64,000 nt of DNA from an uncultured Spirochaetota bacterium (GCA_963768055.1 CAVYGN010000002.1:1120001-1184000); one strand, 5' to 3'; counted from the first letter of the stretch, positions 1 to 64,000 are shown. Notes: generated from the letters alone by a model not told the origin. Program-made: numbers and translations.

Positions 1-28
1 ATGGAAACCGGAATCAAGGATTTTAAAA

Positions 29-964
29 ATGAAGCATATTATTATCCTTATTCACATTGTTACATTATCGGTGGGTTTCGGTGCAATGTTGCTGTTTTTC
101 ATAATTTATATTAAGAACAAAACGGAACTGCTCAGGCGTTATATGGTTTTCCTGCTCCTGTTCACAATTTACCTTATTATTAATTTTTTCAATGTTTACA
201 ATTTAACCGTCATCAATAATCCGGGCCCGGGAATTTATATAATTACAAATACCTTCTATTTTATCTGGTTCGTGTTTTTTATATATCAAATCCCCCTTTT
301 TATTCATGAACTCATAGGCGTCAGGATGAGTAAGCCGGAGAATTATTTGTTTCTCGGCATGTCGGTGCTTACTATTATATTGCTTGTTCTGCCTTTTGCA
401 GTAAAGGCCGGGGGCCGTGAGATTCTGGACATGATGAGGTTCGAACTCAAGTTTGTATGCTATGCAATGTTTCTTATCGCTTTTCTCAACACAATCCTGC
501 TAATCTGGGTTTACAGGCGGAGGATACAGCATGAAATCAACAGGAAGATCCTGAAAACGATTTTACTGATTTGCCTTATCTTTTTACCCGCATTTATAGC
601 CGACCTTTTCGTCGAGAAATTCAGGATGACGCTTCAGGTCCTTAACTACGGCATCGATTTCGAAATAATTTTTTATCTTGTCTGGAATGTAATCAGCATA
701 GTCTATATAATACAGTATTTAATAACAAAGATAACGGTTGTTCCCAGCGTCAGGCTATCGGAGGATTTTGTCAGGAAATATTCAATATCCGCAAAAGAAA
801 AAGAGATTATTTCACTTATAGTTAAGGGTTATAACAATAAGCTGATAGCCGACTGTCTTTTTATAAGTTCCCAGACTGTAAAGAACCATATTTATAATAT
901 ATACCAGAAAGCATCTGTTAACAGCCGTGCGGAACTTGTCAGCCTCCTGAATCAATATTTTTAA
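29..964 (+). CDS. LuxR-family transcriptional regulator with N-terminal multi-pass membrane sensor domain
   Basis: About 7 hydrophobic segments, then a LuxR HTH (ISAKEKEII..GYNNKLIADCLFISSQTVKNHIYNIYQK..SRAEL). Confidence 0.9.
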   Translation: MKHIIILIHIVTLSVGFGAMLLFFIIYIKNKTELLRRYMVFLLLFTIYLIINFFNVYNLTVINNPGPGIYIITNTFYFIWFVFFIYQIPLFIHELIGVRMSKPENYLFLGMSVLTIILLVLPFAVKAGGREILDMMRFELKFVCYAMFLIAFLNTILLIWVYRRRIQHEINRKILKTILLICLIFLPAFIADLFVEKFRMTLQVLNYGIDFEIIFYLVWNVISIVYIIQYLITKITVVPSVRLSEDFVRKYSISAKEKEIISLIVKGYNNKLIADCLFISSQTVKNHIYNIYQKASVNSRAELVSLLNQYF

Positions 965-1128
965 GGACACTTTTAAAAACCTCTTTAAGGTAATGCCCAT
1001 CGGGCGATCATTAGAAAATTAGAATTCTAATTGTTAATCACATGGATAGTTTTTTTAGAACCGCCCATAATACGATTCCCTCCAAAAACTCTAATTAACA
1101 CTTTATTGTCACAAAAAACCTAAAAAAG

Positions 1129-1193
1129 TACCGGAGTACTATCAAAATGTTACCGGAGTACTATTGACCCCCGGGGACGGCAGGCGTGATAAT
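1129..1193 (+). promoter_or_regulatory. Tandem 14-bp direct repeat operator abutting a sigma70-like promoter
   Basis: TACCGGAGTACTAT at 1129-1142 and 1151-1164 (22-bp period); TTGACC 1164-1169, 18 bp, GATAAT 1188-1193. Confidence 0.7.
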
Positions 1194-1225
1194 TTTGACG
1201 GTTAAAATATTTTGGGAGGAATGCC

Positions 1226-1381
1226 ATGGAAAAGCGGTATGATTCGGAAAGGTTCATTAAAGTCCCGGTGCGTGAGCTCCTGAAAAGTTTCAGGCCTATA
1301 AACCTTGGTGAATTGAAAGGCCCTATGTTCCAATGTTTAAATATCGGAATTTTTACAGGGCTTGGAACTGTCAAAGCTTAG
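1226..1381 (+). CDS. Small 51-aa ORF (MEKRYDSERF...GLGTVKA), or frameshifted 5' part of the next gene
   Basis: GGGAGG RBS at 1214-1219, ATG 1226, first ORF after the promoter; below the ORF-track size cut-off. Confidence 0.45.
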   Translation: MEKRYDSERFIKVPVRELLKSFRPINLGELKGPMFQCLNIGIFTGLGTVKA

Positions 1382-2540
1382 CGGTATCCGGAGCGGGCCG
1401 ATGAGACCTTCTTTGTTTGTTTTAAGCCTCTGGATAGAAATTTTCGGGATTTTTTGCTATCTCAGAGCTTTATTAAAAAAAAAACTGAGAGTGAAGATTC
1501 CGGGAGCAGAGGGCGGAGAGCGGCCGGAACCGATTGAGCTAAAGGATATGCTCCGGACGATCAGGGTTATGAAGGGTACTATGGCGGGAGAGGACGAGAG
1601 TCTTGGAGCTCTAAAAAAAATGGTGCAGAAACAGCTGTATCTTTCAACTGTTGAGTTCTCCGTATATTTTTTTGCTCTCCGTCATCCCCGTCTTTTTTTG
1701 ATTTATGTTTCAAAGCTGCTCTTTAAAAAATATGAGGATCTTTTCAGAAATAGCTGGAAAGAGGGCGGGAGATTATTTTTCGTACATAATTTTATTGGAG
1801 GCAAGACGGCGATACTAAGCCTTATTTCGGGGTTTATTAATAAAGGGATCAAGTCGATTGTTTTCGTAGATGAAGCGGTCTTCCTGCTTATGAAAAAAAT
1901 GTACGGTGTTATCCTGAAAAGCATTGGGATTGAAGAAAAAGATCATCCCCTTCCGGAAATGGAAATATTCTCTATAAAGGGAAAATTTTTCATGGAATAT
2001 TTCGGGCCTGCCAGCTCCCAAAGCGAAATAATTTTCCTGAACAGCAGGAAAAAAGAAAACCTTAAGAGGGCGCTGGATTATATTAATAAAAATAGTTACA
2101 ACCTTGTAATGATCCCTGAAACTGCCGCTGGCGGAAAAAAAAAGATGCTCGTTAAGTTTTTAGGCAAGGATCTTTTAATTCCCGGGAGTATAGAACCCCT
2201 GTTGAAGGAGGCTGCTTTTTTAATCTCCATCATCCCCGATGCTTCCGAAAACCTGATGCAGCCGGAATTTAAAATTAAGGAATACGAGACCGGGCCGGGA
2301 ACTGAGGCATCTGTTTTGATGCAGTCCGTGCTGAAAAGGTGCGAGAATCTTGCTTTCGTTAGGCCGGAATTATACCTTCCATTTAATTTTCCCTCGATGT
2401 GGAACAATCTTTTCCCTTATGAGAAAGAGGAAAATACGTCAATAATCGATGTCCTTCCCTGGAGGGAAAAATGCCTGATCCTGCTTTCCGACGGGCAATT
2501 CCTGATAGGAAGCAGGGGTAAGCTCAAGGAAATTATTTGA
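1362..2540 (+). CDS. Hypothetical protein, possibly distant acyltransferase-like (start may be ATG 1401)
   Basis: Long ORF; weak resemblance to lipid acyltransferases (LVMIPE, VKFLGK, RPELYL). Confidence 0.55.
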   Translation: MELSKLSGIRSGPMRPSLFVLSLWIEIFGIFCYLRALLKKKLRVKIPGAEGGERPEPIELKDMLRTIRVMKGTMAGEDESLGALKKMVQKQLYLSTVEFSVYFFALRHPRLFLIYVSKLLFKKYEDLFRNSWKEGGRLFFVHNFIGGKTAILSLISGFINKGIKSIVFVDEAVFLLMKKMYGVILKSIGIEEKDHPLPEMEIFSIKGKFFMEYFGPASSQSEIIFLNSRKKENLKRALDYINKNSYNLVMIPETAAGGKKKMLVKFLGKDLLIPGSIEPLLKEAAFLISIIPDASENLMQPEFKIKEYETGPGTEASVLMQSVLKRCENLAFVRPELYLPFNFPSMWNNLFPYEKEENTSIIDVLPWREKCLILLSDGQFLIGSRGKLKEII

Positions 2541-2570
2541 ATATGGATGAATAATCTATACTTTTCAAGC

Positions 2571-2631
2571 GCGCGGATTGCCGATAACCCCAATCCCCAA
2601 AAACCCCATCCGGCAATCCGTGCTCCTTTTT
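2571..2631 (+). terminator. GC-rich hairpin followed by a T-run (probable terminator)
   Basis: GCGCGGATTGCCG / CGGCAATCCGTGC then TCCTTTTT. Confidence 0.45.
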
Positions 2632-2644
2632 ATTATGAAAAGGT

Positions 2645-2735
2645 TGTCATTTCGAGCATAGCGTTTATCCCGCCTTGGCGGGGAGAAATCTTCCCCAGGG
2701 CAAGATTTCTCGTCGCTGCACTCCTCGAAATGACA
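2645..2735. repeat. REP/RPE-like palindromic miniature element
   Basis: TGTCATTTCGAG...CTCGAAATGACA terminal IR; inner GAGAAATCTT/AAGATTTCTC IR. Confidence 0.7.
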
Positions 2736-2801
2736 TAACCGGAGAAAATCATAAAGAAGCTGGTATTTGCTTGAAAGGCCTTGGTATATTTTAAGGATGA
2801 G

Positions 2802-3986
2802 TTATTTTGAATATTGAATAACTTTAACGACTTCGATGACTTTTGTATCCGAATATCCCAGGGATATCATTTTTTTTGCGAGTTCCCTGGCGTCTCCAAG
2901 GTCCTTGATCCCTCTGATCTCGGCAATGTACATATCATTTCTATAAAAAACCCCGAGGGGAATATTCTGGCCGCTTTTAACTATGTCGGCGGCTGCGAGG
3001 TTTGCGACGCTAAGGTCCTTGAATTCCCCTATTCTGACTACATATTCCTGAAAGTCCGATCTGATCAGGTTGTCGTTAGCTCCTTCCGATTCCTCCGAGA
3101 TATTCTCGGCATGCTTTTCAAGTTTATCAAGGACCGTCAAAGTCTGGTTCTGGTAAGGAATGTCAACCGGTGTTGTAAAAGCGTCTGCGATCCATCGGAC
3201 CTCATCGGTTTTATTTATATTATTCTTAATAAAATAGTCAAAATATACTCCGGACATTGAAGCCTCGGGAGAAAGGGGAAATGTTGTTTTCAACATTGAA
3301 AATATATAAAGTGATTTTTCAAAATGGCCTGCGATGTCATTTCTATAAAAATAAGATTTACCGGCATAGTAAAGCGCCCTTGCACCATTGTCGAAAGCCC
3401 ATTTCTTAAGCTTCAGGGCCTGTTCTATAAGTCCCTGGGCTTCGGTATATTTTTCTTCGTCAAGGAGACACTTAATCAGAATGATAAATCCCTTATAAGC
3501 CAGTGCGCTGTCTTTGGTCTGTTGAAGGAGCTTATTTGCATATCCCTTGGCCTTGTCCCTGAAGCCGTTTGAAGAATAAATAAGAGAGAGCATATAATAA
3601 GACCTGTCGGATGAGATTTTCATATACTCATTAATGGCCGCGGTCTGATTGTCCATTATATAAAAAATGTCGGCAAGCTTTTCCACGGCGTTGGTCCAGT
3701 ACTGGAAATCCGGGTATTTTTCTTTGATAATGCTGAGGTAATCTATTATCTTGATATAGTCCGTTTCGATAAAAGAAAGCATGTAAACGGAATAGGGTAC
3801 GTATTTTGAAGACGGGAATTCGTTGATAAGCTGGAGATAGCTATTGCGGGCTTCTTCATAATTCTTGAATTTGTACAGATCATTGGCTTCTTTATATACA
3901 ATGTAAGCCTGTACGTCATTTGTCGCTTCCGAATAAACAAGCCCGGATAAAACGATAAGCAGAACTGTAAGGAGGTATTTTTTCAT
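2802..3986 (-). CDS. Secreted TPR (BamD/YfiO-like) protein with C-terminal SPOR-like domain
   Basis: Signal peptide; TPR motifs (YEEARNSYLQLINEFPSSKY); C-terminal YVVRIGEF..A...A pattern. Confidence 0.7.
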   Translation of the reverse strand: MKKYLLTVLLIVLSGLVYSEATNDVQAYIVYKEANDLYKFKNYEEARNSYLQLINEFPSSKYVPYSVYMLSFIETDYIKIIDYLSIIKEKYPDFQYWTNAVEKLADIFYIMDNQTAAINEYMKISSDRSYYMLSLIYSSNGFRDKAKGYANKLLQQTKDSALAYKGFIILIKCLLDEEKYTEAQGLIEQALKLKKWAFDNGARALYYAGKSYFYRNDIAGHFEKSLYIFSMLKTTFPLSPEASMSGVYFDYFIKNNINKTDEVRWIADAFTTPVDIPYQNQTLTVLDKLEKHAENISEESEGANDNLIRSDFQEYVVRIGEFKDLSVANLAAADIVKSGQNIPLGVFYRNDMYIAEIRGIKDLGDARELAKKMISLGYSDTKVIEVVKVIQYSK

Positions 3987-4056
3987 GAAGAGGCCTCATA
4001 AAATAAGATCGATCGATAGATATATCGGAACAAAATCCCCTTTTATTAATGAGGCC

Positions 4057-4485
4057 CTACAGGCTGTAAAGATCCTTAGCTTCGATGAAATTAATTTCCT
4101 TATTTTTTAATTTTTCCAGTACAAGTTTATTATTATCGAATCGGAAGATCATGATCGCCTTATCAGGCAGTTTACCGAGGAAAGCATACATGTATTCGAT
4201 ATTGATATGATTTTCATCGAAGATGCCGAGGATTTTCGCAAGCCCCCCGGGCCTGTCGTCAACCTCGATCGCGAGTACGTCGGTAGCCGAGACCGTATAA
4301 TTTTCTTTCTTCAGGATATCAATAGCCCTGTCCGGGTCATTGATTATGAGCCTGAGAATTCCGAAATCCGAAGTATCGGCTATCGACAGCGCCCTTATGT
4401 TCAGGCTGTTCTTTGCCAGCAGGCGACTTACCTCGTAGAGCCTGCCCGCGCGGTTTTCTAAAAAAATAGAAACCTGTTTAACCAT
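4057..4485 (-). CDS. Tandem ACT-domain protein
   Basis: QVSIFLENRAGRL..NIRALSIADTSDFGILR; typical paaK neighbour. Confidence 0.9.
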   Translation of the reverse strand: MVKQVSIFLENRAGRLYEVSRLLAKNSLNIRALSIADTSDFGILRLIINDPDRAIDILKKENYTVSATDVLAIEVDDRPGGLAKILGIFDENHINIEYMYAFLGKLPDKAIMIFRFDNNKLVLEKLKNKEINFIEAKDLYSL

Positions 4486-4526
4486 TTTAGCCTCCTTTTA
4501 AATTAATAAGGCGCTAATTTAATCAA

Positions 4527-5843
4527 TCATATCCGCCTTTTGTCTACGATCCTTTTCGCTTTACCCTCGCTCCGTTCCACTGTGAGGGGTTCCACGAGTT
4601 TAACCCTTACGGAAATGCCAAGCACATTCTCTATCTCATCCCTGATCTTTTTCTCGCTTTGCTCGAGGCCCTTGATCTCGTCTGAAAACACTTTCTGGTT
4701 CACTTCTACCATGACAGTCAATATGTCGAGATTATGTTCCCTCTCTACGATAAGCTGATAGTGTGGAGACACTTCCTCTATTTTAACGAGAACTTCCTCA
4801 ATCTGAGACGGGAAGACATTTATTCCGCGAATGATAAGCATATCGTCGGACCTGCCCATTATCCTGTCTATGCGGGGGTGTGTCCTTCCGCAGGGGCATT
4901 CTCCGGGGATAAAGCTTGTCAGGTCCCTTGTCCTGTACCTTATAAGGGGGATGCCTTTTTTAGTGAGAGTGGTTATTACAAGTTCGCCCTTCTGGCCCAG
5001 TTTTGCCGGTAATCCGGTTTGAGGGTCGATAATTTCAGGATAAAAATGATCATCGAATATATGCAAACCGTTCTGCTCGAGGCATTCGTTCGCAACGCCG
5101 GGGCCGATTATTTCAGAAAGACCGTAAATGTTGAGGGCTTTTATAGGCAGGCGTTTTTCGATTTCTTTGCGCATGGCCTGCGACCACGGCTCCGCTCCGA
5201 AGACGCCGAACCTGAGCTTCAGTTTTTTCTTATCGATTCCCTTTTTCTCGATTTCTTCAGCAAGATAAAGGGAATACGAAGGGGTGCAGGTAATTATATC
5301 TGTGCCGAAGTCTTCAAGAATGAGTATCTGCCTGGCCGTGTTTCCCCCGGAAATGGGAATTACACTTGCGCCGATTTTTTCAACACCATAATGTATCCCG
5401 AGTCCTCCGGTGAAAAGCCCATATCCGTAAGCATTTTGAACGATCGAATGCTTTGTAACACCGGATGCGGTAAGTGACCGCGCCATGACCTCCGACCATA
5501 TATCGATATCTTCTTTTGTATAGCCTACAACTGTCGGTTTTCCTGTTGTGCCGCTCGAAGCATGAATCCTTACAATCTTTTCCAGAGGTACGCTGAATAA
5601 ACCGTAAGGGTAATTATCCCTGAGATCGGCTTTTGTGGTGAAAGGCAGGTTTTGAATATCCTCGATTTTCCTGATATCGCCGGGCTTGATCTTCATCTCG
5701 TTAATTTTCCTGGTGTAGAAAGGAACGTTTTCATAAACATAAGAAATCAGTTCTTTAAGACGGTAAAGCTGAAGAGAAATCCTGGTATCAGGATCCATCG
5801 TTTCCATTTCAGTATTCCAAATAGGGTAGGGGAATTTCTGCAT
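4527..5843 (-). CDS. paaK: Phenylacetate-CoA ligase family
   Basis: [49 protein letters not shown] before ATG 5843. Confidence 0.93.
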
Positions 5844-5886
5844 AAAAACCTCCTTACAGGACATTCTTTATTATTAGCGCCATTCA

Positions 5887-6771
5887 TTAATTACGAAGGG
5901 CATTATATATTTTTATTGTCGCCTGAGATTTGTTCAACGTGTAAAAATGAAGACCCCTGACTTTATTAGAGAGAAGATTGCTGCATTGTTCGATTGCAAA
6001 TTCAACTCCGATATTTTCTACTTCGTAAGGTTTATCCTTATATTTTTCCATTTTTGAAGCTATATCTGCAGGCAGGACAGCATTGCACATGATGAAAAAA
6101 CGTTGAATCTGGCTGAAGTTTGTTACCGGCATGATCCCCGGAATGATCGGGATATTTATTCCCCGTTTAAAACACCGTTCGGCGAAATCATAATAGTCGT
6201 TGTTATTAAAAAAGAGCTGGGTAATACCGAATTCCATCCCCGCATCTACTTTTATTTCAAGATTTGACATTTCTTCTTCCCAATTTTTAGATTCGGGATG
6301 CCTGCCCGTATAAACAGCGCCTCCAATTGAAAAATAATCGTTGAAGTTTTCTTTGATAAGCAGCATCAGGTCGGATGCGTGAGGGATCTCGTCATTATCC
6401 GGATCGGTAGTATTTCCGAAAGGCCTGTCCCCCCTGAGAGCCATAATATTATCGATCCCTGCATCCACATATACTTTCAGAATATCAAGGAGCTCTTTTT
6501 TGGTGTGGGCGACCGAGGTCAGGTGAGCCATAACATTCAGCCTTTCCTCGCGGGCAATGGCGGTTAATACCTTTATCGTGGAATCGCGGCTGCTGCCGCC
6601 GGCCCCGTAAGTTACGGATATGAATGAAGGTTTAAGCTCTTCGAGCCTTTTCAGGTTTGAAAACAGCTCGATTTCCCCTCCATGGGTCTTGGGCGGAAAA
6701 AACTCGAAAGAGGTAGTAAAATTACTTTTCAGTATTTCGCTTATTTTCACCAGAAAATCTCCATTTTCCAT
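5887..6771 (-). CDS. metF: 5,10-methylenetetrahydrofolate reductase
   Basis: SFEFFPPK, SVTYGAGGS, ALRGD, ITQLFF, PGIMP, LHFYTLN. Confidence 0.95.
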   Translation of the reverse strand: MENGDFLVKISEILKSNFTTSFEFFPPKTHGGEIELFSNLKRLEELKPSFISVTYGAGGSSRDSTIKVLTAIAREERLNVMAHLTSVAHTKKELLDILKVYVDAGIDNIMALRGDRPFGNTTDPDNDEIPHASDLMLLIKENFNDYFSIGGAVYTGRHPESKNWEEEMSNLEIKVDAGMEFGITQLFFNNNDYYDFAERCFKRGINIPIIPGIMPVTNFSQIQRFFIMCNAVLPADIASKMEKYKDKPYEVENIGVEFAIEQCSNLLSNKVRGLHFYTLNKSQATIKIYNALRN

Positions 6772-7329
6772 TCAGGCCTTTTTTATAGAAATTTTAATAG
6801 AATCATCCCCGGAATTTATTCGATAATTGCCCGGTCCGATTCCCTTAAATTCGATCTCATCTTTATCAGACTTTTTAGAAAACAGGGGAAGACGGTCTCC
6901 CATTCTTTTTATCTCCGTTGGCTGATTTTTGAGGCCCGGCGACTTAATGCTAATCCGGCATTTGCCGCTGTCTCCAGCCTGGACTCCGATTTCAATGTTT
7001 ATTGTCCCGGCAGAACAAATGGCCTTATATACAGCGGGTTTCCCGCTTCTGGTATTTGCGAGAGGCATAAGGCGGGTTTCAACCGAGGGAGAGAATGCGC
7101 TTTCGACCGATCCGTTACGAATTTTAACAATCAGCGAAAGTTCCCGTCTGGCCTTTACAGCGGTGTAAGCGTCGATCCTGGCGTTCAAGCGGTTCAACTC
7201 TGTAATTTCCCCGATGCAATCGCCGCATTTACTGAGATGATCTTCTATAATTTCAAACCTGGATGACTTCCCGTCAAGATAGAGGAGCATTTCATTTTCG
7301 GAAAAATTCCCGCATCCGAAAGCCATCAT
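6772..7329 (-). CDS. Putative zinc-finger (HxxxCxxC) anti-sigma factor
   Basis: YLDG..IEDHLSKCGDC; overlaps the upstream sigma-like gene. Confidence 0.7.
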   Translation of the reverse strand: MMAFGCGNFSENEMLLYLDGKSSRFEIIEDHLSKCGDCIGEITELNRLNARIDAYTAVKARRELSLIVKIRNGSVESAFSPSVETRLMPLANTRSGKPAVYKAICSAGTINIEIGVQAGDSGKCRISIKSPGLKNQPTEIKRMGDRLPLFSKKSDKDEIEFKGIGPGNYRINSGDDSIKISIKKA

Positions 7330-8192
7330 AACCTCCTTCCACGGGTATTCATTTTATACATTATGACCATTTTAAGCTTTTTCTTTGACTCCGCGAGGTG
7401 TCTTTTAGCCCTTACGATATTTTCGAAAAGCGGGGCGAAAACGGTAAACAGGTTTTTGTCCGGGGATTCCATATCCCTTATTTTCCTTGTTTTAGCTGCT
7501 TCATACCGCGCGATCCTCCATAATAGGCGGCTACGCTGCTCTCCTGAATTATTCCTGTAAAGCCTGTATTTCAGGTCCCTCAGGATAGAATTTATATAAG
7601 TTATTTTGGAGGCCGACAGCCGGGCTCTCTCGGTTTCATCGGAGCGGGCTTTAATCAGGTTAGCCTGAACAGCAAGAATTTCCCTGATTGTCAGATGAAA
7701 AACTTTCGAAGAGGCCAGGATTTCATCCGAAGTTATAGAAAGAGGCATATAAAAGAACTTAAGCGACAGCCTCTCGATCTCCCGGAGGTTCTGCAAGCAT
7801 TCATGCAGGAATGAATAATCCCTCCCCTCGGTTTCAAACACCTCCGCGGCTGTTTCGTTTTCATGATCCTCAATTCTCAGGTCATGTATGGCCTGCTTCT
7901 TTTGAAAGCGCATGAAATGTGAAAACTGATTCCTGAGGACATAGTTGAACCAGGTTTTAAAAAGAAGGTCCTCTTCCAGCGGGAAATTTTTTATAACACC
8001 TTCAAGCCTTTCAATCATATATATGTAAAATTCGGAGCATGTATCCATGTCTTTCCTGTAAGCCGCGCGGGGGAAATTATATATGTACATATCAGTAAGT
8101 TTTTTAAATTCGGTCATGCTGCGTGAAGAAGCTTCTCCGCCGCCTAAGTAATCGGAGATAGCGCTTTTTATCTTTATGTCGTTCAGGTCCAT
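7326..8192 (-). CDS. ECF-like sigma-70 factor with long C-terminal insertion
   Basis: Region-2-like FKTWFNYVLRN; region-4-like CLQNLREIERLSLKFFY; RBS before ATG 8192. Confidence 0.65.
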   Translation of the reverse strand: MDLNDIKIKSAISDYLGGGEASSRSMTEFKKLTDMYIYNFPRAAYRKDMDTCSEFYIYMIERLEGVIKNFPLEEDLLFKTWFNYVLRNQFSHFMRFQKKQAIHDLRIEDHENETAAEVFETEGRDYSFLHECLQNLREIERLSLKFFYMPLSITSDEILASSKVFHLTIREILAVQANLIKARSDETERARLSASKITYINSILRDLKYRLYRNNSGEQRSRLLWRIARYEAAKTRKIRDMESPDKNLFTVFAPLFENIVRAKRHLAESKKKLKMVIMYKMNTRGRRL

Positions 8193-8293
8193 GGAACCCT
8201 CCATTAACGGCGACATTATTTTAGGCAAAAGGATAGGAAAATGCAAGTAAGATTTTATTGAAATCCGGGTTCTTTTTTATTATAATAACCTCT

Positions 8294-8968
8294 ATGAAAG
8301 ACAGTCCTTTTCAGCGTTTCCTCAACGGCTTCATATTTATATTCACAAATTATACATGGAGTTTTGTCATAATTATCAGCCTGACGATAATAAGCAGCGC
8401 TTTTTCAATCCATTACCTCAATATGCTGGAAAGCGAGTTCGACCAGATTTTTCAATACGATATTGCCGGAAGGACCAATATCAAGGACGCTTATTCCATG
8501 ATTTTGAAAATAGACAGTGCGCTTAAAGATCTAAGGATAAACAAAGATGATCCGGACAGGGAACAAACCCTTGACATTATAACCTCGAATACGATTATCG
8601 TAACTAATTTGGTCGAGAAAACCGGGTGGAGGTTTGAAAAACAGACTGAAAGAAAAATTTATATTACGGCAAAACAGGACCTGTCGGATTTTATCGAGAT
8701 AATTAATTCAAAGGTCATCGAACTAAAGAATAATAATGAAATCGACGATGAATTTTTATACCGTCTCAGATCGGTGGAAGACAGGCTGCTTTCGGATTTT
8801 AATTCCCTTGTTTCTATAAAAAGGAATTCCATCGGAAGGGTTTTCGGAAATATCAAGCTTCAGCTTGAAACCTCCCTTATTTTAACCTCCCTGTTGCTGA
8901 TCCTTACCATACTAATACGCGCTATTATGTATTTTAACGGCAGAAAAAAGAAAAATGACTGCAAATGA
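8294..8968 (+). CDS. Two-TM protein with four-helix-bundle (4HB_MCP-like) periplasmic domain and no signalling domain
   Basis: TM-helical bundle-TM architecture; TTGAAA-17-TATAAT at 8258-8286 just upstream of ATG. Confidence 0.55.
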   Translation: MKDSPFQRFLNGFIFIFTNYTWSFVIIISLTIISSAFSIHYLNMLESEFDQIFQYDIAGRTNIKDAYSMILKIDSALKDLRINKDDPDREQTLDIITSNTIIVTNLVEKTGWRFEKQTERKIYITAKQDLSDFIEIINSKVIELKNNNEIDDEFLYRLRSVEDRLLSDFNSLVSIKRNSIGRVFGNIKLQLETSLILTSLLLILTILIRAIMYFNGRKKKNDCK

Positions 8969-9031
8969 ACATATTGATTTAAATATGGCAACAATATAAA
9001 ATATCATGAAGCTTCCCGGAGGAGGTCCCTG

Positions 9032-9535
9032 ATGACGCAGAAAAGATACCTGAGCATGACCCTTGTCATGTGCCTTTTAATGATCTCGATCGGCGGTTTC
9101 ATAATTCATACGACGAGTCATCCCGTTTCGGATAATCAGGCTTATTTAGTACCTTTCATAGCCGGTATTGTCAGCGTGCTGGTTCTTCCGATTATGTTCC
9201 TGAACAAACGTCTTATAGCTTACGCTTATCTGGCAAACGGCATGCTTGTAATTATAGGAACAATAACGATGCTGCATTTTACTTTTGTCAGCCTGCCCAG
9301 AAGATTCTCCCTCAATTACCTGATAATGAAAACCAATCTCCCTGAAATTCTCATACTCTGGGGGATTTTCGCGGTCGGAAAATTGATTTACGACCTCGAA
9401 TCAACGACCGTCAACAACCTTGACGCACAGAAACCCAAGGGCAAATTCATACGATTCCCGAACATGGGCTACTGGCTTATACACCTGGGGACTCTTTCCA
9501 TAGTGTATTACCTTGGCCATGTCCTGTGGAGATGA
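9032..9535 (+). CDS. Hypothetical membrane protein
   Basis: GGAGG RBS, 4-5 TM segments. Confidence 0.8.
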   Translation: MTQKRYLSMTLVMCLLMISIGGFIIHTTSHPVSDNQAYLVPFIAGIVSVLVLPIMFLNKRLIAYAYLANGMLVIIGTITMLHFTFVSLPRRFSLNYLIMKTNLPEILILWGIFAVGKLIYDLESTTVNNLDAQKPKGKFIRFPNMGYWLIHLGTLSIVYYLGHVLWR

Positions 9536-9542
9536 TCTTTTT

Positions 9543-9571
9543 TTGATTTAACTAAAAGAAAGTCTTATAAT
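9543..9571 (+). promoter_or_regulatory. Sigma70 promoter of tRNA-Ser
   Basis: TTGATT-17 bp-TATAAT. Confidence 0.7.
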
Positions 9572-9585
9572 AACCGGCTTTTTTT

Positions 9586-9670
9586 GGAGAGATGTCCGAG
9601 TGGTTTAAGGAGCGCGCTTGGAAGGCGCGTGTACAGCAATGTACCGGGGGTTCGAATCCCCCTCTCTCCG
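9586..9670 (+). tRNA. tRNA-Ser (anticodon GGA)
   Basis: GGAGAGA acceptor stem, CGCGC-TTGGAAG-GCGCG anticodon arm, long variable arm, GGTTCGAATCC T-loop; no encoded CCA. Confidence 0.97.
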
Positions 9671-9820
9671 ATTCCTTCTCATACCTCATTTCATTGCAAT
9701 TAAAGCACTTACACCTCGACTGGTTCCCTAAACGGGAGCCTATCACTAAATTAGCTACAAAGTTCATTTATTGCTTTGGGGGTGTTTTCTATGCTACAAT
9801 TAATCATTGAGGTGCTAAAT

Positions 9821-11308
9821 ATGGCTTTATCTCCAGAAGAAAAAATTAAACTCCTGAAAATTATTCTTTCGGAATATGACTCAATTTCCTATGAAATTCA
9901 AGGTTTATATGATGACCCGATAACTTTTGCTGACAATAAAAACCTTATACTAAGAAGTATTGCTGACCCAGAATCAAAAAACCAGCGGAAATTATTTAAG
10001 TTTTTAGATGATTATTCTGAATTGAACAAACCCTTTATCGATGAATCAATAAGTAAAGAACAGCTTCAATCAGTTTTAAAAAACAAAGTCGGCAAGTTTT
10101 TTATGCAATTGCACGACAATGAATCGAAAAATATTTCCAATATAGTAAAAAAATCTAACGGTGTTTATTATTATAAACGGATGATAGACGGTAATAATAT
10201 TGAATTTTCATTACACACAAAGAACTATATCGAAGCTAATCAAAAGGCTATTGATTATAATAAAAAGCTTGAAGCTAAAATGTTTGATGAGAAATTCCTG
10301 GGCATAAACAATGATAAGAAAGAGCTCTCTCGAGTGCCTAAAAATACCGGTGCTATATCAATCCCAACAAAAAGAGAAGAAACAGATCCAAAAAGAACTT
10401 CTATGCCACATTTATTTGATATGTGGTTAGAAAAAGAAAAAGCATTAGGCAAGGCAAAAACATCTCTCGGGATAAAAAGAAATGTTTGCAATCACGTGAT
10501 TGATAAAATGAAAATATTTTCAATCAACAATATTGACCAGACTTTTATTAACAATTACATTAAATTCCTTTCAAAGTATGAAGTTAATTCCCGGAATAAA
10601 TTTCTTACTCAATTAAAAGCATTTCTCAACTTTCTGATTAAGAACGGCTTGTTTGATAGAAATAAATTGGATGTTTTAGATATTCCAGTTCCCAAGAATA
10701 CTGTGAAAGATACTTACATAGCAGAAGAAGATTTTGAAACAATAAAAAATTATATTAGAGAAAAAGACCCTGATTTTTATCTTTATATTATGACTCTATT
10801 TTATACTCTTTCAAGACCTTCCGAGGCTTTATACCTTAGAAAGCAAGACATAATTTATTCTGAGTCTATAATCAATATTACCATTTCTAAAACTGCCAGG
10901 TCAGGGAAGGACCACAAAACCATACCGATTTTAAATGAATATAAACCTTTGTTATTGGGTTATATTGAGAGTAATCATATTGAAGGATATATATTTAAGG
11001 GAGCTATGAAAGATGGTTTACCAGTTGATATTTCAAGACAAGACTTGATTAAATATATGCAAAATAATTCTTGTGAATATTATTCAAAGAAATTCAGGGA
11101 TGTCAGGGAAAAATTGAAATTGAATCCAGAATATAATTTGAGGGAATTTAGGAAAACATCTGAAATGCTGTTATCAAGAAGCGGAATACCTATTGAATTA
11201 TATACATTATTAGCTGGTAATAGTCCTAAAGTGGCATTAGAAAATTATACTCAATACAGAAAACAACATGATCTCCAAAAATTAAAAACAGTTGAAATAA
11301 AGTATTGA
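9821..11308 (+). CDS. Tyrosine recombinase/integrase
   Basis: TLSRPSEAL (catalytic R), ISKT (K), NLREFRKT, LLAGNS, LENY (Y); next to the tRNA; GAGGTG RBS. Confidence 0.85.
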   Translation: MALSPEEKIKLLKIILSEYDSISYEIQGLYDDPITFADNKNLILRSIADPESKNQRKLFKFLDDYSELNKPFIDESISKEQLQSVLKNKVGKFFMQLHDNESKNISNIVKKSNGVYYYKRMIDGNNIEFSLHTKNYIEANQKAIDYNKKLEAKMFDEKFLGINNDKKELSRVPKNTGAISIPTKREETDPKRTSMPHLFDMWLEKEKALGKAKTSLGIKRNVCNHVIDKMKIFSINNIDQTFINNYIKFLSKYEVNSRNKFLTQLKAFLNFLIKNGLFDRNKLDVLDIPVPKNTVKDTYIAEEDFETIKNYIREKDPDFYLYIMTLFYTLSRPSEALYLRKQDIIYSESIINITISKTARSGKDHKTIPILNEYKPLLLGYIESNHIEGYIFKGAMKDGLPVDISRQDLIKYMQNNSCEYYSKKFRDVREKLKLNPEYNLREFRKTSEMLLSRSGIPIELYTLLAGNSPKVALENYTQYRKQHDLQKLKTVEIKY

Positions 11309-11621
11309 TTTTGAGTCTAAATAAATCCCTTCCCTAAAATATTGAGTTTTACCACAGGTTGGCAATCTGACGCTCAACTGGAATGTAAAAAATTTAGGTA
11401 ATACAGGTAAAATTTTCCCTTAACTGAATATTTTGTTTTTAAATTAAATTTCAATAATTTTATATTTATTGGGGTACTTATCCCCTGTAAGCTACATTTT
11501 TACATTAGTTTTGTATCGCCCTGTATTTACAAGGGATTAAGAGTATATTTTGTACCATTATTTTTACATTATAGGAATAATTGTTGATAAGGCTTGCTTT
11601 GATAGTTGTTTTATAAAACAT

Positions 11622-11645
11622 AAAAAAAGGGGGGCTTTCCCCCCT
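11622..11645 (-). terminator. Intrinsic terminator of the leftward operon
   Basis: Minus strand: G-rich/C-rich stem around GAAAG followed by a T-run. Confidence 0.75.
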
Positions 11646-11658
11646 ACATTGAGAATGG

Positions 11659-11841
11659 TCAGTCCATCGGCTCTTGGGTGTTCTTTCCAGATAAACCAGC
11701 GATTATAATTCCTGCCAATATGCCTATTGCTCCACTTATATAGGGAATCGGCGTCTTTAGATTCGAAATTACCATATCACTCGCCTGTTGAAGCCCTTCA
11801 AGGACTGTCTGCCCGATATCGGTGATTACATCAAAGCTCAT
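11659..11841 (-). CDS. Small single-TM protein
   Basis: ATGA overlap with upstream ORF; C-terminal TM (YISGAIGILAGIIIAGL). Confidence 0.65.
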   Translation of the reverse strand: MSFDVITDIGQTVLEGLQQASDMVISNLKTPIPYISGAIGILAGIIIAGLSGKNTQEPMD

Positions 11842-11972
11842 GATACCCTCCAAGATCTCTTCAGCAAGACTGATATGACGGCGACAACCGCACTGATACC
11901 GATACTTTTAAGGACTTCCACTAAAAGGTTTTCAGTATTCCTGGGTTCTTCGACAATCTTTTCTTTTGCCAT
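11838..11972 (-). CDS. 44-aa single-TM protein (MAKEKIVEEP...LLKRSWRVS), missing from the ORF track
   Basis: AGGAGG RBS; ATGA coupling to the next gene. Confidence 0.7.
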   Translation of the reverse strand: MAKEKIVEEPRNTENLLVEVLKSIGISAVVAVISVLLKRSWRVS

Positions 11973-11988
11973 ATTTCAATACCTCCTT

Positions 11989-12483
11989 TTACCGTATTTG
12001 AATGAAATTGCTCTTGCGAAGTTGTGCCCCAGGGATTTTGTTTCCCTTTTTCATATCATCCTTAATGTTTGACTTGCTCACTTTGATCTCGACCGTCTTA
12101 TACTTTGACGGTACAAGCTGTTCATTGGTGATTTCAACTGATTCGCTGTTGCGGAGTGAAACCTTGTATGTCCCGGCAGCCAGTTTATCCAGTTTCTTGA
12201 GAATCATGTAATCCTTGAGCCCGTTTTTGATTCTGGAAATGAGATTTTCTGCAGACGATTTCCTTTGTTCAATTCGGGCAATTTCCTTCTTGCAAGTTTC
12301 GGCGAAGCCTTCGGTATGGGTGATAAACTTGAGCATGTTGTTCACCTTATCGATAGAGGCTGTCTGACGAACAATCAGTTCCTTAACTAAATTGTTCCTG
12401 TCCTCATCTGTCAGATCCTCTTTGTCCCAGTTCCTGGTCAGCCAGTTGTCCAGCTCAATTTCGTTATAAAGTGTTAAGTTCAT
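11989..12483 (-). CDS. Siphovirus Gp157-family protein
   Basis: Coiled coil plus SESVEITNEQLVPSKY..KSNIKDDMKKGNKIPGAQL. Confidence 0.85.
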   Translation of the reverse strand: MNLTLYNEIELDNWLTRNWDKEDLTDEDRNNLVKELIVRQTASIDKVNNMLKFITHTEGFAETCKKEIARIEQRKSSAENLISRIKNGLKDYMILKKLDKLAAGTYKVSLRNSESVEITNEQLVPSKYKTVEIKVSKSNIKDDMKKGNKIPGAQLRKSNFIQIR

Positions 12484-13256
12484 GCGTGTACCTCCTCTTT
12501 TTTCTGTTCCCTCAAATAATTCAGGATTTTGAAAGCCTGGGGAAGAGTGAGTTGCATGAAGTTTCCTAAACCTTCCTGCATCACAAGGTCGTTGACATAT
12601 CCTTTATTGTTTCCGCAGAGTTCAAGCACCTGGTCGTAAAGGTGTTTGAGGTTCTTGGCTTCAGTTTCATGATTAATTTCCTCTTTAGTTTTAGCGGTTC
12701 GTTTACCAGGTGTCTTTTCTTCAACTTTAGGCGGATTTAATTTCACTGCACCTGTTCCCGTACCTTCATTTTCCACCAGTTCTTCAGCAAGAAATGGAAG
12801 GCTGGAAATTTCATTGGGGAAGGCAAGTCGAAAGCCTTGAGCTATGCAGACCTTGCGAAGCATAAAATCCTGCATCGATTTCCAGTTCCCTGTGCCCTTG
12901 TCGAAATCTGCCCTTTTGATTGACCATTCGATGGGGTGCTGAAAGTCTTTCCTGTAAATAGTGATTGTCGCGGTTTCACCGTCCGATTCAACTTTCCAGC
13001 CATCGAGCTTCCCAGATGCTTCAGCTCGCTTGATGTAAACGGTATACCCAGTAACCAATTTAAAAGAATTGCCATAGGTTATCGGGTAAATTTCACGGAA
13101 AAAAGGGTTCAAACTGTTCAACACTGCAACTTGAATGAACATTTTCTTCTGCTGGTCTGTGAGATAAAGGTTGGATGCTTTAAGATAATCCAGAATAACC
13201 TTTTCTGTGACTGCCACTTGAGCGCCTTTCAAAATACTCTTTGTTTGTTCGTCCAT
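12480..13256 (-). CDS. bet: RecT/Bet single-strand annealing protein
   Basis: LNPFFREIY, TGYTVYIKRAE, W..MQDFMLRKVCIAQGFRLAFP. Confidence 0.85.
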   Translation of the reverse strand: MDEQTKSILKGAQVAVTEKVILDYLKASNLYLTDQQKKMFIQVAVLNSLNPFFREIYPITYGNSFKLVTGYTVYIKRAEASGKLDGWKVESDGETATITIYRKDFQHPIEWSIKRADFDKGTGNWKSMQDFMLRKVCIAQGFRLAFPNEISSLPFLAEELVENEGTGTGAVKLNPPKVEEKTPGKRTAKTKEEINHETEAKNLKHLYDQVLELCGNNKGYVNDLVMQEGLGNFMQLTLPQAFKILNYLREQKKEEVHA

Positions 13257-13304
13257 AAATATTACCTCCTTTTATGGAATGTGTCTTGATATTTTTCTTT
13301 TGAA

Positions 13305-14339
13305 TTATCTTTGAATAAGATCCATGGCAAGACTTTCAAGACCAATGGCTTTGTCCTGATTCTTTTCAGATTTTGAAAGAAGGCTGATTACATTTGCCAT
13401 TCTCCAGATTGATTTTCCCGATGGAAGAAGCTTGATGTCATTGTCTGAATCAAAGAGCACCTGAGCCTTTATCTTTTCATCCTTGCTCAGTTCTTTTATC
13501 GATTCAAGAAAGGCTTTTGTGTCCCTTATTTCCCTGTTCTGTGAATCTTTGATTTTGTCAGTTATAAGCTTGACTGTATTATCATTTCTGATAATATCTT
13601 TGATTTTGGATTGGAAGGACTTGTTTTCAAGCAGTAGTGTTTTATCGCTATAAATTGAATAATCTTCATCATCAAGCTCTGTTCTTCGCCCTATGTGTTT
13701 TCTCCTCATTACGTCCATCCCGATAAGCCCGTTCTGGCAGATTAAACGGATAACAAAAACTTCTATAGCAAAACTTCTTGCCCCATAATCTGAGGTTGAA
13801 ATCGAGAAACCTATAAGGATTTCATCACTGCCGATAGTAAGGATGTCAGGGCTTAAAAACCTGACCTGATATTGGCTGTCGGTGTTGAATGCTTTGTAGG
13901 GGAAATAACCGTTTTTCAGCATAGCCTCAATGAATGTTTCAAACATGGGCGAAGCATCCATCCTTTTGTATTGGGCGCTCAGAATCCCTTTAGCTGTGTC
14001 TCCCACTTCCCTTATGAGAATTGAATCCTGCAGGGTGTGTATCATCACCCTTAGGTTGGTTAAAGCAAGCTGATTCTGATTTGCTTTAAGCATTGAAGCA
14101 TAATAATTAGCCGGTAAACTTGCCTTATTGAGCATCTGCCCGAGACTCCAATCTGTGAGGGAAAGTTTTCTGCCGGCGACATAAAGCTTCAGCTTGTTTT
14201 CATCTTCAAATGAGAAGGCAATCTTGTCTGACTTGGCTAAAATGTCCTGCCTCAGTTTAAACTCTGCCATAATGTCAACCATTGTCTTGTTGACTTGTGC
14301 CTGACCATTGTTGATAATGGTTTGTAATGCTTTATTCAT
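13305..14339 (-). CDS. DUF932-family protein
   Basis: GILSAQYKRMD, STSDYG, RLICQNGLI, RRKHIG, SIWRMANVIS. Confidence 0.8.
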   Translation of the reverse strand: MNKALQTIINNGQAQVNKTMVDIMAEFKLRQDILAKSDKIAFSFEDENKLKLYVAGRKLSLTDWSLGQMLNKASLPANYYASMLKANQNQLALTNLRVMIHTLQDSILIREVGDTAKGILSAQYKRMDASPMFETFIEAMLKNGYFPYKAFNTDSQYQVRFLSPDILTIGSDEILIGFSISTSDYGARSFAIEVFVIRLICQNGLIGMDVMRRKHIGRRTELDDEDYSIYSDKTLLLENKSFQSKIKDIIRNDNTVKLITDKIKDSQNREIRDTKAFLESIKELSKDEKIKAQVLFDSDNDIKLLPSGKSIWRMANVISLLSKSEKNQDKAIGLESLAMDLIQR

Positions 14340-14743
14340 ATCGAACCTCCTTCTTCTTTAAAATATCCTTCTGATTCAAGTTCTTTCAGCCACAATGCCA
14401 TAAAGTCATTAAGCTGGCAATGGATCTGAAAATGAGAAAAGTTTGTAGGTGCATCACGGTTTATTTTTTCCATAAAGCTCAATACTTCCACCATATGCAC
14501 CCCTGGATAGAGTTTTACAGTCATTTCCAGAATTTTACCGTTTCCTCCTTGTAAAAGTGAAAGCTCAGTATTGCTGATTTTTTTAATGGTAAGCTTTGCA
14601 TCCGTGCCATTGTCAAAGCCGATAATCCGCTTTTCACTTGCCATAAAACTTTCAATGCCTCCTTCATTTTTCAGCAGTAGATCCAGTGCCTCATAAATTA
14701 TCTGGATAGTCATTTTACTCATTGGCTTAATCCTCCTTTTCAT
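14336..14743 (-). CDS. DUF1249/DUF6908-like protein
   Basis: EMTVKL..VEVLSF..QLNDFMALWLKELESEGY resembles the family's LN.FL..WL..L..QGY tail. Confidence 0.55.
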   Translation of the reverse strand: MKRRIKPMSKMTIQIIYEALDLLLKNEGGIESFMASEKRIIGFDNGTDAKLTIKKISNTELSLLQGGNGKILEMTVKLYPGVHMVEVLSFMEKINRDAPTNFSHFQIHCQLNDFMALWLKELESEGYFKEEGGSI

Positions 14744-15911
14744 TTTTCTTAACCTCCTTTATCCAGTTTTCAATGATATTGCCCTTGGGGATTTTCATTT
14801 CTTTGAATTCATTCAGCAATTCCCAATATTCCTCAGAAAAGCCACAATACTGGAAGTATTCAGCTTTTGTTGGCTCATTGGTGCGATATTCATTGACAGC
14901 GAATGCTTTTGCATTGAGATAGTTTTGAACGATACTTTTTGCGACTTTTAGAAAGATCTTTAGATATTTTGGATGAGAAGCTATTTTTGTTGAAGGTAAT
15001 ATTATTTCAAAGCCATAACCCGTATCATCATATAATGTTTCCCTATCTCCCTTGATAACATCTTTACTGATGAAATAATCCAGAATATTAAGCAGTTCAT
15101 CATCAGGCTCATATTGAAAGCCCAGGAAAAACTGAATATGAATAGAATATGCTTCATTTATAGCCAGTCCACAATGAAGGGTATTATGACAGAACTGGAA
15201 TAAACATCTTAATCTCTCAATCAAAGTTTCCACATCTTCTGATGGTTCCGGTCTAAATACCAGGTGTTCAAAGTTATTATTAAGTCCGATTTCAAGATAA
15301 TTTGCAGTATAGGGGTAATCTTTGAACATTGCCTCCAGATATTCATCATAATCATCTTTTCCATGGACAGGGATTTCCTTCAGATGCTCTTGAAGCAAAG
15401 AATAAGGATTAATGATTTTTCCTGCAGAATTCATACAATCGAATTCAATGTTTGCCCCTATCTGGACACTGATTTCCTCTAGCTTTCTGTCTGGAATATG
15501 CTCAATGATCCTTTTGAGTAATTCTTGCCCCTCATTACTTTCAATAAGATTGGCTGTGTAAAGGGTGCTGGAATTGGGGAAATAAATTGCCACGGTCCCA
15601 TATCTGCATTTGTTATAGGCAAGATAAGCAAAGTAAGGTTTTTCCGTATGATGAATTAATCTGGGCTTCCATTTCTTAATAGTGGAATATAGTCCCCTTG
15701 AAATGTTCTTTGGTAGGGCAATGTTATTGAGAATCTTGCCCTCAATCTCTTCTATTGTATCAATGATGATGGAATTATCGAGGTTTTCAGCAACATCAAT
15801 TGCCAGAACTTTCACTATCCCCTTCTGCCTCAATAGAACGAAATTTTCACTGCAGAACTGGTCAAGGAGCCTCTTGTTATTGTTAGGTATGCTGTTAATT
15901 TGATAGAGCAT
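14727..15911 (-). CDS. Divergent phiEco32-like COOH-NH2 ligase (amidoligase type 2)-like protein
   Basis: IGANIEF, LVFRPEPS, IHIQF, GFEIILPS map onto GADPEF, ELRPxP, GHIHF, GFEYRxLPS. Confidence 0.5.
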   Translation of the reverse strand: MLYQINSIPNNNKRLLDQFCSENFVLLRQKGIVKVLAIDVAENLDNSIIIDTIEEIEGKILNNIALPKNISRGLYSTIKKWKPRLIHHTEKPYFAYLAYNKCRYGTVAIYFPNSSTLYTANLIESNEGQELLKRIIEHIPDRKLEEISVQIGANIEFDCMNSAGKIINPYSLLQEHLKEIPVHGKDDYDEYLEAMFKDYPYTANYLEIGLNNNFEHLVFRPEPSEDVETLIERLRCLFQFCHNTLHCGLAINEAYSIHIQFFLGFQYEPDDELLNILDYFISKDVIKGDRETLYDDTGYGFEIILPSTKIASHPKYLKIFLKVAKSIVQNYLNAKAFAVNEYRTNEPTKAEYFQYCGFSEEYWELLNEFKEMKIPKGNIIENWIKEVKKNEKED

Positions 15912-16014
15912 ATAGATATCCTCCGTTTTTTTGTTTGGAGGATGATACTGGATTGGGGGGAGGGATACGAAAAAGAGATGGACAAAGGAAGAGAGGAGTG
16001 ATATAATTAAATGT

Positions 16015-16686
16015 GTGATTAATCTAAGTAGATATAATAATATGATTACAAAAGAATTAGATTATAATTGGTTATTTTCAACCATTTCCCAATCATTTGC
16101 GGCAATAGTTGGATTAATTGGTGCTTTTATAATTTCAAAAATAATAACAAATCAAACTGAATATAAAAATAAAATATCAAAGTTAGAAAATAATTTAATT
16201 AAGTCAAGTGCATTATTAGAAATCTTAGTTCATTATCCAAATAAAAATTCAGAATTAGAAGCAAAATCTATTGTGGCTTCCAATTGCTCATTGTTCTATT
16301 GTATAAAAAATGAAACGGAATATTCTAAATTTTTAAAATTTTCAATTATCATTGTCATCATTATTTTTATATTAGGGGTTTTTGTTCCTTTATTATATAT
16401 TCCGACAAATGAGTCATTAATTATTAAAATAAATCCAGCCAAATTAATAATCCTTTTAGTATCAATAGCTACAATAGTGTTTTTTTCCAATTTTATTATT
16501 GAAACAAACAAATTAAAATATAACACAAAAATGAATAAACCAATAATTACAATGTTATCAAAGTTATTAAAAAATGAAATATTTTTACTTAGAAATGATG
16601 AAGGTATTTCTAACGGAAATAATGATATTAAAAGAACTGCGTTAATTAAAGAAATCAATACTACTTTAGAAAATTGGAAAAAGTGA
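16015..16686 (+). CDS. Hypothetical three-TM membrane protein
   Basis: FSTISQSFAAIVGLIGAFII plus two further TMs; very AT-rich. Confidence 0.7.
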   Translation: MINLSRYNNMITKELDYNWLFSTISQSFAAIVGLIGAFIISKIITNQTEYKNKISKLENNLIKSSALLEILVHYPNKNSELEAKSIVASNCSLFYCIKNETEYSKFLKFSIIIVIIIFILGVFVPLLYIPTNESLIIKINPAKLIILLVSIATIVFFSNFIIETNKLKYNTKMNKPIITMLSKLLKNEIFLLRNDEGISNGNNDIKRTALIKEINTTLENWKK

Positions 16687-16927
16687 AGATATTTTATTTT
16701 TTATAAATTGAAGGACTTTGTAAAATAAATATAAGTAAAAATTTTTTTTGTAATTTGATAATCTCAAATCCCTGGAAGGTAAAAACTGGGGAATGTGATG
16801 GACCTAATATACTGGGGAACGGCTCTGAACTATTTTGCCCCGCATTTTGGGGATTAGGTAATGTTTGATTAAAACCAATTTACACAGAATTTCTGACACA
16901 CCCCCGACAATAAATTTGTTAATTCGA

Positions 16928-19252
16928 TTAATTCGATTTAGTAAACAAATTATCAATTGCATTTTCTTCATTGATAAAATCCATTGCTTCATCATAGTAA
17001 TAATCATGATCTTGTCTCATAGCCTCTTGTATCTTATCCTCGTTTATTTCTTCTTGAATCAAATTATCTTTAATTTTTTCCTCCCAATAAAATTGGTCCA
17101 TAGAAATTCCGAAATTATAATCAAATGAACTATTTGGGAATAGCTTATTCTTCAATTCACTTTCTAATTCTTCTAAATCTTCATAAAGTTTAATAACCTC
17201 ATCTATATTAGTTATCTTACTATTTTCATCTTTCAAATTTATCTCATTTCCTTTGAGGACTTCTTCAATAACCTCAATAAGTTTATTACATCCATGTGTT
17301 GATACAGTATACTCATCATAATCATACCCAAATTTCTCAAATAGAATTGGTATGTTTTTTGCATCGTCTTCCTCGAAAATAGAAATCATGATATTTTCAA
17401 TTATTATAATAAAGTTATTTTTTATATAGTCAAAAGTTTGCGGTGCATCACCTAAATTCAATAAAACATATTCAATTTTCTCAAATATATCTATCCAGCT
17501 TTTTGAATAGTCCAACTTTATAAAATGTTCTAAAAGCTTTGAATCAATATTTACTTGATTACAATAAATACATAATGTCTCTAATATTAAAGCATGATTT
17601 CTATTGTTATCATCATCAATTTTTGTTATAAAATTTGAAATCCTATCCCTTATTATTATTTGTAATTCTTTTTCTAAAGGGATTAAAGAATACTTAGGAT
17701 TAAATCTCTTCAATTGTTCTACAAATAACACACTTGAAACAATGCTTTTCCTCTCTGGATAGGAATCAGAAACATATCCAATTAAAAAATCATTCAAAGA
17801 AGGATTAATAAAATCGAACAATCTTTCAGGCGGAGAGACATCAAGAAGTAAAGAAGTAATAAAACCGTTTAATAGAATTTTAATTGATTCATTAAATTGA
17901 TTTGTGTTTATTATTTGGTTATGAACAATTTTTTCATAATTTAGTCTATTTTCGAATGCTAAAAATAATGAACTTTCATTTGGTCTATAAGGAAAAGTAA
18001 ATAATGTCAGAAGTAAACATCGATCTAAATAACTAATTTGGTTATTATAAGAATAATTCCATATTTCCTTTGGATTATTAAGATTATTTAAAATAAATTG
18101 ATGATAATCATCAGAATTAAACTTTTCAATCCTTGAATTATCAGTAATAAATTCAATTATCCGTGGAGTATAATTTTTATGCTCAATTATTGCTTTGTAA
18201 AACTTTTCATTAAGAATGCTATTAAATAATTCTGGTCCAATTCCTTTAAAGTATAAATGATTATATAAAATCAAAGCTTTTTCAAATTTACTATAATCAC
18301 TAAGTTTGATTTCAAATTGCCTCGAATCTAATTTAGATTGGTTGATTTTCTCATATTTTTCTACCGCATGGTTAAGGATGACAGTCCGTGTTGTTAAGAT
18401 TAAATATTTGTTTGGAGTATTCTTTATCCTTTCGAAAAATGAAGTTAGCTGTGTTTCTGTCTTTTGAGCATTAACTATTTCAAAATAATTTGCCCCTAAA
18501 AAATCATCAAAATAAAACAGTTGTTTTTCTTCAATATGAGGGGATATAACATCTTCTGCTTCTTTAATGTTTTCAACTTTGTAAATTTTATAACCATTTT
18601 TAGCTCTATCAAAAAGAATTATTTCTGCTAAAGTTGTTTTACCTATACCTGGTTGTCCAGTAATTAATAAAAGTTTTTCCTTTTGCAAAATTGTATTTGC
18701 ATCATCTAATTTTTTTGTAATAACATAAAATGGTATTTTCTCGTTAATTCTTTCTAATAAATATTTTGTTCTACCTTCTATCGCATTATGAATAATAGAA
18801 TTGAAAACATTTATACTTGAAAACCAAAGTTTAAAGTGCCTTTTTTCAATTTCGCAAAATTCTGATAAGAATCCATTTAAATCTTCTTGTCCAATTATAT
18901 CATTTGATGTTAGAACATATGGAGATAAAATATTCTTTAATTCATCTTTTTGAATTGCAGAAAGTGGAAGAGAAGTCACCACAATATATCGGTCAGGTTT
19001 TAATAATTTTATTTTATTTAATTCTTCATTTAAAAGCTTATTTTTGAGTTGGGGGAAACCTGAACGTATATAATGCTTTGCTTGAACTACTATGGAATTA
19101 TTATTTTCTTGGGTTGAATACCTTAAATCAATTCCTTCATCTTTCCCTGTTTTGAAATTTTGAAGATTAAGATTGAATTTCGCATTAAGTAAGTCTTTAG
19201 TTATCTCTTCAAAATCTTTGTCATTCAGTGTGGAAAAATTATAATTGTTTAT
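16928..19252 (-). CDS. Mrr-like restriction endonuclease fused to a STAND (nSTAND3-like) NTPase; ATA start
   Basis: Frame stays open 90 codons upstream of the track start: DFEEITKDLL..DEGIDL..VVQAKHY; Walker A GQPGIGKT; Walker B FYFDDFLG; ILTTR; NYTPRII. Confidence 0.8.
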   Translation of the reverse strand: MNNYNFSTLNDKDFEEITKDLLNAKFNLNLQNFKTGKDEGIDLRYSTQENNNSIVVQAKHYIRSGFPQLKNKLLNEELNKIKLLKPDRYIVVTSLPLSAIQKDELKNILSPYVLTSNDIIGQEDLNGFLSEFCEIEKRHFKLWFSSINVFNSIIHNAIEGRTKYLLERINEKIPFYVITKKLDDANTILQKEKLLLITGQPGIGKTTLAEIILFDRAKNGYKIYKVENIKEAEDVISPHIEEKQLFYFDDFLGANYFEIVNAQKTETQLTSFFERIKNTPNKYLILTTRTVILNHAVEKYEKINQSKLDSRQFEIKLSDYSKFEKALILYNHLYFKGIGPELFNSILNEKFYKAIIEHKNYTPRIIEFITDNSRIEKFNSDDYHQFILNNLNNPKEIWNYSYNNQISYLDRCLLLTLFTFPYRPNESSLFLAFENRLNYEKIVHNQIINTNQFNESIKILLNGFITSLLLDVSPPERLFDFINPSLNDFLIGYVSDSYPERKSIVSSVLFVEQLKRFNPKYSLIPLEKELQIIIRDRISNFITKIDDDNNRNHALILETLCIYCNQVNIDSKLLEHFIKLDYSKSWIDIFEKIEYVLLNLGDAPQTFDYIKNNFIIIIENIMISIFEEDDAKNIPILFEKFGYDYDEYTVSTHGCNKLIEVIEEVLKGNEINLKDENSKITNIDEVIKLYEDLEELESELKNKLFPNSSFDYNFGISMDQFYWEEKIKDNLIQEEINEDKIQEAMRQDHDYYYDEAMDFINEENAIDNLFTKSN

Positions 19253-19331
19253 TTTTTCCCTCCATAATCCGCTTCAACAACTCTTCTGCAGGATCATCAT
19301 TCGGGTCTTGTTCAATAAGTCTACTTAATCT
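19239..19331 (-). pseudogene. Remnant of a Type I HsdS C-terminal segment
   Basis: Translates to RLSRLIEQDPNDDPAEELLKRIMEGK, matching the QDPNDEPAxxLLxRI motif. Confidence 0.65.
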
Positions 19332-22300
19332 TTAAAATTTAACTACCTTATCAATCTCTTTCATAATCCTATCTGTTTCAGTCAAAGCTACAATGATCTT
19401 CTGATAATGTAATATATCGTCAAAAGAAAGTTCTTTATCTTTACGATCTTTTAGCCATTTCTGGGCCGGTTGATAACCCCCAATATAAAACTCCCAGGCT
19501 ATATCTGGGACTTTATCAAAATATTGGATATCATTTATATATACTTTCACATTTTCATAATAAACTTTTTCAACTCGATTATTCCCTTTAATTGGATAAG
19601 AAGTTATCAATTGATTAACAACAGGGCTTTCTAAAAGGTGGATCTGGCGTAGATCACCGCCGAGTTTTACCAGCTTGCGGAAGGTGTCGATATTTTCCGG
19701 ATATGGTACACGAGGAAAATCAATTTTCAGGAATTCATTGTATTTTTCACGGTAAGTAGGAGAGTGCAGGATAGCATAAATATAGTCGATAATATCAATC
19801 GGTGCGAAAGTTTTATTAACATTTTCTTTTTCAGGTGTGAATATCAGGTTCAATTTAGTAGTAATCTGTACAACAATTTCTGGATTTAAATTTGGTTCTC
19901 TATTGGTTTTTAATGCGCCATCTTCTGCGTAAAGATAAGTGGGAGCCAAATAACTAATCCCAGCGCCAGCACTTTTATTACCAGCAGAACATTGATCTGT
20001 AATGTATTTTGAAATAAAAATACTAAACTCATAATTTGAACTCATTGGTCGAATCCAATTCAAACCCAAATTTTCACCCTTTAGAAAGTGCTGCATAACT
20101 TTTTCTCTTGTTCTTTCAACAAGATTTGTATCATAATAAACATATTTGCTATCAAAAGGGCGATATGAAATTTTTTTTATTAAATTATTATCAGATTTTA
20201 TCTTGTAATAATCTTCAATGTTATTTCTTAAATCTTCTTTTTTGTCATTAATTAAAATAGAATCGTTGCCTGATACTATTCCTACACTATTAATTGAAAA
20301 CAATTCAACAACAGAAAACCCTTTGTAATATAATTTCTGATTATCAAAATCTTTCCGAACGAAAAAGAAATTCGGTGAAATATTTTCAAGAACTTGGTAT
20401 GATACATTTTTAATATTATTAACTAATAAATAATTGTATTTATGTTCTCGTTGCCCAAACAAATCAAAATGATAAACCTTACCCAGATCATTTATTTTTT
20501 TCTTACCTGTTTTAATAAAGAGATTAATACTTACACCTTGCATAATATCGAAAACATTTTGATCTATCGAACCATCCTCAGCAGTTTCTTTTTTCTTAGT
20601 ATTTCCATGTAAATCAATTGTAAATATTTTATCATAAGTTTTTAAGAGATTCCACCGCATTCCACGGAATGTTGGATTGTCCAGAAAACCATGGGGATTG
20701 ATAAAACCAAGAATCCCTTCACCATTCTTCTCAATAAAGTATTGACCAAACCGGATGAATTTCACATAATCGTCATTAATCCATTTTGGATTTTTTTCAT
20801 CTAATTTATCAATACCACCAGGCTCTTTTTTATAATCTTCCATCAATTTCATAATCCATTCACCCTTATTAGAACTTTCACCGCTATAAGGGGGATTACC
20901 AATAATCACCATTACTGGTGTATCCCGTTTTACATAATTTGCTTCAGTAGCTTCTCTTGCAAGCCAGCTTGCAAATAATGTTCCAGTTTCAGGATGGTAT
21001 TCTTCAAGACTATTAGTTAAAAACACCCTGAGTCTTTTTTGTTTGTTTTCCTCTCTTGGTTTATAACCTGTATCTCGTAGAAGAATTTCAAGTTTTAAAT
21101 GACACATAGTATAAGGAGCCATTAGTATTTCAAAACCGTTTAAACGCGGAATTAAATGTTCTTCGACATAAGTATTCCAGAGCCCTTCTTGACCATTGAA
21201 CTTCTTGTAGATCTGCCTAACTACCTCAGTTAAAAATGTTCCAGTTCCGGCAGCCGGATCAAGAATCTGGACTTTATGAACTTCGATTTCTTTCATTGGA
21301 GTTGATTTCATATTCTTATGTGGAATAATTTCATGATCTTCAACTCTTATTTTTACTTTTGAATTATCTGCAAGTCCGGTTGGTAGACCAAATTCTTCTT
21401 TAAGAATATCATCCACGGCGCGGACAATGAAATTGACTACAGGCTGAGGTGTATAATAAACCCCCCTGGATTTACGAAGAGCCGGATCATATTCCGCAAG
21501 AAAGGTTTCGTAGAAATGAATAAAAGGGTCTTCTTGCCCGGTTGATTTACCAAAGTCAGATAAAAGAGCTTTAAGGTCTGTTGCCCTGAATATATCAGCA
21601 AGGTCATTGACAATCCAGATAACTCGGTCGTCTAAATCAGCACCGGATACATAATCAAATAAACTTCTCAAAAACGGGTTTGATCTTGGTATAAGGTCCC
21701 GCGCTTTCTGCCTGGTAAAATCATTTAAAGTAGTATCATGAAGCCGGGCTGCAAATAGACCATATGCTATTGTCTGAGCATATATATCTGCAAATGTCTT
21801 TTCAGTAAGATCATGAATAAGAATTTGCCGGAATGCTTTAAGCTGATCTTTTAAAGTATTGTTTTCATCATCTTCTTTAACTGAATTATATAGAACTTCT
21901 TCCATCATCCTTGCTTTTTGAGCCATTAATTCTGCAAGTTTCTCTGCAGATTTAATCGTCTGCCCTGTGAATTCACAAAAATTCTGGATATAAGTAGTAA
22001 AGGAATCAAAGTTTTCTGGATGTGTAATAACTGTTCCATCATCTATAGATGCAATTTTAATTTCTTTTACCTTCTGCCCAAATTTAAAAAAATGGAATTC
22101 CAGGTAATCAGTTAAAATTAAATTATCCAGGCTTTTTAAATATCGAGTCATTTGGTCAGAATTTTCTTCTTTCGATAAGACAATGCCTATATCCTTTGCT
22201 TCAATATATCCTATAGGAACTTCTTTCCTCTGTATAATATAATCAGGAGCTCCGCATTTCTGTCTTTTAGGTTCATTGGTTATAGTAATACCTTTGACCA

Positions 22301-22403
22301 ATTCACTAATCAAACCCTGTAAATCCGATCGATAACTATGCTCAGTTGAAATTCCATCAGAATATCTTTTTTTAACCTGTTTCAAATATTCATTAATAGG
22401 CAT
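19332..22403 (-). CDS. Single-chain Type IIG/ISP-like restriction-modification enzyme (nuclease + m6A MTase + TRD, no helicase)
   Basis: APDY..GYIEAK; GVYYTP; LDPAAGTGTF; GNPPY; ISP-like tail YRPFD..FPRVP..IGGYQPAQKWLKDRK. Confidence 0.9.
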   Translation of the reverse strand: MPINEYLKQVKKRYSDGISTEHSYRSDLQGLISELVKGITITNEPKRQKCGAPDYIIQRKEVPIGYIEAKDIGIVLSKEENSDQMTRYLKSLDNLILTDYLEFHFFKFGQKVKEIKIASIDDGTVITHPENFDSFTTYIQNFCEFTGQTIKSAEKLAELMAQKARMMEEVLYNSVKEDDENNTLKDQLKAFRQILIHDLTEKTFADIYAQTIAYGLFAARLHDTTLNDFTRQKARDLIPRSNPFLRSLFDYVSGADLDDRVIWIVNDLADIFRATDLKALLSDFGKSTGQEDPFIHFYETFLAEYDPALRKSRGVYYTPQPVVNFIVRAVDDILKEEFGLPTGLADNSKVKIRVEDHEIIPHKNMKSTPMKEIEVHKVQILDPAAGTGTFLTEVVRQIYKKFNGQEGLWNTYVEEHLIPRLNGFEILMAPYTMCHLKLEILLRDTGYKPREENKQKRLRVFLTNSLEEYHPETGTLFASWLAREATEANYVKRDTPVMVIIGNPPYSGESSNKGEWIMKLMEDYKKEPGGIDKLDEKNPKWINDDYVKFIRFGQYFIEKNGEGILGFINPHGFLDNPTFRGMRWNLLKTYDKIFTIDLHGNTKKKETAEDGSIDQNVFDIMQGVSINLFIKTGKKKINDLGKVYHFDLFGQREHKYNYLLVNNIKNVSYQVLENISPNFFFVRKDFDNQKLYYKGFSVVELFSINSVGIVSGNDSILINDKKEDLRNNIEDYYKIKSDNNLIKKISYRPFDSKYVYYDTNLVERTREKVMQHFLKGENLGLNWIRPMSSNYEFSIFISKYITDQCSAGNKSAGAGISYLAPTYLYAEDGALKTNREPNLNPEIVVQITTKLNLIFTPEKENVNKTFAPIDIIDYIYAILHSPTYREKYNEFLKIDFPRVPYPENIDTFRKLVKLGGDLRQIHLLESPVVNQLITSYPIKGNNRVEKVYYENVKVYINDIQYFDKVPDIAWEFYIGGYQPAQKWLKDRKDKELSFDDILHYQKIIVALTETDRIMKEIDKVVKF

Positions 22404-22524
22404 TATAACCCCTTTTTTATCCCGGAACATTTAATAAATGATTATACACCCACTACATATTTCAGGCAAAAGAATAGGATTGTCTGGCTTTCCCAGCATA
22501 TTACTTTTTCCAACTTTTCATTGT

Positions 22525-22932
22525 TTATATGATACCTTTACTTTTAAAATATTCAGTATATTTTTTATCTTCTTTTTGCATATGATCAGAGAACCATTCT
22601 TTCAGATAATTCAGGACTTCTATGCTGATAAGCGTATCACCTTTTTCATAGCTTCCGAACATTTCTCCCACCTTTTCCTCAAATTCCCTGTGTAAATTTG
22701 AATGCTCCATTAATTCGGGAAAACCGAACTTTTTCATCAATTCTTCCTCTTCAGAGAAATGCTCTTTTGCATAATCAATAAGCCCGCTGAAAACATAATT
22801 CAGGGTCTCCCTTCCCATCCCAATTTTCATAGCCTCAAAAAGATTATTTATGATCTCAATGAGTTTCTTATGTTGATCATCCATTTCGTTTACACCCACA
22901 CTCAATGTTTTATCCCGAATGATTAAAGCCAT
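22525..22932 (-). CDS. Bacteriohemerythrin
   Basis: DDQHKKL, HFSEEE, HxxxH, WFSDHMQKED. Confidence 0.92.
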   Translation of the reverse strand: MALIIRDKTLSVGVNEMDDQHKKLIEIINNLFEAMKIGMGRETLNYVFSGLIDYAKEHFSEEEELMKKFGFPELMEHSNLHREFEEKVGEMFGSYEKGDTLISIEVLNYLKEWFSDHMQKEDKKYTEYFKSKGII

Positions 22933-23077
22933 ATTACCCTCTTAAAAACTAACAATTCAATTATAACCCTGCTTAAGAAAAGAAGCAAAGTACAATGGGT
23001 TTTTCTGGCCGTGCCAGGATATAATCTCTCCCTTATTCAATTTTAAATTTATCCGATATTTTCACAAGGAGGGCAGT

Positions 23078-23284
23078 ATGCAGGCACATTATATTGAATT
23101 TAATGGAAAATTATTTTGGATACAGACAAAGCAATTTGATGAAACATTTATAACCGAAATACTTGATAATGGTCAAAATATCGCTTCCCTTACTTTAGAG
23201 GAACCGGCATCTGATGAATTAATCAAGGAAACCCTTATTTCTAAGCTCCAGGGGGAGAAGGTGCTGGAATTGGTAGAAGATTAA
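23078..23284 (+). CDS. Small hypothetical protein
   Basis: AAGGAG RBS, upstream TATAAT. Confidence 0.65.
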   Translation: MQAHYIEFNGKLFWIQTKQFDETFITEILDNGQNIASLTLEEPASDELIKETLISKLQGEKVLELVED

Positions 23285-23325
23285 TTAATGCTAAAGAAAT
23301 ACAAATAACTTTTTTTAAAATCAGC

Positions 23326-24192
23326 TTAAAATTCGGCATTTAAAAGAATATCAATAATTTTCACTTCATTTTTTAGTGTATTATTATTTCTATCTTTAAC
23401 TTTAAATCTGATAATGGATCTTGTTTTACTTACAATTTCACAAGAATATGAATCATTATTAAATTTAATAATTAATTCAGGTGGAATTCTCATAGGAACA
23501 ACAAATACTATTTTGTAAATCCCTTCATTATTAGGAGAGTAAATAATCATATCGTTAATATTATTTATTTTTTGATGGAATGAGATTAAAGCACTATCTT
23601 TATCCAGCATTTGCTTTTCTGATAAACCAATTTTGGGAGTAATATAAATAAACTTTTCTCTTAGTTCTGTTTTAATTTTTATTAATGGTTTTGATATTTG
23701 AATAATAAAACTAAATAGATTTTTATATCGTATTGCAAAATAAGGAGAATCAAATTGATGATTCCATGGTGCAACGATGAATGTGAATTGATATGGAATT
23801 TTTGAATTATCTATAGTAATAATATTATCTTCTTTTGATAACTTATTATCACATGTATCAAATTTATCAATTTGAGGGATAATAACTTCTGCTATTATAT
23901 TAAGTTTAGTAATATTGCATATCGGTTCAAAATAATTTAAGACATTATTTATATTATGATATCTAACACATCCACTAGCATGATATGAAATTTTTTTCCG
24001 TTTTTCTCTACCCTTGTTTAATTGATATTTTAATATTTCATCATTATTTGAATCCATCTGGATAAATTCACTATTAACACCCTTTCTTTGTATAGTAATG
24101 TAAAATGAGCCATCAGAATCTTCTAATTTATAATTAATAAAATTATAAATAATATTATTTGAAGAAATTAAAATATTTCTACTATTATTCAT
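23326..24192 (-). CDS. Hypothetical protein
   Basis: Long AT-rich ORF (KISYHASGCVRY). Confidence 0.7.
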   Translation of the reverse strand: MNNSRNILISSNNIIYNFINYKLEDSDGSFYITIQRKGVNSEFIQMDSNNDEILKYQLNKGREKRKKISYHASGCVRYHNINNVLNYFEPICNITKLNIIAEVIIPQIDKFDTCDNKLSKEDNIITIDNSKIPYQFTFIVAPWNHQFDSPYFAIRYKNLFSFIIQISKPLIKIKTELREKFIYITPKIGLSEKQMLDKDSALISFHQKINNINDMIIYSPNNEGIYKIVFVVPMRIPPELIIKFNNDSYSCEIVSKTRSIIRFKVKDRNNNTLKNEVKIIDILLNAEF

Positions 24193-24318
24193 TTTTTCAC
24201 TATCACTTTTAAAAAAGATTCTTCATTCTATCACATCCTCTTCCAAAAAACAAGTCCTTTATCATTTACATTTTGTCAAAATCGCTATACAATAATGGAA
24301 AATCAATAAGGAGCCCTT

Positions 24319-24891
24319 ATGCCTATCAACTTACCTGATTATTCTGATAGCGATGAAGAAAGAAAACTTGAAGCACAATACAAAGTATTACGAAAAATAT
24401 TCATCAAAGACTATGAACCTCTTACTCTGGATAAGCTGATTATGAAAAAAGTAATTCCAGTATTCAAAGCGGTAGTTAAGGAAAATGCTTCAAAAATGGG
24501 GAAGAATATCACCACTGAAAAGATTGATTTCAGCACTTTCACAATTTCAAAATCGACTCATGTCAGATACTTCGAGGTTCAGAAAAAGTATATAGAGAAG
24601 TATTTTGCTGGAAAAGCTCGCTATTTTAACGAGTTCATTATTGTGAATGGATGCGACAGCCTGCTTAAAATGAAGGGAAAACTGACAGGTAAGCCGATCA
24701 AGGGTAAGATCCATCTCAAACTTTGGTTCTATGAATTTATCAATGATAAGCTGAAAGAAGCCCGAGACAAAATTATAGATGGAAATGTATTACCGAAGAC
24801 AGCCAGGATAAATGAGAAGAAGATTATGTTCAATGACCTCTTGATAAATGCTGGACTGGACTGTGTGGAAGAGATGGGGAAGAAAGGATAG
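24319..24891 (+). CDS. Hypothetical protein
   Basis: AAGGAG RBS; first gene of an apparent three-gene run. Confidence 0.7.
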   Translation: MPINLPDYSDSDEERKLEAQYKVLRKIFIKDYEPLTLDKLIMKKVIPVFKAVVKENASKMGKNITTEKIDFSTFTISKSTHVRYFEVQKKYIEKYFAGKARYFNEFIIVNGCDSLLKMKGKLTGKPIKGKIHLKLWFYEFINDKLKEARDKIIDGNVLPKTARINEKKIMFNDLLINAGLDCVEEMGKKG

Positions 24892-24913
24892 TAAAAAAAT
24901 ATAGGTAGATATT

Positions 24914-26026
24914 ATGGCGGGAAAGAATAAAAAAATACACTTAAACGGTTTTGATTTCTATTTCTGGGACTACGAAGAACAGACAAAAATAAAGCATTTT
25001 GTTTTATCAGAATATTTTGATAAATGGGTTAAAATACTTGGAAAATGGAATAAACTAAACTATATCGATTGTTTTGCTGGAAGTGGTGCATACTTAGATG
25101 AAAAAGGAGAAATATATTATGGTTCACCGGTTCTTGCAGCTGAAGTTATTGAGTCTAATGGTAAAGAATTAAATCGCTCTGTAAATTTAGTTTTGATTGA
25201 ACATGATAATGATAATTTAGATAATATTACCAAGATTTTCAAATACAAAAAATTTGGGATCGAACCAATAATAATTAATGGTGATTTTGATAAATCAGTT
25301 AATGAAATTCTGGATAATACTAAAGGAAATATGAATCCTACCTTCTTTTTTATTGATCCATTCGGTTTTTCCATAAAATATGAAACATTAAAAAGAATTA
25401 TGAATATTCCAAAGTCTGAAATATTTCTAAATTTTATGTTTACTCAAATAAATCGATTTTTGATCACTGATTTGGAAGAAACATTAAATGAGTTATTTGG
25501 CTGTGAAGATTGGAAAGCATGTTCCGAGCATAGCGGTGCTGAACGCGAAGAATCTATTATTAATTTGTTTAGGTTGCAACTTAAAAATTTCTGTAAATTT
25601 GTTTGTCATTATAGGATGTCATTTGAACATAAAGATAGAACATATTATTACTTATTCCACTTAACTAATAGTGTTTTAGGCTGTTCAATTATGAAATCAT
25701 GTTTTGCAAAATTTAATAATGGAAAAGTAGAATATAGAGGACCAAAAAAATACGAAACATCCTTGTTCGATGATAAAAGTGTTATAATACATGATGTGCA
25801 AGATTTTCTTGAAAAAAACTTTAATGGGCAATCTTGTTCATTCAAAGAAATACTTTATGCAGTAATAGATGAAGTTCCCTATCTTGAAACTCATTTTTGA
25901 AGTGCAATTAAAGAAATGGAAAAAAAGAGAATAATCAAAATTAAACGGATACCTGAATTAACTTCAACTGGAAGAATAAGGAAAAGTATTGACCTGAATG
26001 ATATAGTTATATTTAACAAAGGATAA
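24914..26026 (+). pseudogene. Three-Cys-motif partner (TcmP)-like SAM-dependent protein with in-frame TGA at 25898-25900
   Basis: TKIKH..Y, YIDCFAGSG, GSP, FFFIDPFG, EIFLNF, YYLFHLT; frame continues 41 codons past the TGA to just before the next ATG. Confidence 0.75.
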
Positions 26027-26029
26027 GGA

Positions 26030-26791
26030 ATGGATAAAATTATTAGAAAATCATTGCTATATAAAACCGGTGTAGAATATGGTGATTACACTATAAATCA
26101 TATTGAAGGATGTTCTCATGGATGTCTTTATCCATGTTATGCTATGATTATGGCGAAAAGATTTGGTAGAATAAAAACTTATGATGATTGGTTAAAACCA
26201 AAAATCGTTGCTAATGCTATTGATTTACTTAAAACCGAGATACCCAAATTTCGAGATAAAATAAAATTTGTTCATCTCTGTTTTAGTACTGATCCGTTTA
26301 TGTATGGTCATAATGAAATCAGTGATTTAAGTCTAAAAATAATCAAATTGTTGAATAAGGATGGAATTCGATGTACAGCCTTAACAAAAGGATTGCTCCC
26401 TAAAGAATTGGTTGATACAGATATTCACAATGAATTCGGAATCACTATTATTTCATTGAGTGAATCCTTTAGGCTTAAGTTTGAACCCAAATCTGCGACT
26501 TATGAAGAACGGATAAGTAGCCTTTATTATTTGCATAAAAATAATATAAAAACTTGGGTAAGTATTGAACCATATCCAACTCCAAATATAATATCCTAAA
26601 ATTTTGATGAAATTTTAAATTCTATATCTTTTGTAGATAAAATCATATTCGGGAAGTTAAATTATAATTCCTTTGTCAAAAAGTATTCGAAGAACATCGA
26701 GTTTTATAATAATCTGAGCGATAGAGTGATAGAATTTTGTGAAGCAAATAACAAAGAATACCATATTAAGACAGGTACTATTATTATATAA
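26030..26791 (+). pseudogene. SPL-like radical SAM protein with in-frame TAA at 26597-26599
   Basis: GCSHGCLYPCYA (CxxxCxxxC), STDPF, LTKG, WVSIEPY; frame continues 63 codons (IIFGKLNY..YHIK). Confidence 0.8.
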
Positions 26792-26994
26792 TTTGTTGTT
26801 GCCATCCGGTAAGGTAAGGAACCCACTCTTAAAAGCGGAAAATAATATCGGTGTTTTTAGGAAAGTAAAACCAGTGAAAGTGGGGAATTATGTGGTCCTG
26901 AAGGAAAGTTATTTTCACATATATCTTCTTTATTAGAGAACAATTAAATAATTTATAGTCTAACACTATATTTGATCTTTTCATACTGATATTT

Positions 26995-27065
26995 GGTGGC
27001 ATGTTTCACCCGGAATACCTGGCATATTTTATCCGGATTGGGTGGCAGGTTTGAACCGGATTACA
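26995..27065. repeat. Orphan IS21-type end: three 23-bp tandem repeats ending in CA
   Basis: GGTGGCATGTTTCACCCGGAATA / CCTGGCATATTTTATCCGGATTG / GGTGGCAGGTTTGAACCGGATTA + CA. Confidence 0.6.
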
Positions 27066-27139
27066 TGGAAGTTTTCATTCGGATTTCTCACTTTGTTCCA
27101 ATTGGAACAAAGTCATGGTAATAAGAGAGTATTTGCTCA

Positions 27140-27448
27140 CTATTTAAAATTTTCTTCCTTCGATAATGCTTCACCTATTTTATGGCTACATTCAAGGCTG
27201 CAAGCTATTATGGAACCATCTTTACCTTCTTTTAAAGCCGCTGAATTTTTGCCAGCAAGAAACACAACAAATTTCTTATTTAAAGGTTTTAATGTCATTT
27301 CAAATGCCATTCCCTCATATCCTTTAAATGCATCTTTTATGCGGGATTTAAAAGGAACAGAGTAAAATCCTTTGCTTTTTGTTTTTCCTCCGCACCATGA
27401 GCATTTTTTCATAGCTTCCATAGGGTCATCGACAAAATAATCAGGCAT
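27140..27448 (-). CDS. Small Cys-containing hypothetical protein
   Basis: CSWC...CSLEC; abuts the upstream gene. Confidence 0.65.
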   Translation of the reverse strand: MPDYFVDDPMEAMKKCSWCGGKTKSKGFYSVPFKSRIKDAFKGYEGMAFEMTLKPLNKKFVVFLAGKNSAALKEGKDGSIIACSLECSHKIGEALSKEENFK

Positions 27449-28174
27449 TTAATTATATCCTTTTTTCCCAATACCATTTTTATTTATTTCAATAAACAAC
27501 TTTCGAGCAATACTGGATGTCGCTGGATGTGATTTACCTATTTGTATCAGAAGAAAATAACATAAGAGAGCTTGATCAATCATTTTTGCATATAGATAAT
27601 ACTCACATACTATTGCATAAAAGGCGATTACCTCGCTGGTATGAAATACTTTTTTGGATTCTGGAAAATGCTGATAGATTTCTAATTTGTTATCTAATGC
27701 TTCGGGTATTTTATCCATTTCGTTATTATGAATATAATATTCAGCCAATGACATTTTACCAAACAGGTAGTTGGTGAATTTTACTCTTATTTCTTTTATA
27801 ACTTCCAATTGCTTCTCTCTCATACTGAGCATATTGTAGACATTGCATAGATAATTGTATATGACAGGGACTTTAGGATACATATTTTTTAAATTTTTCA
27901 ATTGAATTATTGTCTTATTATTTATGGAATCCATATTTTTATAAATATTGGTCAGTTCTTTTTTTATCGAATCTGGTAATTTTGAAAAATTCTCTTCAAC
28001 AATGGGTTCATTAGTAATAGTGATATCTTTGTCGAAGGGGATAACTCCTTTCTTTTTTTCTATTTTTTCAATTAAATCTTCTGGCTTGTAATGGGATAAA
28101 TATTTGTGAAAATCAATGTCATCTTGATCGGCTATTAAATCCTTCATAATATCAGTTGTTTTATAATTCGGCAT
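27449..28174 (-). CDS. TPR-like hypothetical protein
   Basis: YPKVPVIYNYL..YLFGKMSLAEYY. Confidence 0.6.
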   Translation of the reverse strand: MPNYKTTDIMKDLIADQDDIDFHKYLSHYKPEDLIEKIEKKKGVIPFDKDITITNEPIVEENFSKLPDSIKKELTNIYKNMDSINNKTIIQLKNLKNMYPKVPVIYNYLCNVYNMLSMREKQLEVIKEIRVKFTNYLFGKMSLAEYYIHNNEMDKIPEALDNKLEIYQHFPESKKVFHTSEVIAFYAIVCEYYLYAKMIDQALLCYFLLIQIGKSHPATSSIARKLFIEINKNGIGKKGYN

Positions 28175-28176
28175 AT

Positions 28177-28497
28177 CTATTCCTTCCCTCTCACTCCCTC
28201 TTTCATTTCCCTTCCAGGCTTGAAGTATGCAATTTTCCGTGGCGAGACTTTTACCACTGCTCCAGTCTTCGGGTTTCTTGCTATCCTGGCTTTTCTTTGC
28301 TTAACGCCAAAGGTGCCTAAACCCCTTAGCTCAATTCTGTCTTTTGCATCCAGTTTCTCAATAGAGCCCTTAAGTTTCTCTATGAATTTGGAAATGATGG
28401 TTGAGACTTCTTTCCTGGATAATCCAACTTTTTTGACCTCAGAATCTTCAAGAACTAACTCAACAAGTTCAAGTTTTGTGAAAGCACTTTTAGGCAT
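28177..28497 (-). CDS. HU/IHF-family DNA-binding protein
   Basis: RIELRGLGTFGV..RKARIARNPKTG..YFKPGREMK. Confidence 0.92.
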   Translation of the reverse strand: MPKSAFTKLELVELVLEDSEVKKVGLSRKEVSTIISKFIEKLKGSIEKLDAKDRIELRGLGTFGVKQRKARIARNPKTGAVVKVSPRKIAYFKPGREMKEGVRGKE

Positions 28498-28506
28498 AAA
28501 ATTACC

Positions 28507-28692
28507 TTATTTCCGCTCAGATAAAAGAACACCGCCTACACCTATACTTTCGACATCATACTCATTAATCAGTACAGTAAATGCCTGGGCGGGGATATTG
28601 GTTATTTCAACCATTGTTTTTGTCAGCTTCTCGATTATCTCTTTCTTCTTTTCTTTTGTTTGATGGGTCATTTCAACTTTTATTACTGGCAT
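28507..28692 (-). CDS. 4-oxalocrotonate tautomerase family
   Basis: N-terminal Pro (MPVIKV), IGVGG. Confidence 0.9.
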   Translation of the reverse strand: MPVIKVEMTHQTKEKKKEIIEKLTKTMVEITNIPAQAFTVLINEYDVESIGVGGVLLSERK

Positions 28693-28824
28693 TTGTAGCT
28701 CCTTGTTTTGATAGGGTATTATATAATAAAGGGCGAAGGGGGTAAAGAAAAGATAGTAATAGGTTTAAAATGAAAATTTTAAATGAACCTGTTAAGGGGA
28801 TAAGGTTGTATATAGATAATACCA

Positions 28825-29415
28825 TTATTTTACTATTCTTATTTTTTGAGACAATAATGCTGTTGATATTGGTTCGGATTGCTTCGGATCACTTTTCTTT
28901 CCATACCATATTTTAACAATAATATCATATTTGCCTTCTTCAGCATTAATTGGAAAAGTAAAAGATCTTTTTAAAACAGTAATTGCTACAGGTAGAACTA
29001 TAACAACTATATCTTCTTGAACATTCCAGTATTCATGTCCTTTTATATCAGCAGATACACCGACCCATAAGGGACATTCATAAGAAGTAGCATTTTTAAT
29101 AGTAATTTCAATTTCACAAGTTTTCCCTTGCTGTAATAACTCTTTATTACAATTAACTTGCTTAATACTAATACCATTTTTAATTGTTGTTAGATATTCA
29201 ATAAAACTTTTTAATTCATTTCGACTTGATTGTGTATAACCTTGATATTGTCCAATTTGGAAGGCAAGTATTATTATCGTTAATGATCCAGAAATATAAC
29301 CGATAATAATCCAAAAGTTCCTTTTCCAAATTCTATTTTTTAAGACTATTTCTTTTTCTCGTAATAATTTAGAATCTTTTGAGTTTTTATTAAAATCAAG
29401 ATTATTTTTCCCCAT
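28825..29415 (-). CDS. Single-TM protein with C-terminal Ig-like domain
   Basis: TM segment plus beta-rich domain (..EEGKYDIIVKIW). Confidence 0.6.
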   Translation of the reverse strand: MGKNNLDFNKNSKDSKLLREKEIVLKNRIWKRNFWIIIGYISGSLTIIILAFQIGQYQGYTQSSRNELKSFIEYLTTIKNGISIKQVNCNKELLQQGKTCEIEITIKNATSYECPLWVGVSADIKGHEYWNVQEDIVVIVLPVAITVLKRSFTFPINAEEGKYDIIVKIWYGKKSDPKQSEPISTALLSQKIRIVK

Positions 29416-29419
29416 ATAT

Positions 29420-30211
29420 TTATTTACCTCTTAAATATTTAATCATTCTATCAACAATTTTGAATTCAAATATATTCTTATTATAAAAGAAATTATCTTT
29501 AAGAAATTCAGTGTTTATTTTAAATAGTCCAATAGCAATTGATATATATAAATCAAAATTCATTATTAAATTTTCAGAACATTCATCATAGAGTTCAGTG
29601 TGAAACGTTGGTTCATGATCTAAATAAAAGGGACATATATTTTTTTCCCAATATCTGAATGGATGAGCCCATGAATTCAATTTTTTCCATAACTTTTTTA
29701 AATATTTTTTTTCATTGGAATTTAAATATTGAATTGAATCAATTTTATCCCCCATACTATCATTATTGTTAACTATCCAATTAATTAATAACTCAAATAT
29801 GCTACGTAATAGAATATTTGCACTTAAATAAGATGCTGATAATATACTTATTATTATCCAGTTTAATTCTCTGTTTACATAAAATATAATTTCTTTCTTT
29901 AATACTGCCTCATCAATAAATTTATCAAACACATTATCTTTTATATCATTATCTAAATAGCCCTGACCCATCTTTAATAATTTGTCTTTCCCATAAATAT
30001 TAATATTATTAGCAATAACACTATCATTGATAACTTCATTACTTTTAAGGATATTTTCTTTTAATAAATTTAAAATTACTAACAATGAGGGCAACTTAAT
30101 ATTTCTAATAGGATCTTTTATTATGAGTTCTTTTATTGGATCATTTACATTCTTTGCGATATAATCCATTGTAAAATCATAGATTTTTTTTGATTTTGAA
30201 TCCATATACAA
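29420..30211 (-). CDS. Hypothetical protein, possibly HEPN-like
   Basis: LLRSIFEL and LNSWAHP motifs. Confidence 0.55.
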   Translation of the reverse strand: MYMDSKSKKIYDFTMDYIAKNVNDPIKELIIKDPIRNIKLPSLLVILNLLKENILKSNEVINDSVIANNINIYGKDKLLKMGQGYLDNDIKDNVFDKFIDEAVLKKEIIFYVNRELNWIIISILSASYLSANILLRSIFELLINWIVNNNDSMGDKIDSIQYLNSNEKKYLKKLWKKLNSWAHPFRYWEKNICPFYLDHEPTFHTELYDECSENLIMNFDLYISIAIGLFKINTEFLKDNFFYNKNIFEFKIVDRMIKYLRGK

Positions 30212-30254
30212 AAATCCTTCAATTATTTAGATTATTTATGTTTAAAATTAATAT

Positions 30255-31424
30255 TTAAATTAATAAATCATACTTATGTCTAATTGAATTTAAAAAATCA
30301 TCATAAAATATAATTTGAACATTTTTTAATGAACTTGATAATATTTTAAAACAATCAATCATTTTTGTGTTTGTTAATTCTTCCCTTTTACCAATAAGAA
30401 CAAATCCTTTCGGTCTTACAATCTTTAGATCATATCCTTTATCATGAAACATTTTAATTACAGTATTAGCATTATTTTCAATTTCATAAATATATTTTTC
30501 AACCTGGGCTATTGCTTTAATTGAGTTTTCTGACCAATAATAGTTATCATGACTTCTATCATGTTTAAGGCAACTAAAATCAGGGCGTTTTATTTCAAAA
30601 ATATCAATACATTGAAACTGGTCAACCAATAAAAAATCTGGTATAGATAAGGTTATTGAAATATTCGTTTTATCAAGCAATAAGATATAAGATGAATTAA
30701 AAAATAAAAGATTTTTCTTGAAAAATATTTGCCATTCATTTTCATTCTGTTTAGTTTTCTTTAAAAGTTTTTCATATTCATTTATTATTGATGAAAGTTT
30801 AATACTATTAACCTTTTTTCCAATATCAACAAAAAGCAACTTGTCTAAAACCGACTTTTTTAGGACAACCGATTTTTCCATTAATGATGGGATAATTCGG
30901 GCAATACTACTCATATCTTCAACAGATAATTTATCAGTTATATTATCAACATCCAATGTTTTACTTATTGTATTTTTTTTATATTCAATTTTATTTTCTA
31001 CTTTGAAAGATTTTGGAAACAATTTGTTTAATTGATAATTATTAATTTCTCTTAATCTAATTGAATTTTCCATATAAATTTCATTACAGATAGAAACAAT
31101 TGATTCATAATCATCTTTATTAAAAACTATCTTTATATTTTTTAGATGACCACTAATTTTTGATTCAGAAAAGGTGTCAACAACTATAGAATCTACAACC
31201 TGAAAAGTATCTTTAATTATATAGAAAAAATATTTTAATGCCCTTGAAAATCCAAATCCATTTCTATTAAGACAAGAAGGTTTTTTTGTATATCCTTTAA
31301 ATAATAGAGTTTTGATAACTTTATATTGGTCTCCTTCTGAAATGAAAAAATATTCATAAGTCTTATTAATTTTATCTATTTTCCATACAACATTTCCTTT
31401 TTGTCCCTTTATTTCTTGTATCAT
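30255..31424 (-). CDS. sduA: Shedu (DUF4263) anti-phage nuclease
   Basis: ENEWQIFFKKN, PDFLL, IFEIKRP, AIAQVEKY, RPKGFVLIG, FYDD. Confidence 0.85.
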   Translation of the reverse strand: MIQEIKGQKGNVVWKIDKINKTYEYFFISEGDQYKVIKTLLFKGYTKKPSCLNRNGFGFSRALKYFFYIIKDTFQVVDSIVVDTFSESKISGHLKNIKIVFNKDDYESIVSICNEIYMENSIRLREINNYQLNKLFPKSFKVENKIEYKKNTISKTLDVDNITDKLSVEDMSSIARIIPSLMEKSVVLKKSVLDKLLFVDIGKKVNSIKLSSIINEYEKLLKKTKQNENEWQIFFKKNLLFFNSSYILLLDKTNISITLSIPDFLLVDQFQCIDIFEIKRPDFSCLKHDRSHDNYYWSENSIKAIAQVEKYIYEIENNANTVIKMFHDKGYDLKIVRPKGFVLIGKREELTNTKMIDCFKILSSSLKNVQIIFYDDFLNSIRHKYDLLI

Positions 31425-31739
31425 GTTTTCTCCTTCGATTTTGTAATAAAAAAATCGGGAAAAACCCAAATAATTTGGAATAATATACAAAAATAAAGCA
31501 AAATATTCTGTTAATTATAATATTATTTTAAAATTATGCAATAAGTTAACAAATATTTTGTGTAATATTAAGGTACTACCAGATATGAAACCTTTGTCCA
31601 GAATTTAGACAAAGTGAATTATTACCAGGATAAGAAAACAGGCTAACACTACCAGTCAGCCTTCTTATTAAATTTCCTTATTCCACCTTCTGTGTCTGCT
31701 CAGCTTCCCCTTCCGCTTTCTTCACTTTAAACTTTTCTT

Positions 31740-31985
31740 CTACTTCCTCGATCCCCTCTTTTTCGGTGTCATCATCATCTTTAATTCAGCTTTCAAATTA
31801 TCAAGGGTCATTCCCTCAAAATTGTTTTCAAATGCTTCTCTTACAAATGCGCCGATTTTTGGGTCAATCTTAAGCCATTTCTTATCTGCTTTTTTAGCTT
31901 CTAATGCCTGTTTTTGTTTTAGTGCTTTAATTTTCTCATTGTAAATTTTAATCATTTCCTCGGGTGTTCTTCTTTTGCCTGGCAT
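31740..31985 (-). CDS. Small basic hypothetical protein
   Basis: AAGGAG RBS; Lys-rich. Confidence 0.7.
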   Translation of the reverse strand: MPGKRRTPEEMIKIYNEKIKALKQKQALEAKKADKKWLKIDPKIGAFVREAFENNFEGMTLDNLKAELKMMMTPKKRGSRK

Positions 31986-32063
31986 ATCCCATCTCCTTAA
32001 ATAATTTATTGAATTAATTATCGGGAATTGGTGAGGGGGAAATGAAAGATGAGGGGGAAAACG

Positions 32064-32395
32064 TCAAAAGGGCATATTTGCAAGCATTCTTTTAATATAT
32101 GAATTATCATCCTCCAGATCCAATTTCAATGACTTGCATTTAGGGCATCTGGGTTTTGCATTAAAGGTGAATTTTCCACCACATTTACATTTGCCAAGTA
32201 TTGCAGAAATTTTCATCTCATATTCATTATCCGAGGAAATAATGTTTAACTCCCTAATTTTATACAATAATTTTCAGTAGTCTTTTCTTTGCCACATTTC
32301 TTACAATGAAGCAATTCAAAGAACATGCTACCGCCTATCTTTACTTTAAATTTATGACCGCATTGTTTGCAAATAGCTTTGTAAAAATGTGCCAT
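32064..32395 (-). pseudogene. Zinc-ribbon protein split by a frameshift near 32270
   Basis: CKQCG..CKKCG in one frame, CKCGG..CPKC in the next; one extra A joins them. Confidence 0.65.
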
Positions 32396-32440
32396 ATAAC
32401 CATCCTTCTTTAATTTATAGCTTGCCTGGAAGGGTGTCAA

Positions 32441-33702
32441 TTAGTATTTATCAATACAACAACGTTTAAACTTCTTTCCACTGCCACAAGGACAGGGATC
32501 ATTCCTGCCAATTTTATTCTTACCTGTTTGCATTTTGCTTAATTGATTATTTATACTTTCAACCAATGGAGAAAAATCCCCATCATTATATTTTACTTCG
32601 TTATCAGCTCTTTTTTTTCACGCCTTAAATATTCATCTGCAAATTCGCCAATCTCCGGGATTTCTTTCCCTGATATTATTGAATATAACAATAATTCTTC
32701 TTCTAAGTGTATAACTTGTCTGTCATAACCTTCATTTACTATATTCAGGGCATTTTGAATGAATTCTAATGAGAAAATATCATCAAGAGCTATGCAAAGA
32801 TTAAGTTTGACCATATCATCTTTAGCGAATTTAAAAAGTTCAAGTATTATACTTTCAGTATTTTCAAAAACCATTTCTTTTAGAATTGAACATAATGCAA
32901 TTTGATAATCATTATTTCCTGAGATAAACTCATCCTTGATAAAGGATAAATTATCTTGATTGATATTTTCTAAGATTATTGGATTTATAAGGCTGAGCAT
33001 TTGAAATGTTTCATCGTATTGATAGCATTTTATGATATCAGGGAAACAATCTTTTAGATTAAATTTAGAAGCCGTATAAGCATAAAGATACCATTTTAAC
33101 CAGGGTTGATCCGATTTAAAAGATTCGAAATATTGTTTTATAAACAAATCATATTTTGTATGTTCAAGAGACATCATTTTTTCAATTATTAAATGTCCAT
33201 GATTTAAATCCACTTCATTGTTATATTTATTTATATTTGATTCAATGAAATGGTTCAATTCATTCCATAATTCATCAATAGAATAAGATTTAATCTTATC
33301 TTCAAAACTTTTATATTTAGCTTTTCCCTTTTTCTTTTCATTTTTAATCAGCTTTATAAAGATGGCAGGAAAATTAGTGGCTTCTTTTAATAAATCAATT
33401 GGTTGCTCTAAAAACAAATGCGAGAGAAAATATCGAGAGTTGGCAAATTCTTCTTTGTTGCCTATATTTTCTAATATTTTAAATAGCTCATTAATGTTAT
33501 CTGCTGATAGATTTTGAATTGCTAGCAATCGTATAATTGGAACATTTTTCTCTACCCCAAAATAATTCAATGCTTTAATAGATTCCGATATTAGTTCGTT
33601 GCTTTGATATTTTGTATCAATAAAAAAACGTGCAATTTTGTTTCTAACTTCATCTGTTTTGTGTGTTAAAAATCTTGTTAAATATCCTGGTTGGAGAAGC
33701 AT
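32441..33702 (-). CDS. Helical-repeat protein whose SEC-C motif lies in the -1 frame after an A8 run (32611-32618)
   Basis: -1 frame gives RADNEV...[24 protein letters not shown]. Confidence 0.7.
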
Positions 33703-33828
33703 TAAATACTCCGATTTTTTTCAAATATTATAAAACAATAACTGATACAAAAGCAAACAAGGGCTGAGTTTGCCTTAACCAATTCAATTTTCCACCATCC
33801 CTCAGTAGGCAAAGCAGAGGGGGAAGGA

Positions 33829-34236
33829 TTACCACATATACATAACTCTTTTTAAGATTTCCTCTTCATTCTTAAATCCAAATTTTTTATAAAATTCCTG
33901 GGCTGTTTGAGTTAATAAAAATAATCTTGCTCCTTTTAACTCATCATCATTTAAAATATATTCCATCAGTTTATGACCATATTTTTTATTTTGATATTCA
34001 GTTAAAATAAAAACATCACATAAATATGAAAATGTGCAATAATCAGATATCACTCTTGTGAACCCGATAAACTCGCCATTTAAAAGAAGGCTATAACACA
34101 AAGAATTTTCTATTGATTTTAATATTGTTTCCTGGCTTCTGTTTTTTGCCCAATATGATTCTTTTTGTAAATAATTTATCACTTTGACAGTATCAATTTT
34201 ATTTTTATCTTTGCTGATTATCAAATTGTCATCCAT
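33829..34236 (-). CDS. GNAT acetyltransferase
   Basis: SYWA..R, GFTRVISD, YLCDVFI..YQNKKYG, FYKKFGF. Confidence 0.9.
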   Translation of the reverse strand: MDDNLIISKDKNKIDTVKVINYLQKESYWAKNRSQETILKSIENSLCYSLLLNGEFIGFTRVISDYCTFSYLCDVFILTEYQNKKYGHKLMEYILNDDELKGARLFLLTQTAQEFYKKFGFKNEEEILKRVMYMW

Positions 34237-34339
34237 AAAGCCTCCGAATCTACTTTTTCCTTTATTCTATCCCCTCCCGGCGCTTTTATCAAAAATTCAA
34301 TGGAGAATGGCAATAATGGGAAGAGACAACATTTTGCTT

Positions 34340-35008
34340 TTATAAACCAATTTTCAGCTTTTTCCTATTCATTTCATCTTCAAGATTAAAAGAAAACATC
34401 TTTATATTTATTCTTTTTCTTTTTAATTTATTTGATAATAATTTTATAAATATTCCATTGCCTTGCTCCAGACAAGTCTTATAAAGATTATTATTATAAT
34501 CCTTACGATTTAAGGAATTAATTGATAAACCCGAAATATATTGAAATGATTTCCACATACTTAAATTTGCATTTACACCACATGTAGGAGAGCCATCTAT
34601 TCCAACAATGCCGATAATTTCTAAACCTGAATTTATATAATCTTGAATTATCCTGATTGTTTTTGAAACAATTTGTGAATATATTAAGTAAGTATACCAA
34701 ATAAAAAACGGATAAATGAGTCTTATTACGATGTTGACCAATTTCCCTTTTGTATCAATTGACAACCAAATATAATTTTTTAATACGCCACCCCATGCTA
34801 TTTGTTCCGGACAACTTAGTTGAACAATACCACAATCTATTGTAGATAATTCTTTAAATATATTAGAATCTATTCCACTACAAAACGCCCCACCAAGATA
34901 ACGTGTATTTTCATTTAGAATACAGTGTGCTACAAATAAAATTTTCTTGCTTCTTTCATCTTTGAGTTTATTTACTAATACTTTAAGCTTTGCATTCATA
35001 GTATTCAC
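34340..35008 (-). CDS. DUF523/TudS-related (2-thiouracil desulfurase-like) protein
   Basis: AHCILNEN, QLSCPE, GIDGSPTCG. Confidence 0.75.
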   Translation of the reverse strand: MNTMNAKLKVLVNKLKDERSKKILFVAHCILNENTRYLGGAFCSGIDSNIFKELSTIDCGIVQLSCPEQIAWGGVLKNYIWLSIDTKGKLVNIVIRLIYPFFIWYTYLIYSQIVSKTIRIIQDYINSGLEIIGIVGIDGSPTCGVNANLSMWKSFQYISGLSINSLNRKDYNNNLYKTCLEQGNGIFIKLLSNKLKRKRINIKMFSFNLEDEMNRKKLKIGL

Positions 35009-35092
35009 CAGCTATTTTTATATTCGAAATTTCCTTCAAAAATTCTCATTCCATAATTGGCAGGCAAAACAGAGGAGTAGAAGTGCTAATTT

Positions 35093-35407
35093 TTATTTCT
35101 TAACTACATATTTTTTATTTATCTCATAAAGAGTTGGGTCATATATTTTTATTTCAATAATAAATCCTTCATAGGTCATAACTTCTTGTCCTAAAGTATC
35201 CCAATGAATTTTCCTTTTCCCTTGCTTTATTTTAGGTAATCTGCTTTCTTCATTGTCTTTTGCATTATCATTATAATAAATTTCAGATGCTAAACTAAAT
35301 CTAGGCTTCATTTTTAATACATCATCTGTAGTAGCTATAATTAATTTTTTATCAAGCTCATTTTGAATATTTCTTTTTGTGACCTCTTTCATATCAATTA
35401 TCTTCAA
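35093..35407 (-). CDS. Hypothetical protein
   Basis: ORF track; start uncertain. Confidence 0.5.
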   Translation of the reverse strand: MKIIDMKEVTKRNIQNELDKKLIIATTDDVLKMKPRFSLASEIYYNDNAKDNEESRLPKIKQGKRKIHWDTLGQEVMTYEGFIIEIKIYDPTLYEINKKYVVKK

Positions 35408-35904
35408 AGCAGAACCCCTATAAACAATTTTTTTTACCTATCCCCGTTCAAAGCAAGAGAAAGGAAGAGCCTATCGATAGTCGATTTGTAAAACAAACGA
35501 TACCATAGGTCAAAAACATTTACTGTCAGTTTTTAATGCTCTAATAATTGAATTGCATTTTAGTAATAATTCCTTTTCCCACAAACAACTATTGTCAAAC
35601 CTAAAATGAAATTGCGATTATTCTTGCAATTCATTAATAAAATATTCATTCACAAATTTATCTATTTCGGTACTACCATTAAATTCTTTTTTTATTTTTA
35701 TTTCCCCTGGAGCAAATTTCATAATAGAAGAATTAGAGTCCTTTATACATAGAACTACGCAACCATTTTTAAATTCAGTGTCCGGGGCCACCCAGATTCC
35801 CCAGTAAAAAGGCAAAATAGGGCCATGAGATTCCCCACCCACCTTTTCCTGTTCAGAATCTAAAAAATCAAACATACTCTCCGGAAAAAACCGGAGGGGA
35901 ATGG

Positions 35905-37446
35905 ATGGGGTACAGATTTATGAACGAACAGGATTACTATGACATTTACAGACGATGGAAAGCCGATCAAAGCATAAGTGAAATTTCCGAACAGGAAAAC
36001 AGGGATAGGAAAACAGTCCGACTAGCGATTCAAAAAATTATCGATTACGGCTTTGAAAAGGCGGGAGAAACAATAAGCCGGGAAGAATTCCATCTGAAAC
36101 GCCCCTTTGTAGGGCCTCCAAAAAATGAAAATAAGGCAAGCATACTTGAACGATATAAAGATGAGCTGTACGGGCTCATAAATGACCCGAAAAACGGAAT
36201 GAAACCCAAGACAGCCTTTGAAGTTGTCTGTATAAGGCATAATCTGGACATAAGCTATACAAGTTTCAAGAGATTCTCGATAAAGAGCGGCCTTACAGCT
36301 AAAGAATTAAAGGAAACCATCCGGATTGAAACTAACCCTGGTCAGGAGATCCAGCTTGACTACGGCAGGGCCGGCACAATGGAATACCTGGGGCACAACA
36401 AGATCGTGCAGTCTTTTATCGGAATAATGTCGAGTTCAAGGCTGCCATTTGTTCAATATGTCTATTCACAAAACCAGGAATCATTCGTTGAAAGCAATGT
36501 GGATATGCTGGAGTTTTACGGCGGTGTGCCTGTAAGAATATCCCTGGACAATCTGAAAACCGGCATCATATCACCGGACCTTTACGATCCTAAATATAAT
36601 CAGGCATATGCTGATTATGCGGAGTATTACAATACTTTTCTTGATCCTTGCAGGGTAAGGAAACCAAAGGATAAAGCCAAGATAGAGAGAATGGTCCCTG
36701 TTGCCAGAGAGCTTTTCAGAAAACTTAAAGCCCTTAATCCCGGAGCCTCGTTAAAGGAATTAAACATCAAAGCTCTGGAATGGTGCAGGTATGAATACGG
36801 GATGAGGAACCATGGAACAACAGGTTTGAAACCAATAGAGGTATTTGAAACGATAGAGAAGCCCCTGCTTAAGAAGCTTCCTGAAGAAAGGTTTAAGACT
36901 CCCGTATGGAAAAAGGCCAAGGTACACCCGGACCAATTTGTCCAGTTCGAGAAAAAGAGGTATTCCCTGCCTCCCAGGTATCGTGGAGAGGAAGTCTTTG
37001 TCAGGAGAACCGGCAATTTAGTGAAGATCTTCTTCCAGTACAAACTTATCCGGGAATTTGTCGTACCAAGAGGACATGCAGCATATGAAAAGACTGATTT
37101 TCCGGAGAATACAAGGGAGATGCTATCCGGGGGATACCCCAAGTATTTATTAGACCAGTCGAGGAAATACGGAGAAGCCGCATACCAGTTGATCTTTCAA
37201 ATCCTTGCTGTTCATGCTAATCTGAATTGCCGGAGGGCCCTGGGGTTCTTAAGTGTAATGGAAACATTCTCGAAAGAAGAATACTTTAATAAAGTCTGTG
37301 AAAGAGCAATATCGGCAAAAATAACCGATCCCAAACTATTCAAAAGCTGGATGGAAAATGAAGGAAAGGATAAACAGGACACCCTGTTTGAAATTTCAGA
37401 AGAAGGGTCTGAAATGACCAGGGACGGCAGCTATTACTTTCAATAG
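35905..37446 (+). CDS. istA: IS21 transposase
   Basis: PGQEIQLDYG, GGVP..DNLK, PKDKAKIER, YSLP. Confidence 0.95.
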   Translation: MGYRFMNEQDYYDIYRRWKADQSISEISEQENRDRKTVRLAIQKIIDYGFEKAGETISREEFHLKRPFVGPPKNENKASILERYKDELYGLINDPKNGMKPKTAFEVVCIRHNLDISYTSFKRFSIKSGLTAKELKETIRIETNPGQEIQLDYGRAGTMEYLGHNKIVQSFIGIMSSSRLPFVQYVYSQNQESFVESNVDMLEFYGGVPVRISLDNLKTGIISPDLYDPKYNQAYADYAEYYNTFLDPCRVRKPKDKAKIERMVPVARELFRKLKALNPGASLKELNIKALEWCRYEYGMRNHGTTGLKPIEVFETIEKPLLKKLPEERFKTPVWKKAKVHPDQFVQFEKKRYSLPPRYRGEEVFVRRTGNLVKIFFQYKLIREFVVPRGHAAYEKTDFPENTREMLSGGYPKYLLDQSRKYGEAAYQLIFQILAVHANLNCRRALGFLSVMETFSKEEYFNKVCERAISAKITDPKLFKSWMENEGKDKQDTLFEISEEGSEMTRDGSYYFQ

Positions 37447-37464
37447 AGATAATGAGGAGGAAAT

Positions 37465-38211
37465 ATGGAACATCAGAATCAGCTTGAGGCAAACTTAAGG
37501 AGGTTAAAGCTTCCTGGGATGCTATTCAACCTTCCTATGCGGATCAGGGAGGCTCAAGAATCAAACCTGGACTATGGAGAATTTTTCTCTTTGTTAGTTC
37601 AGGATGAATTATGCCAGAGGGATAATAACATGCTCAAAAAGAGGCTGAGAGAAGCGAAGTTCGGCCAGGAAAACACTTTCGAGGGGTTTGATTTTAATTT
37701 CAATGAGAGCGCTATCCCTTCAAGGCTTATTCGTGAAATCGCGTCCTGCCGTTTCATGGATATGAGACAGTTTGTTGTCATCGCCGGGCCTCCCGGCATA
37801 GGTAAAACATGCATTGCAAAATCAGTCGGCCATGAGGCCTGCAGAAGAGGAAACACAGTTCTTTTCAAGAAAGCCGCGGTTCTTCTTGAAGACTTGAAAA
37901 GCGAAAAGCTTATGTTTAAGAATACTCTATTCAGAAAGTGTATTAAAACAGACCTCCTGATAATAGACGATTTCGGATTTAAAAAACTCGACAATGAAGA
38001 AACGGAATACCTATACCGGATTGTCGATGAAAGGCTTGGAAACAGGTCCATTATTCTGACAAGCAACCGGCCTCCGGAGGACTGGCTGGCAATCTTCCCT
38101 GATCCTGTGATTGGAGGGGCTATGCTTGACCGCCTTGTTTCAGGCTCAATTAAAATCCTGGTAAAATCCAAAGATGGAAAATCTTTCCGGAAGGAAGGGA
38201 AAACTATTTGA
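37465..38211 (+). CDS. istB: IS21 helper ATPase
   Basis: GPPGIGKT, LIIDDFG, LTSNR, LDRL. Confidence 0.95.
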   Translation: MEHQNQLEANLRRLKLPGMLFNLPMRIREAQESNLDYGEFFSLLVQDELCQRDNNMLKKRLREAKFGQENTFEGFDFNFNESAIPSRLIREIASCRFMDMRQFVVIAGPPGIGKTCIAKSVGHEACRRGNTVLFKKAAVLLEDLKSEKLMFKNTLFRKCIKTDLLIIDDFGFKKLDNEETEYLYRIVDERLGNRSIILTSNRPPEDWLAIFPDPVIGGAMLDRLVSGSIKILVKSKDGKSFRKEGKTI

Positions 38212-38311
38212 AAGTTTTATGATTTCTCTCTAAAATCAAGAACGGTATTTTTCAGGAAAAGGTGGGGAATCTCATGCCCCTGCCACTGGGGAATCTACCC
38301 GGTCCTCGACA

Positions 38312-38660
38312 CGAAGATTTACAACTGCTTAAAGATGAAAAAATAGAAGCTACTCAAATTAGTATAATTAATATTGGTAATATAAATTCAACAAACTCTA
38401 TTATGGCTATAGGCACTAATATTAATCAGATCAGTAAAGATTCAATATTTAAAAATATAATTGAAAAAATTGATTCTGATATTATGAATAAAGAAGATAA
38501 AGAAGAATTGATTACCGCTGTAAAAAATATGGAAAAAAATAAAGATGATAAAGTATCTTTCAAAGAAGCATATAATAGTTTCTTAACGAAAATTAGCACC
38601 TATATGAATATAATTGCACCTTTTTTACCGTATTTAACTCAATATTTTATACCACAATAA
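38312..38660 (+). pseudogene. 5'-truncated gene remnant next to the IS21 end
   Basis: ORF-track start lies inside the IS end; the frame continues from the junction. Confidence 0.6.
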
Positions 38661-38693
38661 ATAATTGGAAAATTATTATGCTATCATTTTCAG

Positions 38694-38831
38694 CATTCCT
38701 TCGCAAACGCCATGATCGGCAAGACAGGAAAGCTAAAAGCCGTGTCGGAGTACTTGGGACACTTCTCGACAGCTATTACCATGGACGTCTATCTTCACGA
38801 GAATCTGACATCCAGCGATCTGTTCGGATAA
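38694..38831 (+). pseudogene. C-terminal fragment of a second tyrosine recombinase
   Basis: HSFANAM..KAVSEYLGHFSTAITMDVYLH (box II LGH...Y). Confidence 0.75.
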
Positions 38832-38855
38832 AAATTGTTTGTTATTGAGAATCTA

Positions 38856-39494
38856 TCAGCTAACTAACCACTCAATAAGTTTTGAAAGAGAATCTAAATG
38901 TTTTATTTTTTTATTTTCCTGAGATGGGCCTCTCATAGAACTCCGCATACCCATTCCTCTTTGGTTAGCTCCTGGTAAATCATCATTTATTTCTAAGCCC
39001 TGGATAGCAACATTATCTGATTTTATTTCTTTTATTTTCGAGATTGCCGATTCAAGGTTGCTATATTGAATTTGTAATAGCATTATTGCCGATTCAATTT
39101 CCCCAATATTGCCAGTCTTAAAAAAACCTCTTTGATCGATAACTGAGTCAAATGTATAGCCCCATGTTTTTGTGAAGTTATTTCCTGAGACTTTTGATAC
39201 TAATTTTCCTCTAAAGGGCTCTATTGTCAGTTCATAAATATCATCACCATATTTTGCCATCAATGAATTTTCATTACCGCCAGTTATAGTATATCCTACT
39301 TCATCAAATGATTTGTGCAATTCATCCTTTACTTCTTTATTAAAAGTGTCAGATAGTGCTCGCATCAAATTACCATATTCTTTAGTTCTTTCATCAACTT
39401 TACTCATCAATGCACTAAACTCCTTCTTTACTCCTTCAAACTTATCCGCATTCTTACGTTTTTCTTCTAGTATTTTTTTAGCTTCATTATTCAC
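38856..39494 (-). CDS. Hypothetical protein, fourth gene of the TAC run
   Basis: AGAGGAG RBS; starts 11 bp after the SecB-like stop. Confidence 0.75.
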   Translation of the reverse strand: MNNEAKKILEEKRKNADKFEGVKKEFSALMSKVDERTKEYGNLMRALSDTFNKEVKDELHKSFDEVGYTITGGNENSLMAKYGDDIYELTIEPFRGKLVSKVSGNNFTKTWGYTFDSVIDQRGFFKTGNIGEIESAIMLLQIQYSNLESAISKIKEIKSDNVAIQGLEINDDLPGANQRGMGMRSSMRGPSQENKKIKHLDSLSKLIEWLVS

Positions 39495-39505
39495 AATTTT
39501 CTCCT

Positions 39506-39961
39506 CTACTTTTTATTTTTCTCATTATTGAAATATTCAACAAAATTGTAAACTGGTAATATATATGTACCGTTAGGAAACATACTTGATATATTCATTA
39601 AATATCCTCGTGCGACTCCATACAAAATTGAAGAACCATTTAAGCAAATCAAATTATTGACTTCATTTTTATCTTCATTATCATCTTTTTTAGAAATTTT
39701 AAAATATCCCGATATAAGCATTTCATAATAAAAAGGGATGTTTTTTAAATTTTCTTCCTTAATATCTCCTTTTTTAATATCTTCCTGATTAATTATTGTC
39801 ATTTGAATTTGGAACAAAGAGTTGTCATCTTTATTGATTTTGATATCTATTTTTAGTTTAAGATTTTCCTTTTCAGGAGATAAATTTTGATCATAGGACA
39901 TGTTATAAAATGATCTTATGAATAAAACTTTAGAATCTATTATTTCAAGTTTGGAAGTCAT
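39506..39961 (-). CDS. SecB-like chaperone
   Basis: ISGYF..NGSSILYGVARGYLMNISS..YILPVYNF. Confidence 0.8.
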   Translation of the reverse strand: MTSKLEIIDSKVLFIRSFYNMSYDQNLSPEKENLKLKIDIKINKDDNSLFQIQMTIINQEDIKKGDIKEENLKNIPFYYEMLISGYFKISKKDDNEDKNEVNNLICLNGSSILYGVARGYLMNISSMFPNGTYILPVYNFVEYFNNEKNKK

Positions 39962-39973
39962 GAATCCCTCTTT

Positions 39974-40342
39974 TTATAAAAATAATAAAGCCGGGGATGT
40001 CGCCCCGCAAATGTGAGGCGACTTCCTTATAGACTCATAATTTTTTAAATCTTTAACGGAATATTTCGGTTCCAATTTAACAATAAGATTGAATCCGACA
40101 GCATCCGCAACCTTAACCATCGTTTCAATGGTCATGTTAGTGATTCCATTCAATAGCTTAGTAATATAAGCCGAACTAACTCCTAATTGCTTGGCAAGGC
40201 CTTTTTTCTTTATTCCATCTTCGTACATTTTTTTGGCGATGTTGAAAGCAAAGTCTATAGCAATAGACGCAGTTACGAAAGACGGATCATTAACCGCAGC
40301 CCTTTTGCCAACATCATCCACATTACCCATAAATTCCTCCAT
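39974..40342 (-). CDS. HigA-like XRE HTH antitoxin with C-terminal extension
   Basis: LAKQLGVSSAYITKLLNGITNMTIETMVKVADAVG plus a ~30-aa tail. Confidence 0.8.
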   Translation of the reverse strand: MEEFMGNVDDVGKRAAVNDPSFVTASIAIDFAFNIAKKMYEDGIKKKGLAKQLGVSSAYITKLLNGITNMTIETMVKVADAVGFNLIVKLEPKYSVKDLKNYESIRKSPHICGATSPALLFL

Positions 40343-40378
40343 AATACTCCTAAAGATAAATAATAACTATCACATAAA

Positions 40379-40795
40379 CTATAACGAATACTTTTTTATT
40401 AATTTCTGCGCCCTGCTTATACAATCATTATCCTCCTTTGAATTTTTATTATTGTCTTTTTTATAAGGGACTAACATTACTATATCATTGCCGCTCATGC
40501 AAAATAAAATTCTTACATGCGCCTGAGTACATTCGAATTTAGGAATTTTTGGTTTTGTTGCTGTCTTTCTTATGAATGTCCCTAATTTGAGCATAAGATC
40601 ATATCCTTCGTCCGCTGTTTTTATTATCTTTCCATGAATAAGATCAAATGCTTCCACCTTTAACCCATCTAAAAATTCTTTAACAGTATTTCTGGTTCCA
40701 TCGCAAAGACAATATACCTTGTGAACGCGTCCGGTATAGTACAATTTCAATTTACTTTCTATATCGCCTTTGCTCATATCGTCACATCTGTACAT
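40379..40795 (-). CDS. HigB/Gp49 (RelE-superfamily) toxin
   Basis: VKEFLDGL..VRILFC..IVMLVPYKK..ISRAQKL; toxin-first order. Confidence 0.7.
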   Translation of the reverse strand: MYRCDDMSKGDIESKLKLYYTGRVHKVYCLCDGTRNTVKEFLDGLKVEAFDLIHGKIIKTADEGYDLMLKLGTFIRKTATKPKIPKFECTQAHVRILFCMSGNDIVMLVPYKKDNNKNSKEDNDCISRAQKLIKKYSL

Positions 40796-40797
40796 AT

Positions 40798-40826
40798 AAC
40801 TTAACTTATAAGTTAAATTTTGTCAA
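40798..40826 (-). promoter_or_regulatory. Promoter with a perfect 16-bp palindromic operator
   Basis: TTGACA-17-TAAGTT on the minus strand; TTAACTTATAAGTTAA at 40801-40816. Confidence 0.7.
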
Positions 40827-40864
40827 TAGGTTTGTTAATTATATTTTCAGGGGATAATCATTAT

Positions 40865-41023
40865 AAATTTTGCCCTATATAGGCCTCCAGTTTCCCCGTC
40901 TCATGGCCATATAAATTCTCGTAGAGTTATTCGCCGGAGCGTAGAATTAGAATTTTGCGACAATTCCGGTGGTTTCCCTAAAATCCTTAACGTGCTATTT
41001 TTCCCGAATTCTGCGTTCACCCC
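40865..41023 (-). repeat. Tn3-family (Tn21/Tn501-like) 38-bp IR plus ~120 bp subterminal sequence, copy 1
   Basis: Minus strand GGGGTGAACGCAGAATTCGGGAAAAATAGCACGTTAAG (41023-40986). Confidence 0.85.
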
Positions 41024-41049
41024 AAGTACTTTCTCAATTCATATTCTTT

Positions 41050-41370
41050 CTATTTCTTCCTTTTCACTACTTCTTTCATCTCTCTTCCGGGTTTGAAGTA
41101 TGGAGATTTTCTTTCTGGGACTTTTACTACCTCGCCCGTCTTTGGATTTCTTGCTTTCCTGGCCTTCCTTTGCTTTATTCCAAAAGTCCCTAACCCTCGC
41201 AGCTCGATCCGATCTCCAGTTCTTAGATTCAAAACGAATCCTTTCAGCTTGTCTATAAATTTAGAGATGATTGTTGAGATTTCTTTTTTTGAAATTCCAA
41301 ATTCTTTAATCTCATTGTCTTCAAAAACAAGTTCTACAAGATCAAGTTTTGTGTAAGCTCTTTTAGACAT
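41050..41370 (-). CDS. HU/IHF-family DNA-binding protein (second island copy)
   Basis: RIELRGLGTFGI..ARNPKTG..YFKPGREMK. Confidence 0.92.
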   Translation of the reverse strand: MSKRAYTKLDLVELVFEDNEIKEFGISKKEISTIISKFIDKLKGFVLNLRTGDRIELRGLGTFGIKQRKARKARNPKTGEVVKVPERKSPYFKPGREMKEVVKRKK

Positions 41371-41519
41371 ATAAAACCCCAATATTGAAATTCTAATGGA
41401 AATGATTGATTATCGAAGTATTATATTATAAATGTGGAAGCGGGACAAGAAAAACTGGTATTACTGCTTAATATGGCTACTTGTCAGTACATGACACGAA
41501 TGCTCCCATAGGGCCTAGT

Positions 41520-41570
41520 ATGGGGCATATGAACGTGGTAGAAGTGTTAAAAGAGGCTGGGGCGAAATAG
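41520..41570 (+). pseudogene. Ankyrin-repeat C-terminal remnant
   Basis: GHMNVVEVLKEAGAK*. Confidence 0.5.
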
Positions 41571-41905
41571 ATGACTTCCAAACTAGGGCGAGGATCCCCG
41601 ACAGTCCTTACACAGGATCGGGAAGATGGTTCGGAACCTTCACATGGACGGCTGGCAGGGGTCTAATTTCGACGGCCTGAAGGCGGACGTGAAAAAGATC
41701 GTCGAGGGGATGAAGTAAGGGAGCAAAACCCCAAAGGAACGCCGTTTTGCCCCGCCACAGCCTCTCTTTTGCCTTCTCATGTAATATTTTCTTCCTACGA
41801 ATGAAGGCCGCCGGAGGGCTAAAAAGAGGGTAATATGAAATGCATGAGAACTCCCGGACGCTTCAAGAATATTTTGAATAAGCTTATAAATCTTTTTTAA
41901 CGCAA

Positions 41906-42904
41906 TTATTTTGTTGAAAACTTAGTGACGCTGTTACCTCCATAATTAGCTGTCCACATATTGACCCCGTCAAAAGCAATGCTATAGGGATTGGCACCGG
42001 TTCCTGTATAAGTAGTCATAACTCCCGATGGTGTAATTTTAGTAACGCTGTTACCTCCATAATTAGCTGTCCACATATTGACCCCATCAAAAGCAATGCC
42101 AATGGGTTGGTCCCCCGTGCCTGTATAAGTAGTCATAACTCCCGATGGTGTAATTTTAGTGACGCTGTTATCGGCCCAATTAGCTGTCCACATATTGACC
42201 CCGTCAAAAGCAATGCCAGCGGGTTGGTTCCCCGTGCCGGTATAAGTAGTCATAACTCCCGATGGTGTAATTTTAGTAACGCTGTTATCGGCAAAATTAG
42301 CTATCCAAATTTTAACTCCGTCAAAAGCAATGCCATAGGGATTGGCGCCGGTTCCTGTATAAGTAGTCATAACTCCTGATGGTGTAATCTTAGTGACGCT
42401 GTTATCGGTAAAATTAGCTGTCCACATATTGACCCCGTCAAAAGCAATGCTATAGGGATTGGCACCGGTTCCTGTATAAGTAGTCATAACTCCCGATGTT
42501 GTAATCTTAGTGACGCTGTTATTGTCCCAATTAGCTGTCCACATATTGACCCCGTCAAAAGCAATGCCAGTTGTATAGGGCCCAGTTCCGGTATAGGTTG
42601 TCATAATTCCCAATGGTGTAATCTTAGTGACGCTATTATCACCTTGATTTACAGTCCACATATTGACCCCATCAAAAGCAATGCCAATGGGTACTTTCCC
42701 CGTGCCGGTATAAGTTGTCATAACTATTGTTGGTTTTGAACTGGTGCTGGACGAAGACGAAGAACTGGTTGTATAGGGAGATGAAAACCAAGACGAACCG
42801 GATCCAGGTGAATTCGAACAACCGGTTAATACTGCTCCGGATAAAGTGAATAAAACCAGCTTTATTGTTAAAGCAAGAAATAGATTGGATAATTTTAATT
42901 TCAT
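41906..42904 (-). CDS. Lipoprotein with seven near-identical 39-aa repeats (predicted 7-bladed beta-propeller)
   Basis: Lipobox VLTGC, Ser/Thr linker, 7 x 117-bp units MTTYTGTGxxPxGIAFDGVNMWTANxxDNSVTKITPSGV. Confidence 0.85.
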   Translation of the reverse strand: MKLKLSNLFLALTIKLVLFTLSGAVLTGCSNSPGSGSSWFSSPYTTSSSSSSSTSSKPTIVMTTYTGTGKVPIGIAFDGVNMWTVNQGDNSVTKITPLGIMTTYTGTGPYTTGIAFDGVNMWTANWDNNSVTKITTSGVMTTYTGTGANPYSIAFDGVNMWTANFTDNSVTKITPSGVMTTYTGTGANPYGIAFDGVKIWIANFADNSVTKITPSGVMTTYTGTGNQPAGIAFDGVNMWTANWADNSVTKITPSGVMTTYTGTGDQPIGIAFDGVNMWTANYGGNSVTKITPSGVMTTYTGTGANPYSIAFDGVNMWTANYGGNSVTKFSTK

Positions 42905-43149
42905 AAATAAATTCTCCTATCTAGTGATAGATCATTTTCTTGAACACCTTCTGTTTTGTCAATATTTATTTATTTTTATTTTCATTCTATATTAAATTCT
43001 CCAAAGCCTTAATAATTCATATAGAGTATACTCTAATTAAATAATCCCCTAACCTTATTTATTAAATAATCTTGCTTAATTATTAAATACTATTTAAAAT
43101 ATCCGGAAATCCACGTAAAAATTAAAATCCATTTAACAGGCGGCAGTAT

Positions 43150-43743
43150 ATGAAAATAGGCTATGCCAGGGTATCGTCGAAGGACCAGAACCCCGAGCGC
43201 CAGCTTGAGGCCCTGAAATCCGCCGGCTGCGAGAAGATCTTTACCGACAAATTATCAGGAGCGGAGAGGGAAAGGCCGGCCCTGGGCGAAATGCTGAACT
43301 TCATCCGGGAGGGCGATATCCTCATCGTCGCCTCGATCGACCGCCTGGGGCGCTCAACGATCGACCTCCTTGAGATCATCCGGATGATCAGGAAGAAGGG
43401 AGCGATCGTCGAATTCCTGAAAGAAAAAATCGACCTGGCCACTTCCATGGGAAAATTCTTTTTCACTATACTTTCCGCCCTGGCGGAACTGGAACGCGAT
43501 TATATCCGTGAAAGACAGTCCGAGGGCATCAAAATCGCGAAAGCAAAAAACGTCTACAAGGGCCGGAAACCCCTGCAAAAACCCGCAGAGTGGGACTCCC
43601 TGGCCGCCGAGCTGGTCGCCGGCATGATATCCGGACACGAAATGCGCAAGCGCCTGGGCGTATCGATCGCCACATATTACAAAATGCGCCGGCAGTACGG
43701 CCCGGAGATTACCGGGAATATTCCTCAATTGGATCGAACCTAA
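43150..43743 (+). CDS. Serine resolvase/invertase
   Basis: GYARVSSKDQ, DKLSG, SIDRLGR, AELER, C-terminal HTH; AT-rich upstream region with palindrome TAGAGTATACTCTA. Confidence 0.95.
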   Translation: MKIGYARVSSKDQNPERQLEALKSAGCEKIFTDKLSGAERERPALGEMLNFIREGDILIVASIDRLGRSTIDLLEIIRMIRKKGAIVEFLKEKIDLATSMGKFFFTILSALAELERDYIRERQSEGIKIAKAKNVYKGRKPLQKPAEWDSLAAELVAGMISGHEMRKRLGVSIATYYKMRRQYGPEITGNIPQLDRT

Positions 43744-43805
43744 GAATTTAGAATCATGAATTGACATTTAATGGAGGTCTTATGTGTATGTCTATTATAA
43801 ACTAA

Positions 43806-44477
43806 CTAAGAGTTGGGTATGAGTATAGACCTTTTTTTAGAGCTTATTCGCCCGGTGGTAGTTTCTGATATCTTGCTATTATTCTTATACGTCTTCCACG
43901 AAATTTCATATTCCTCAGCCTGGTTGCCCCAGGTCGTCCAGTTTTCCCTTGCGCCCCTGCCGAATAGTTCAAGATAAGGCCCTGGACTGCAGCTTTCAAT
44001 AATCTGATACTGTTCATCCGGCTTCCGGGAATGTTCTCTTTTCATGGTTCTGATGATATTTACCTGGCTTCTCCCTGCTTCTAAAGTCCTCATTTGTCCC
44101 CTGATACCGAAAAGCAAAAGCTCAGTCGTATTCCTGAAATAAAATCCTACCCCTCTGCCATCCGGCCCGCCGTCTTTTCTGATTTTATGCCAGACGATAT
44201 TAGACTTATAATTGAACCCCCATGCTTTCATCACTTCAAGGCCCTCGGGGAGAAGCGCGTTAGGAACCCATAAATATAAATGCGCCGTTTCTTCCGCAAC
44301 CATGTAAACAGGAATTTCACCTATATCGTGAAGATTTAAAGTTTCATACCTTTTCAGCCTTTTATGCTCAGGTGCCATTTTCCCGGTCCTGTTCTGGAAT
44401 TGCCAGGGCGGATCGGCCAGAATCGTTTTAAATTTTCTATCGCTTATGAAATTGATGAAATCGTTCGCGGCGCTCAT
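43806..44477 (-). CDS. MT-A70-family adenine DNA methyltransferase
   Basis: ADPPW, HLYLW, EHSRKP, YLELFGR. Confidence 0.92.
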   Translation of the reverse strand: MSAANDFINFISDRKFKTILADPPWQFQNRTGKMAPEHKRLKRYETLNLHDIGEIPVYMVAEETAHLYLWVPNALLPEGLEVMKAWGFNYKSNIVWHKIRKDGGPDGRGVGFYFRNTTELLLFGIRGQMRTLEAGRSQVNIIRTMKREHSRKPDEQYQIIESCSPGPYLELFGRGARENWTTWGNQAEEYEISWKTYKNNSKISETTTGRISSKKRSILIPNS

Positions 44478-45067
44478 TATTCTTTCTCCATATAAAGATT
44501 TTTGGAAATACCGAATACTAATAACGGACAGCCGGCTCCGCTTCCACCTTCAATCCTCGGAAGAAGTTTTGACATATGGGTTGTCGAACTACCGTAAGAA
44601 GCGCCTCTTCCTAATTCATCAAATATATCTTGCAGATCATCACAGCGGGTAATAATTATACCGACGCTGATAGCCCTCAGATCAAACAAAAGTCTAAAAT
44701 TGTTCAGGTCCCTGTCAAAGAAAGGATCTTTGTTGTTCCATTCCATTTCAAGGGCGGTTTTATTCTTATAGCAATCTATGCTGTGTGTCGGGGATTCTCT
44801 TATTTCTTCATCTACTTTAACAGCCGTTAAAAACTTCTTTTCAATCCATCCGCGAGCGCCCATGAATTCATCTATCCATTCAGCTATTTTTGTTTTTCTT
44901 CCTCCGGGACTAAGAATCCATGATTTTTTTAACTTAAAGGCTTTTAGCATTTCAATGATATCCTTCCATTCCGAAGGGTAATCACTTTTTAAGATCGCGC
45001 AGGCATGCTTCCATTCGTGAACTTCAAAATTATTCCGGATAATTTCTGGAAGATCTAAAATACTCAT
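44477..45067 (-). CDS. BglII/BstYI-family type II restriction endonuclease
   Basis: THSIDCYK..ALEMEWNNKDPFFDRDL; overlaps the MTase gene. Confidence 0.85.
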   Translation of the reverse strand: MSILDLPEIIRNNFEVHEWKHACAILKSDYPSEWKDIIEMLKAFKLKKSWILSPGGRKTKIAEWIDEFMGARGWIEKKFLTAVKVDEEIRESPTHSIDCYKNKTALEMEWNNKDPFFDRDLNNFRLLFDLRAISVGIIITRCDDLQDIFDELGRGASYGSSTTHMSKLLPRIEGGSGAGCPLLVFGISKNLYMEKE

Positions 45068-45415
45068 TAAACCACATCCGAATTATTTTATATAAAATAT
45101 TATCATAATAAAATTTATTTAGCTAATTCAGCGATGCTTTCGCCCTGGCATCCTTCCACCTAGTAAACTTGCTGCCATCTGGGTCCAAATATGTCCAGAG
45201 TTTAGATCATCGACCAGGTCCCTGGACAGCTCTCAGGCTTCCCAGGGAGATATCACCCTGGTTCCAAGAATCTCCTCAAAAAAACGAAATAACATTCCAT
45301 TTATATTTAAAGAGGAGAAAATAATAAATATTTTAAAAATTACTTCAATAAATAGCCAAAATTACTCTATAATAATATAGACAGGAATAAAGTAAATACT
45401 TTTAATGGGTGTTTT

Positions 45416-45919
45416 ATGAGTGAGCCGATAGACAATAAAAAAAATAATTATGCCTTTATCGATAGCCAAAACTTAAACCTTTCTATTCAGGATCAAGGCT
45501 GGAAACTGGATTTTAAAAAATTCAGGGTTTATTTATCTGACAAATACAAAGTCCGGAAAGCGTTTTTATTCATTGGGTATGTTCAAACCATGCAAAGCCT
45601 TTATACTTCCCTGCAGCAATATGGCTATATATTGGTATTCAAACCGACACTTGATTTAGGGCATGGAAAAATAAAGGGAAACGTTGACGCGGAGTTAGTT
45701 TTACATACGATGATTGAATACCCGAATTACGAAAAAGCTGTTATAGTTTCAGGTGATGGAGATTTCTATTGTCTGATTGAATACCTAATAAATAATAATA
45801 AACTTGAAAAGCTTATCGTCCCGAATAGACATAGGTATTCTTCTCTTTACAATAACTCGATTATACGCCCATTTATGGGTTTTATAAATGACCTGAAAGG
45901 CAAATTAGAGCATAAATAA
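45416..45919 (+). CDS. NYN-domain (LabA/DUF88, PIN-like) RNase
   Basis: AFIDSQN, KGNVDAEL, IVSGDGDF. Confidence 0.9.
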   Translation: MSEPIDNKKNNYAFIDSQNLNLSIQDQGWKLDFKKFRVYLSDKYKVRKAFLFIGYVQTMQSLYTSLQQYGYILVFKPTLDLGHGKIKGNVDAELVLHTMIEYPNYEKAVIVSGDGDFYCLIEYLINNNKLEKLIVPNRHRYSSLYNNSIIRPFMGFINDLKGKLEHK

Positions 45920-45975
45920 AAAAAGAGAGGCATTCCGCGGGACGAGCCCTTTGGGACAGCCTCTCATCGTGATTC
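45916..45975 (-). ncRNA. Candidate structured small RNA convergent on the NYN gene
   Basis: TTGACA-17-GATAAT (46010-45982) upstream; GAGAGGC/GCCTCTC stem enclosing two mini-hairpins, then U7. Confidence 0.5.
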
Positions 45976-46244
45976 AATAATATTATCGTCAATTTATTCA
46001 CAAATGTCAATAATAAGCCGCTTATTTTTACAGATCTGCCGCCAGCGCTCCGGCCATGATCAACATGCCGCAGCGTCAAAATCCCAGAAATATTGGCGAT
46101 TTAACCCCCGACTATGCCCCTAAAGCCACCTATTTCTGCACCAAGTTTATTATTATATTTTCTGTCTGCATCTTTTTTCTAAGAATCTCACTTAAATAAT
46201 ATAATAATAGCGGCGGTGGTAAAAAGTTTTATAGGAGGCATAAA

Positions 46245-46433
46245 ATGAGCAGGATAAAACCGATTCCAACCTCACAACCAAATCAGTTCATTATTCCAAC
46301 ATACGATATTCCTGGAGGTGGACAGATTCACGAGACATTCAAGATCGATCGCTATGGAAATCTTTATAAAGAGCATTCCACTATTGAAATTCCTGGAGGC
46401 ATAAAAGGTCATGTTAATTGGGATAAAGATTAA
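46245..46433 (+). CDS. 62-aa hypothetical protein
   Basis: AGGAGG RBS, TATAAT at 46200-46205; IPGG occurs twice. Confidence 0.7.
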   Translation: MSRIKPIPTSQPNQFIIPTYDIPGGGQIHETFKIDRYGNLYKEHSTIEIPGGIKGHVNWDKD

Positions 46434-46524
46434 AAAATTAATGCCATCGCCGCAATATATATTTGTTGAATCAATTCATAGAAGAAGCCCCTACGTTGAC
46501 CGTTTTGAAGGGCAAATAATTATC

Positions 46525-47430
46525 TCATTCTTTTAATGCTCCCACAAGTCTGAGTAATATAAATTCAGTGGTTACCAAACAAATTTGTCTAAGGAGTCTG
46601 GCTTGATCTTTTTCTGCCATGTATGGGTGTGAACCTGTATGACTTAAAAGCCCATAAATCTTATCAATAGCTTCTCGTTCTTTTTTTTCTAAAAGAGACT
46701 CTGTTTCCAAATACTGGCGAATTAAAACTGGTTTATCAATTATTGAAGCTGTAAGTTTTATTCCTTTTGTTTTCTCCGAATGTCTATTTGCCACTTGTTG
46801 AAATATTGCTTCAAAAAATTTACGGGCATTTCCTATACTGTCGCTCCAACGACCGGCTACATAATGATCCTCGGTAAGTTTCAGAAAATTAAATGTCTGT
46901 TGTCTATCAGGAAGCTTTAATTTATTATGAAGAGACTCAAGGTAGCCCATCTCAGCTTCAACGTCCAAAACTTCTTCTTCTGTCTCTCGCAATTCTCCAT
47001 CATAAAATATATATCCATCTATTTCTAAGCGGCGAATCATTTCATCATATAACTTTTTATCTTCTTCGCTAATATAAGAAGCATCTAAAGTTTGAAAATA
47101 TAAAATATAGTCTCTTGCTAAGTTTTTAAGATAAGATTGACCAAGTTCTTTCCTTTTTTCCCAAGACCAGTTAATAGTAATGTTATAAAAAGATTCTCCC
47201 GTATGAATTTTTAACAGCCATTCCTTTAATTCTCTTGTTGTTTGTATTGTTTTCACCATATTACAGAACAAAGCCTCATACTCGTTTTCATAAAGAAAAT
47301 CGTAGAAATAGTTATTATTGACATTCTCTTTTATTGATCTTCCTCCAAAGGCTGTTTGATAGTATGATTGATGTGAAAACATTTTTGTATAAATTTCAGC
47401 GATGGAAATAGCAGATTTACGACTAATCAT
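46525..47430 (-). CDS. Hypothetical protein with Abi_C/HEPN-like C-terminus
   Basis: WSDSIGNARKFFEAIF..GLLSHTGSH; GGAG RBS. Confidence 0.55.
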   Translation of the reverse strand: MISRKSAISIAEIYTKMFSHQSYYQTAFGGRSIKENVNNNYFYDFLYENEYEALFCNMVKTIQTTRELKEWLLKIHTGESFYNITINWSWEKRKELGQSYLKNLARDYILYFQTLDASYISEEDKKLYDEMIRRLEIDGYIFYDGELRETEEEVLDVEAEMGYLESLHNKLKLPDRQQTFNFLKLTEDHYVAGRWSDSIGNARKFFEAIFQQVANRHSEKTKGIKLTASIIDKPVLIRQYLETESLLEKKEREAIDKIYGLLSHTGSHPYMAEKDQARLLRQICLVTTEFILLRLVGALKE

Positions 47431-48052
47431 GGTTTAAACAGCTCCTCCCCCTTCCCCATCTTTTCCCTGGCTTCCCTCATTGACTTCTACGCCTCTTCCC
47501 TGACCGTCATTCGCTCCGGGGAATCCTCCGGCAGGGCCAGAAGCCGCTTCTGCCTCTCCATCTCATCTTTCTCATCAGTTGGGGTATTATACAATCCAAT
47601 TAACAAAATTATATGAATCCAATCAATAATTTGCAAACCTTTCTCCGAATGTGTTTTTCACCCAGTTCCTCAGCCTGGCCAGAACTGGTAGCCCCCCAGG
47701 TAGATATCGCCCTGGTTGCCAGACCTCCGGCAGATCGACAAGGCTCGCATCTGGATGTATGAACCCCTCACCGGTGGTAAATGAAAGGCCCCACGTTGAG
47801 CATTCCGAGGCCCTATTTCCATAACAGCCCTTAAAATCGGATCTTTTCCAGACATAATTCTATTTTCCGGCGATTCGCCGCCGATCGGCGAATCGATGCA
47901 TCGATCGGGGCCGTTGCATCTGGACAGCTGCCTGGCAACTTCCCGGCCAGCTCCTCGAAGCTAAGATCAGTCCAAAGAATCTCGGGCGGATTCTGTCAGA
48001 AGATCTCGGCCAGATCCTCAGCCACATCGAATAAAAGCCTCACGATGAAGTT

Positions 48053-48246
48053 GGGGTCACCTTGGAATTCGAATATTATTGTACGTTAAGAATTTTAATA
48101 TCATTACCGAGTAAAGAGTCGATAAAATCATAAGATTTGGGTTATCATCTGAAATTGATGATATTTTTAAGTTCTTATTATATAATAAGATAGATGGGTT
48201 TATAATTCGTTAGCGTACTATTTTTTCCGAATTCCAAGGTAACCCC
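48053..48246. mobile_element. 194-bp Tn3-family MITE
   Basis: 38-bp IRs GGGGTCACCTTGGAATTCGAATATTATTGTACGTTAAG and (rc) GGGGTTACCTTGGAATTCGGAAAAAATAGTACGCTAAC; no TSD. Confidence 0.85.
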
Positions 48247-48546
48247 TTATTCATTGTGGGGAAAAGAGTTGTGAGATATCGGTATCCCCCCCTCTCTGAT
48301 ATCCATAACTCTATACTGGATAACGAAATAGGAACCTAAGATTGCACAGATTTTACTGATTGATTTAATTTAAAAAATGCCTTGTTTCATATCTATATAC
48401 CTGTTAATAAATTATCCTTAGACTAATTTGTCTTATCGAAACTTTCATTTGGCTGGTTTGGCTCTTTTTGGTGAAAAACGATCATATTAGTAAATTCAGC
48501 CTACAGCCAATCTAACCAAAAAAGCAGTTTTAAAATATTTTGCCAA
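48247..48546 (+). repeat. Divergent copy of the ~300-bp att-like repeat
   Basis: GTATCCCCCCCTCTCTGATATCC, CATTTGG and CCAAAAAAGCAGTTTT..TTTGCCA blocks shared with the 52.7 and 53.6 kb copies. Confidence 0.6.
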
Positions 48547-48825
48547 TAGGGTTTTTTACCGGAGAAGATGCCGGATTTTGCTTAAAAAATTTGGAATATC
48601 AGAAATGAAAATACATAGTTCTTTTGAGGATAAATACTGTATTATTCCATGAAATTGCTTCCGAAAAACCCAATTATGGGACAGCCATCTGGCCATAAAA
48701 CCTTGTTGTTATTACCTGATTTAGCATTTGTAAAATATTCTAGTTTCTTTTGGAGTTTTAATAAAATTGTTACTTATTTACAAATAGGCTATAATAGGCT
48801 AGAAATCTATAATAAGAAGGCTTAT

Positions 48826-49619
48826 ATGCCAATTTTGAATTTAAATTATACAAGGGTCAAAGCAGATGAAAAGAAGTTTGGTTCTGGTTTTAGTTTAAAT
48901 TCACTTAGTAGAAGATTTCGAAAGATTTAATCCTTTAATTCTCGGTTTAGGAGATATTTCTATAGAAGGCGAATATATTCAAGCATTAGCGGGTTTTTTA
49001 GATTTAAGTGGATTTACTGATTTCTGTAATCAAGTGGATTCTCATCTTGTGATTCCTGAATTTATGAAAAAATACCTTGAGTGGATGTTTAAAAAGATCG
49101 CAGATCAAGCTTTAGAAAGTTCAGATGGAATTAATGTAAGAATATGGGGTAATCTACCCTTTTATGCTAAGTTCTTAGGAGATGGCATTCTATTTCTTTG
49201 GAATACAAATTCATGTGGAGGTTTTAGTGGATTATGTAATATTGTTATCCAATTATACAATTTAACTGATGAATATAAAAGCGAATTTATACCGATTATA
49301 TCAAAAAGTGTTGTAAAACCACCCAAATTACTTAGGTGTGGAATAGCTCGCGGACAAATTATTTCAATTGGTAATGGTCAAGATTTTGTCGGTTCATGTA
49401 TAAATGTTGCAGCAAGATTACAAAAGTTATCGGATTTAACTTTTGTAATTTCACGAAGAGGTTTTGATATAAATAAAATCCCAAAACATCCTTTAAATGA
49501 TATTCTTGAACTTAGAAAATATAAAATTCGTGGAGTTGGTAAAGATGAGTTAATCTGGGTTTTAAAAGAGGAGTTCCAAAATCTAAAAAAAACAGAGAAG
49601 AATAATTTTAAGAACCCAT
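48826..49619 (+). pseudogene. Class III nucleotide cyclase, frameshifted near 48900; stop codon interrupted by IS21
   Basis: FLDLSGFT, KFLGDG, RCGIARG, DFVGSCINVAARLQ. Confidence 0.75.
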
Positions 49620-49705
49620 TGCCGTCCGGCAGGTTTAGTGACCCAGGGTCGGCGTTTTTAGTGACCCGCCCCCCTGTCTACCTTCAGTATAGCCTTTTCA
49701 GATTT

Positions 49706-50467
49706 TCAGGTCAAAGATTTTAACTTATTTTTCTTGATGAAATTATTCAACCTGAAACTTTTACCATCAATAACTATTTTAACCGAACCGTCTATCAAGC
49801 GGTCCATAATCGCACTTCCAATTAAGGGATTAGAAAAAACCGCAGACCATTCAGATATATCTCGGTTGCTCGTAATAATGGTCGAGGCTTTGGTATACCG
49901 TCCATTAATAACTTCATATAGATCATCCTGCTGCTGCTGATTTAAATCCTGAAGCCCAAAGTCATCAAGAATGAGAAGTTCGATTTTGAAGATGTTTTTC
50001 AGCTTTAAATTATAACTTCCATTGCCTCTTGCGGCGTTCAAGGAGCGCAGGAGCAAAACAGTGTTCTTAAACACTACCTCATGGCCTCTCCGGATAGCCT
50101 CATGTCCGATCGATTGAGCCAGGTGCGACTTTCCGACCCCGGAATGGCCTAAAAAAAAGATGTTTTCTTTGTTTTTAAGGAAATAACAGGTTGCCAGTTC
50201 CTTTATAACAGCTTCATTAATCTGAGGATTAAAACTAAAGTTGAAACTTTCCAGTGTTTTGTCATATTCAAGACCGCTCTTTTTTAACCTGATTTTCATA
50301 GCTCGCTGTTCCCTTCTTTCTGATTCTTCAAGCAGTAGACCGAGCAGGAAATCAGTATATGATGTCTTTTCATTCTGGGCCTTCTGGATATGATAATCAA
50401 GATTTTCCAATACCCCCGAGAGTTTCAAATGTTTAAGCCGGGGTATTAATTGTGCCCTGTCGTCCAT
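49706..50467 (-). CDS. istB: IS21 helper ATPase
   Basis: GHSGVGKS, LILDDFG, ITSNR, MDRL. Confidence 0.95.
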   Translation of the reverse strand: MDDRAQLIPRLKHLKLSGVLENLDYHIQKAQNEKTSYTDFLLGLLLEESERREQRAMKIRLKKSGLEYDKTLESFNFSFNPQINEAVIKELATCYFLKNKENIFFLGHSGVGKSHLAQSIGHEAIRRGHEVVFKNTVLLLRSLNAARGNGSYNLKLKNIFKIELLILDDFGLQDLNQQQQDDLYEVINGRYTKASTIITSNRDISEWSAVFSNPLIGSAIMDRLIDGSVKIVIDGKSFRLNNFIKKNKLKSLT

Positions 50468-50482
50468 AATATTTTCCTCCTC

Positions 50483-52033
50483 CTATAATTTGAAGTAACT
50501 GCTATCCCTGGCATACTTGAACGGTAGGTAAGTTTTAGGTGGATGATTCTCGTCATAAGGCTCTTTCAGATCAAGCTCTTTAACCAGGATGCTCTTTACA
50601 CTTGTATAGTTCGGAGTATCATAGAAAATTGCCCTCCTGCAGGCCGCTTCTAAGCGCTCTTTCGGATATTTCTTAGAAAGGAACAAAATACCTCTCGCAG
50701 AACGGAACCCGTCTATCTGTCTATTTGAAAGTATCCTTTCAACAACTTCCAGTGTCGTTTTTCCTATGTTTCCAGCCCAGGTAAGCAGGGATTGTGATGT
50801 TTCTGCCATATATTCTTCTTTGTAGGGCGGCGCGTGAAGGGGATTATGTGTATATTTCCATTTTATTCCGGATTTCTCATGAAGCGCTATCAATTCGTAC
50901 CCGGAATATACTTTTACAGACTTTGAATCTGCGCAGACCATTACTTCCTGGCCGATATACTTGTAAGGGACGCTATAGTATGAGCTGTCGTACTGAATCA
51001 GCCATTCGGGCCTTACAACGCAGGTTTTCCAGTTTATCATATCCCAATCTGTTAAAGGGAGCTTTGAGAGGGTCTTTGATTCTTCAATAAACATTTCGCA
51101 GGGGGATCTTCCTACGCCATGAATAATTCTGATATCTGCCGTGTCTTCATCCCATTTTTTAAGCGACTCTTCAAGATCAATTGATATGGGTATTTTGTGG
51201 CCTTTCTGTTCCTGTTTCTCGATGAAATACGGCCAGAAGTTTCTTTTAATATATTTGATATCATTCTCTACGCCGCCCTTGTGTTCCGGTTTCCCGGGAA
51301 GACATGGACTGATCATGAAATCGTAATACTTGGCCATTTCAAGAAAACTTCGATTAAAGATAGGGTCATAAAATGCGGCTTTTACAACGGCCGATTTCAG
51401 GTTGTCCGGCACGATCTTCTTCGGTATTCCTCCAAAGTGATGAAAAGAATGTATGATGCATAGAAAAAATGTCTCTTTTTTCTGGTTATAGACCACCTCG
51501 CGATATGCCTTACGGCTCTTTCTAAGCCTGCCGGAGAATACCCAGGCTTTTCTGTTCCTGCATTCCAGCGGATCATAGACTATGCCGAGATATCCGAAAT
51601 CCACTTCCATAACCCCGTCTTCAAGGGGTCTGATCATCACGCTTGGTTTCAAAGCAGGAAATTTTCTCTGTATATACCGCCGGACGGTTGTTTCGGATAT
51701 ATTTGCACAATCAGAAAATTCACTGATCAGCTTGTGAATAACCACATAACTTTTTTCATCTTCCCTGTATTTTTTTAGTTTCTCAATATGATTATCCAGG
51801 ATGTGAGGTTTTCCTTTGATATTTTCCGGCTCATTATATGCCAGGTCCATTTCTTTTTCTGTGGGCACGTCTGATGACGATGAAAGCCATTCCTTTTTAT
51901 CGCCTATATCCTTTATTTTTCTTATGACTTCCCGGTGTGTCCCGGTTTCTTTGTGGATATTTCTGATAGATTCGCCTTTCTTTAGCCGGGTCAATATTTC
52001 GATGAGTTGTGCCATGGTTTTTACCCTCGCCAT
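50483..52033 (-). CDS. istA: IS21 transposase
   Basis: EVDFG, GGIP..PDNLK, PEHKGGVEN, YYSVP. Confidence 0.95.
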   Translation of the reverse strand: MARVKTMAQLIEILTRLKKGESIRNIHKETGTHREVIRKIKDIGDKKEWLSSSSDVPTEKEMDLAYNEPENIKGKPHILDNHIEKLKKYREDEKSYVVIHKLISEFSDCANISETTVRRYIQRKFPALKPSVMIRPLEDGVMEVDFGYLGIVYDPLECRNRKAWVFSGRLRKSRKAYREVVYNQKKETFFLCIIHSFHHFGGIPKKIVPDNLKSAVVKAAFYDPIFNRSFLEMAKYYDFMISPCLPGKPEHKGGVENDIKYIKRNFWPYFIEKQEQKGHKIPISIDLEESLKKWDEDTADIRIIHGVGRSPCEMFIEESKTLSKLPLTDWDMINWKTCVVRPEWLIQYDSSYYSVPYKYIGQEVMVCADSKSVKVYSGYELIALHEKSGIKWKYTHNPLHAPPYKEEYMAETSQSLLTWAGNIGKTTLEVVERILSNRQIDGFRSARGILFLSKKYPKERLEAACRRAIFYDTPNYTSVKSILVKELDLKEPYDENHPPKTYLPFKYARDSSYFKL

Positions 52034-52250
52034 TCATTCCCCTCCTGTGTGATTTCAAAAATTATATCACATCAGGTGGGTCACTAAATACGCCGGGGGG
52101 TGGGTCACTTAAAGTGCCGATAGGTGGGTCGTTATTTTTGCCGACCCTGGGTCACTTGGGGTGCCGGATTGCACCCATAAAGAAATAGAAATATTGTTTA
52201 TTCTAGCATTAAAATAAGTTAAAATATATTTATAGTTATTAAGGATAGTT

Positions 52251-52439
52251 ATGCCAAAAGTAAAAATGGCAATTGATTTGATAGAAAAAGATGGATGGTT
52301 TATTTCAAGGATAAGAGGAGATCATAGACAATATAAACACCTAAGTAAGAAAGGTCTTGTAACAATCCCCGGTAAAATGTCTGATGATTTGGCTCCCGGG
52401 ACTTTTAATAGTATCTTAAAACAAGCCGGATTAAAGTAG
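52251..52439 (+). CDS. hicA: HicA toxin
   Basis: DGW..RGDHRQYKH..VTIP..GTFNSILKQAG. Confidence 0.92.
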   Translation: MPKVKMAIDLIEKDGWFISRIRGDHRQYKHLSKKGLVTIPGKMSDDLAPGTFNSILKQAGLK

Positions 52440-52447
52440 GAGGCACA

Positions 52448-52672
52448 ATGAAAAGATTTACTGTAAATTTCGAAAAAACTAATACAGGTTACAGCGCTTA
52501 TATACCGGACTTGCCTGGATGTGTAGCTACTGGCGCCACAAAAGAAGAATGTGAAAAGAGTATTTATGAGGCATTGAAGTTCCATATAGAGGGAATGGTC
52601 GAAGAAGGTTTGCCGATACCTGATAGTATCACAGATAGTGAAGTAATGTTTGTCCCGGATCTTGTAAAATAA
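52448..52672 (+). CDS. hicB: HicB antitoxin
   Basis: YSAYIPDLPGCVATGATKEE. Confidence 0.92.
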   Translation: MKRFTVNFEKTNTGYSAYIPDLPGCVATGATKEECEKSIYEALKFHIEGMVEEGLPIPDSITDSEVMFVPDLVK

Positions 52673-52684
52673 GAAAAACTATAG

Positions 52685-52993
52685 AAAACTTCTGCCAGTC
52701 CCCTGCAAGTAAAATCATTTTGCAAGTTGCGTAATTCGTTGCGGAAAAATAAGTTGTGGAATATCCGTATCCCCCTCTCTACGAATCCTGTAATTCTTTA
52801 CCCTGCAATCATTTGTGTTAATTTATCTTGATTTTATGTGGTTAGAGTGGCTCATTTGGTTGAAAAAAGGGTATTCTATCAAATTCTTACCAATCCAGCC
52901 AAACCTGCCAAAAAAAGCATTTTTATTAAAATTTGCCAGTCTGGTGCCGGTAAATTATATAGAGTTACGAGTTTTACTGACACTGGAAAAAAT
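52685..52993 (+). repeat. ~300-bp att-like repeat, copy 2
   Basis: AAAACTTCTGCCAGTCCCCTGC...TTTACTGACACTG; tRNA-3'-like core at 52764-52788. Confidence 0.85.
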
Positions 52994-53019
52994 ATGTTTT
53001 TTGAATAAAAAAAAGAATA

Positions 53020-53307
53020 TTATGATACTCGCCGTTTTAAGATATCATAAAAATTTTCTCTTTTCCCAATCATCAGGATTGTAACAATATTTTCATTTTC
53101 ATTGATGATAAAACATATCCTGTATTCTGTTCTTACTTCCTTGAAATGATAAGAATATATTCCATTTAGGTTGCCTGTTAATTTTTCATATTTGAAAGGG
53201 TCTCTAAGAATATTGTCAATATGACTCTGCTGAATTTTTTTAATAACTGTGTAATCCAATGATTTTAAATCTTTTTTGACTTGAGGATGATATTCATCCT
53301 TAAACAC
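53020..53307 (-). CDS. relE: RelE/ParE-family toxin
   Basis: KKDLKSLD..LTGNLNGIYSYH..EYRI..IGKRENFY. Confidence 0.88.
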   Translation of the reverse strand: MFKDEYHPQVKKDLKSLDYTVIKKIQQSHIDNILRDPFKYEKLTGNLNGIYSYHFKEVRTEYRICFIINENENIVTILMIGKRENFYDILKRRVS

Positions 53308-53482
53308 TAAATATTTCCGCTCTTGAAATGGGTTTGACCTTCTTTTTTTCTATTTCGTTTTTTCTCTTGATTAAATTTCCGGAAATTCCGGAAAGCAAAA
53401 CTAATAGAGTTTCTTTATCATGGCGATTTAAATTATTAACAGTTTCAGCCAGTGTTTCCATGCTGATTTTTAATTGGGGCAT
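53300..53482 (-). CDS. Putative antitoxin for RelE
   Basis: Small gene overlapping the relE start; GGAGG RBS; KVKPISRAEIF tail. Confidence 0.75.
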   Translation of the reverse strand: MPQLKISMETLAETVNNLNRHDKETLLVLLSGISGNLIKRKNEIEKKKVKPISRAEIFSV

Positions 53483-53567
53483 ATTGTCCTCCATTCTGAC
53501 CACATTAAAATTTTAACTAATGGAATGGTTTGTGTCAAACGGCTTATAAATATGAGAATTTTAATAA

Positions 53568-53888
53568 AAAACTTCTGCCAGTCCCCTGCCAGTAAAATTA
53601 TTTTCCGGGTTGTGTTATTCTATGCAGAGTAATGAATTATAGGATATCCGTATCCCCATCTCTCCGATATCCTGTAAGTCTTTACCCGCCAATAAGTTAT
53701 GCCGAATTATCTTGATTTTATATGGTTAGAGGGGTTCATTTGGTTGAATAATGGCTACTTTATGAAATTCTAACCAATCCAGCCAAAAAAAGCATTTTTA
53801 ACAAAATTTGCCAGTCAGGTGTCTCTGATGGCCGAAGGCTGCCAGTAGATTATAATTAGTTACGTGATTTACTGACACTGACAAAAAT
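53568..53888 (+). repeat. ~300-bp att-like repeat, copy 3
   Basis: Collinear with copy 2; core at 53647-53668. Confidence 0.85.
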
Positions 53889-54178
53889 AGGAGTTTGATT
53901 AGTGAAAATGTGTATCTTAGAGTTTTTCAGTCAACGCACTGTTCAAAATGCACTCTTTGTGAAAACTAGTCAATTTTAACAGGTTAACAGGTTAAATTGT
54001 GCGTTAATTTCTTCTCGGTAAAGAATGCTCTCAATATTGGTAAATTTGGAGAGTTATTTGGGAAATCTTGGCTTAAATTTATAAGTAAAGAAAGCATGCT
54101 CGGCAATTCATCTTGACAAAATTGATATTTCTTATTTAATTTTATTTAGGACATTTACAAACAAAGAAGGGGGAGATA

Positions 54179-54745
54179 ATGAGAAAACTTATATGGCAAA
54201 TGAGTGTTTCTTTAGACGGTTATGCAGATCATACAGAGGTAATTGCAGATACCTCCCCCGAAGCTTTCGATGAGTTGTTTGATTTTACCACTAAACAATG
54301 GGATCAAATGGATTTCTTGTTGTTCGGACGGGTTACTTATCAACTTATGGAGGTCTGGCACAAAGTTCCCGAAGACCCTAATGCAACAAAGAAGATGATT
54401 GAATTTGCAAACAAGTTTAATGCTATGCCAAAAATTGTATTTTCACGATCCCTCCAGAAAACTGTGCGGGAGAATGAAAGATTGATAAGAGATAATGTCA
54501 TTGAAGAAATTATCAAATTAAAGCAGCAATCTGGCAAGGACTTATCCATAGGCGGTTTAAACCTCCCTCAAGAATTTATAAGACATGGATTGATTGATGA
54601 ATACCTACTTTTGCTTCAACCTCATATTTTAGGGAAAGGGAAGCGTTTGTTCGATGGTTTAGAAGAAAAAATCAAACTGAAACTTATTAATACGGTGACG
54701 TTTCAGTCCGGTGTAGTCGTTTTACGCTATTCCTCTGAAAAGTAA
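54179..54745 (+). CDS. Dihydrofolate reductase/RibD C-terminal family protein
   Basis: VSLDGY, LFGRVTY, PKIVFSR, GLIDEY..P.ILGKGKRLF. Confidence 0.9.
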   Translation: MRKLIWQMSVSLDGYADHTEVIADTSPEAFDELFDFTTKQWDQMDFLLFGRVTYQLMEVWHKVPEDPNATKKMIEFANKFNAMPKIVFSRSLQKTVRENERLIRDNVIEEIIKLKQQSGKDLSIGGLNLPQEFIRHGLIDEYLLLLQPHILGKGKRLFDGLEEKIKLKLINTVTFQSGVVVLRYSSEK

Positions 54746-54762
54746 GTTTTCCTCCACTAAAT

Positions 54763-54920
54763 GGGGTAGCCGCAGAATTCGGACAAATTGGTACAACGTT
54801 AATGATTGGGGAAACTCAAAAAAAACCGTAAAATTCTAATTTTACACTCCGGAGAATAACCCGGCGAGTAAATAAGACCATGAGGCGGGAAAACAGGGGG
54901 CCCTATAGAGGGCAAAATTT
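54763..54920 (+). repeat. Tn3-family IR plus subterminal sequence, copy 2 (degenerate)
   Basis: GGGGTAGCCGCAGAATTCGGACAAATTGGTAC...GGCAAAATTT, homologous to 41023-40865. Confidence 0.8.
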
Positions 54921-54982
54921 CAGGGGGTGTGGATCCTTCGCATTCTAACAAGATAAATGGTTCCAAATGAATGAAATATTAT

Positions 54983-55948
54983 TTAATCGTTTGTAATCAT
55001 TTTATTAGTTATGATGGAATTTGAACTTATTGTTTCGTTGGTGTTAACAACTTTTGTATTGAGGTCATTGGGTTCAATGAAATCAATATATTCATTACCA
55101 ATAATAAAATTATTTAATTTCAGTTCAAATCTCATTTTCCCCTTATGAGCATTTCTGTCATTGTATATATTATTGTGCCAAGTATTCCAACTTACTGATT
55201 TTGGATGGAACTTATAACCACCCTGATCAATAATATTATTATTGCTATCATAAACAGTTGTTACCAAATAATATGTGTTTTTAGATAAATTAAACCATTT
55301 AACATAAAAATACAAATCTTGATCGCGCCCTAAAATATAATAATTAACCTCTGGGTTATTATTACCTGCCCTTAAATGAAAAACTGCCTTATATTTTATA
55401 TTAGTTTGATCTTCCTTACTTAAAATGAGATTGGATGCTCCCATAGGGTCTACCGAACTCGAGTATAGGGCCAGGGCCCCCGTTATATTAGTATTGGTAC
55501 TTACAAAATCAATGAATTCATTTCCAAGCACATAATTGTTAAGAGTAATCTCAAACCTGTATTTTCCGGGTGCTATGTTAGCATTGTATTTTCTTTTAAA
55601 CCATGTTCTGAAATAATATTCTTGCATCTGGAAATAATTATGGAAACTGTCGATAATTTTATTACTTTCATTATAAACTTTTAAAGATAGCAGATATTTA
55701 TCATTTGGCATCTTCCATTCTATATATATAATCAAGTTCCTGCCAGAATCCAGCGAATATTTATCCAATTTACCCACAGGTTTAAAAACCCTATCCAGCA
55801 AGTCTGTAAAGGTTAGATCATACCATATATTCGAAGCATTATCCTTTGTCAATGGCCTTATCCAATATTTGCCGATTTTTATCAAATTGTCATCGGTAAA
55901 CCCCGCCAAAGTAGTTGTGAATAATAATAATAGCATAATTTTAATCAT
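54983..55948 (-). CDS. Secreted protein with two homologous beta-rich (Ig-like) domains
   Basis: Signal peptide; GKYRFEITLNNYVLGNEFIDF vs GKMRFELKLNNFIIGNEYIDF. Confidence 0.75.
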   Translation of the reverse strand: MIKIMLLLLFTTTLAGFTDDNLIKIGKYWIRPLTKDNASNIWYDLTFTDLLDRVFKPVGKLDKYSLDSGRNLIIYIEWKMPNDKYLLSLKVYNESNKIIDSFHNYFQMQEYYFRTWFKRKYNANIAPGKYRFEITLNNYVLGNEFIDFVSTNTNITGALALYSSSVDPMGASNLILSKEDQTNIKYKAVFHLRAGNNNPEVNYYILGRDQDLYFYVKWFNLSKNTYYLVTTVYDSNNNIIDQGGYKFHPKSVSWNTWHNNIYNDRNAHKGKMRFELKLNNFIIGNEYIDFIEPNDLNTKVVNTNETISSNSIITNKMITND

Positions 55949-56383
55949 TATTTCCCTCCTCTTCGCGGATGGTTACCCTAGAATGCCGAGACTATCAAAA
56001 TTTAGAAAATCCTTATTTTTAATCTGAATATTATTAACCTTCAAAAGGTTGAAAAATCTTAATTTATTTAAAATTTATTGTCAATATTCATGAAAATAAG
56101 AGAAGACTATTTAAGAAATTCCCAGGTTGTGGATCCTCACAATTCTAACAAAAGGAAAGTCGGTTCTGAAGTCATTAAGCAATATAAATGCAAATATAAT
56201 AAAATTGAATCTAATGTGACTTTTGTCGGCAATGTTGGAGGTACTCCATTAAGATCAAATGTCACTTTAATTTTCTTTAATTAAATCGGCGGCTTGTAAA
56301 ATTCTCAAACCTTTGATAAATAAAAATATTCCAATTCCCCGTGTGTTAGGATAGTTGTCGCCTAAAATATTAGGAGACAAAAA

Positions 56384-56866
56384 ATGAATAGTCAAATTCG
56401 TTCAGAGGAATTCAGGAAATCTATCGTTCAAAAGATGTGTATGCCAGGAGGAAAAACAGTATCTGAACTGAGCCAGGAAATAGGAGTATGTGAACAAACC
56501 CTTTACAACTGGAGGAAAATGATCCAGAATAATGTATCCAGAGGATTCCAGGATAGAAGCCCGAGAGGCTGGAAATTATCTGATAAATATCAGGCGGTAG
56601 TAGACGCAGCAAGCCAATCGGGAGAAGAGTTAGGACAGTGGTTGAGAAAAAATGGTCTCCAGTCGACTCATATCGAACTCTGGAAACAGGAGTGTTTATC
56701 AGTGATATCTAATAACTCATACAGAGAAGAAAACAAGGGTTTGAAAGCAAAAATCATAGAGTTAGAAAAAGAAATTAACCGTAAGGATAAAACTATAGCC
56801 GAGGTTACTTCTCTGCTGGTGCTTAAAAAAAAACTGAACAAGCTGTTCGGGATCGAGGAAGATTAA
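56384..56866 (+). CDS. IS3 transposase OrfA
   Basis: HTH (GVCEQTLYNW), LLVLKKK. Confidence 0.9.
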   Translation: MNSQIRSEEFRKSIVQKMCMPGGKTVSELSQEIGVCEQTLYNWRKMIQNNVSRGFQDRSPRGWKLSDKYQAVVDAASQSGEELGQWLRKNGLQSTHIELWKQECLSVISNNSYREENKGLKAKIIELEKEINRKDKTIAEVTSLLVLKKKLNKLFGIEED

Positions 56867-56871
56867 CTCCA

Positions 56872-57900
56872 TTGGATATACGCATAGATATCTGTGCCTT
56901 GATTAATGAGGCTGTTACGACAGGGGCCAGCAGGGATAAGGCTTGTGAAGAATCTGGCTATGATATAAGGACCATACAGCGCTGGAATAAAAATCTTGAG
57001 GGAGACAGAAGAAAATTGAGAAATGTAATGCCTTCAAATGCCCTGTCGGCCGAAGAAAGGGAGGAGATCATCTCCTGCTGTTGCAGCGAGAGATTTAGAG
57101 ATATGACGCCGAATGAAATAGTGCCCATGCTGGCAGAGGAAGGTCGGTATATAGCATCAGAATCATCTTTTTACCGCGTTTTAAAGGACAATGATTTGCT
57201 GCACCATAGATACGAAACGAAGCCGAAAACGGCAAGGAAAACGCCAAGAGAACTGGAAGCGACGGGTCCTAATCAGGTATGGAGTTGGGATATTACATAT
57301 ATATCCAGTCATATAAAAGGTAAGTATTTCTACCTCTATATGATCGAAGATGTCTGGAGCCGTAAGATAGTCGGCTGGAAAATGCACGAGGAGGAAAGCT
57401 CTGATCATGCCGCAAGAATGGTGGCAGAGATCGGAGAAACCATTGATTTGAAAGGCTTGTATTTACATTCTGATAATGGTTCTCCTATGAAAGGGGCTAC
57501 GATGTTAGCGACCTTGCAGAGGTTACAGGTTATGCCGTCGTTTTCAAGGCCGAGTGTAAGTAACGATAACCCTTACTCAGAATCATTGTTTAAAACATTG
57601 AAATATAATGTGAAATACCCAGGCAATTTCGAGACAATGGAATCGGTAGAAATATGGATGCAAAATTTTGTAGACTGGTATAATAATAAACATCTTCATT
57701 CAGGGATCGGATATGTCACACCAGCACAGAGACATGAAGGTAAAGATAAGGCGATACTCCTGAAGAGAGCGGAAACTTATGCGGCTGCAAAAAGCAGACA
57801 TCCTGAAAGATGGTCAGGAGAATCTAAAAAATGGGAACGGATAGAATCGGTATTTTTAAACCCGAGTAAGACTAACAAGGAATCGTTGGTTGCGGCGTAA
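56872..57900 (+). CDS. IS3 transposase OrfB (DDE)
   Basis: WSWDITY, HSDNGS, DNPYSESLFKTLK. Confidence 0.93.
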   Translation: MDIRIDICALINEAVTTGASRDKACEESGYDIRTIQRWNKNLEGDRRKLRNVMPSNALSAEEREEIISCCCSERFRDMTPNEIVPMLAEEGRYIASESSFYRVLKDNDLLHHRYETKPKTARKTPRELEATGPNQVWSWDITYISSHIKGKYFYLYMIEDVWSRKIVGWKMHEEESSDHAARMVAEIGETIDLKGLYLHSDNGSPMKGATMLATLQRLQVMPSFSRPSVSNDNPYSESLFKTLKYNVKYPGNFETMESVEIWMQNFVDWYNNKHLHSGIGYVTPAQRHEGKDKAILLKRAETYAAAKSRHPERWSGESKKWERIESVFLNPSKTNKESLVAA

Positions 57901-58707
57901 AATAAAAGCGACAACTCCCTTGACAAAAACCGCAATTATTATGCCTATTAATGTAAATGTACTGTTAAAATATGGTAAGGATCTATAGAAAATAGAAGAA
58001 TAAGTTATTATCATTGAGAAAACGAAAAACATAACGGGGAATATTATACTTGATAGGAGATACATTTTATAACCTGCTTCCCACATTTCATTGGTTGTAT
58101 TATTTCTATAAGCCAAAGCTTTAAATCCTGCATCATTATTGCCCTGAACGGCAACGACAATATTGTCATTTTTGGAGACTGATACAGGTTTATAGGATTT
58201 GACTATAATAATTTTTTCATTCAACATAAACATAAAGATATAAGTTCTTACCATAAATCTTATAGTGCTCACGCCATATCTATATTGAATAGGCATATAA
58301 TATGGTTTATCTTTTATTGTTTTATCTATTGTGGTAGCTAGACCTTTAAGTATTTCCATCTGGTAAGACCCCTAAAAATTGTATTATTAAATATTTACCA
58401 TTTGACACCTTGTTCTCCCGAAAAAATACTTCACAAATTACTCGAAGTAAAAAAATATATTTTAAGAGAAATTCTATTTTACTAATCCTTTATTGTCAAA
58501 TGCAAGAAAATAAAAGAGGAATAGACCAGGGATTTACAAACTGTGGATCCTTCTATCGCTTTTCACAAAGAAATATGGCATAAAGGTTATAGAATTTTTA
58601 TTTTGGAGAAAATACTAATTTGATACCGTTTCATAGAAAATGCTAATACGATACCCCTCTAACTGAACTCCTACTTCAGCAAAAGGGGTAAGAATTCCTT
58701 GTGAATA

Positions 58708-58845
58708 GGGGTGGACGCAGAATTCGGGAAAAATAGTACGCTAAGGATTTAAGGGTTATCCCCCAAAAACCTGCAAAATTCCAAATATACGCCCCGGTGA
58801 ATACCTCGTTAGCTAAATTAAGGACATGGGGCAGGAAAGTCAGAC
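58708..58845 (+). repeat. Tn3-family IR plus subterminal sequence, copy 3
   Basis: GGGGTGGACGCAGAATTCGGGAAAAATAGTACGCTAAG (58708-58745). Confidence 0.88.
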
Positions 58846-58925
58846 TGTGAATCTAAACAATTTTAACAAAGAAAGTTTTAGATTAATCTTTGTATATGTT
58901 TATATTATCTGAAATTATTTCAAAT

Positions 58926-59045
58926 TTACAAATGTTTTCCGGATCCAAACTCCCAATGCCACTTGAAATTTTTATTATCTATGGTTGTTTTGATATAACC
59001 AGATTTTCCTTTTGTTTCAATTTCAACATGAATATTATAATCCAT
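58926..59045 (-). CDS. 39-aa possibly leaderless ORF or truncated cassette gene
   Basis: ATG 5 nt after TTGACA-17-TAGAAT; MDYNIHVEIETKGKSGYI...WEFGSGKHL. Confidence 0.4.
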   Translation of the reverse strand: MDYNIHVEIETKGKSGYIKTTIDNKNFKWHWEFGSGKHL

Positions 59046-59172
59046 AAAAAATTCTATTTTATCCAATTACTATTGTCAATGTTAGAGTGTGGATCCTTCG
59101 CAATTCTAACAAAGAAAAACTTCCAACCTAGTTGAAACCTGCTATTTTCAAAAAATATAGTGGATAATTAAT

Positions 59173-59907
59173 TTAATTTTTTATGGCTATTACTGTGTTA
59201 AACCAAAATCCCTGGGGTAGAAATTTGGGTTTTTCAATCCTGACTGACATTCCAGCCTTAGAGAAAACATCTTTGTATTCTTTAATAAAAAAATAAGCCG
59301 CGTCAGATATTATGACAATCCCTCCGGGTTTAAGAACACGGTAAATTTCCAGGCAAGCGCTGTATCTTTCCTTTTTCGAAGGTATATTATGAAGGCATAG
59401 ATTTGAAAGTACAATATCAAAATATCCTCCGGGAAAAGATGTTTTTATTATATTTTCGTTTTTAATCTCAATCCTGCCGGAAACATTTTCTATTTCAGCG
59501 TTCTTAATTGCACTGTCAGCTATATTAACCGCCATATCCTGCTGTCTCCAGATGTCAATCCCTATCGACTTCCCATACGGCAGTTTTTTAGCGGCACCAA
59601 TCATAAGCAAGCCATGTCCTGTTCCGACATCAAGGACGGTTTCGTTTCCCTTCCATTCAATATTTGATAATATAGCATCCCTGTGCTTTAATTTTCCAAT
59701 CCTTATATAAATGATCAACTTGGTCGCTCTGTACAAAATAACAATCCCGAAAATCAAAATAACACAAGCGGCTAAACGAAATAAAAGCCCATGTAAAACA
59801 AAAAGTGAAACAATAAGAGTTGCATCGGTTACAACAGCTATTATCAAAGTAATGATCGTAACCCGCGGGTTGCCATCCCAGCCGTAATCGGGATTTACCT
59901 GTTTCAT
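59173..59907 (-). CDS. Class I SAM-dependent methyltransferase with N-terminal TMs
   Basis: VLDVGTGHG, GIDIW, FDIVLSNLCLHN, RVLKPGG. Confidence 0.9.
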   Translation of the reverse strand: MKQVNPDYGWDGNPRVTIITLIIAVVTDATLIVSLFVLHGLLFRLAACVILIFGIVILYRATKLIIYIRIGKLKHRDAILSNIEWKGNETVLDVGTGHGLLMIGAAKKLPYGKSIGIDIWRQQDMAVNIADSAIKNAEIENVSGRIEIKNENIIKTSFPGGYFDIVLSNLCLHNIPSKKERYSACLEIYRVLKPGGIVIISDAAYFFIKEYKDVFSKAGMSVRIEKPKFLPQGFWFNTVIAIKN

Positions 59908-60016
59908 TCAAAACCCCTATTTTTTATATGGAATTATAAATGCTTAATAGAGATTGTTCAATAATAACCTAATTATGAAATCATGTGACTCGAAAAGTCT
60001 TTTGTTAAAACATACG

Positions 60017-61717
60017 TTGCCTGTCGTTTTTTATCAATAACCCATGTACATTGAGACCTCATCCCGTTATAATAAATGTAAGAAAAACGGGAGTAATCTA
60101 TGGCAAACTTCGAGCATAATACAAGCAGCCAGGGATTGTTTTTATCTATCCAACTTGAAGATCAGTTTGATCCGGATAGCCGTGAATATATTATAAAAGA
60201 GTTTATTCAGAAAAATGTAAAAATTGAAGATTTTGAAGAAGAATACAAGAACGATCATACTGGCCGTAAAATCAAAAATCCTCAAGATGTCGTCGCGGCA
60301 ATCCTTTACGGTTACATTACAGGAAACCGTTCAAGCCGCAAGATCGAAGAACTCCTGAAAACTCACATCGGGTTCATGTATATCTCTAATTGTCTTAAGA
60401 TTGATCATTCGATCATTTGTAATTTCAAGATTAAATTTCGGGAACAGATTAAAAATGTTTTCAGCAAAATGCTTTATGTAATGAATGAAATTGAAATGAT
60501 AGACTGGAGCATTGTTGCAGGCGACGGAACTAAGATTAAGGCTTATGCGAGTAAAGGCCAGAACATAGGCAGGGGATTCATACAAAAACTTCTTGAAGCA
60601 TATCACGAGACGGCTGACAAGATAGTTGAACGGGATATTGAACTTGAAAAAGATTTCGAAGAGGGTAAAATCGACCCTAAAGAGCATGATGCGAAAAAGA
60701 TGCGCATTATCAGACAGAAGCGAAAAATTGAAAAGGCTATTTCCAAGATGAATAAATGCATCGAAGATGATGAAACGAACAAAAAATCTGAAAAGAAACG
60801 GGTTAATCTAACAGATCCGGATAGTGGTTTGACAGTGTCAGGTTCGAAAGATGGATATATCCAGGGGTATAATGCGCTGCTTATGTTAAGCAATAATGAT
60901 GTTGTTCTTGATTTTGATGTAATCACTTATGAAAAGGAATGTAATTATACAGAAGAATTGGTCAATGGGGTTGAAGAGCTTAAGAAGGATTTTGGAGCTG
61001 AAGAAGAAAGCAAATATTTATTTGATTGGGGATTTCAAAACATGGAAAAAACACTCAAGCTCGAGGATAAAGGGCTTGATATGTATATTGATGTCAGGGA
61101 AAGGGATTTCTGCGATAAATCCGAAAAGCGGAAAAATTTTAAGTTAATAAATACAGAGGGACAATATAAACTCAAATGTCGTAATAATAAGGAAACAAAG
61201 GGATATTGGAATAAGAGAACCAATAGTTTCTCATTCCTGTTTGACCGCAAAAAGTGTAAGGGTTGTCCTTTCATGCCAGAATGTTATAGTAAGACGAAGG
61301 AAACGACTTTACATAAGACAGTTTCGTATTATAGATTCGAGGTTGAAAATTGGGATAAGATAGAAAAATACATGAATAAATTCCGAAGCGAGGAAGGTCA
61401 AAAAATATACTCGAAACGAATAGGTAAAGAACATGTTCATGCAAACATAAAAAACCAGCGTAACTTTCAACAGACTTATTACCGGGGAAAGTCAAATGTC
61501 AGGATGGACCTCTGCTGGGCGGTTCTGGCACAGAATATGTGTCGTTATATCAACTATATGAGGAAATAGGAGGGAATTTGGTAGGATTTCAACCATTATA
61601 AAAAAGCTGTTTCAATCTTTGGAATTTATCCGAGGGCTGACCAAACTTTTTCAAAAATTTAAGCATGATATCGTAAGAGAATCCCTGTTTTTTTAAATTG
61701 TATTAAACGACAGGCAA
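60017..61717 (+). mobile_element. IS1182-family element with TSD ATACG
   Basis: IRs TTGCCTGTCGTTT / AAACGACAGGCAA; ATACG at 60012-60016 and 61718-61722. Confidence 0.92.
60100..61569 (+). CDS. IS1182-family transposase
   Basis: SSRKIE, DGTKIKAYAS, TDPDS, GYN, CxxC, YSKR..EHVHANIK. Confidence 0.9.
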   Translation: MANFEHNTSSQGLFLSIQLEDQFDPDSREYIIKEFIQKNVKIEDFEEEYKNDHTGRKIKNPQDVVAAILYGYITGNRSSRKIEELLKTHIGFMYISNCLKIDHSIICNFKIKFREQIKNVFSKMLYVMNEIEMIDWSIVAGDGTKIKAYASKGQNIGRGFIQKLLEAYHETADKIVERDIELEKDFEEGKIDPKEHDAKKMRIIRQKRKIEKAISKMNKCIEDDETNKKSEKKRVNLTDPDSGLTVSGSKDGYIQGYNALLMLSNNDVVLDFDVITYEKECNYTEELVNGVEELKKDFGAEEESKYLFDWGFQNMEKTLKLEDKGLDMYIDVRERDFCDKSEKRKNFKLINTEGQYKLKCRNNKETKGYWNKRTNSFSFLFDRKKCKGCPFMPECYSKTKETTLHKTVSYYRFEVENWDKIEKYMNKFRSEEGQKIYSKRIGKEHVHANIKNQRNFQQTYYRGKSNVRMDLCWAVLAQNMCRYINYMRK

Positions 61718-61925
61718 ATACGATATTCACAAATGACACCCCTTTTCCCCATAATATTTCCTTGCTTTTTACCTCTTTTTTGTGAGAATTATGGTACTCC
61801 ATTTGTTAAAATTTAATGAGTCCGGTCTAAAAAGTATTCATTTAGAAACGTACAAATCGTGATCAAAACATTGATAATAACAACATAACTAATTACAATA
61901 TATGCAATTGAAATTTAGGAGTGGT

Positions 61926-62207
61926 TCAATGTTCAAAGAAAACAATTGTAAAAATAGCAAGGCAAAACGTGAGCCATTTTATTGCAACCTCTTCATTGTG
62001 AAGTGCATCTCTAAGGCGCCGATTTGATTCCACAATTGCGCTATTGTTTATAGAGTACGATGCCCGGAGTATTTTTATATCGGGTAATTTCATTATTTTT
62101 TCTAATTTATCGTCTGGTAAATTTACAATACCCATATTTTCTGTACGTGCCGGTGAACCAATTATATCGGCAAGCTTAAGATTCTTATCTATTTTCATGA
62201 ATACCAT
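61926..62207 (-). CDS. Small hypothetical protein with C-terminal TM
   Basis: ORF track; hydrophobic tail. Confidence 0.45.
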   Translation of the reverse strand: MVFMKIDKNLKLADIIGSPARTENMGIVNLPDDKLEKIMKLPDIKILRASYSINNSAIVESNRRLRDALHNEEVAIKWLTFCLAIFTIVFFEH

Positions 62208-62285
62208 AATTTGCGGTCTTCACGCCGGCTTAATATTTATATAAGTTGACAACCAGTGGTTTACTATGCTATTATTATAGTTGAT

Positions 62286-62564
62286 ATGATAAAATCTTTT
62301 CAGCATAAAGGGCATAAAGCCTTTTTTAATACAGGCACAAAAAGTGGCATAAACCCCGATCATGCCGAGAAGATCGACTTCATCCTTGCCACCCTAAGAA
62401 CATCAAGAAGTCCCCAAGACATGAGACTACCGATGTTCGATCTCCACGAATTGAAGGGGGATCGCAAGGGAACATGGGCGGTAAGCGTAAGCGGAAACTG
62501 GCGGATAACATTTAAATTTGAAGATGAAAACGCCATAGATGTAAATTATGAGGATTACCATTGA
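62286..62564 (+). CDS. higB: HigB (plasmid maintenance killer) toxin
   Basis: MIKSFQHKG, LHELKGDRKG.W...VSGNWRITFKF, YEDYH. Confidence 0.93.
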   Translation: MIKSFQHKGHKAFFNTGTKSGINPDHAEKIDFILATLRTSRSPQDMRLPMFDLHELKGDRKGTWAVSVSGNWRITFKFEDENAIDVNYEDYH

Positions 62565-62574
62565 GAGGATTAAA

Positions 62575-62874
62575 ATGAATATAACCGAAAGGAAACCCAT
62601 GCATCCGGGCAAATTATTGCTTGAGGCGGTTATTAAACCGTTAAATTTAACCATTACCGAGGCCGCTAAAAGGCTTGGTACGTCCAGACAGAATTTGACC
62701 GATCTCATACATGAACGAATATCACTCACTGTTGATATGGCGATGAGGATTGCTGCTGCGACCGGCACAAGTCCGGAAAGCTGGTATGATCGCCAGGTCA
62801 TTTTAGACATGTGGACTGCATCAAAAGAACCACCGAGAGATATAATTAAATTCTCAGGAAAGAAAACAGCATAG
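62575..62874 (+). CDS. higA: HigA antitoxin
   Basis: HPGKLL, TEAAKRLG, MAMRI..GTSPESW. Confidence 0.93.
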   Translation: MNITERKPMHPGKLLLEAVIKPLNLTITEAAKRLGTSRQNLTDLIHERISLTVDMAMRIAAATGTSPESWYDRQVILDMWTASKEPPRDIIKFSGKKTA

Positions 62875-62935
62875 GATACATTTTTTATGAATTCTACTGA
62901 CACTGGAAAGGGTAGGAGTTTTATAATATGAAAAT

Positions 62936-63520
62936 GTGTTTATGATTGATTCGAAAAAACGCATCTGCTGGCCAACAAATGATCCTCTCGTTGTTGAATA
63001 TCATGACAAGGAATGGGGCGTCCCCCTCCATGATGATAGAAGACTGTTCGAATTCCTTGTCCTCGAAGGATTCCAGGCGGGCCTGAGCTGGATTACAATT
63101 CTAAGAAAAAGGAAGCGCTTCAGGGAAGCGTTCGACGATTTCGATTTCAGCAAAGTTGCCGGATACGGAGAAAAGAAAGTAGGCCTTCTTATGGAAGATT
63201 CGGGAATAATAAGAAATAGGCTCAAAATCGTTGGAGCGGTGGCAAATGCGAAAGCATTTTTATCGGTCAGGAAAGAATTCGGGGATTTTGACAGGTATAT
63301 TTGGGGTTTTGTTCAAAACAAGCCGATTCGGAATAATTTCACTTCCCTGGAAGAACTTCCGGCAAGCACTGAATTATCCGGAATTATCAGCGTGGACTTG
63401 AAAAAAAGAGGGTTCAGGTTTGTAGGTCCAACGGTCGTTTACGCTCATATGCAGGCAACCGGAATGGTCAACGACCACCTGGTATCCTGCCCCAGGCATG
63501 GGGAAATCGCTGTATTGTAA
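62936..63520 (+). CDS. tag: DNA-3-methyladenine glycosylase I
   Basis: YHDKEWG, LEGFQAGLSW, IIRNRLKI, FVGPT..MQATGMVNDH. Confidence 0.95.
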   Translation: MFMIDSKKRICWPTNDPLVVEYHDKEWGVPLHDDRRLFEFLVLEGFQAGLSWITILRKRKRFREAFDDFDFSKVAGYGEKKVGLLMEDSGIIRNRLKIVGAVANAKAFLSVRKEFGDFDRYIWGFVQNKPIRNNFTSLEELPASTELSGIISVDLKKRGFRFVGPTVVYAHMQATGMVNDHLVSCPRHGEIAVL

Positions 63521-63712
63521 TTGAAAGTTTGAATAATTCTTTTTTCATTATACCCGCCATAATTTCCCGGGAATTTTAACTGGCCCGAAAAAAAATTTAA
63601 ATAGCCCTGCAGGATCTGGTCAGGACCGCGAAGTCAGAGGCCGGCAAGACTAAACTCCCTGCTGAAGGATCATTTCCTCCGGCAGGGAGAAAGGTTTTTT
63701 AATAAAATAAGT

Positions 63713-64000
63713 TTAAAGATCGCTTAAAGCGTATATTTTATTGTTAATATTTTGTATGGTAATATATCTGGCGTCATGGCTGATAAATACGCTCCCAAAC
63801 CCTAATGAAACCGCTTCCGGTACTCTTTCTTCTTTCCATGAATTACCGGCATCGGATGTGCGGGCGATAATCCATTTCAAAGTCTTATCCAGGTAAATCA
63901 GGACTGCGTCTTTTTCGGATGTAAATCGCAGGGCGGAATATGGCTGCCTTTCCAGAGGCATGAGTGACCTTCCGTTCAGATTAACCGATTTTTTATTCCA
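63713..64000 (-). CDS. 3' end of a gene running off the window (BNR/Asp-box-like)
   Basis: RTSDAGNSW Asp-box motif. Confidence 0.5.
   Translation of the reverse strand, partial: WNKKSVNLNGRSLMPLERQPYSALRFTSEKDAVLIYLDKTLKWIIARTSDAGNSWKEERVPEAVSLGFGSVFISHDARYITIQNINNKIYALSDL

Follow-up and report, generated by a model that had tools for sequence, protein, structure and literature searches.

A repeated bipartite box at the boundaries of small accessory-gene modules in an uncultured Spirochaetota bacterium

The window examined here is a 64,000-nt stretch of the genome of an uncultured Spirochaetota bacterium (G000), and its right-hand part carries a row of small genes interspersed with copies of a short repeat (Table 1). 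About one gene lies in each interval between copies, as the first-pass annotation had described: a RibD_C gene, a 321-aa ORF, a ~163-aa gene split by an IS3-family copy, a 39-aa ORF and a gene for a SAM-dependent methyltransferase. The 321-aa ORF, used as a query, was not found in 11 of 11 relatives of the family. The three leftward promoters that had also been recorded, of the form TTGACA-17-TAGAAT/TAAGAT, begin at 56084, 58499 and 59079; no minus-strand site scores higher than these. Insertion sequences are numerous in the region, and what had been taken for an inverted copy of the repeat at 60000/61731 is in fact formed by the two terminal inverted repeats (arms 59997-60029 and 61705-61737) of an IS1182/IS5-like element. 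This element lies outside the repeat family, and the related genome G020 has the uninterrupted site.

Table 1. Boxes, junction units, genes and promoters in the window (positions counted from its first letter).
Feature	Position	Strand	Description
Third inverted-repeat-bearing unit	40865..41023	-	Diverged box, then promoter and four minus-strand genes; R1 16.4 bits
Weak box-like sequence	53958..53981	+	TGTGAAAACTAGTCAATTTTAACA; fits the loose pattern only
RibD_C module (dihydrofolate-reductase-like fold)	54179..54745	+	Pfam PF01872, E 1.2e-18
Full junction unit 1	54763..54950	+	Tn3-type inverted repeat 54763-54802, ~125 nt of subterminal sequence with short palindrome GCCCTATAGAGGGC at 54900-54913, box 1; R1 60.6 bits (54877-54953)
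Box 1	54928-54950	+	TGTGGATCCTTCGCATTCTAACA
321-aa ORF	54983..55948	-	Accessory gene; no Pfam family above cut-off
Promoter-like TTGACA-17-TAAGAT	56056..56084	-	For the 321-aa gene; 10/12 matches
AT-rich junction element without GC palindrome	56072..56153	+	Ends in box 2; R1 38.6 bits, E 2.6e-10, model positions 5-78
Box 2	56128-56150	+	TGTGGATCCTCACAATTCTAACA
~163-aa gene split by IS3-family copy	56267..58359	-	IS at 56337-57933 (limits taken from multi-copy contigs of sequencing runs), AATT either side; ~163 aa is the read-through length
Promoter-like TTGACA-17-TAGAAT	58471..58499	-	For the split gene; 11/12 matches
Degenerate box 3	58542..58567	+	TGTGGATCCTTCTATCGCTTTTCACA; left arm exact (TGTGGATCCTTC), right half altered, ends TTTTCACA
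Full unit 2	58708..58868	+	Tn3-type 38-bp inverted repeat 58708-58745, subterminal segment without palindrome, box 4; R1 22 bits, E 4e-5
Box 4	58846-58868	+	TGTGAATCTAAACAATTTTAACA
39-aa ORF	58934..59053	-	Starts 6 nt past the -10 hexamer (leaderless-looking)
Promoter of 39-aa ORF	59051-59079	-	11/12 matches
Box 5, exact 24-mer	59088-59111	+	TGTGGATCCTTCGCAATTCTAACA; R1 28.4 bits; 8 nt to the -35 hexamer of the 39-aa ORF
SAM-dependent methyltransferase module	59173..59907	-	Pfam Methyltransf_11/31/25; promoter 59933-59961
IS1182/IS5-like insertion sequence	59997..61737	+	Inverted-repeat pair; transposase 60100-61569, DDE_Tnp_1_6/DUF772

The box TGTGRATCC-N5-6-ATTYTAACA, 23-24 bp in length, is a genuine repeat. 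Its strict form occurs three times in the window (54928, 56128 and 59088), a fourth copy lies at 58846, and all of them are on the plus strand. The pattern TGTGRATC-N0-12-TTYTAACA is matched four times, whereas 100 shuffles average 0.00 matches. Across all 3.69 Mb of the genome there are three occurrences of the strict pattern, every one within the window, and none of the reversed control. Six direct copies had been claimed originally. The four given above stand, while those at 58542 and 53958 are degenerate and were not reported by the element model R1 at E<=1. The right half of the former, ending in TTTTCACA, recurs among the copies of G020 and G023, and the latter belongs to a TGTGAAAAC subtype that is present too in G021 and at G000 C2:1026041. 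The initial observation is thus confirmed as regards the box, and not as regards the inverted copy.

Alignment of the copies indicates that the box is the conserved right end of a junction element of ~75-80 nt. The right boundary is sharp, with similarity ending a few bases past ...TAACA in 18 of 18 aligned copies, and on the left the aligned copies have about 50-165 nt in common. In two more copies (G020:C1:1491018 and G023:C11:4049) the model match stops at position 59-60 of 79, and the similarity ends past the left arm, within the box. Both arms are near-invariant: at 16 arm positions out of 18, 16-18 of the 18 copies agree (R and Y account for the other two positions). This conservation is in part a product of the search, since box patterns or models were used to locate most copies. 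The 5-6 columns at the centre of the box vary among the aligned copies. Changes in the 5-bp palindrome of the element are one-sided or disruptive only, none is compensatory, and in many copies the palindrome is absent or broken. A reading of the element as an RNA or single-strand hairpin was rejected on this ground; a search of Rfam with positions 52000-64000 at E<=5 gave no match.

Three of the window copies reach leftward to a Tn3-type 38-bp inverted repeat, and with this repeat the element is 160-190 nt long. That two boxes terminate a Tn3-type terminal segment had been seen before and holds, the inverted repeats beginning at 54763 and 58708.

A model scan of the genome and its relatives, which had been proposed as a check, yields 6 copies in G000, 9 in G020 and 8 in G023, three species of a single genus, and few beyond, namely one copy in a sister genus and two weak matches in a third genus. 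Five of the six model matches of the window's own genome fall inside the window. In every cluster with at least two copies (six of six: the window, G020:C1 1485-1491k, G020:C3, G023:C1, G023:C12 and G023:C15) all copies are on the same strand. In public collections, the strict pattern was found at 13 loci of genome_contigs and 41 loci of metagenome_contigs, with one match per locus. Flanks in common with the window were found by blastn at none of those 13 and 41 loci, which we treat as apparent chance matches. The plasmid collection, searched with the 193-bp unit, gave no match. Parts of the stretch are present in four freshwater-sediment sequencing runs from one study, on contigs at depth 1-3; no joints were listed for them, and no excision was seen at this depth. 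Among the papers listed by a literature search on Brevinematales and integrons or cassettes, none contained the name Brevinematales, which is no proof of absence.

Beside or between the copies lie modules made up of small accessory genes or of toxin-antitoxin pairs, with contents that include glyoxalase, SnoaL, AhpC-like, SDR, RelB/YafQ, HigBA-like, TPR and ankyrin. That the box marks the boundaries of independently promoted single-gene units is borne out, and the same junction flanks accessory modules of one or two genes in two sister species. The promoter geometry is not fixed: the distance from the box to the leftward -35 hexamer is 8, 42 and 42 nt in the window, and outside it the box is placed upstream of rightward genes.

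We now consider the modules that recur between species. The RibD_C copy in G020 is 76% identical and adjoins a box as well, but on the box's opposite side. The methyltransferase is the only module common to species at high identity. Its block (59135-60012 in G000) is 96% identical between G000 and G020, against 70-83% for the neighbouring core genes, and these identities indicate a recent transfer of the module. In both genomes it adjoins a box, and the DNA across the box is unrelated. Between the end of the block and the box there remain 24 nt in G000 and 33 nt in G020, and the boxes of the two genomes are not the same; there is therefore no visible crossover in the box in that exchange. In G020, the methyltransferase and RibD_C modules sit between two ArsR genes, where G000 C1 is without them, and no box was found at the outer ends of this two-module insert when compared with G000 C1.

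Turning to the enzyme, no recombinase gene is linked to any of the copies examined, and Pfam searches of 46 and 28 ORFs neighbouring copies in the relatives returned IS transposases only and no recombinase. The proposal of an integron-like yet attC-free array agrees with the lack of an integron integrase in the genome itself, where the best match to TIGR02249 has 87.8 bits against a cut-off of 265 and the matches are Xer-like. By eye, the box arms have no complementary partner and no R''/R' inverse core pair is seen, as judged against the attC consensus. Of the proposed drivers, a serine resolvase is not supported: family PF00239 has no match in five of five relatives (G020, G021, G022, G023 and G024), two of which, G020 and G023, have 9 and 8 copies, respectively, and the DNA upstream of the 43150 resolvase contains no box. 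The candidate dif at G000 C1:1165377 (…TTTCCTATAAGATATATTATGTTAAGT), identified with a dif pattern, is unlike the box. As a whole, the earlier interpretation is thus supported in its module boundaries and its non-integron nature, and not in its serine resolvase, its Xer/dif likeness and its inverted copy.

We have also searched seven intact Tn3/TnpI loci (70,201 bases) with R1, filters off, and the best E was 0.38. Two tnpR-bearing Tn3 loci, L012 and L014, were covered by the whole-genome searches instead, which reported no copy there. The intact TnpI-type copies (G020 L085 and G023 L104) have different palindromes upstream of their TnpI-like genes, with no R1 match there; the box was not seen directly upstream of tnpI in these intact transposons, where an irs would lie. 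By reading, the 130-nt segment contains half-site-like words; no tnpR follows it. G023 has three non-Xer tyrosine recombinases, and in a search of five genomes for them the TnpI-like one alone was found to track the distribution of the element. Its gene is intact in the element carriers G000, G020 and G023; in G021 and G024 it is broken, and in G022 none was found. This is a co-occurrence among six related genomes that are mutually non-independent. Candidate enzymes encoded in G000 are the TnpI-like genes at C2:1577422 and C2:1571322, a small recombinase near C2:1848263, two Xer-like genes, the integrase at window position 9776 and the 43150 resolvase.

The box probably marks where gene modules are swapped. 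The data show directly a repeat that is conserved in two parts and ends sharply, copies that are in direct orientation within each cluster, the content of the modules, and neighbours that differ between species. That recombination takes place at the box, and by which kind of enzyme, we infer. The explanation that we favour, at a little below an even chance, is that the box is a recombination junction of swappable modules, served in trans and probably by a tyrosine recombinase. The element, lying between independently transcribed, mostly single-gene accessory modules, would be a site-specific recombination junction of an att-like or irs/res-like kind, with TGTGRATCC and ATTYTAACA as putative protein-binding arms around the variable centre of 5-6 bp. 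Modules would be joined at this junction to one another and to Tn3-family transposon ends, on the inner side of the latter, by a recombinase encoded elsewhere in the genome, for which a tyrosine enzyme seems more likely than a serine enzyme. It is important to point out that the centre differs in length by one base among the copies, a difference that is hard to fit to a fixed crossover geometry. By analogy, a precedent for module swapping at a short site is seen in the Tn3 family, where, according to Lima-Mendez et al. 2020 (PMC7157771), homology breaks at res site I and whole left ends and toxin-antitoxin modules are exchanged.

Another option, which we hold to be rather doubtful, is that the copies are relics of one non-autonomous element derived from a Tn3 end (the inverted repeat and some 150 nt more), which transposition or local duplication would have spread before it was truncated from the left. 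The box would then be its best-kept inner end, and the genes in between would be ordinary island genes. Four solo Tn3-type inverted repeats without a partner repeat lie within 18 kb, the outer GGGG of the inverted repeat is the exact starting point of the longest copies, the copies make up a left-truncation series, and the abundance of insertion sequences in the region would fit as well. However, random decay leaves both the common right end and the co-orientation in all six clusters unexplained. Intact Tn3 copies have the inverted repeat in common only, and neither the 130-nt segment nor the box; G023 has 8 copies yet no Tn3 transposase match; and a possible 5-bp flanking duplication is found at only one of four full units. 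A TIME/MITE of the Tn3 family was rejected too, on this same duplication count and because each unit has a single inverted repeat with no inverted partner near enough.

It is decidedly unlikely that the junction is an expression boundary, i.e. a terminator for the right-hand gene combined with a promoter or regulator site upstream of the left-hand gene, copied along with the promoters. The minus strand, with GCCCTCTATAGGGC and then CCCCTGTTTT, does score terminator-like, the box lies 32-62 nt past minus-strand stop codons in the window, and the 42-nt spacing to a consensus -35 is kept at 56128, 58542 and G000 C2:1026041. The frequent loss of the palindrome without compensation speaks against it, as do the 8-nt promoter distance at 59088 and the genes that elsewhere face the box from either side. 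Moreover, the box is not spread upstream of core genes genome-wide, so it is no genome-wide transcription-factor site, and a transcription-factor operator was rejected on the variable -35 spacing, the genes on either side and this same distribution. A res-type dimer site, served by the 43150 resolvase or by TnpR of the resident Tn3 copies, is very improbable, even though the box ends in TGT...ACA, its right arm reversed (TGTTAGAAT) resembles, by reading, the repeated half-sites TGTCAGAAT and TGTTCTAAT upstream of the genome's two tnpR genes, and its position relative to the HigBA-like module is that of res site I. The copy-rich genomes without PF00239, the resolvase gene without a box upstream and the lack of an R1 match in the Tn3 loci searched all argue against it. 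We give next to no credence to the junctions being integron attC sites of an integrase-less, CALIN-type cluster: the array in one orientation, the small diverse cassettes including toxin-antitoxin pairs and the ~75-nt junctions would suit it, but the integrase is missing, the arms are, by eye, not mutually complementary, and most cassettes have a strong promoter of their own.

If the box is indeed a recombination junction of swappable modules, a more far-reaching version can be formulated, although we consider it unlikely. This would be a hitherto undescribed module recombination system of Brevinematales-type spirochaetes, with a ~75-nt site (9 + 5-6 + 9 core, unlike attC and dif), at which a chromosomal tyrosine recombinase stacks and reshuffles promoter-bearing single-gene modules and also docks them at the inner side of Tn3-family ends. 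Arrays on such ends could be moved by the Tn3 transposase, which would make them an integron-like platform within a transposon end. A working site would represent another independent solution, beside integrons and Xer/dif modules, for stockpiling and exchanging small accessory genes, and the physical tie to Tn3-family ends would suggest a route of cargo uptake by such transposons. In this connection, the molecular route of toxin-antitoxin acquisition is called unclear by Lima-Mendez et al. (PMC7157771). Should the copies be relics, their use would be limited to mapping a mobile-element hotspot that has decayed.

Among known systems, integron cassette arrays and CALINs share with the present one the co-oriented, small, diverse and mostly single-gene cassettes and junctions of roughly 60-140 nt. 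Here, in contrast, there is no IntI, no attC-type symmetry is seen by eye, the cassettes bear promoters of their own, and one junction kind is fused to a Tn3-type inverted repeat. CIMEs, integrase-less elements that accrete in tandem at att sites, likewise have direct core repeats, a one-sided conserved arm and modules without recombinase; the box, however, is not tRNA-derived, its centre varies, and its copies are scattered over many loci as singles or pairs. As a separate observation, the window also contains CIME-like junctions, built on the 3' end of a tRNA-Ser. TIMEs are Tn3-derived miniature elements with two inverted repeats each. They resemble the present units as short non-coding derivatives with a Tn3-type inverted repeat, while here each unit has one inverted repeat and the box as its other end.

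The sites of the plasmid dif (pdif) modules of Acinetobacter are 11-6-11 Xer sites that resemble chromosomal dif and alternate in orientation. The present boxes are direct repeats unlike the genome's candidate dif, with a conserved left arm of ~50 nt. The likeness lies in short bipartite sites with a variable centre that bound small accessory modules, toxin-antitoxin pairs included, and in a recombinase that acts in trans and is not encoded by the modules, as described for pdif modules (PMC6449649, PMC13141974) and as proposed for our case. Compared with the exchange of modules at res site I or irs of Tn3-family transposons (Lima-Mendez et al. 2020, PMC7157771), our site is separated from the inverted repeat by 125-165 nt and has neither a resolvase nor a transposase behind it. 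It forms tandem junctions between several modules, was not found in these genomes' intact Tn3 copies, and in most copies occurs without any inverted repeat. Common to both are a Tn3-type inverted repeat followed by a short conserved segment, a single short site at which homology breaks, adjoining toxin-antitoxin and small passenger modules, and promoters carried by the site region.

The repeated box that the first-pass annotation had reported between 53.9 and 59.1 kb is indeed present there, on the plus strand, with the arms TGTGRATCC and ATTYTAACA. A degenerate form of the pattern gives four matches in the window, compared with 0.00 in shuffles (100 shuffles), while the strict form is found genome-wide (3.69 Mb) only in the window, with three forward matches and no reverse ones; the reversed control gave 0. 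Among the six direct copies originally listed, those at 54928, 56128 and 59088 (strict) and 58846 (variant) hold up, and those at 58542 and 53958 are weaker, being half-altered and a loose likeness only, respectively. The supposed inverted copy at 60000/61731 is not a box: the two sequences are the inverted repeats that terminate an IS1182/IS5-like element.

Alignment of the flanks revealed two kinds of left flank among the window boxes. Two boxes had been described as ending a Tn3 subterminal repeat, and the boxes at 54928 and 58846 do close units that open with a Tn3-family inverted repeat of the GGGG...ACGCTAAG type, starting at 54763 and 58708. The left flanks of 56128, 58542 and 59088 carry near-consensus leftward promoters, likewise as first noted. 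A profile was constructed, and then a sequence-only covariance model (R1) from 18 aligned copies. The promoter-type flank at 56128 was found to be an AT-rich version of the same ca 75-nt element (R1 38.6 bits, model positions 5-78), and the real unit is therefore a junction element of ca 75-80 nt that ends in the box. Some copies run leftwards to a Tn3-type inverted repeat.

The two arms, TGTG-R-ATCC and ATT-Y-TAACA, hardly change across the 18 copies, and the 5-6 columns between them vary, TTACG and TTCGC being recurrent; this contrast is partly built in by the search, although several copies were found via the left ca 50 nt and not via the box. The likeness stops within a few bases past TAACA in 18/18, and in two further copies it already stops within the box, once past the left arm. 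The short palindrome GCCCTATAGAGGGC of the element displays no compensatory change among the aligned copies.

Features of the window and gene modules bracketed by element copies in two relatives of the same genus (G020, G023)
Feature	Position	Strand	Remark
tRNA-Ser	9585-9671		start of island
Integrase	9776		beside tRNA-Ser
Unit with Tn3-family inverted repeat	41023-40865	other	third such unit
GC-rich resolvase	43150		in island
Tn3-family inverted repeat	48234		bare
Copies of tRNA-Ser 3' end	48284-48304, 52766-52789, 53649-53673		
Box	53958	+	loose likeness only
Box	54928	+	strict, 23 nt
Box	56128	+	strict, 23 nt
Box	58542	+	left arm exact, right half altered
Box	58846	+	clear variant
Box	59088	+	strict, 24 nt
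Glyoxalase-family gene	G020:C3		bracketed
122-aa ORF	G020:C1, 1485-1486k		bracketed
Beta-propeller gene	G023:C1		bracketed
TPR gene and RelB/YafQ	G023:C15		bracketed
HigBA-like, flavodoxin and AhpC-like genes	G023:C12		bracketed, with IS3

The estimate of roughly one gene per interval is borne out, each window interval holding one gene with its own promoter. One of these genes (ca 163 aa) is interrupted by an IS3-family copy at 56337-57933 with AATT on both sides. In the relatives, co-oriented copy pairs bracket one or two small genes, and the copies are co-oriented in 6/6 clusters. Genes pointing towards the box occur on both of its sides, which means that it has no fixed promoter geometry. 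At two loci of G020 an IS3 whose Pfam scores closely resemble those of the window copy (ORFs of 342 and 160 aa) is found 0.4-1.2 kb from a box, and in G023 a further IS3-family copy is ca 1.5 kb away from one; the IS is to the right of the box every time. The 39-aa ORF at 58934-59053 starts 6 nt past the -10 hexamer of a promoter matching 11 of 12 consensus positions, and its mRNA is thus predicted to be leaderless.

The modules also appear in different surroundings. The methyltransferase block at 59135-60012 is 96% identical to its G020 counterpart (locus L082, 6470-7348), whereas the neighbouring core genes are 70-83% identical, which indicates a recent horizontal exchange. The gene has a box at its 3' side in both genomes, and the DNA past the box is unrelated. 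An IS1182-like element has since inserted at the upstream edge of the module in the window's genome. RibD_C adjoins a box in the window's genome and in G020, on opposite sides of it. The AhpC-like module that neighbours a box in G023 is matched by a homologue in the window's genome, at a different genomic location and adjoining what looks like a box remnant. Two observations count against a crossover in the box itself: the 96% block stops 24 and 33 nt short of it, and the outer ends of the G020 insert have no box.

The strict pattern occurs in 2/401 phylum-sampled genomes, namely the window's own and that of a congeneric species. R1 copies number 6 in the window's genome, 9 in G020, 8 in G023, 1 in a sister genus and 2 (weak) in a further family relative, with no copy in 7 other family genomes. 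Public scans yielded 13 + 41 matches, each of them single, from unrelated taxa and lacking common flanks, which is no more than chance for an 18-letter pattern. The combination of promoter, 42-nt spacer and box-like sequence (TGTGAAAAC subtype) recurs as a solitary copy at C2:1026041-1026092 of the window's genome, upstream of a 139-aa signal-peptide-like ORF and beside an IS21.

As a whole, the window forms an island of mobile elements and defence genes, which also contains RecT, STAND, type ISP and BglII-type restriction genes, Shedu, two IS21 copies, and HicAB-like and ParE-type genes. Direct repeats of ca 340 bp (52666-53004 and 53549-53899) contain a core like the tRNA-Ser 3' end, so that two different junction systems abut here. 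They bracket the HicAB-like pair and the ParE-type toxin-antitoxin pair, an arrangement suggesting that modules lacking an integrase have accreted in tandem behind the one at 9776; pieces of the repeat are present too at C2:14-18 kb and C1:5-18 kb. The resolvase gene, GC-rich amid AT-rich DNA, has genes for a BglII-family endonuclease and for an MT-A70 methyltransferase as neighbours, and the segment (43150-45067) is possibly a mobile restriction-modification unit. Four direct repeats of ca 22 nt (GGTGGGTCAC...GCCG; 52074-52166) at the end of the IS21 copy at 49706-52033 resemble a set of terminal repeats to which a transposase would bind. Within 18 kb there are four solo Tn3-type inverted repeats (41023, 48234, 54763, 58708), with no transposase within the window. 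The contig carries three intact Tn3-family copies 370-420 kb further along, each with toxin-antitoxin passengers and either a resolvase or a small tyrosine recombinase; one of them, L014, has two inverted repeats in tandem (11712 and 11760).

As to a possible enzyme, the three genomes rich in copies are exactly those in which small TnpI-like tyrosine recombinases are intact. The palindromes upstream of their genes differ from the box, a filter-free search of intact Tn3 and TnpI loci, a set without the resolvase-bearing L012 and L014, did not find the element, and no recombinase gene adjoins any copy examined. A dif-like identity of the box is not supported, since the candidate dif differs from it. 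This candidate of the low-GC Gram-positive type (C1:1165377, minus strand: …TTTCCTATAA GATATA TTATGTTAAGT) is one of five matches to the dif pattern. The proposal of a resolvase as driver is argued against by the finding of no serine resolvase in any of the 5 relatives searched, two of them with 8-9 copies; a serine res site is highly improbable. The window's genome has no integron integrase, and that the junctions are attC sites is hardly credible.

We tentatively favour a recombination junction, a reading somewhat short of an even chance, because it fits the sharp end that the copies share, their bipartite core and co-orientation, and likewise what the modules contain and how their neighbours change. 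The bipartite core, module content and changing neighbours could also arise if the copies were decayed relics of Tn3 ends; this is unlikely, and it does not cover the co-orientation and constant end. A minus-strand hairpin with a T-run leaves room for a boundary element, which we consider improbable. A recombination junction would be analogous to dif modules, to tandem accretion or to the exchange at res site I in Tn3-family transposons (PMC7157771).
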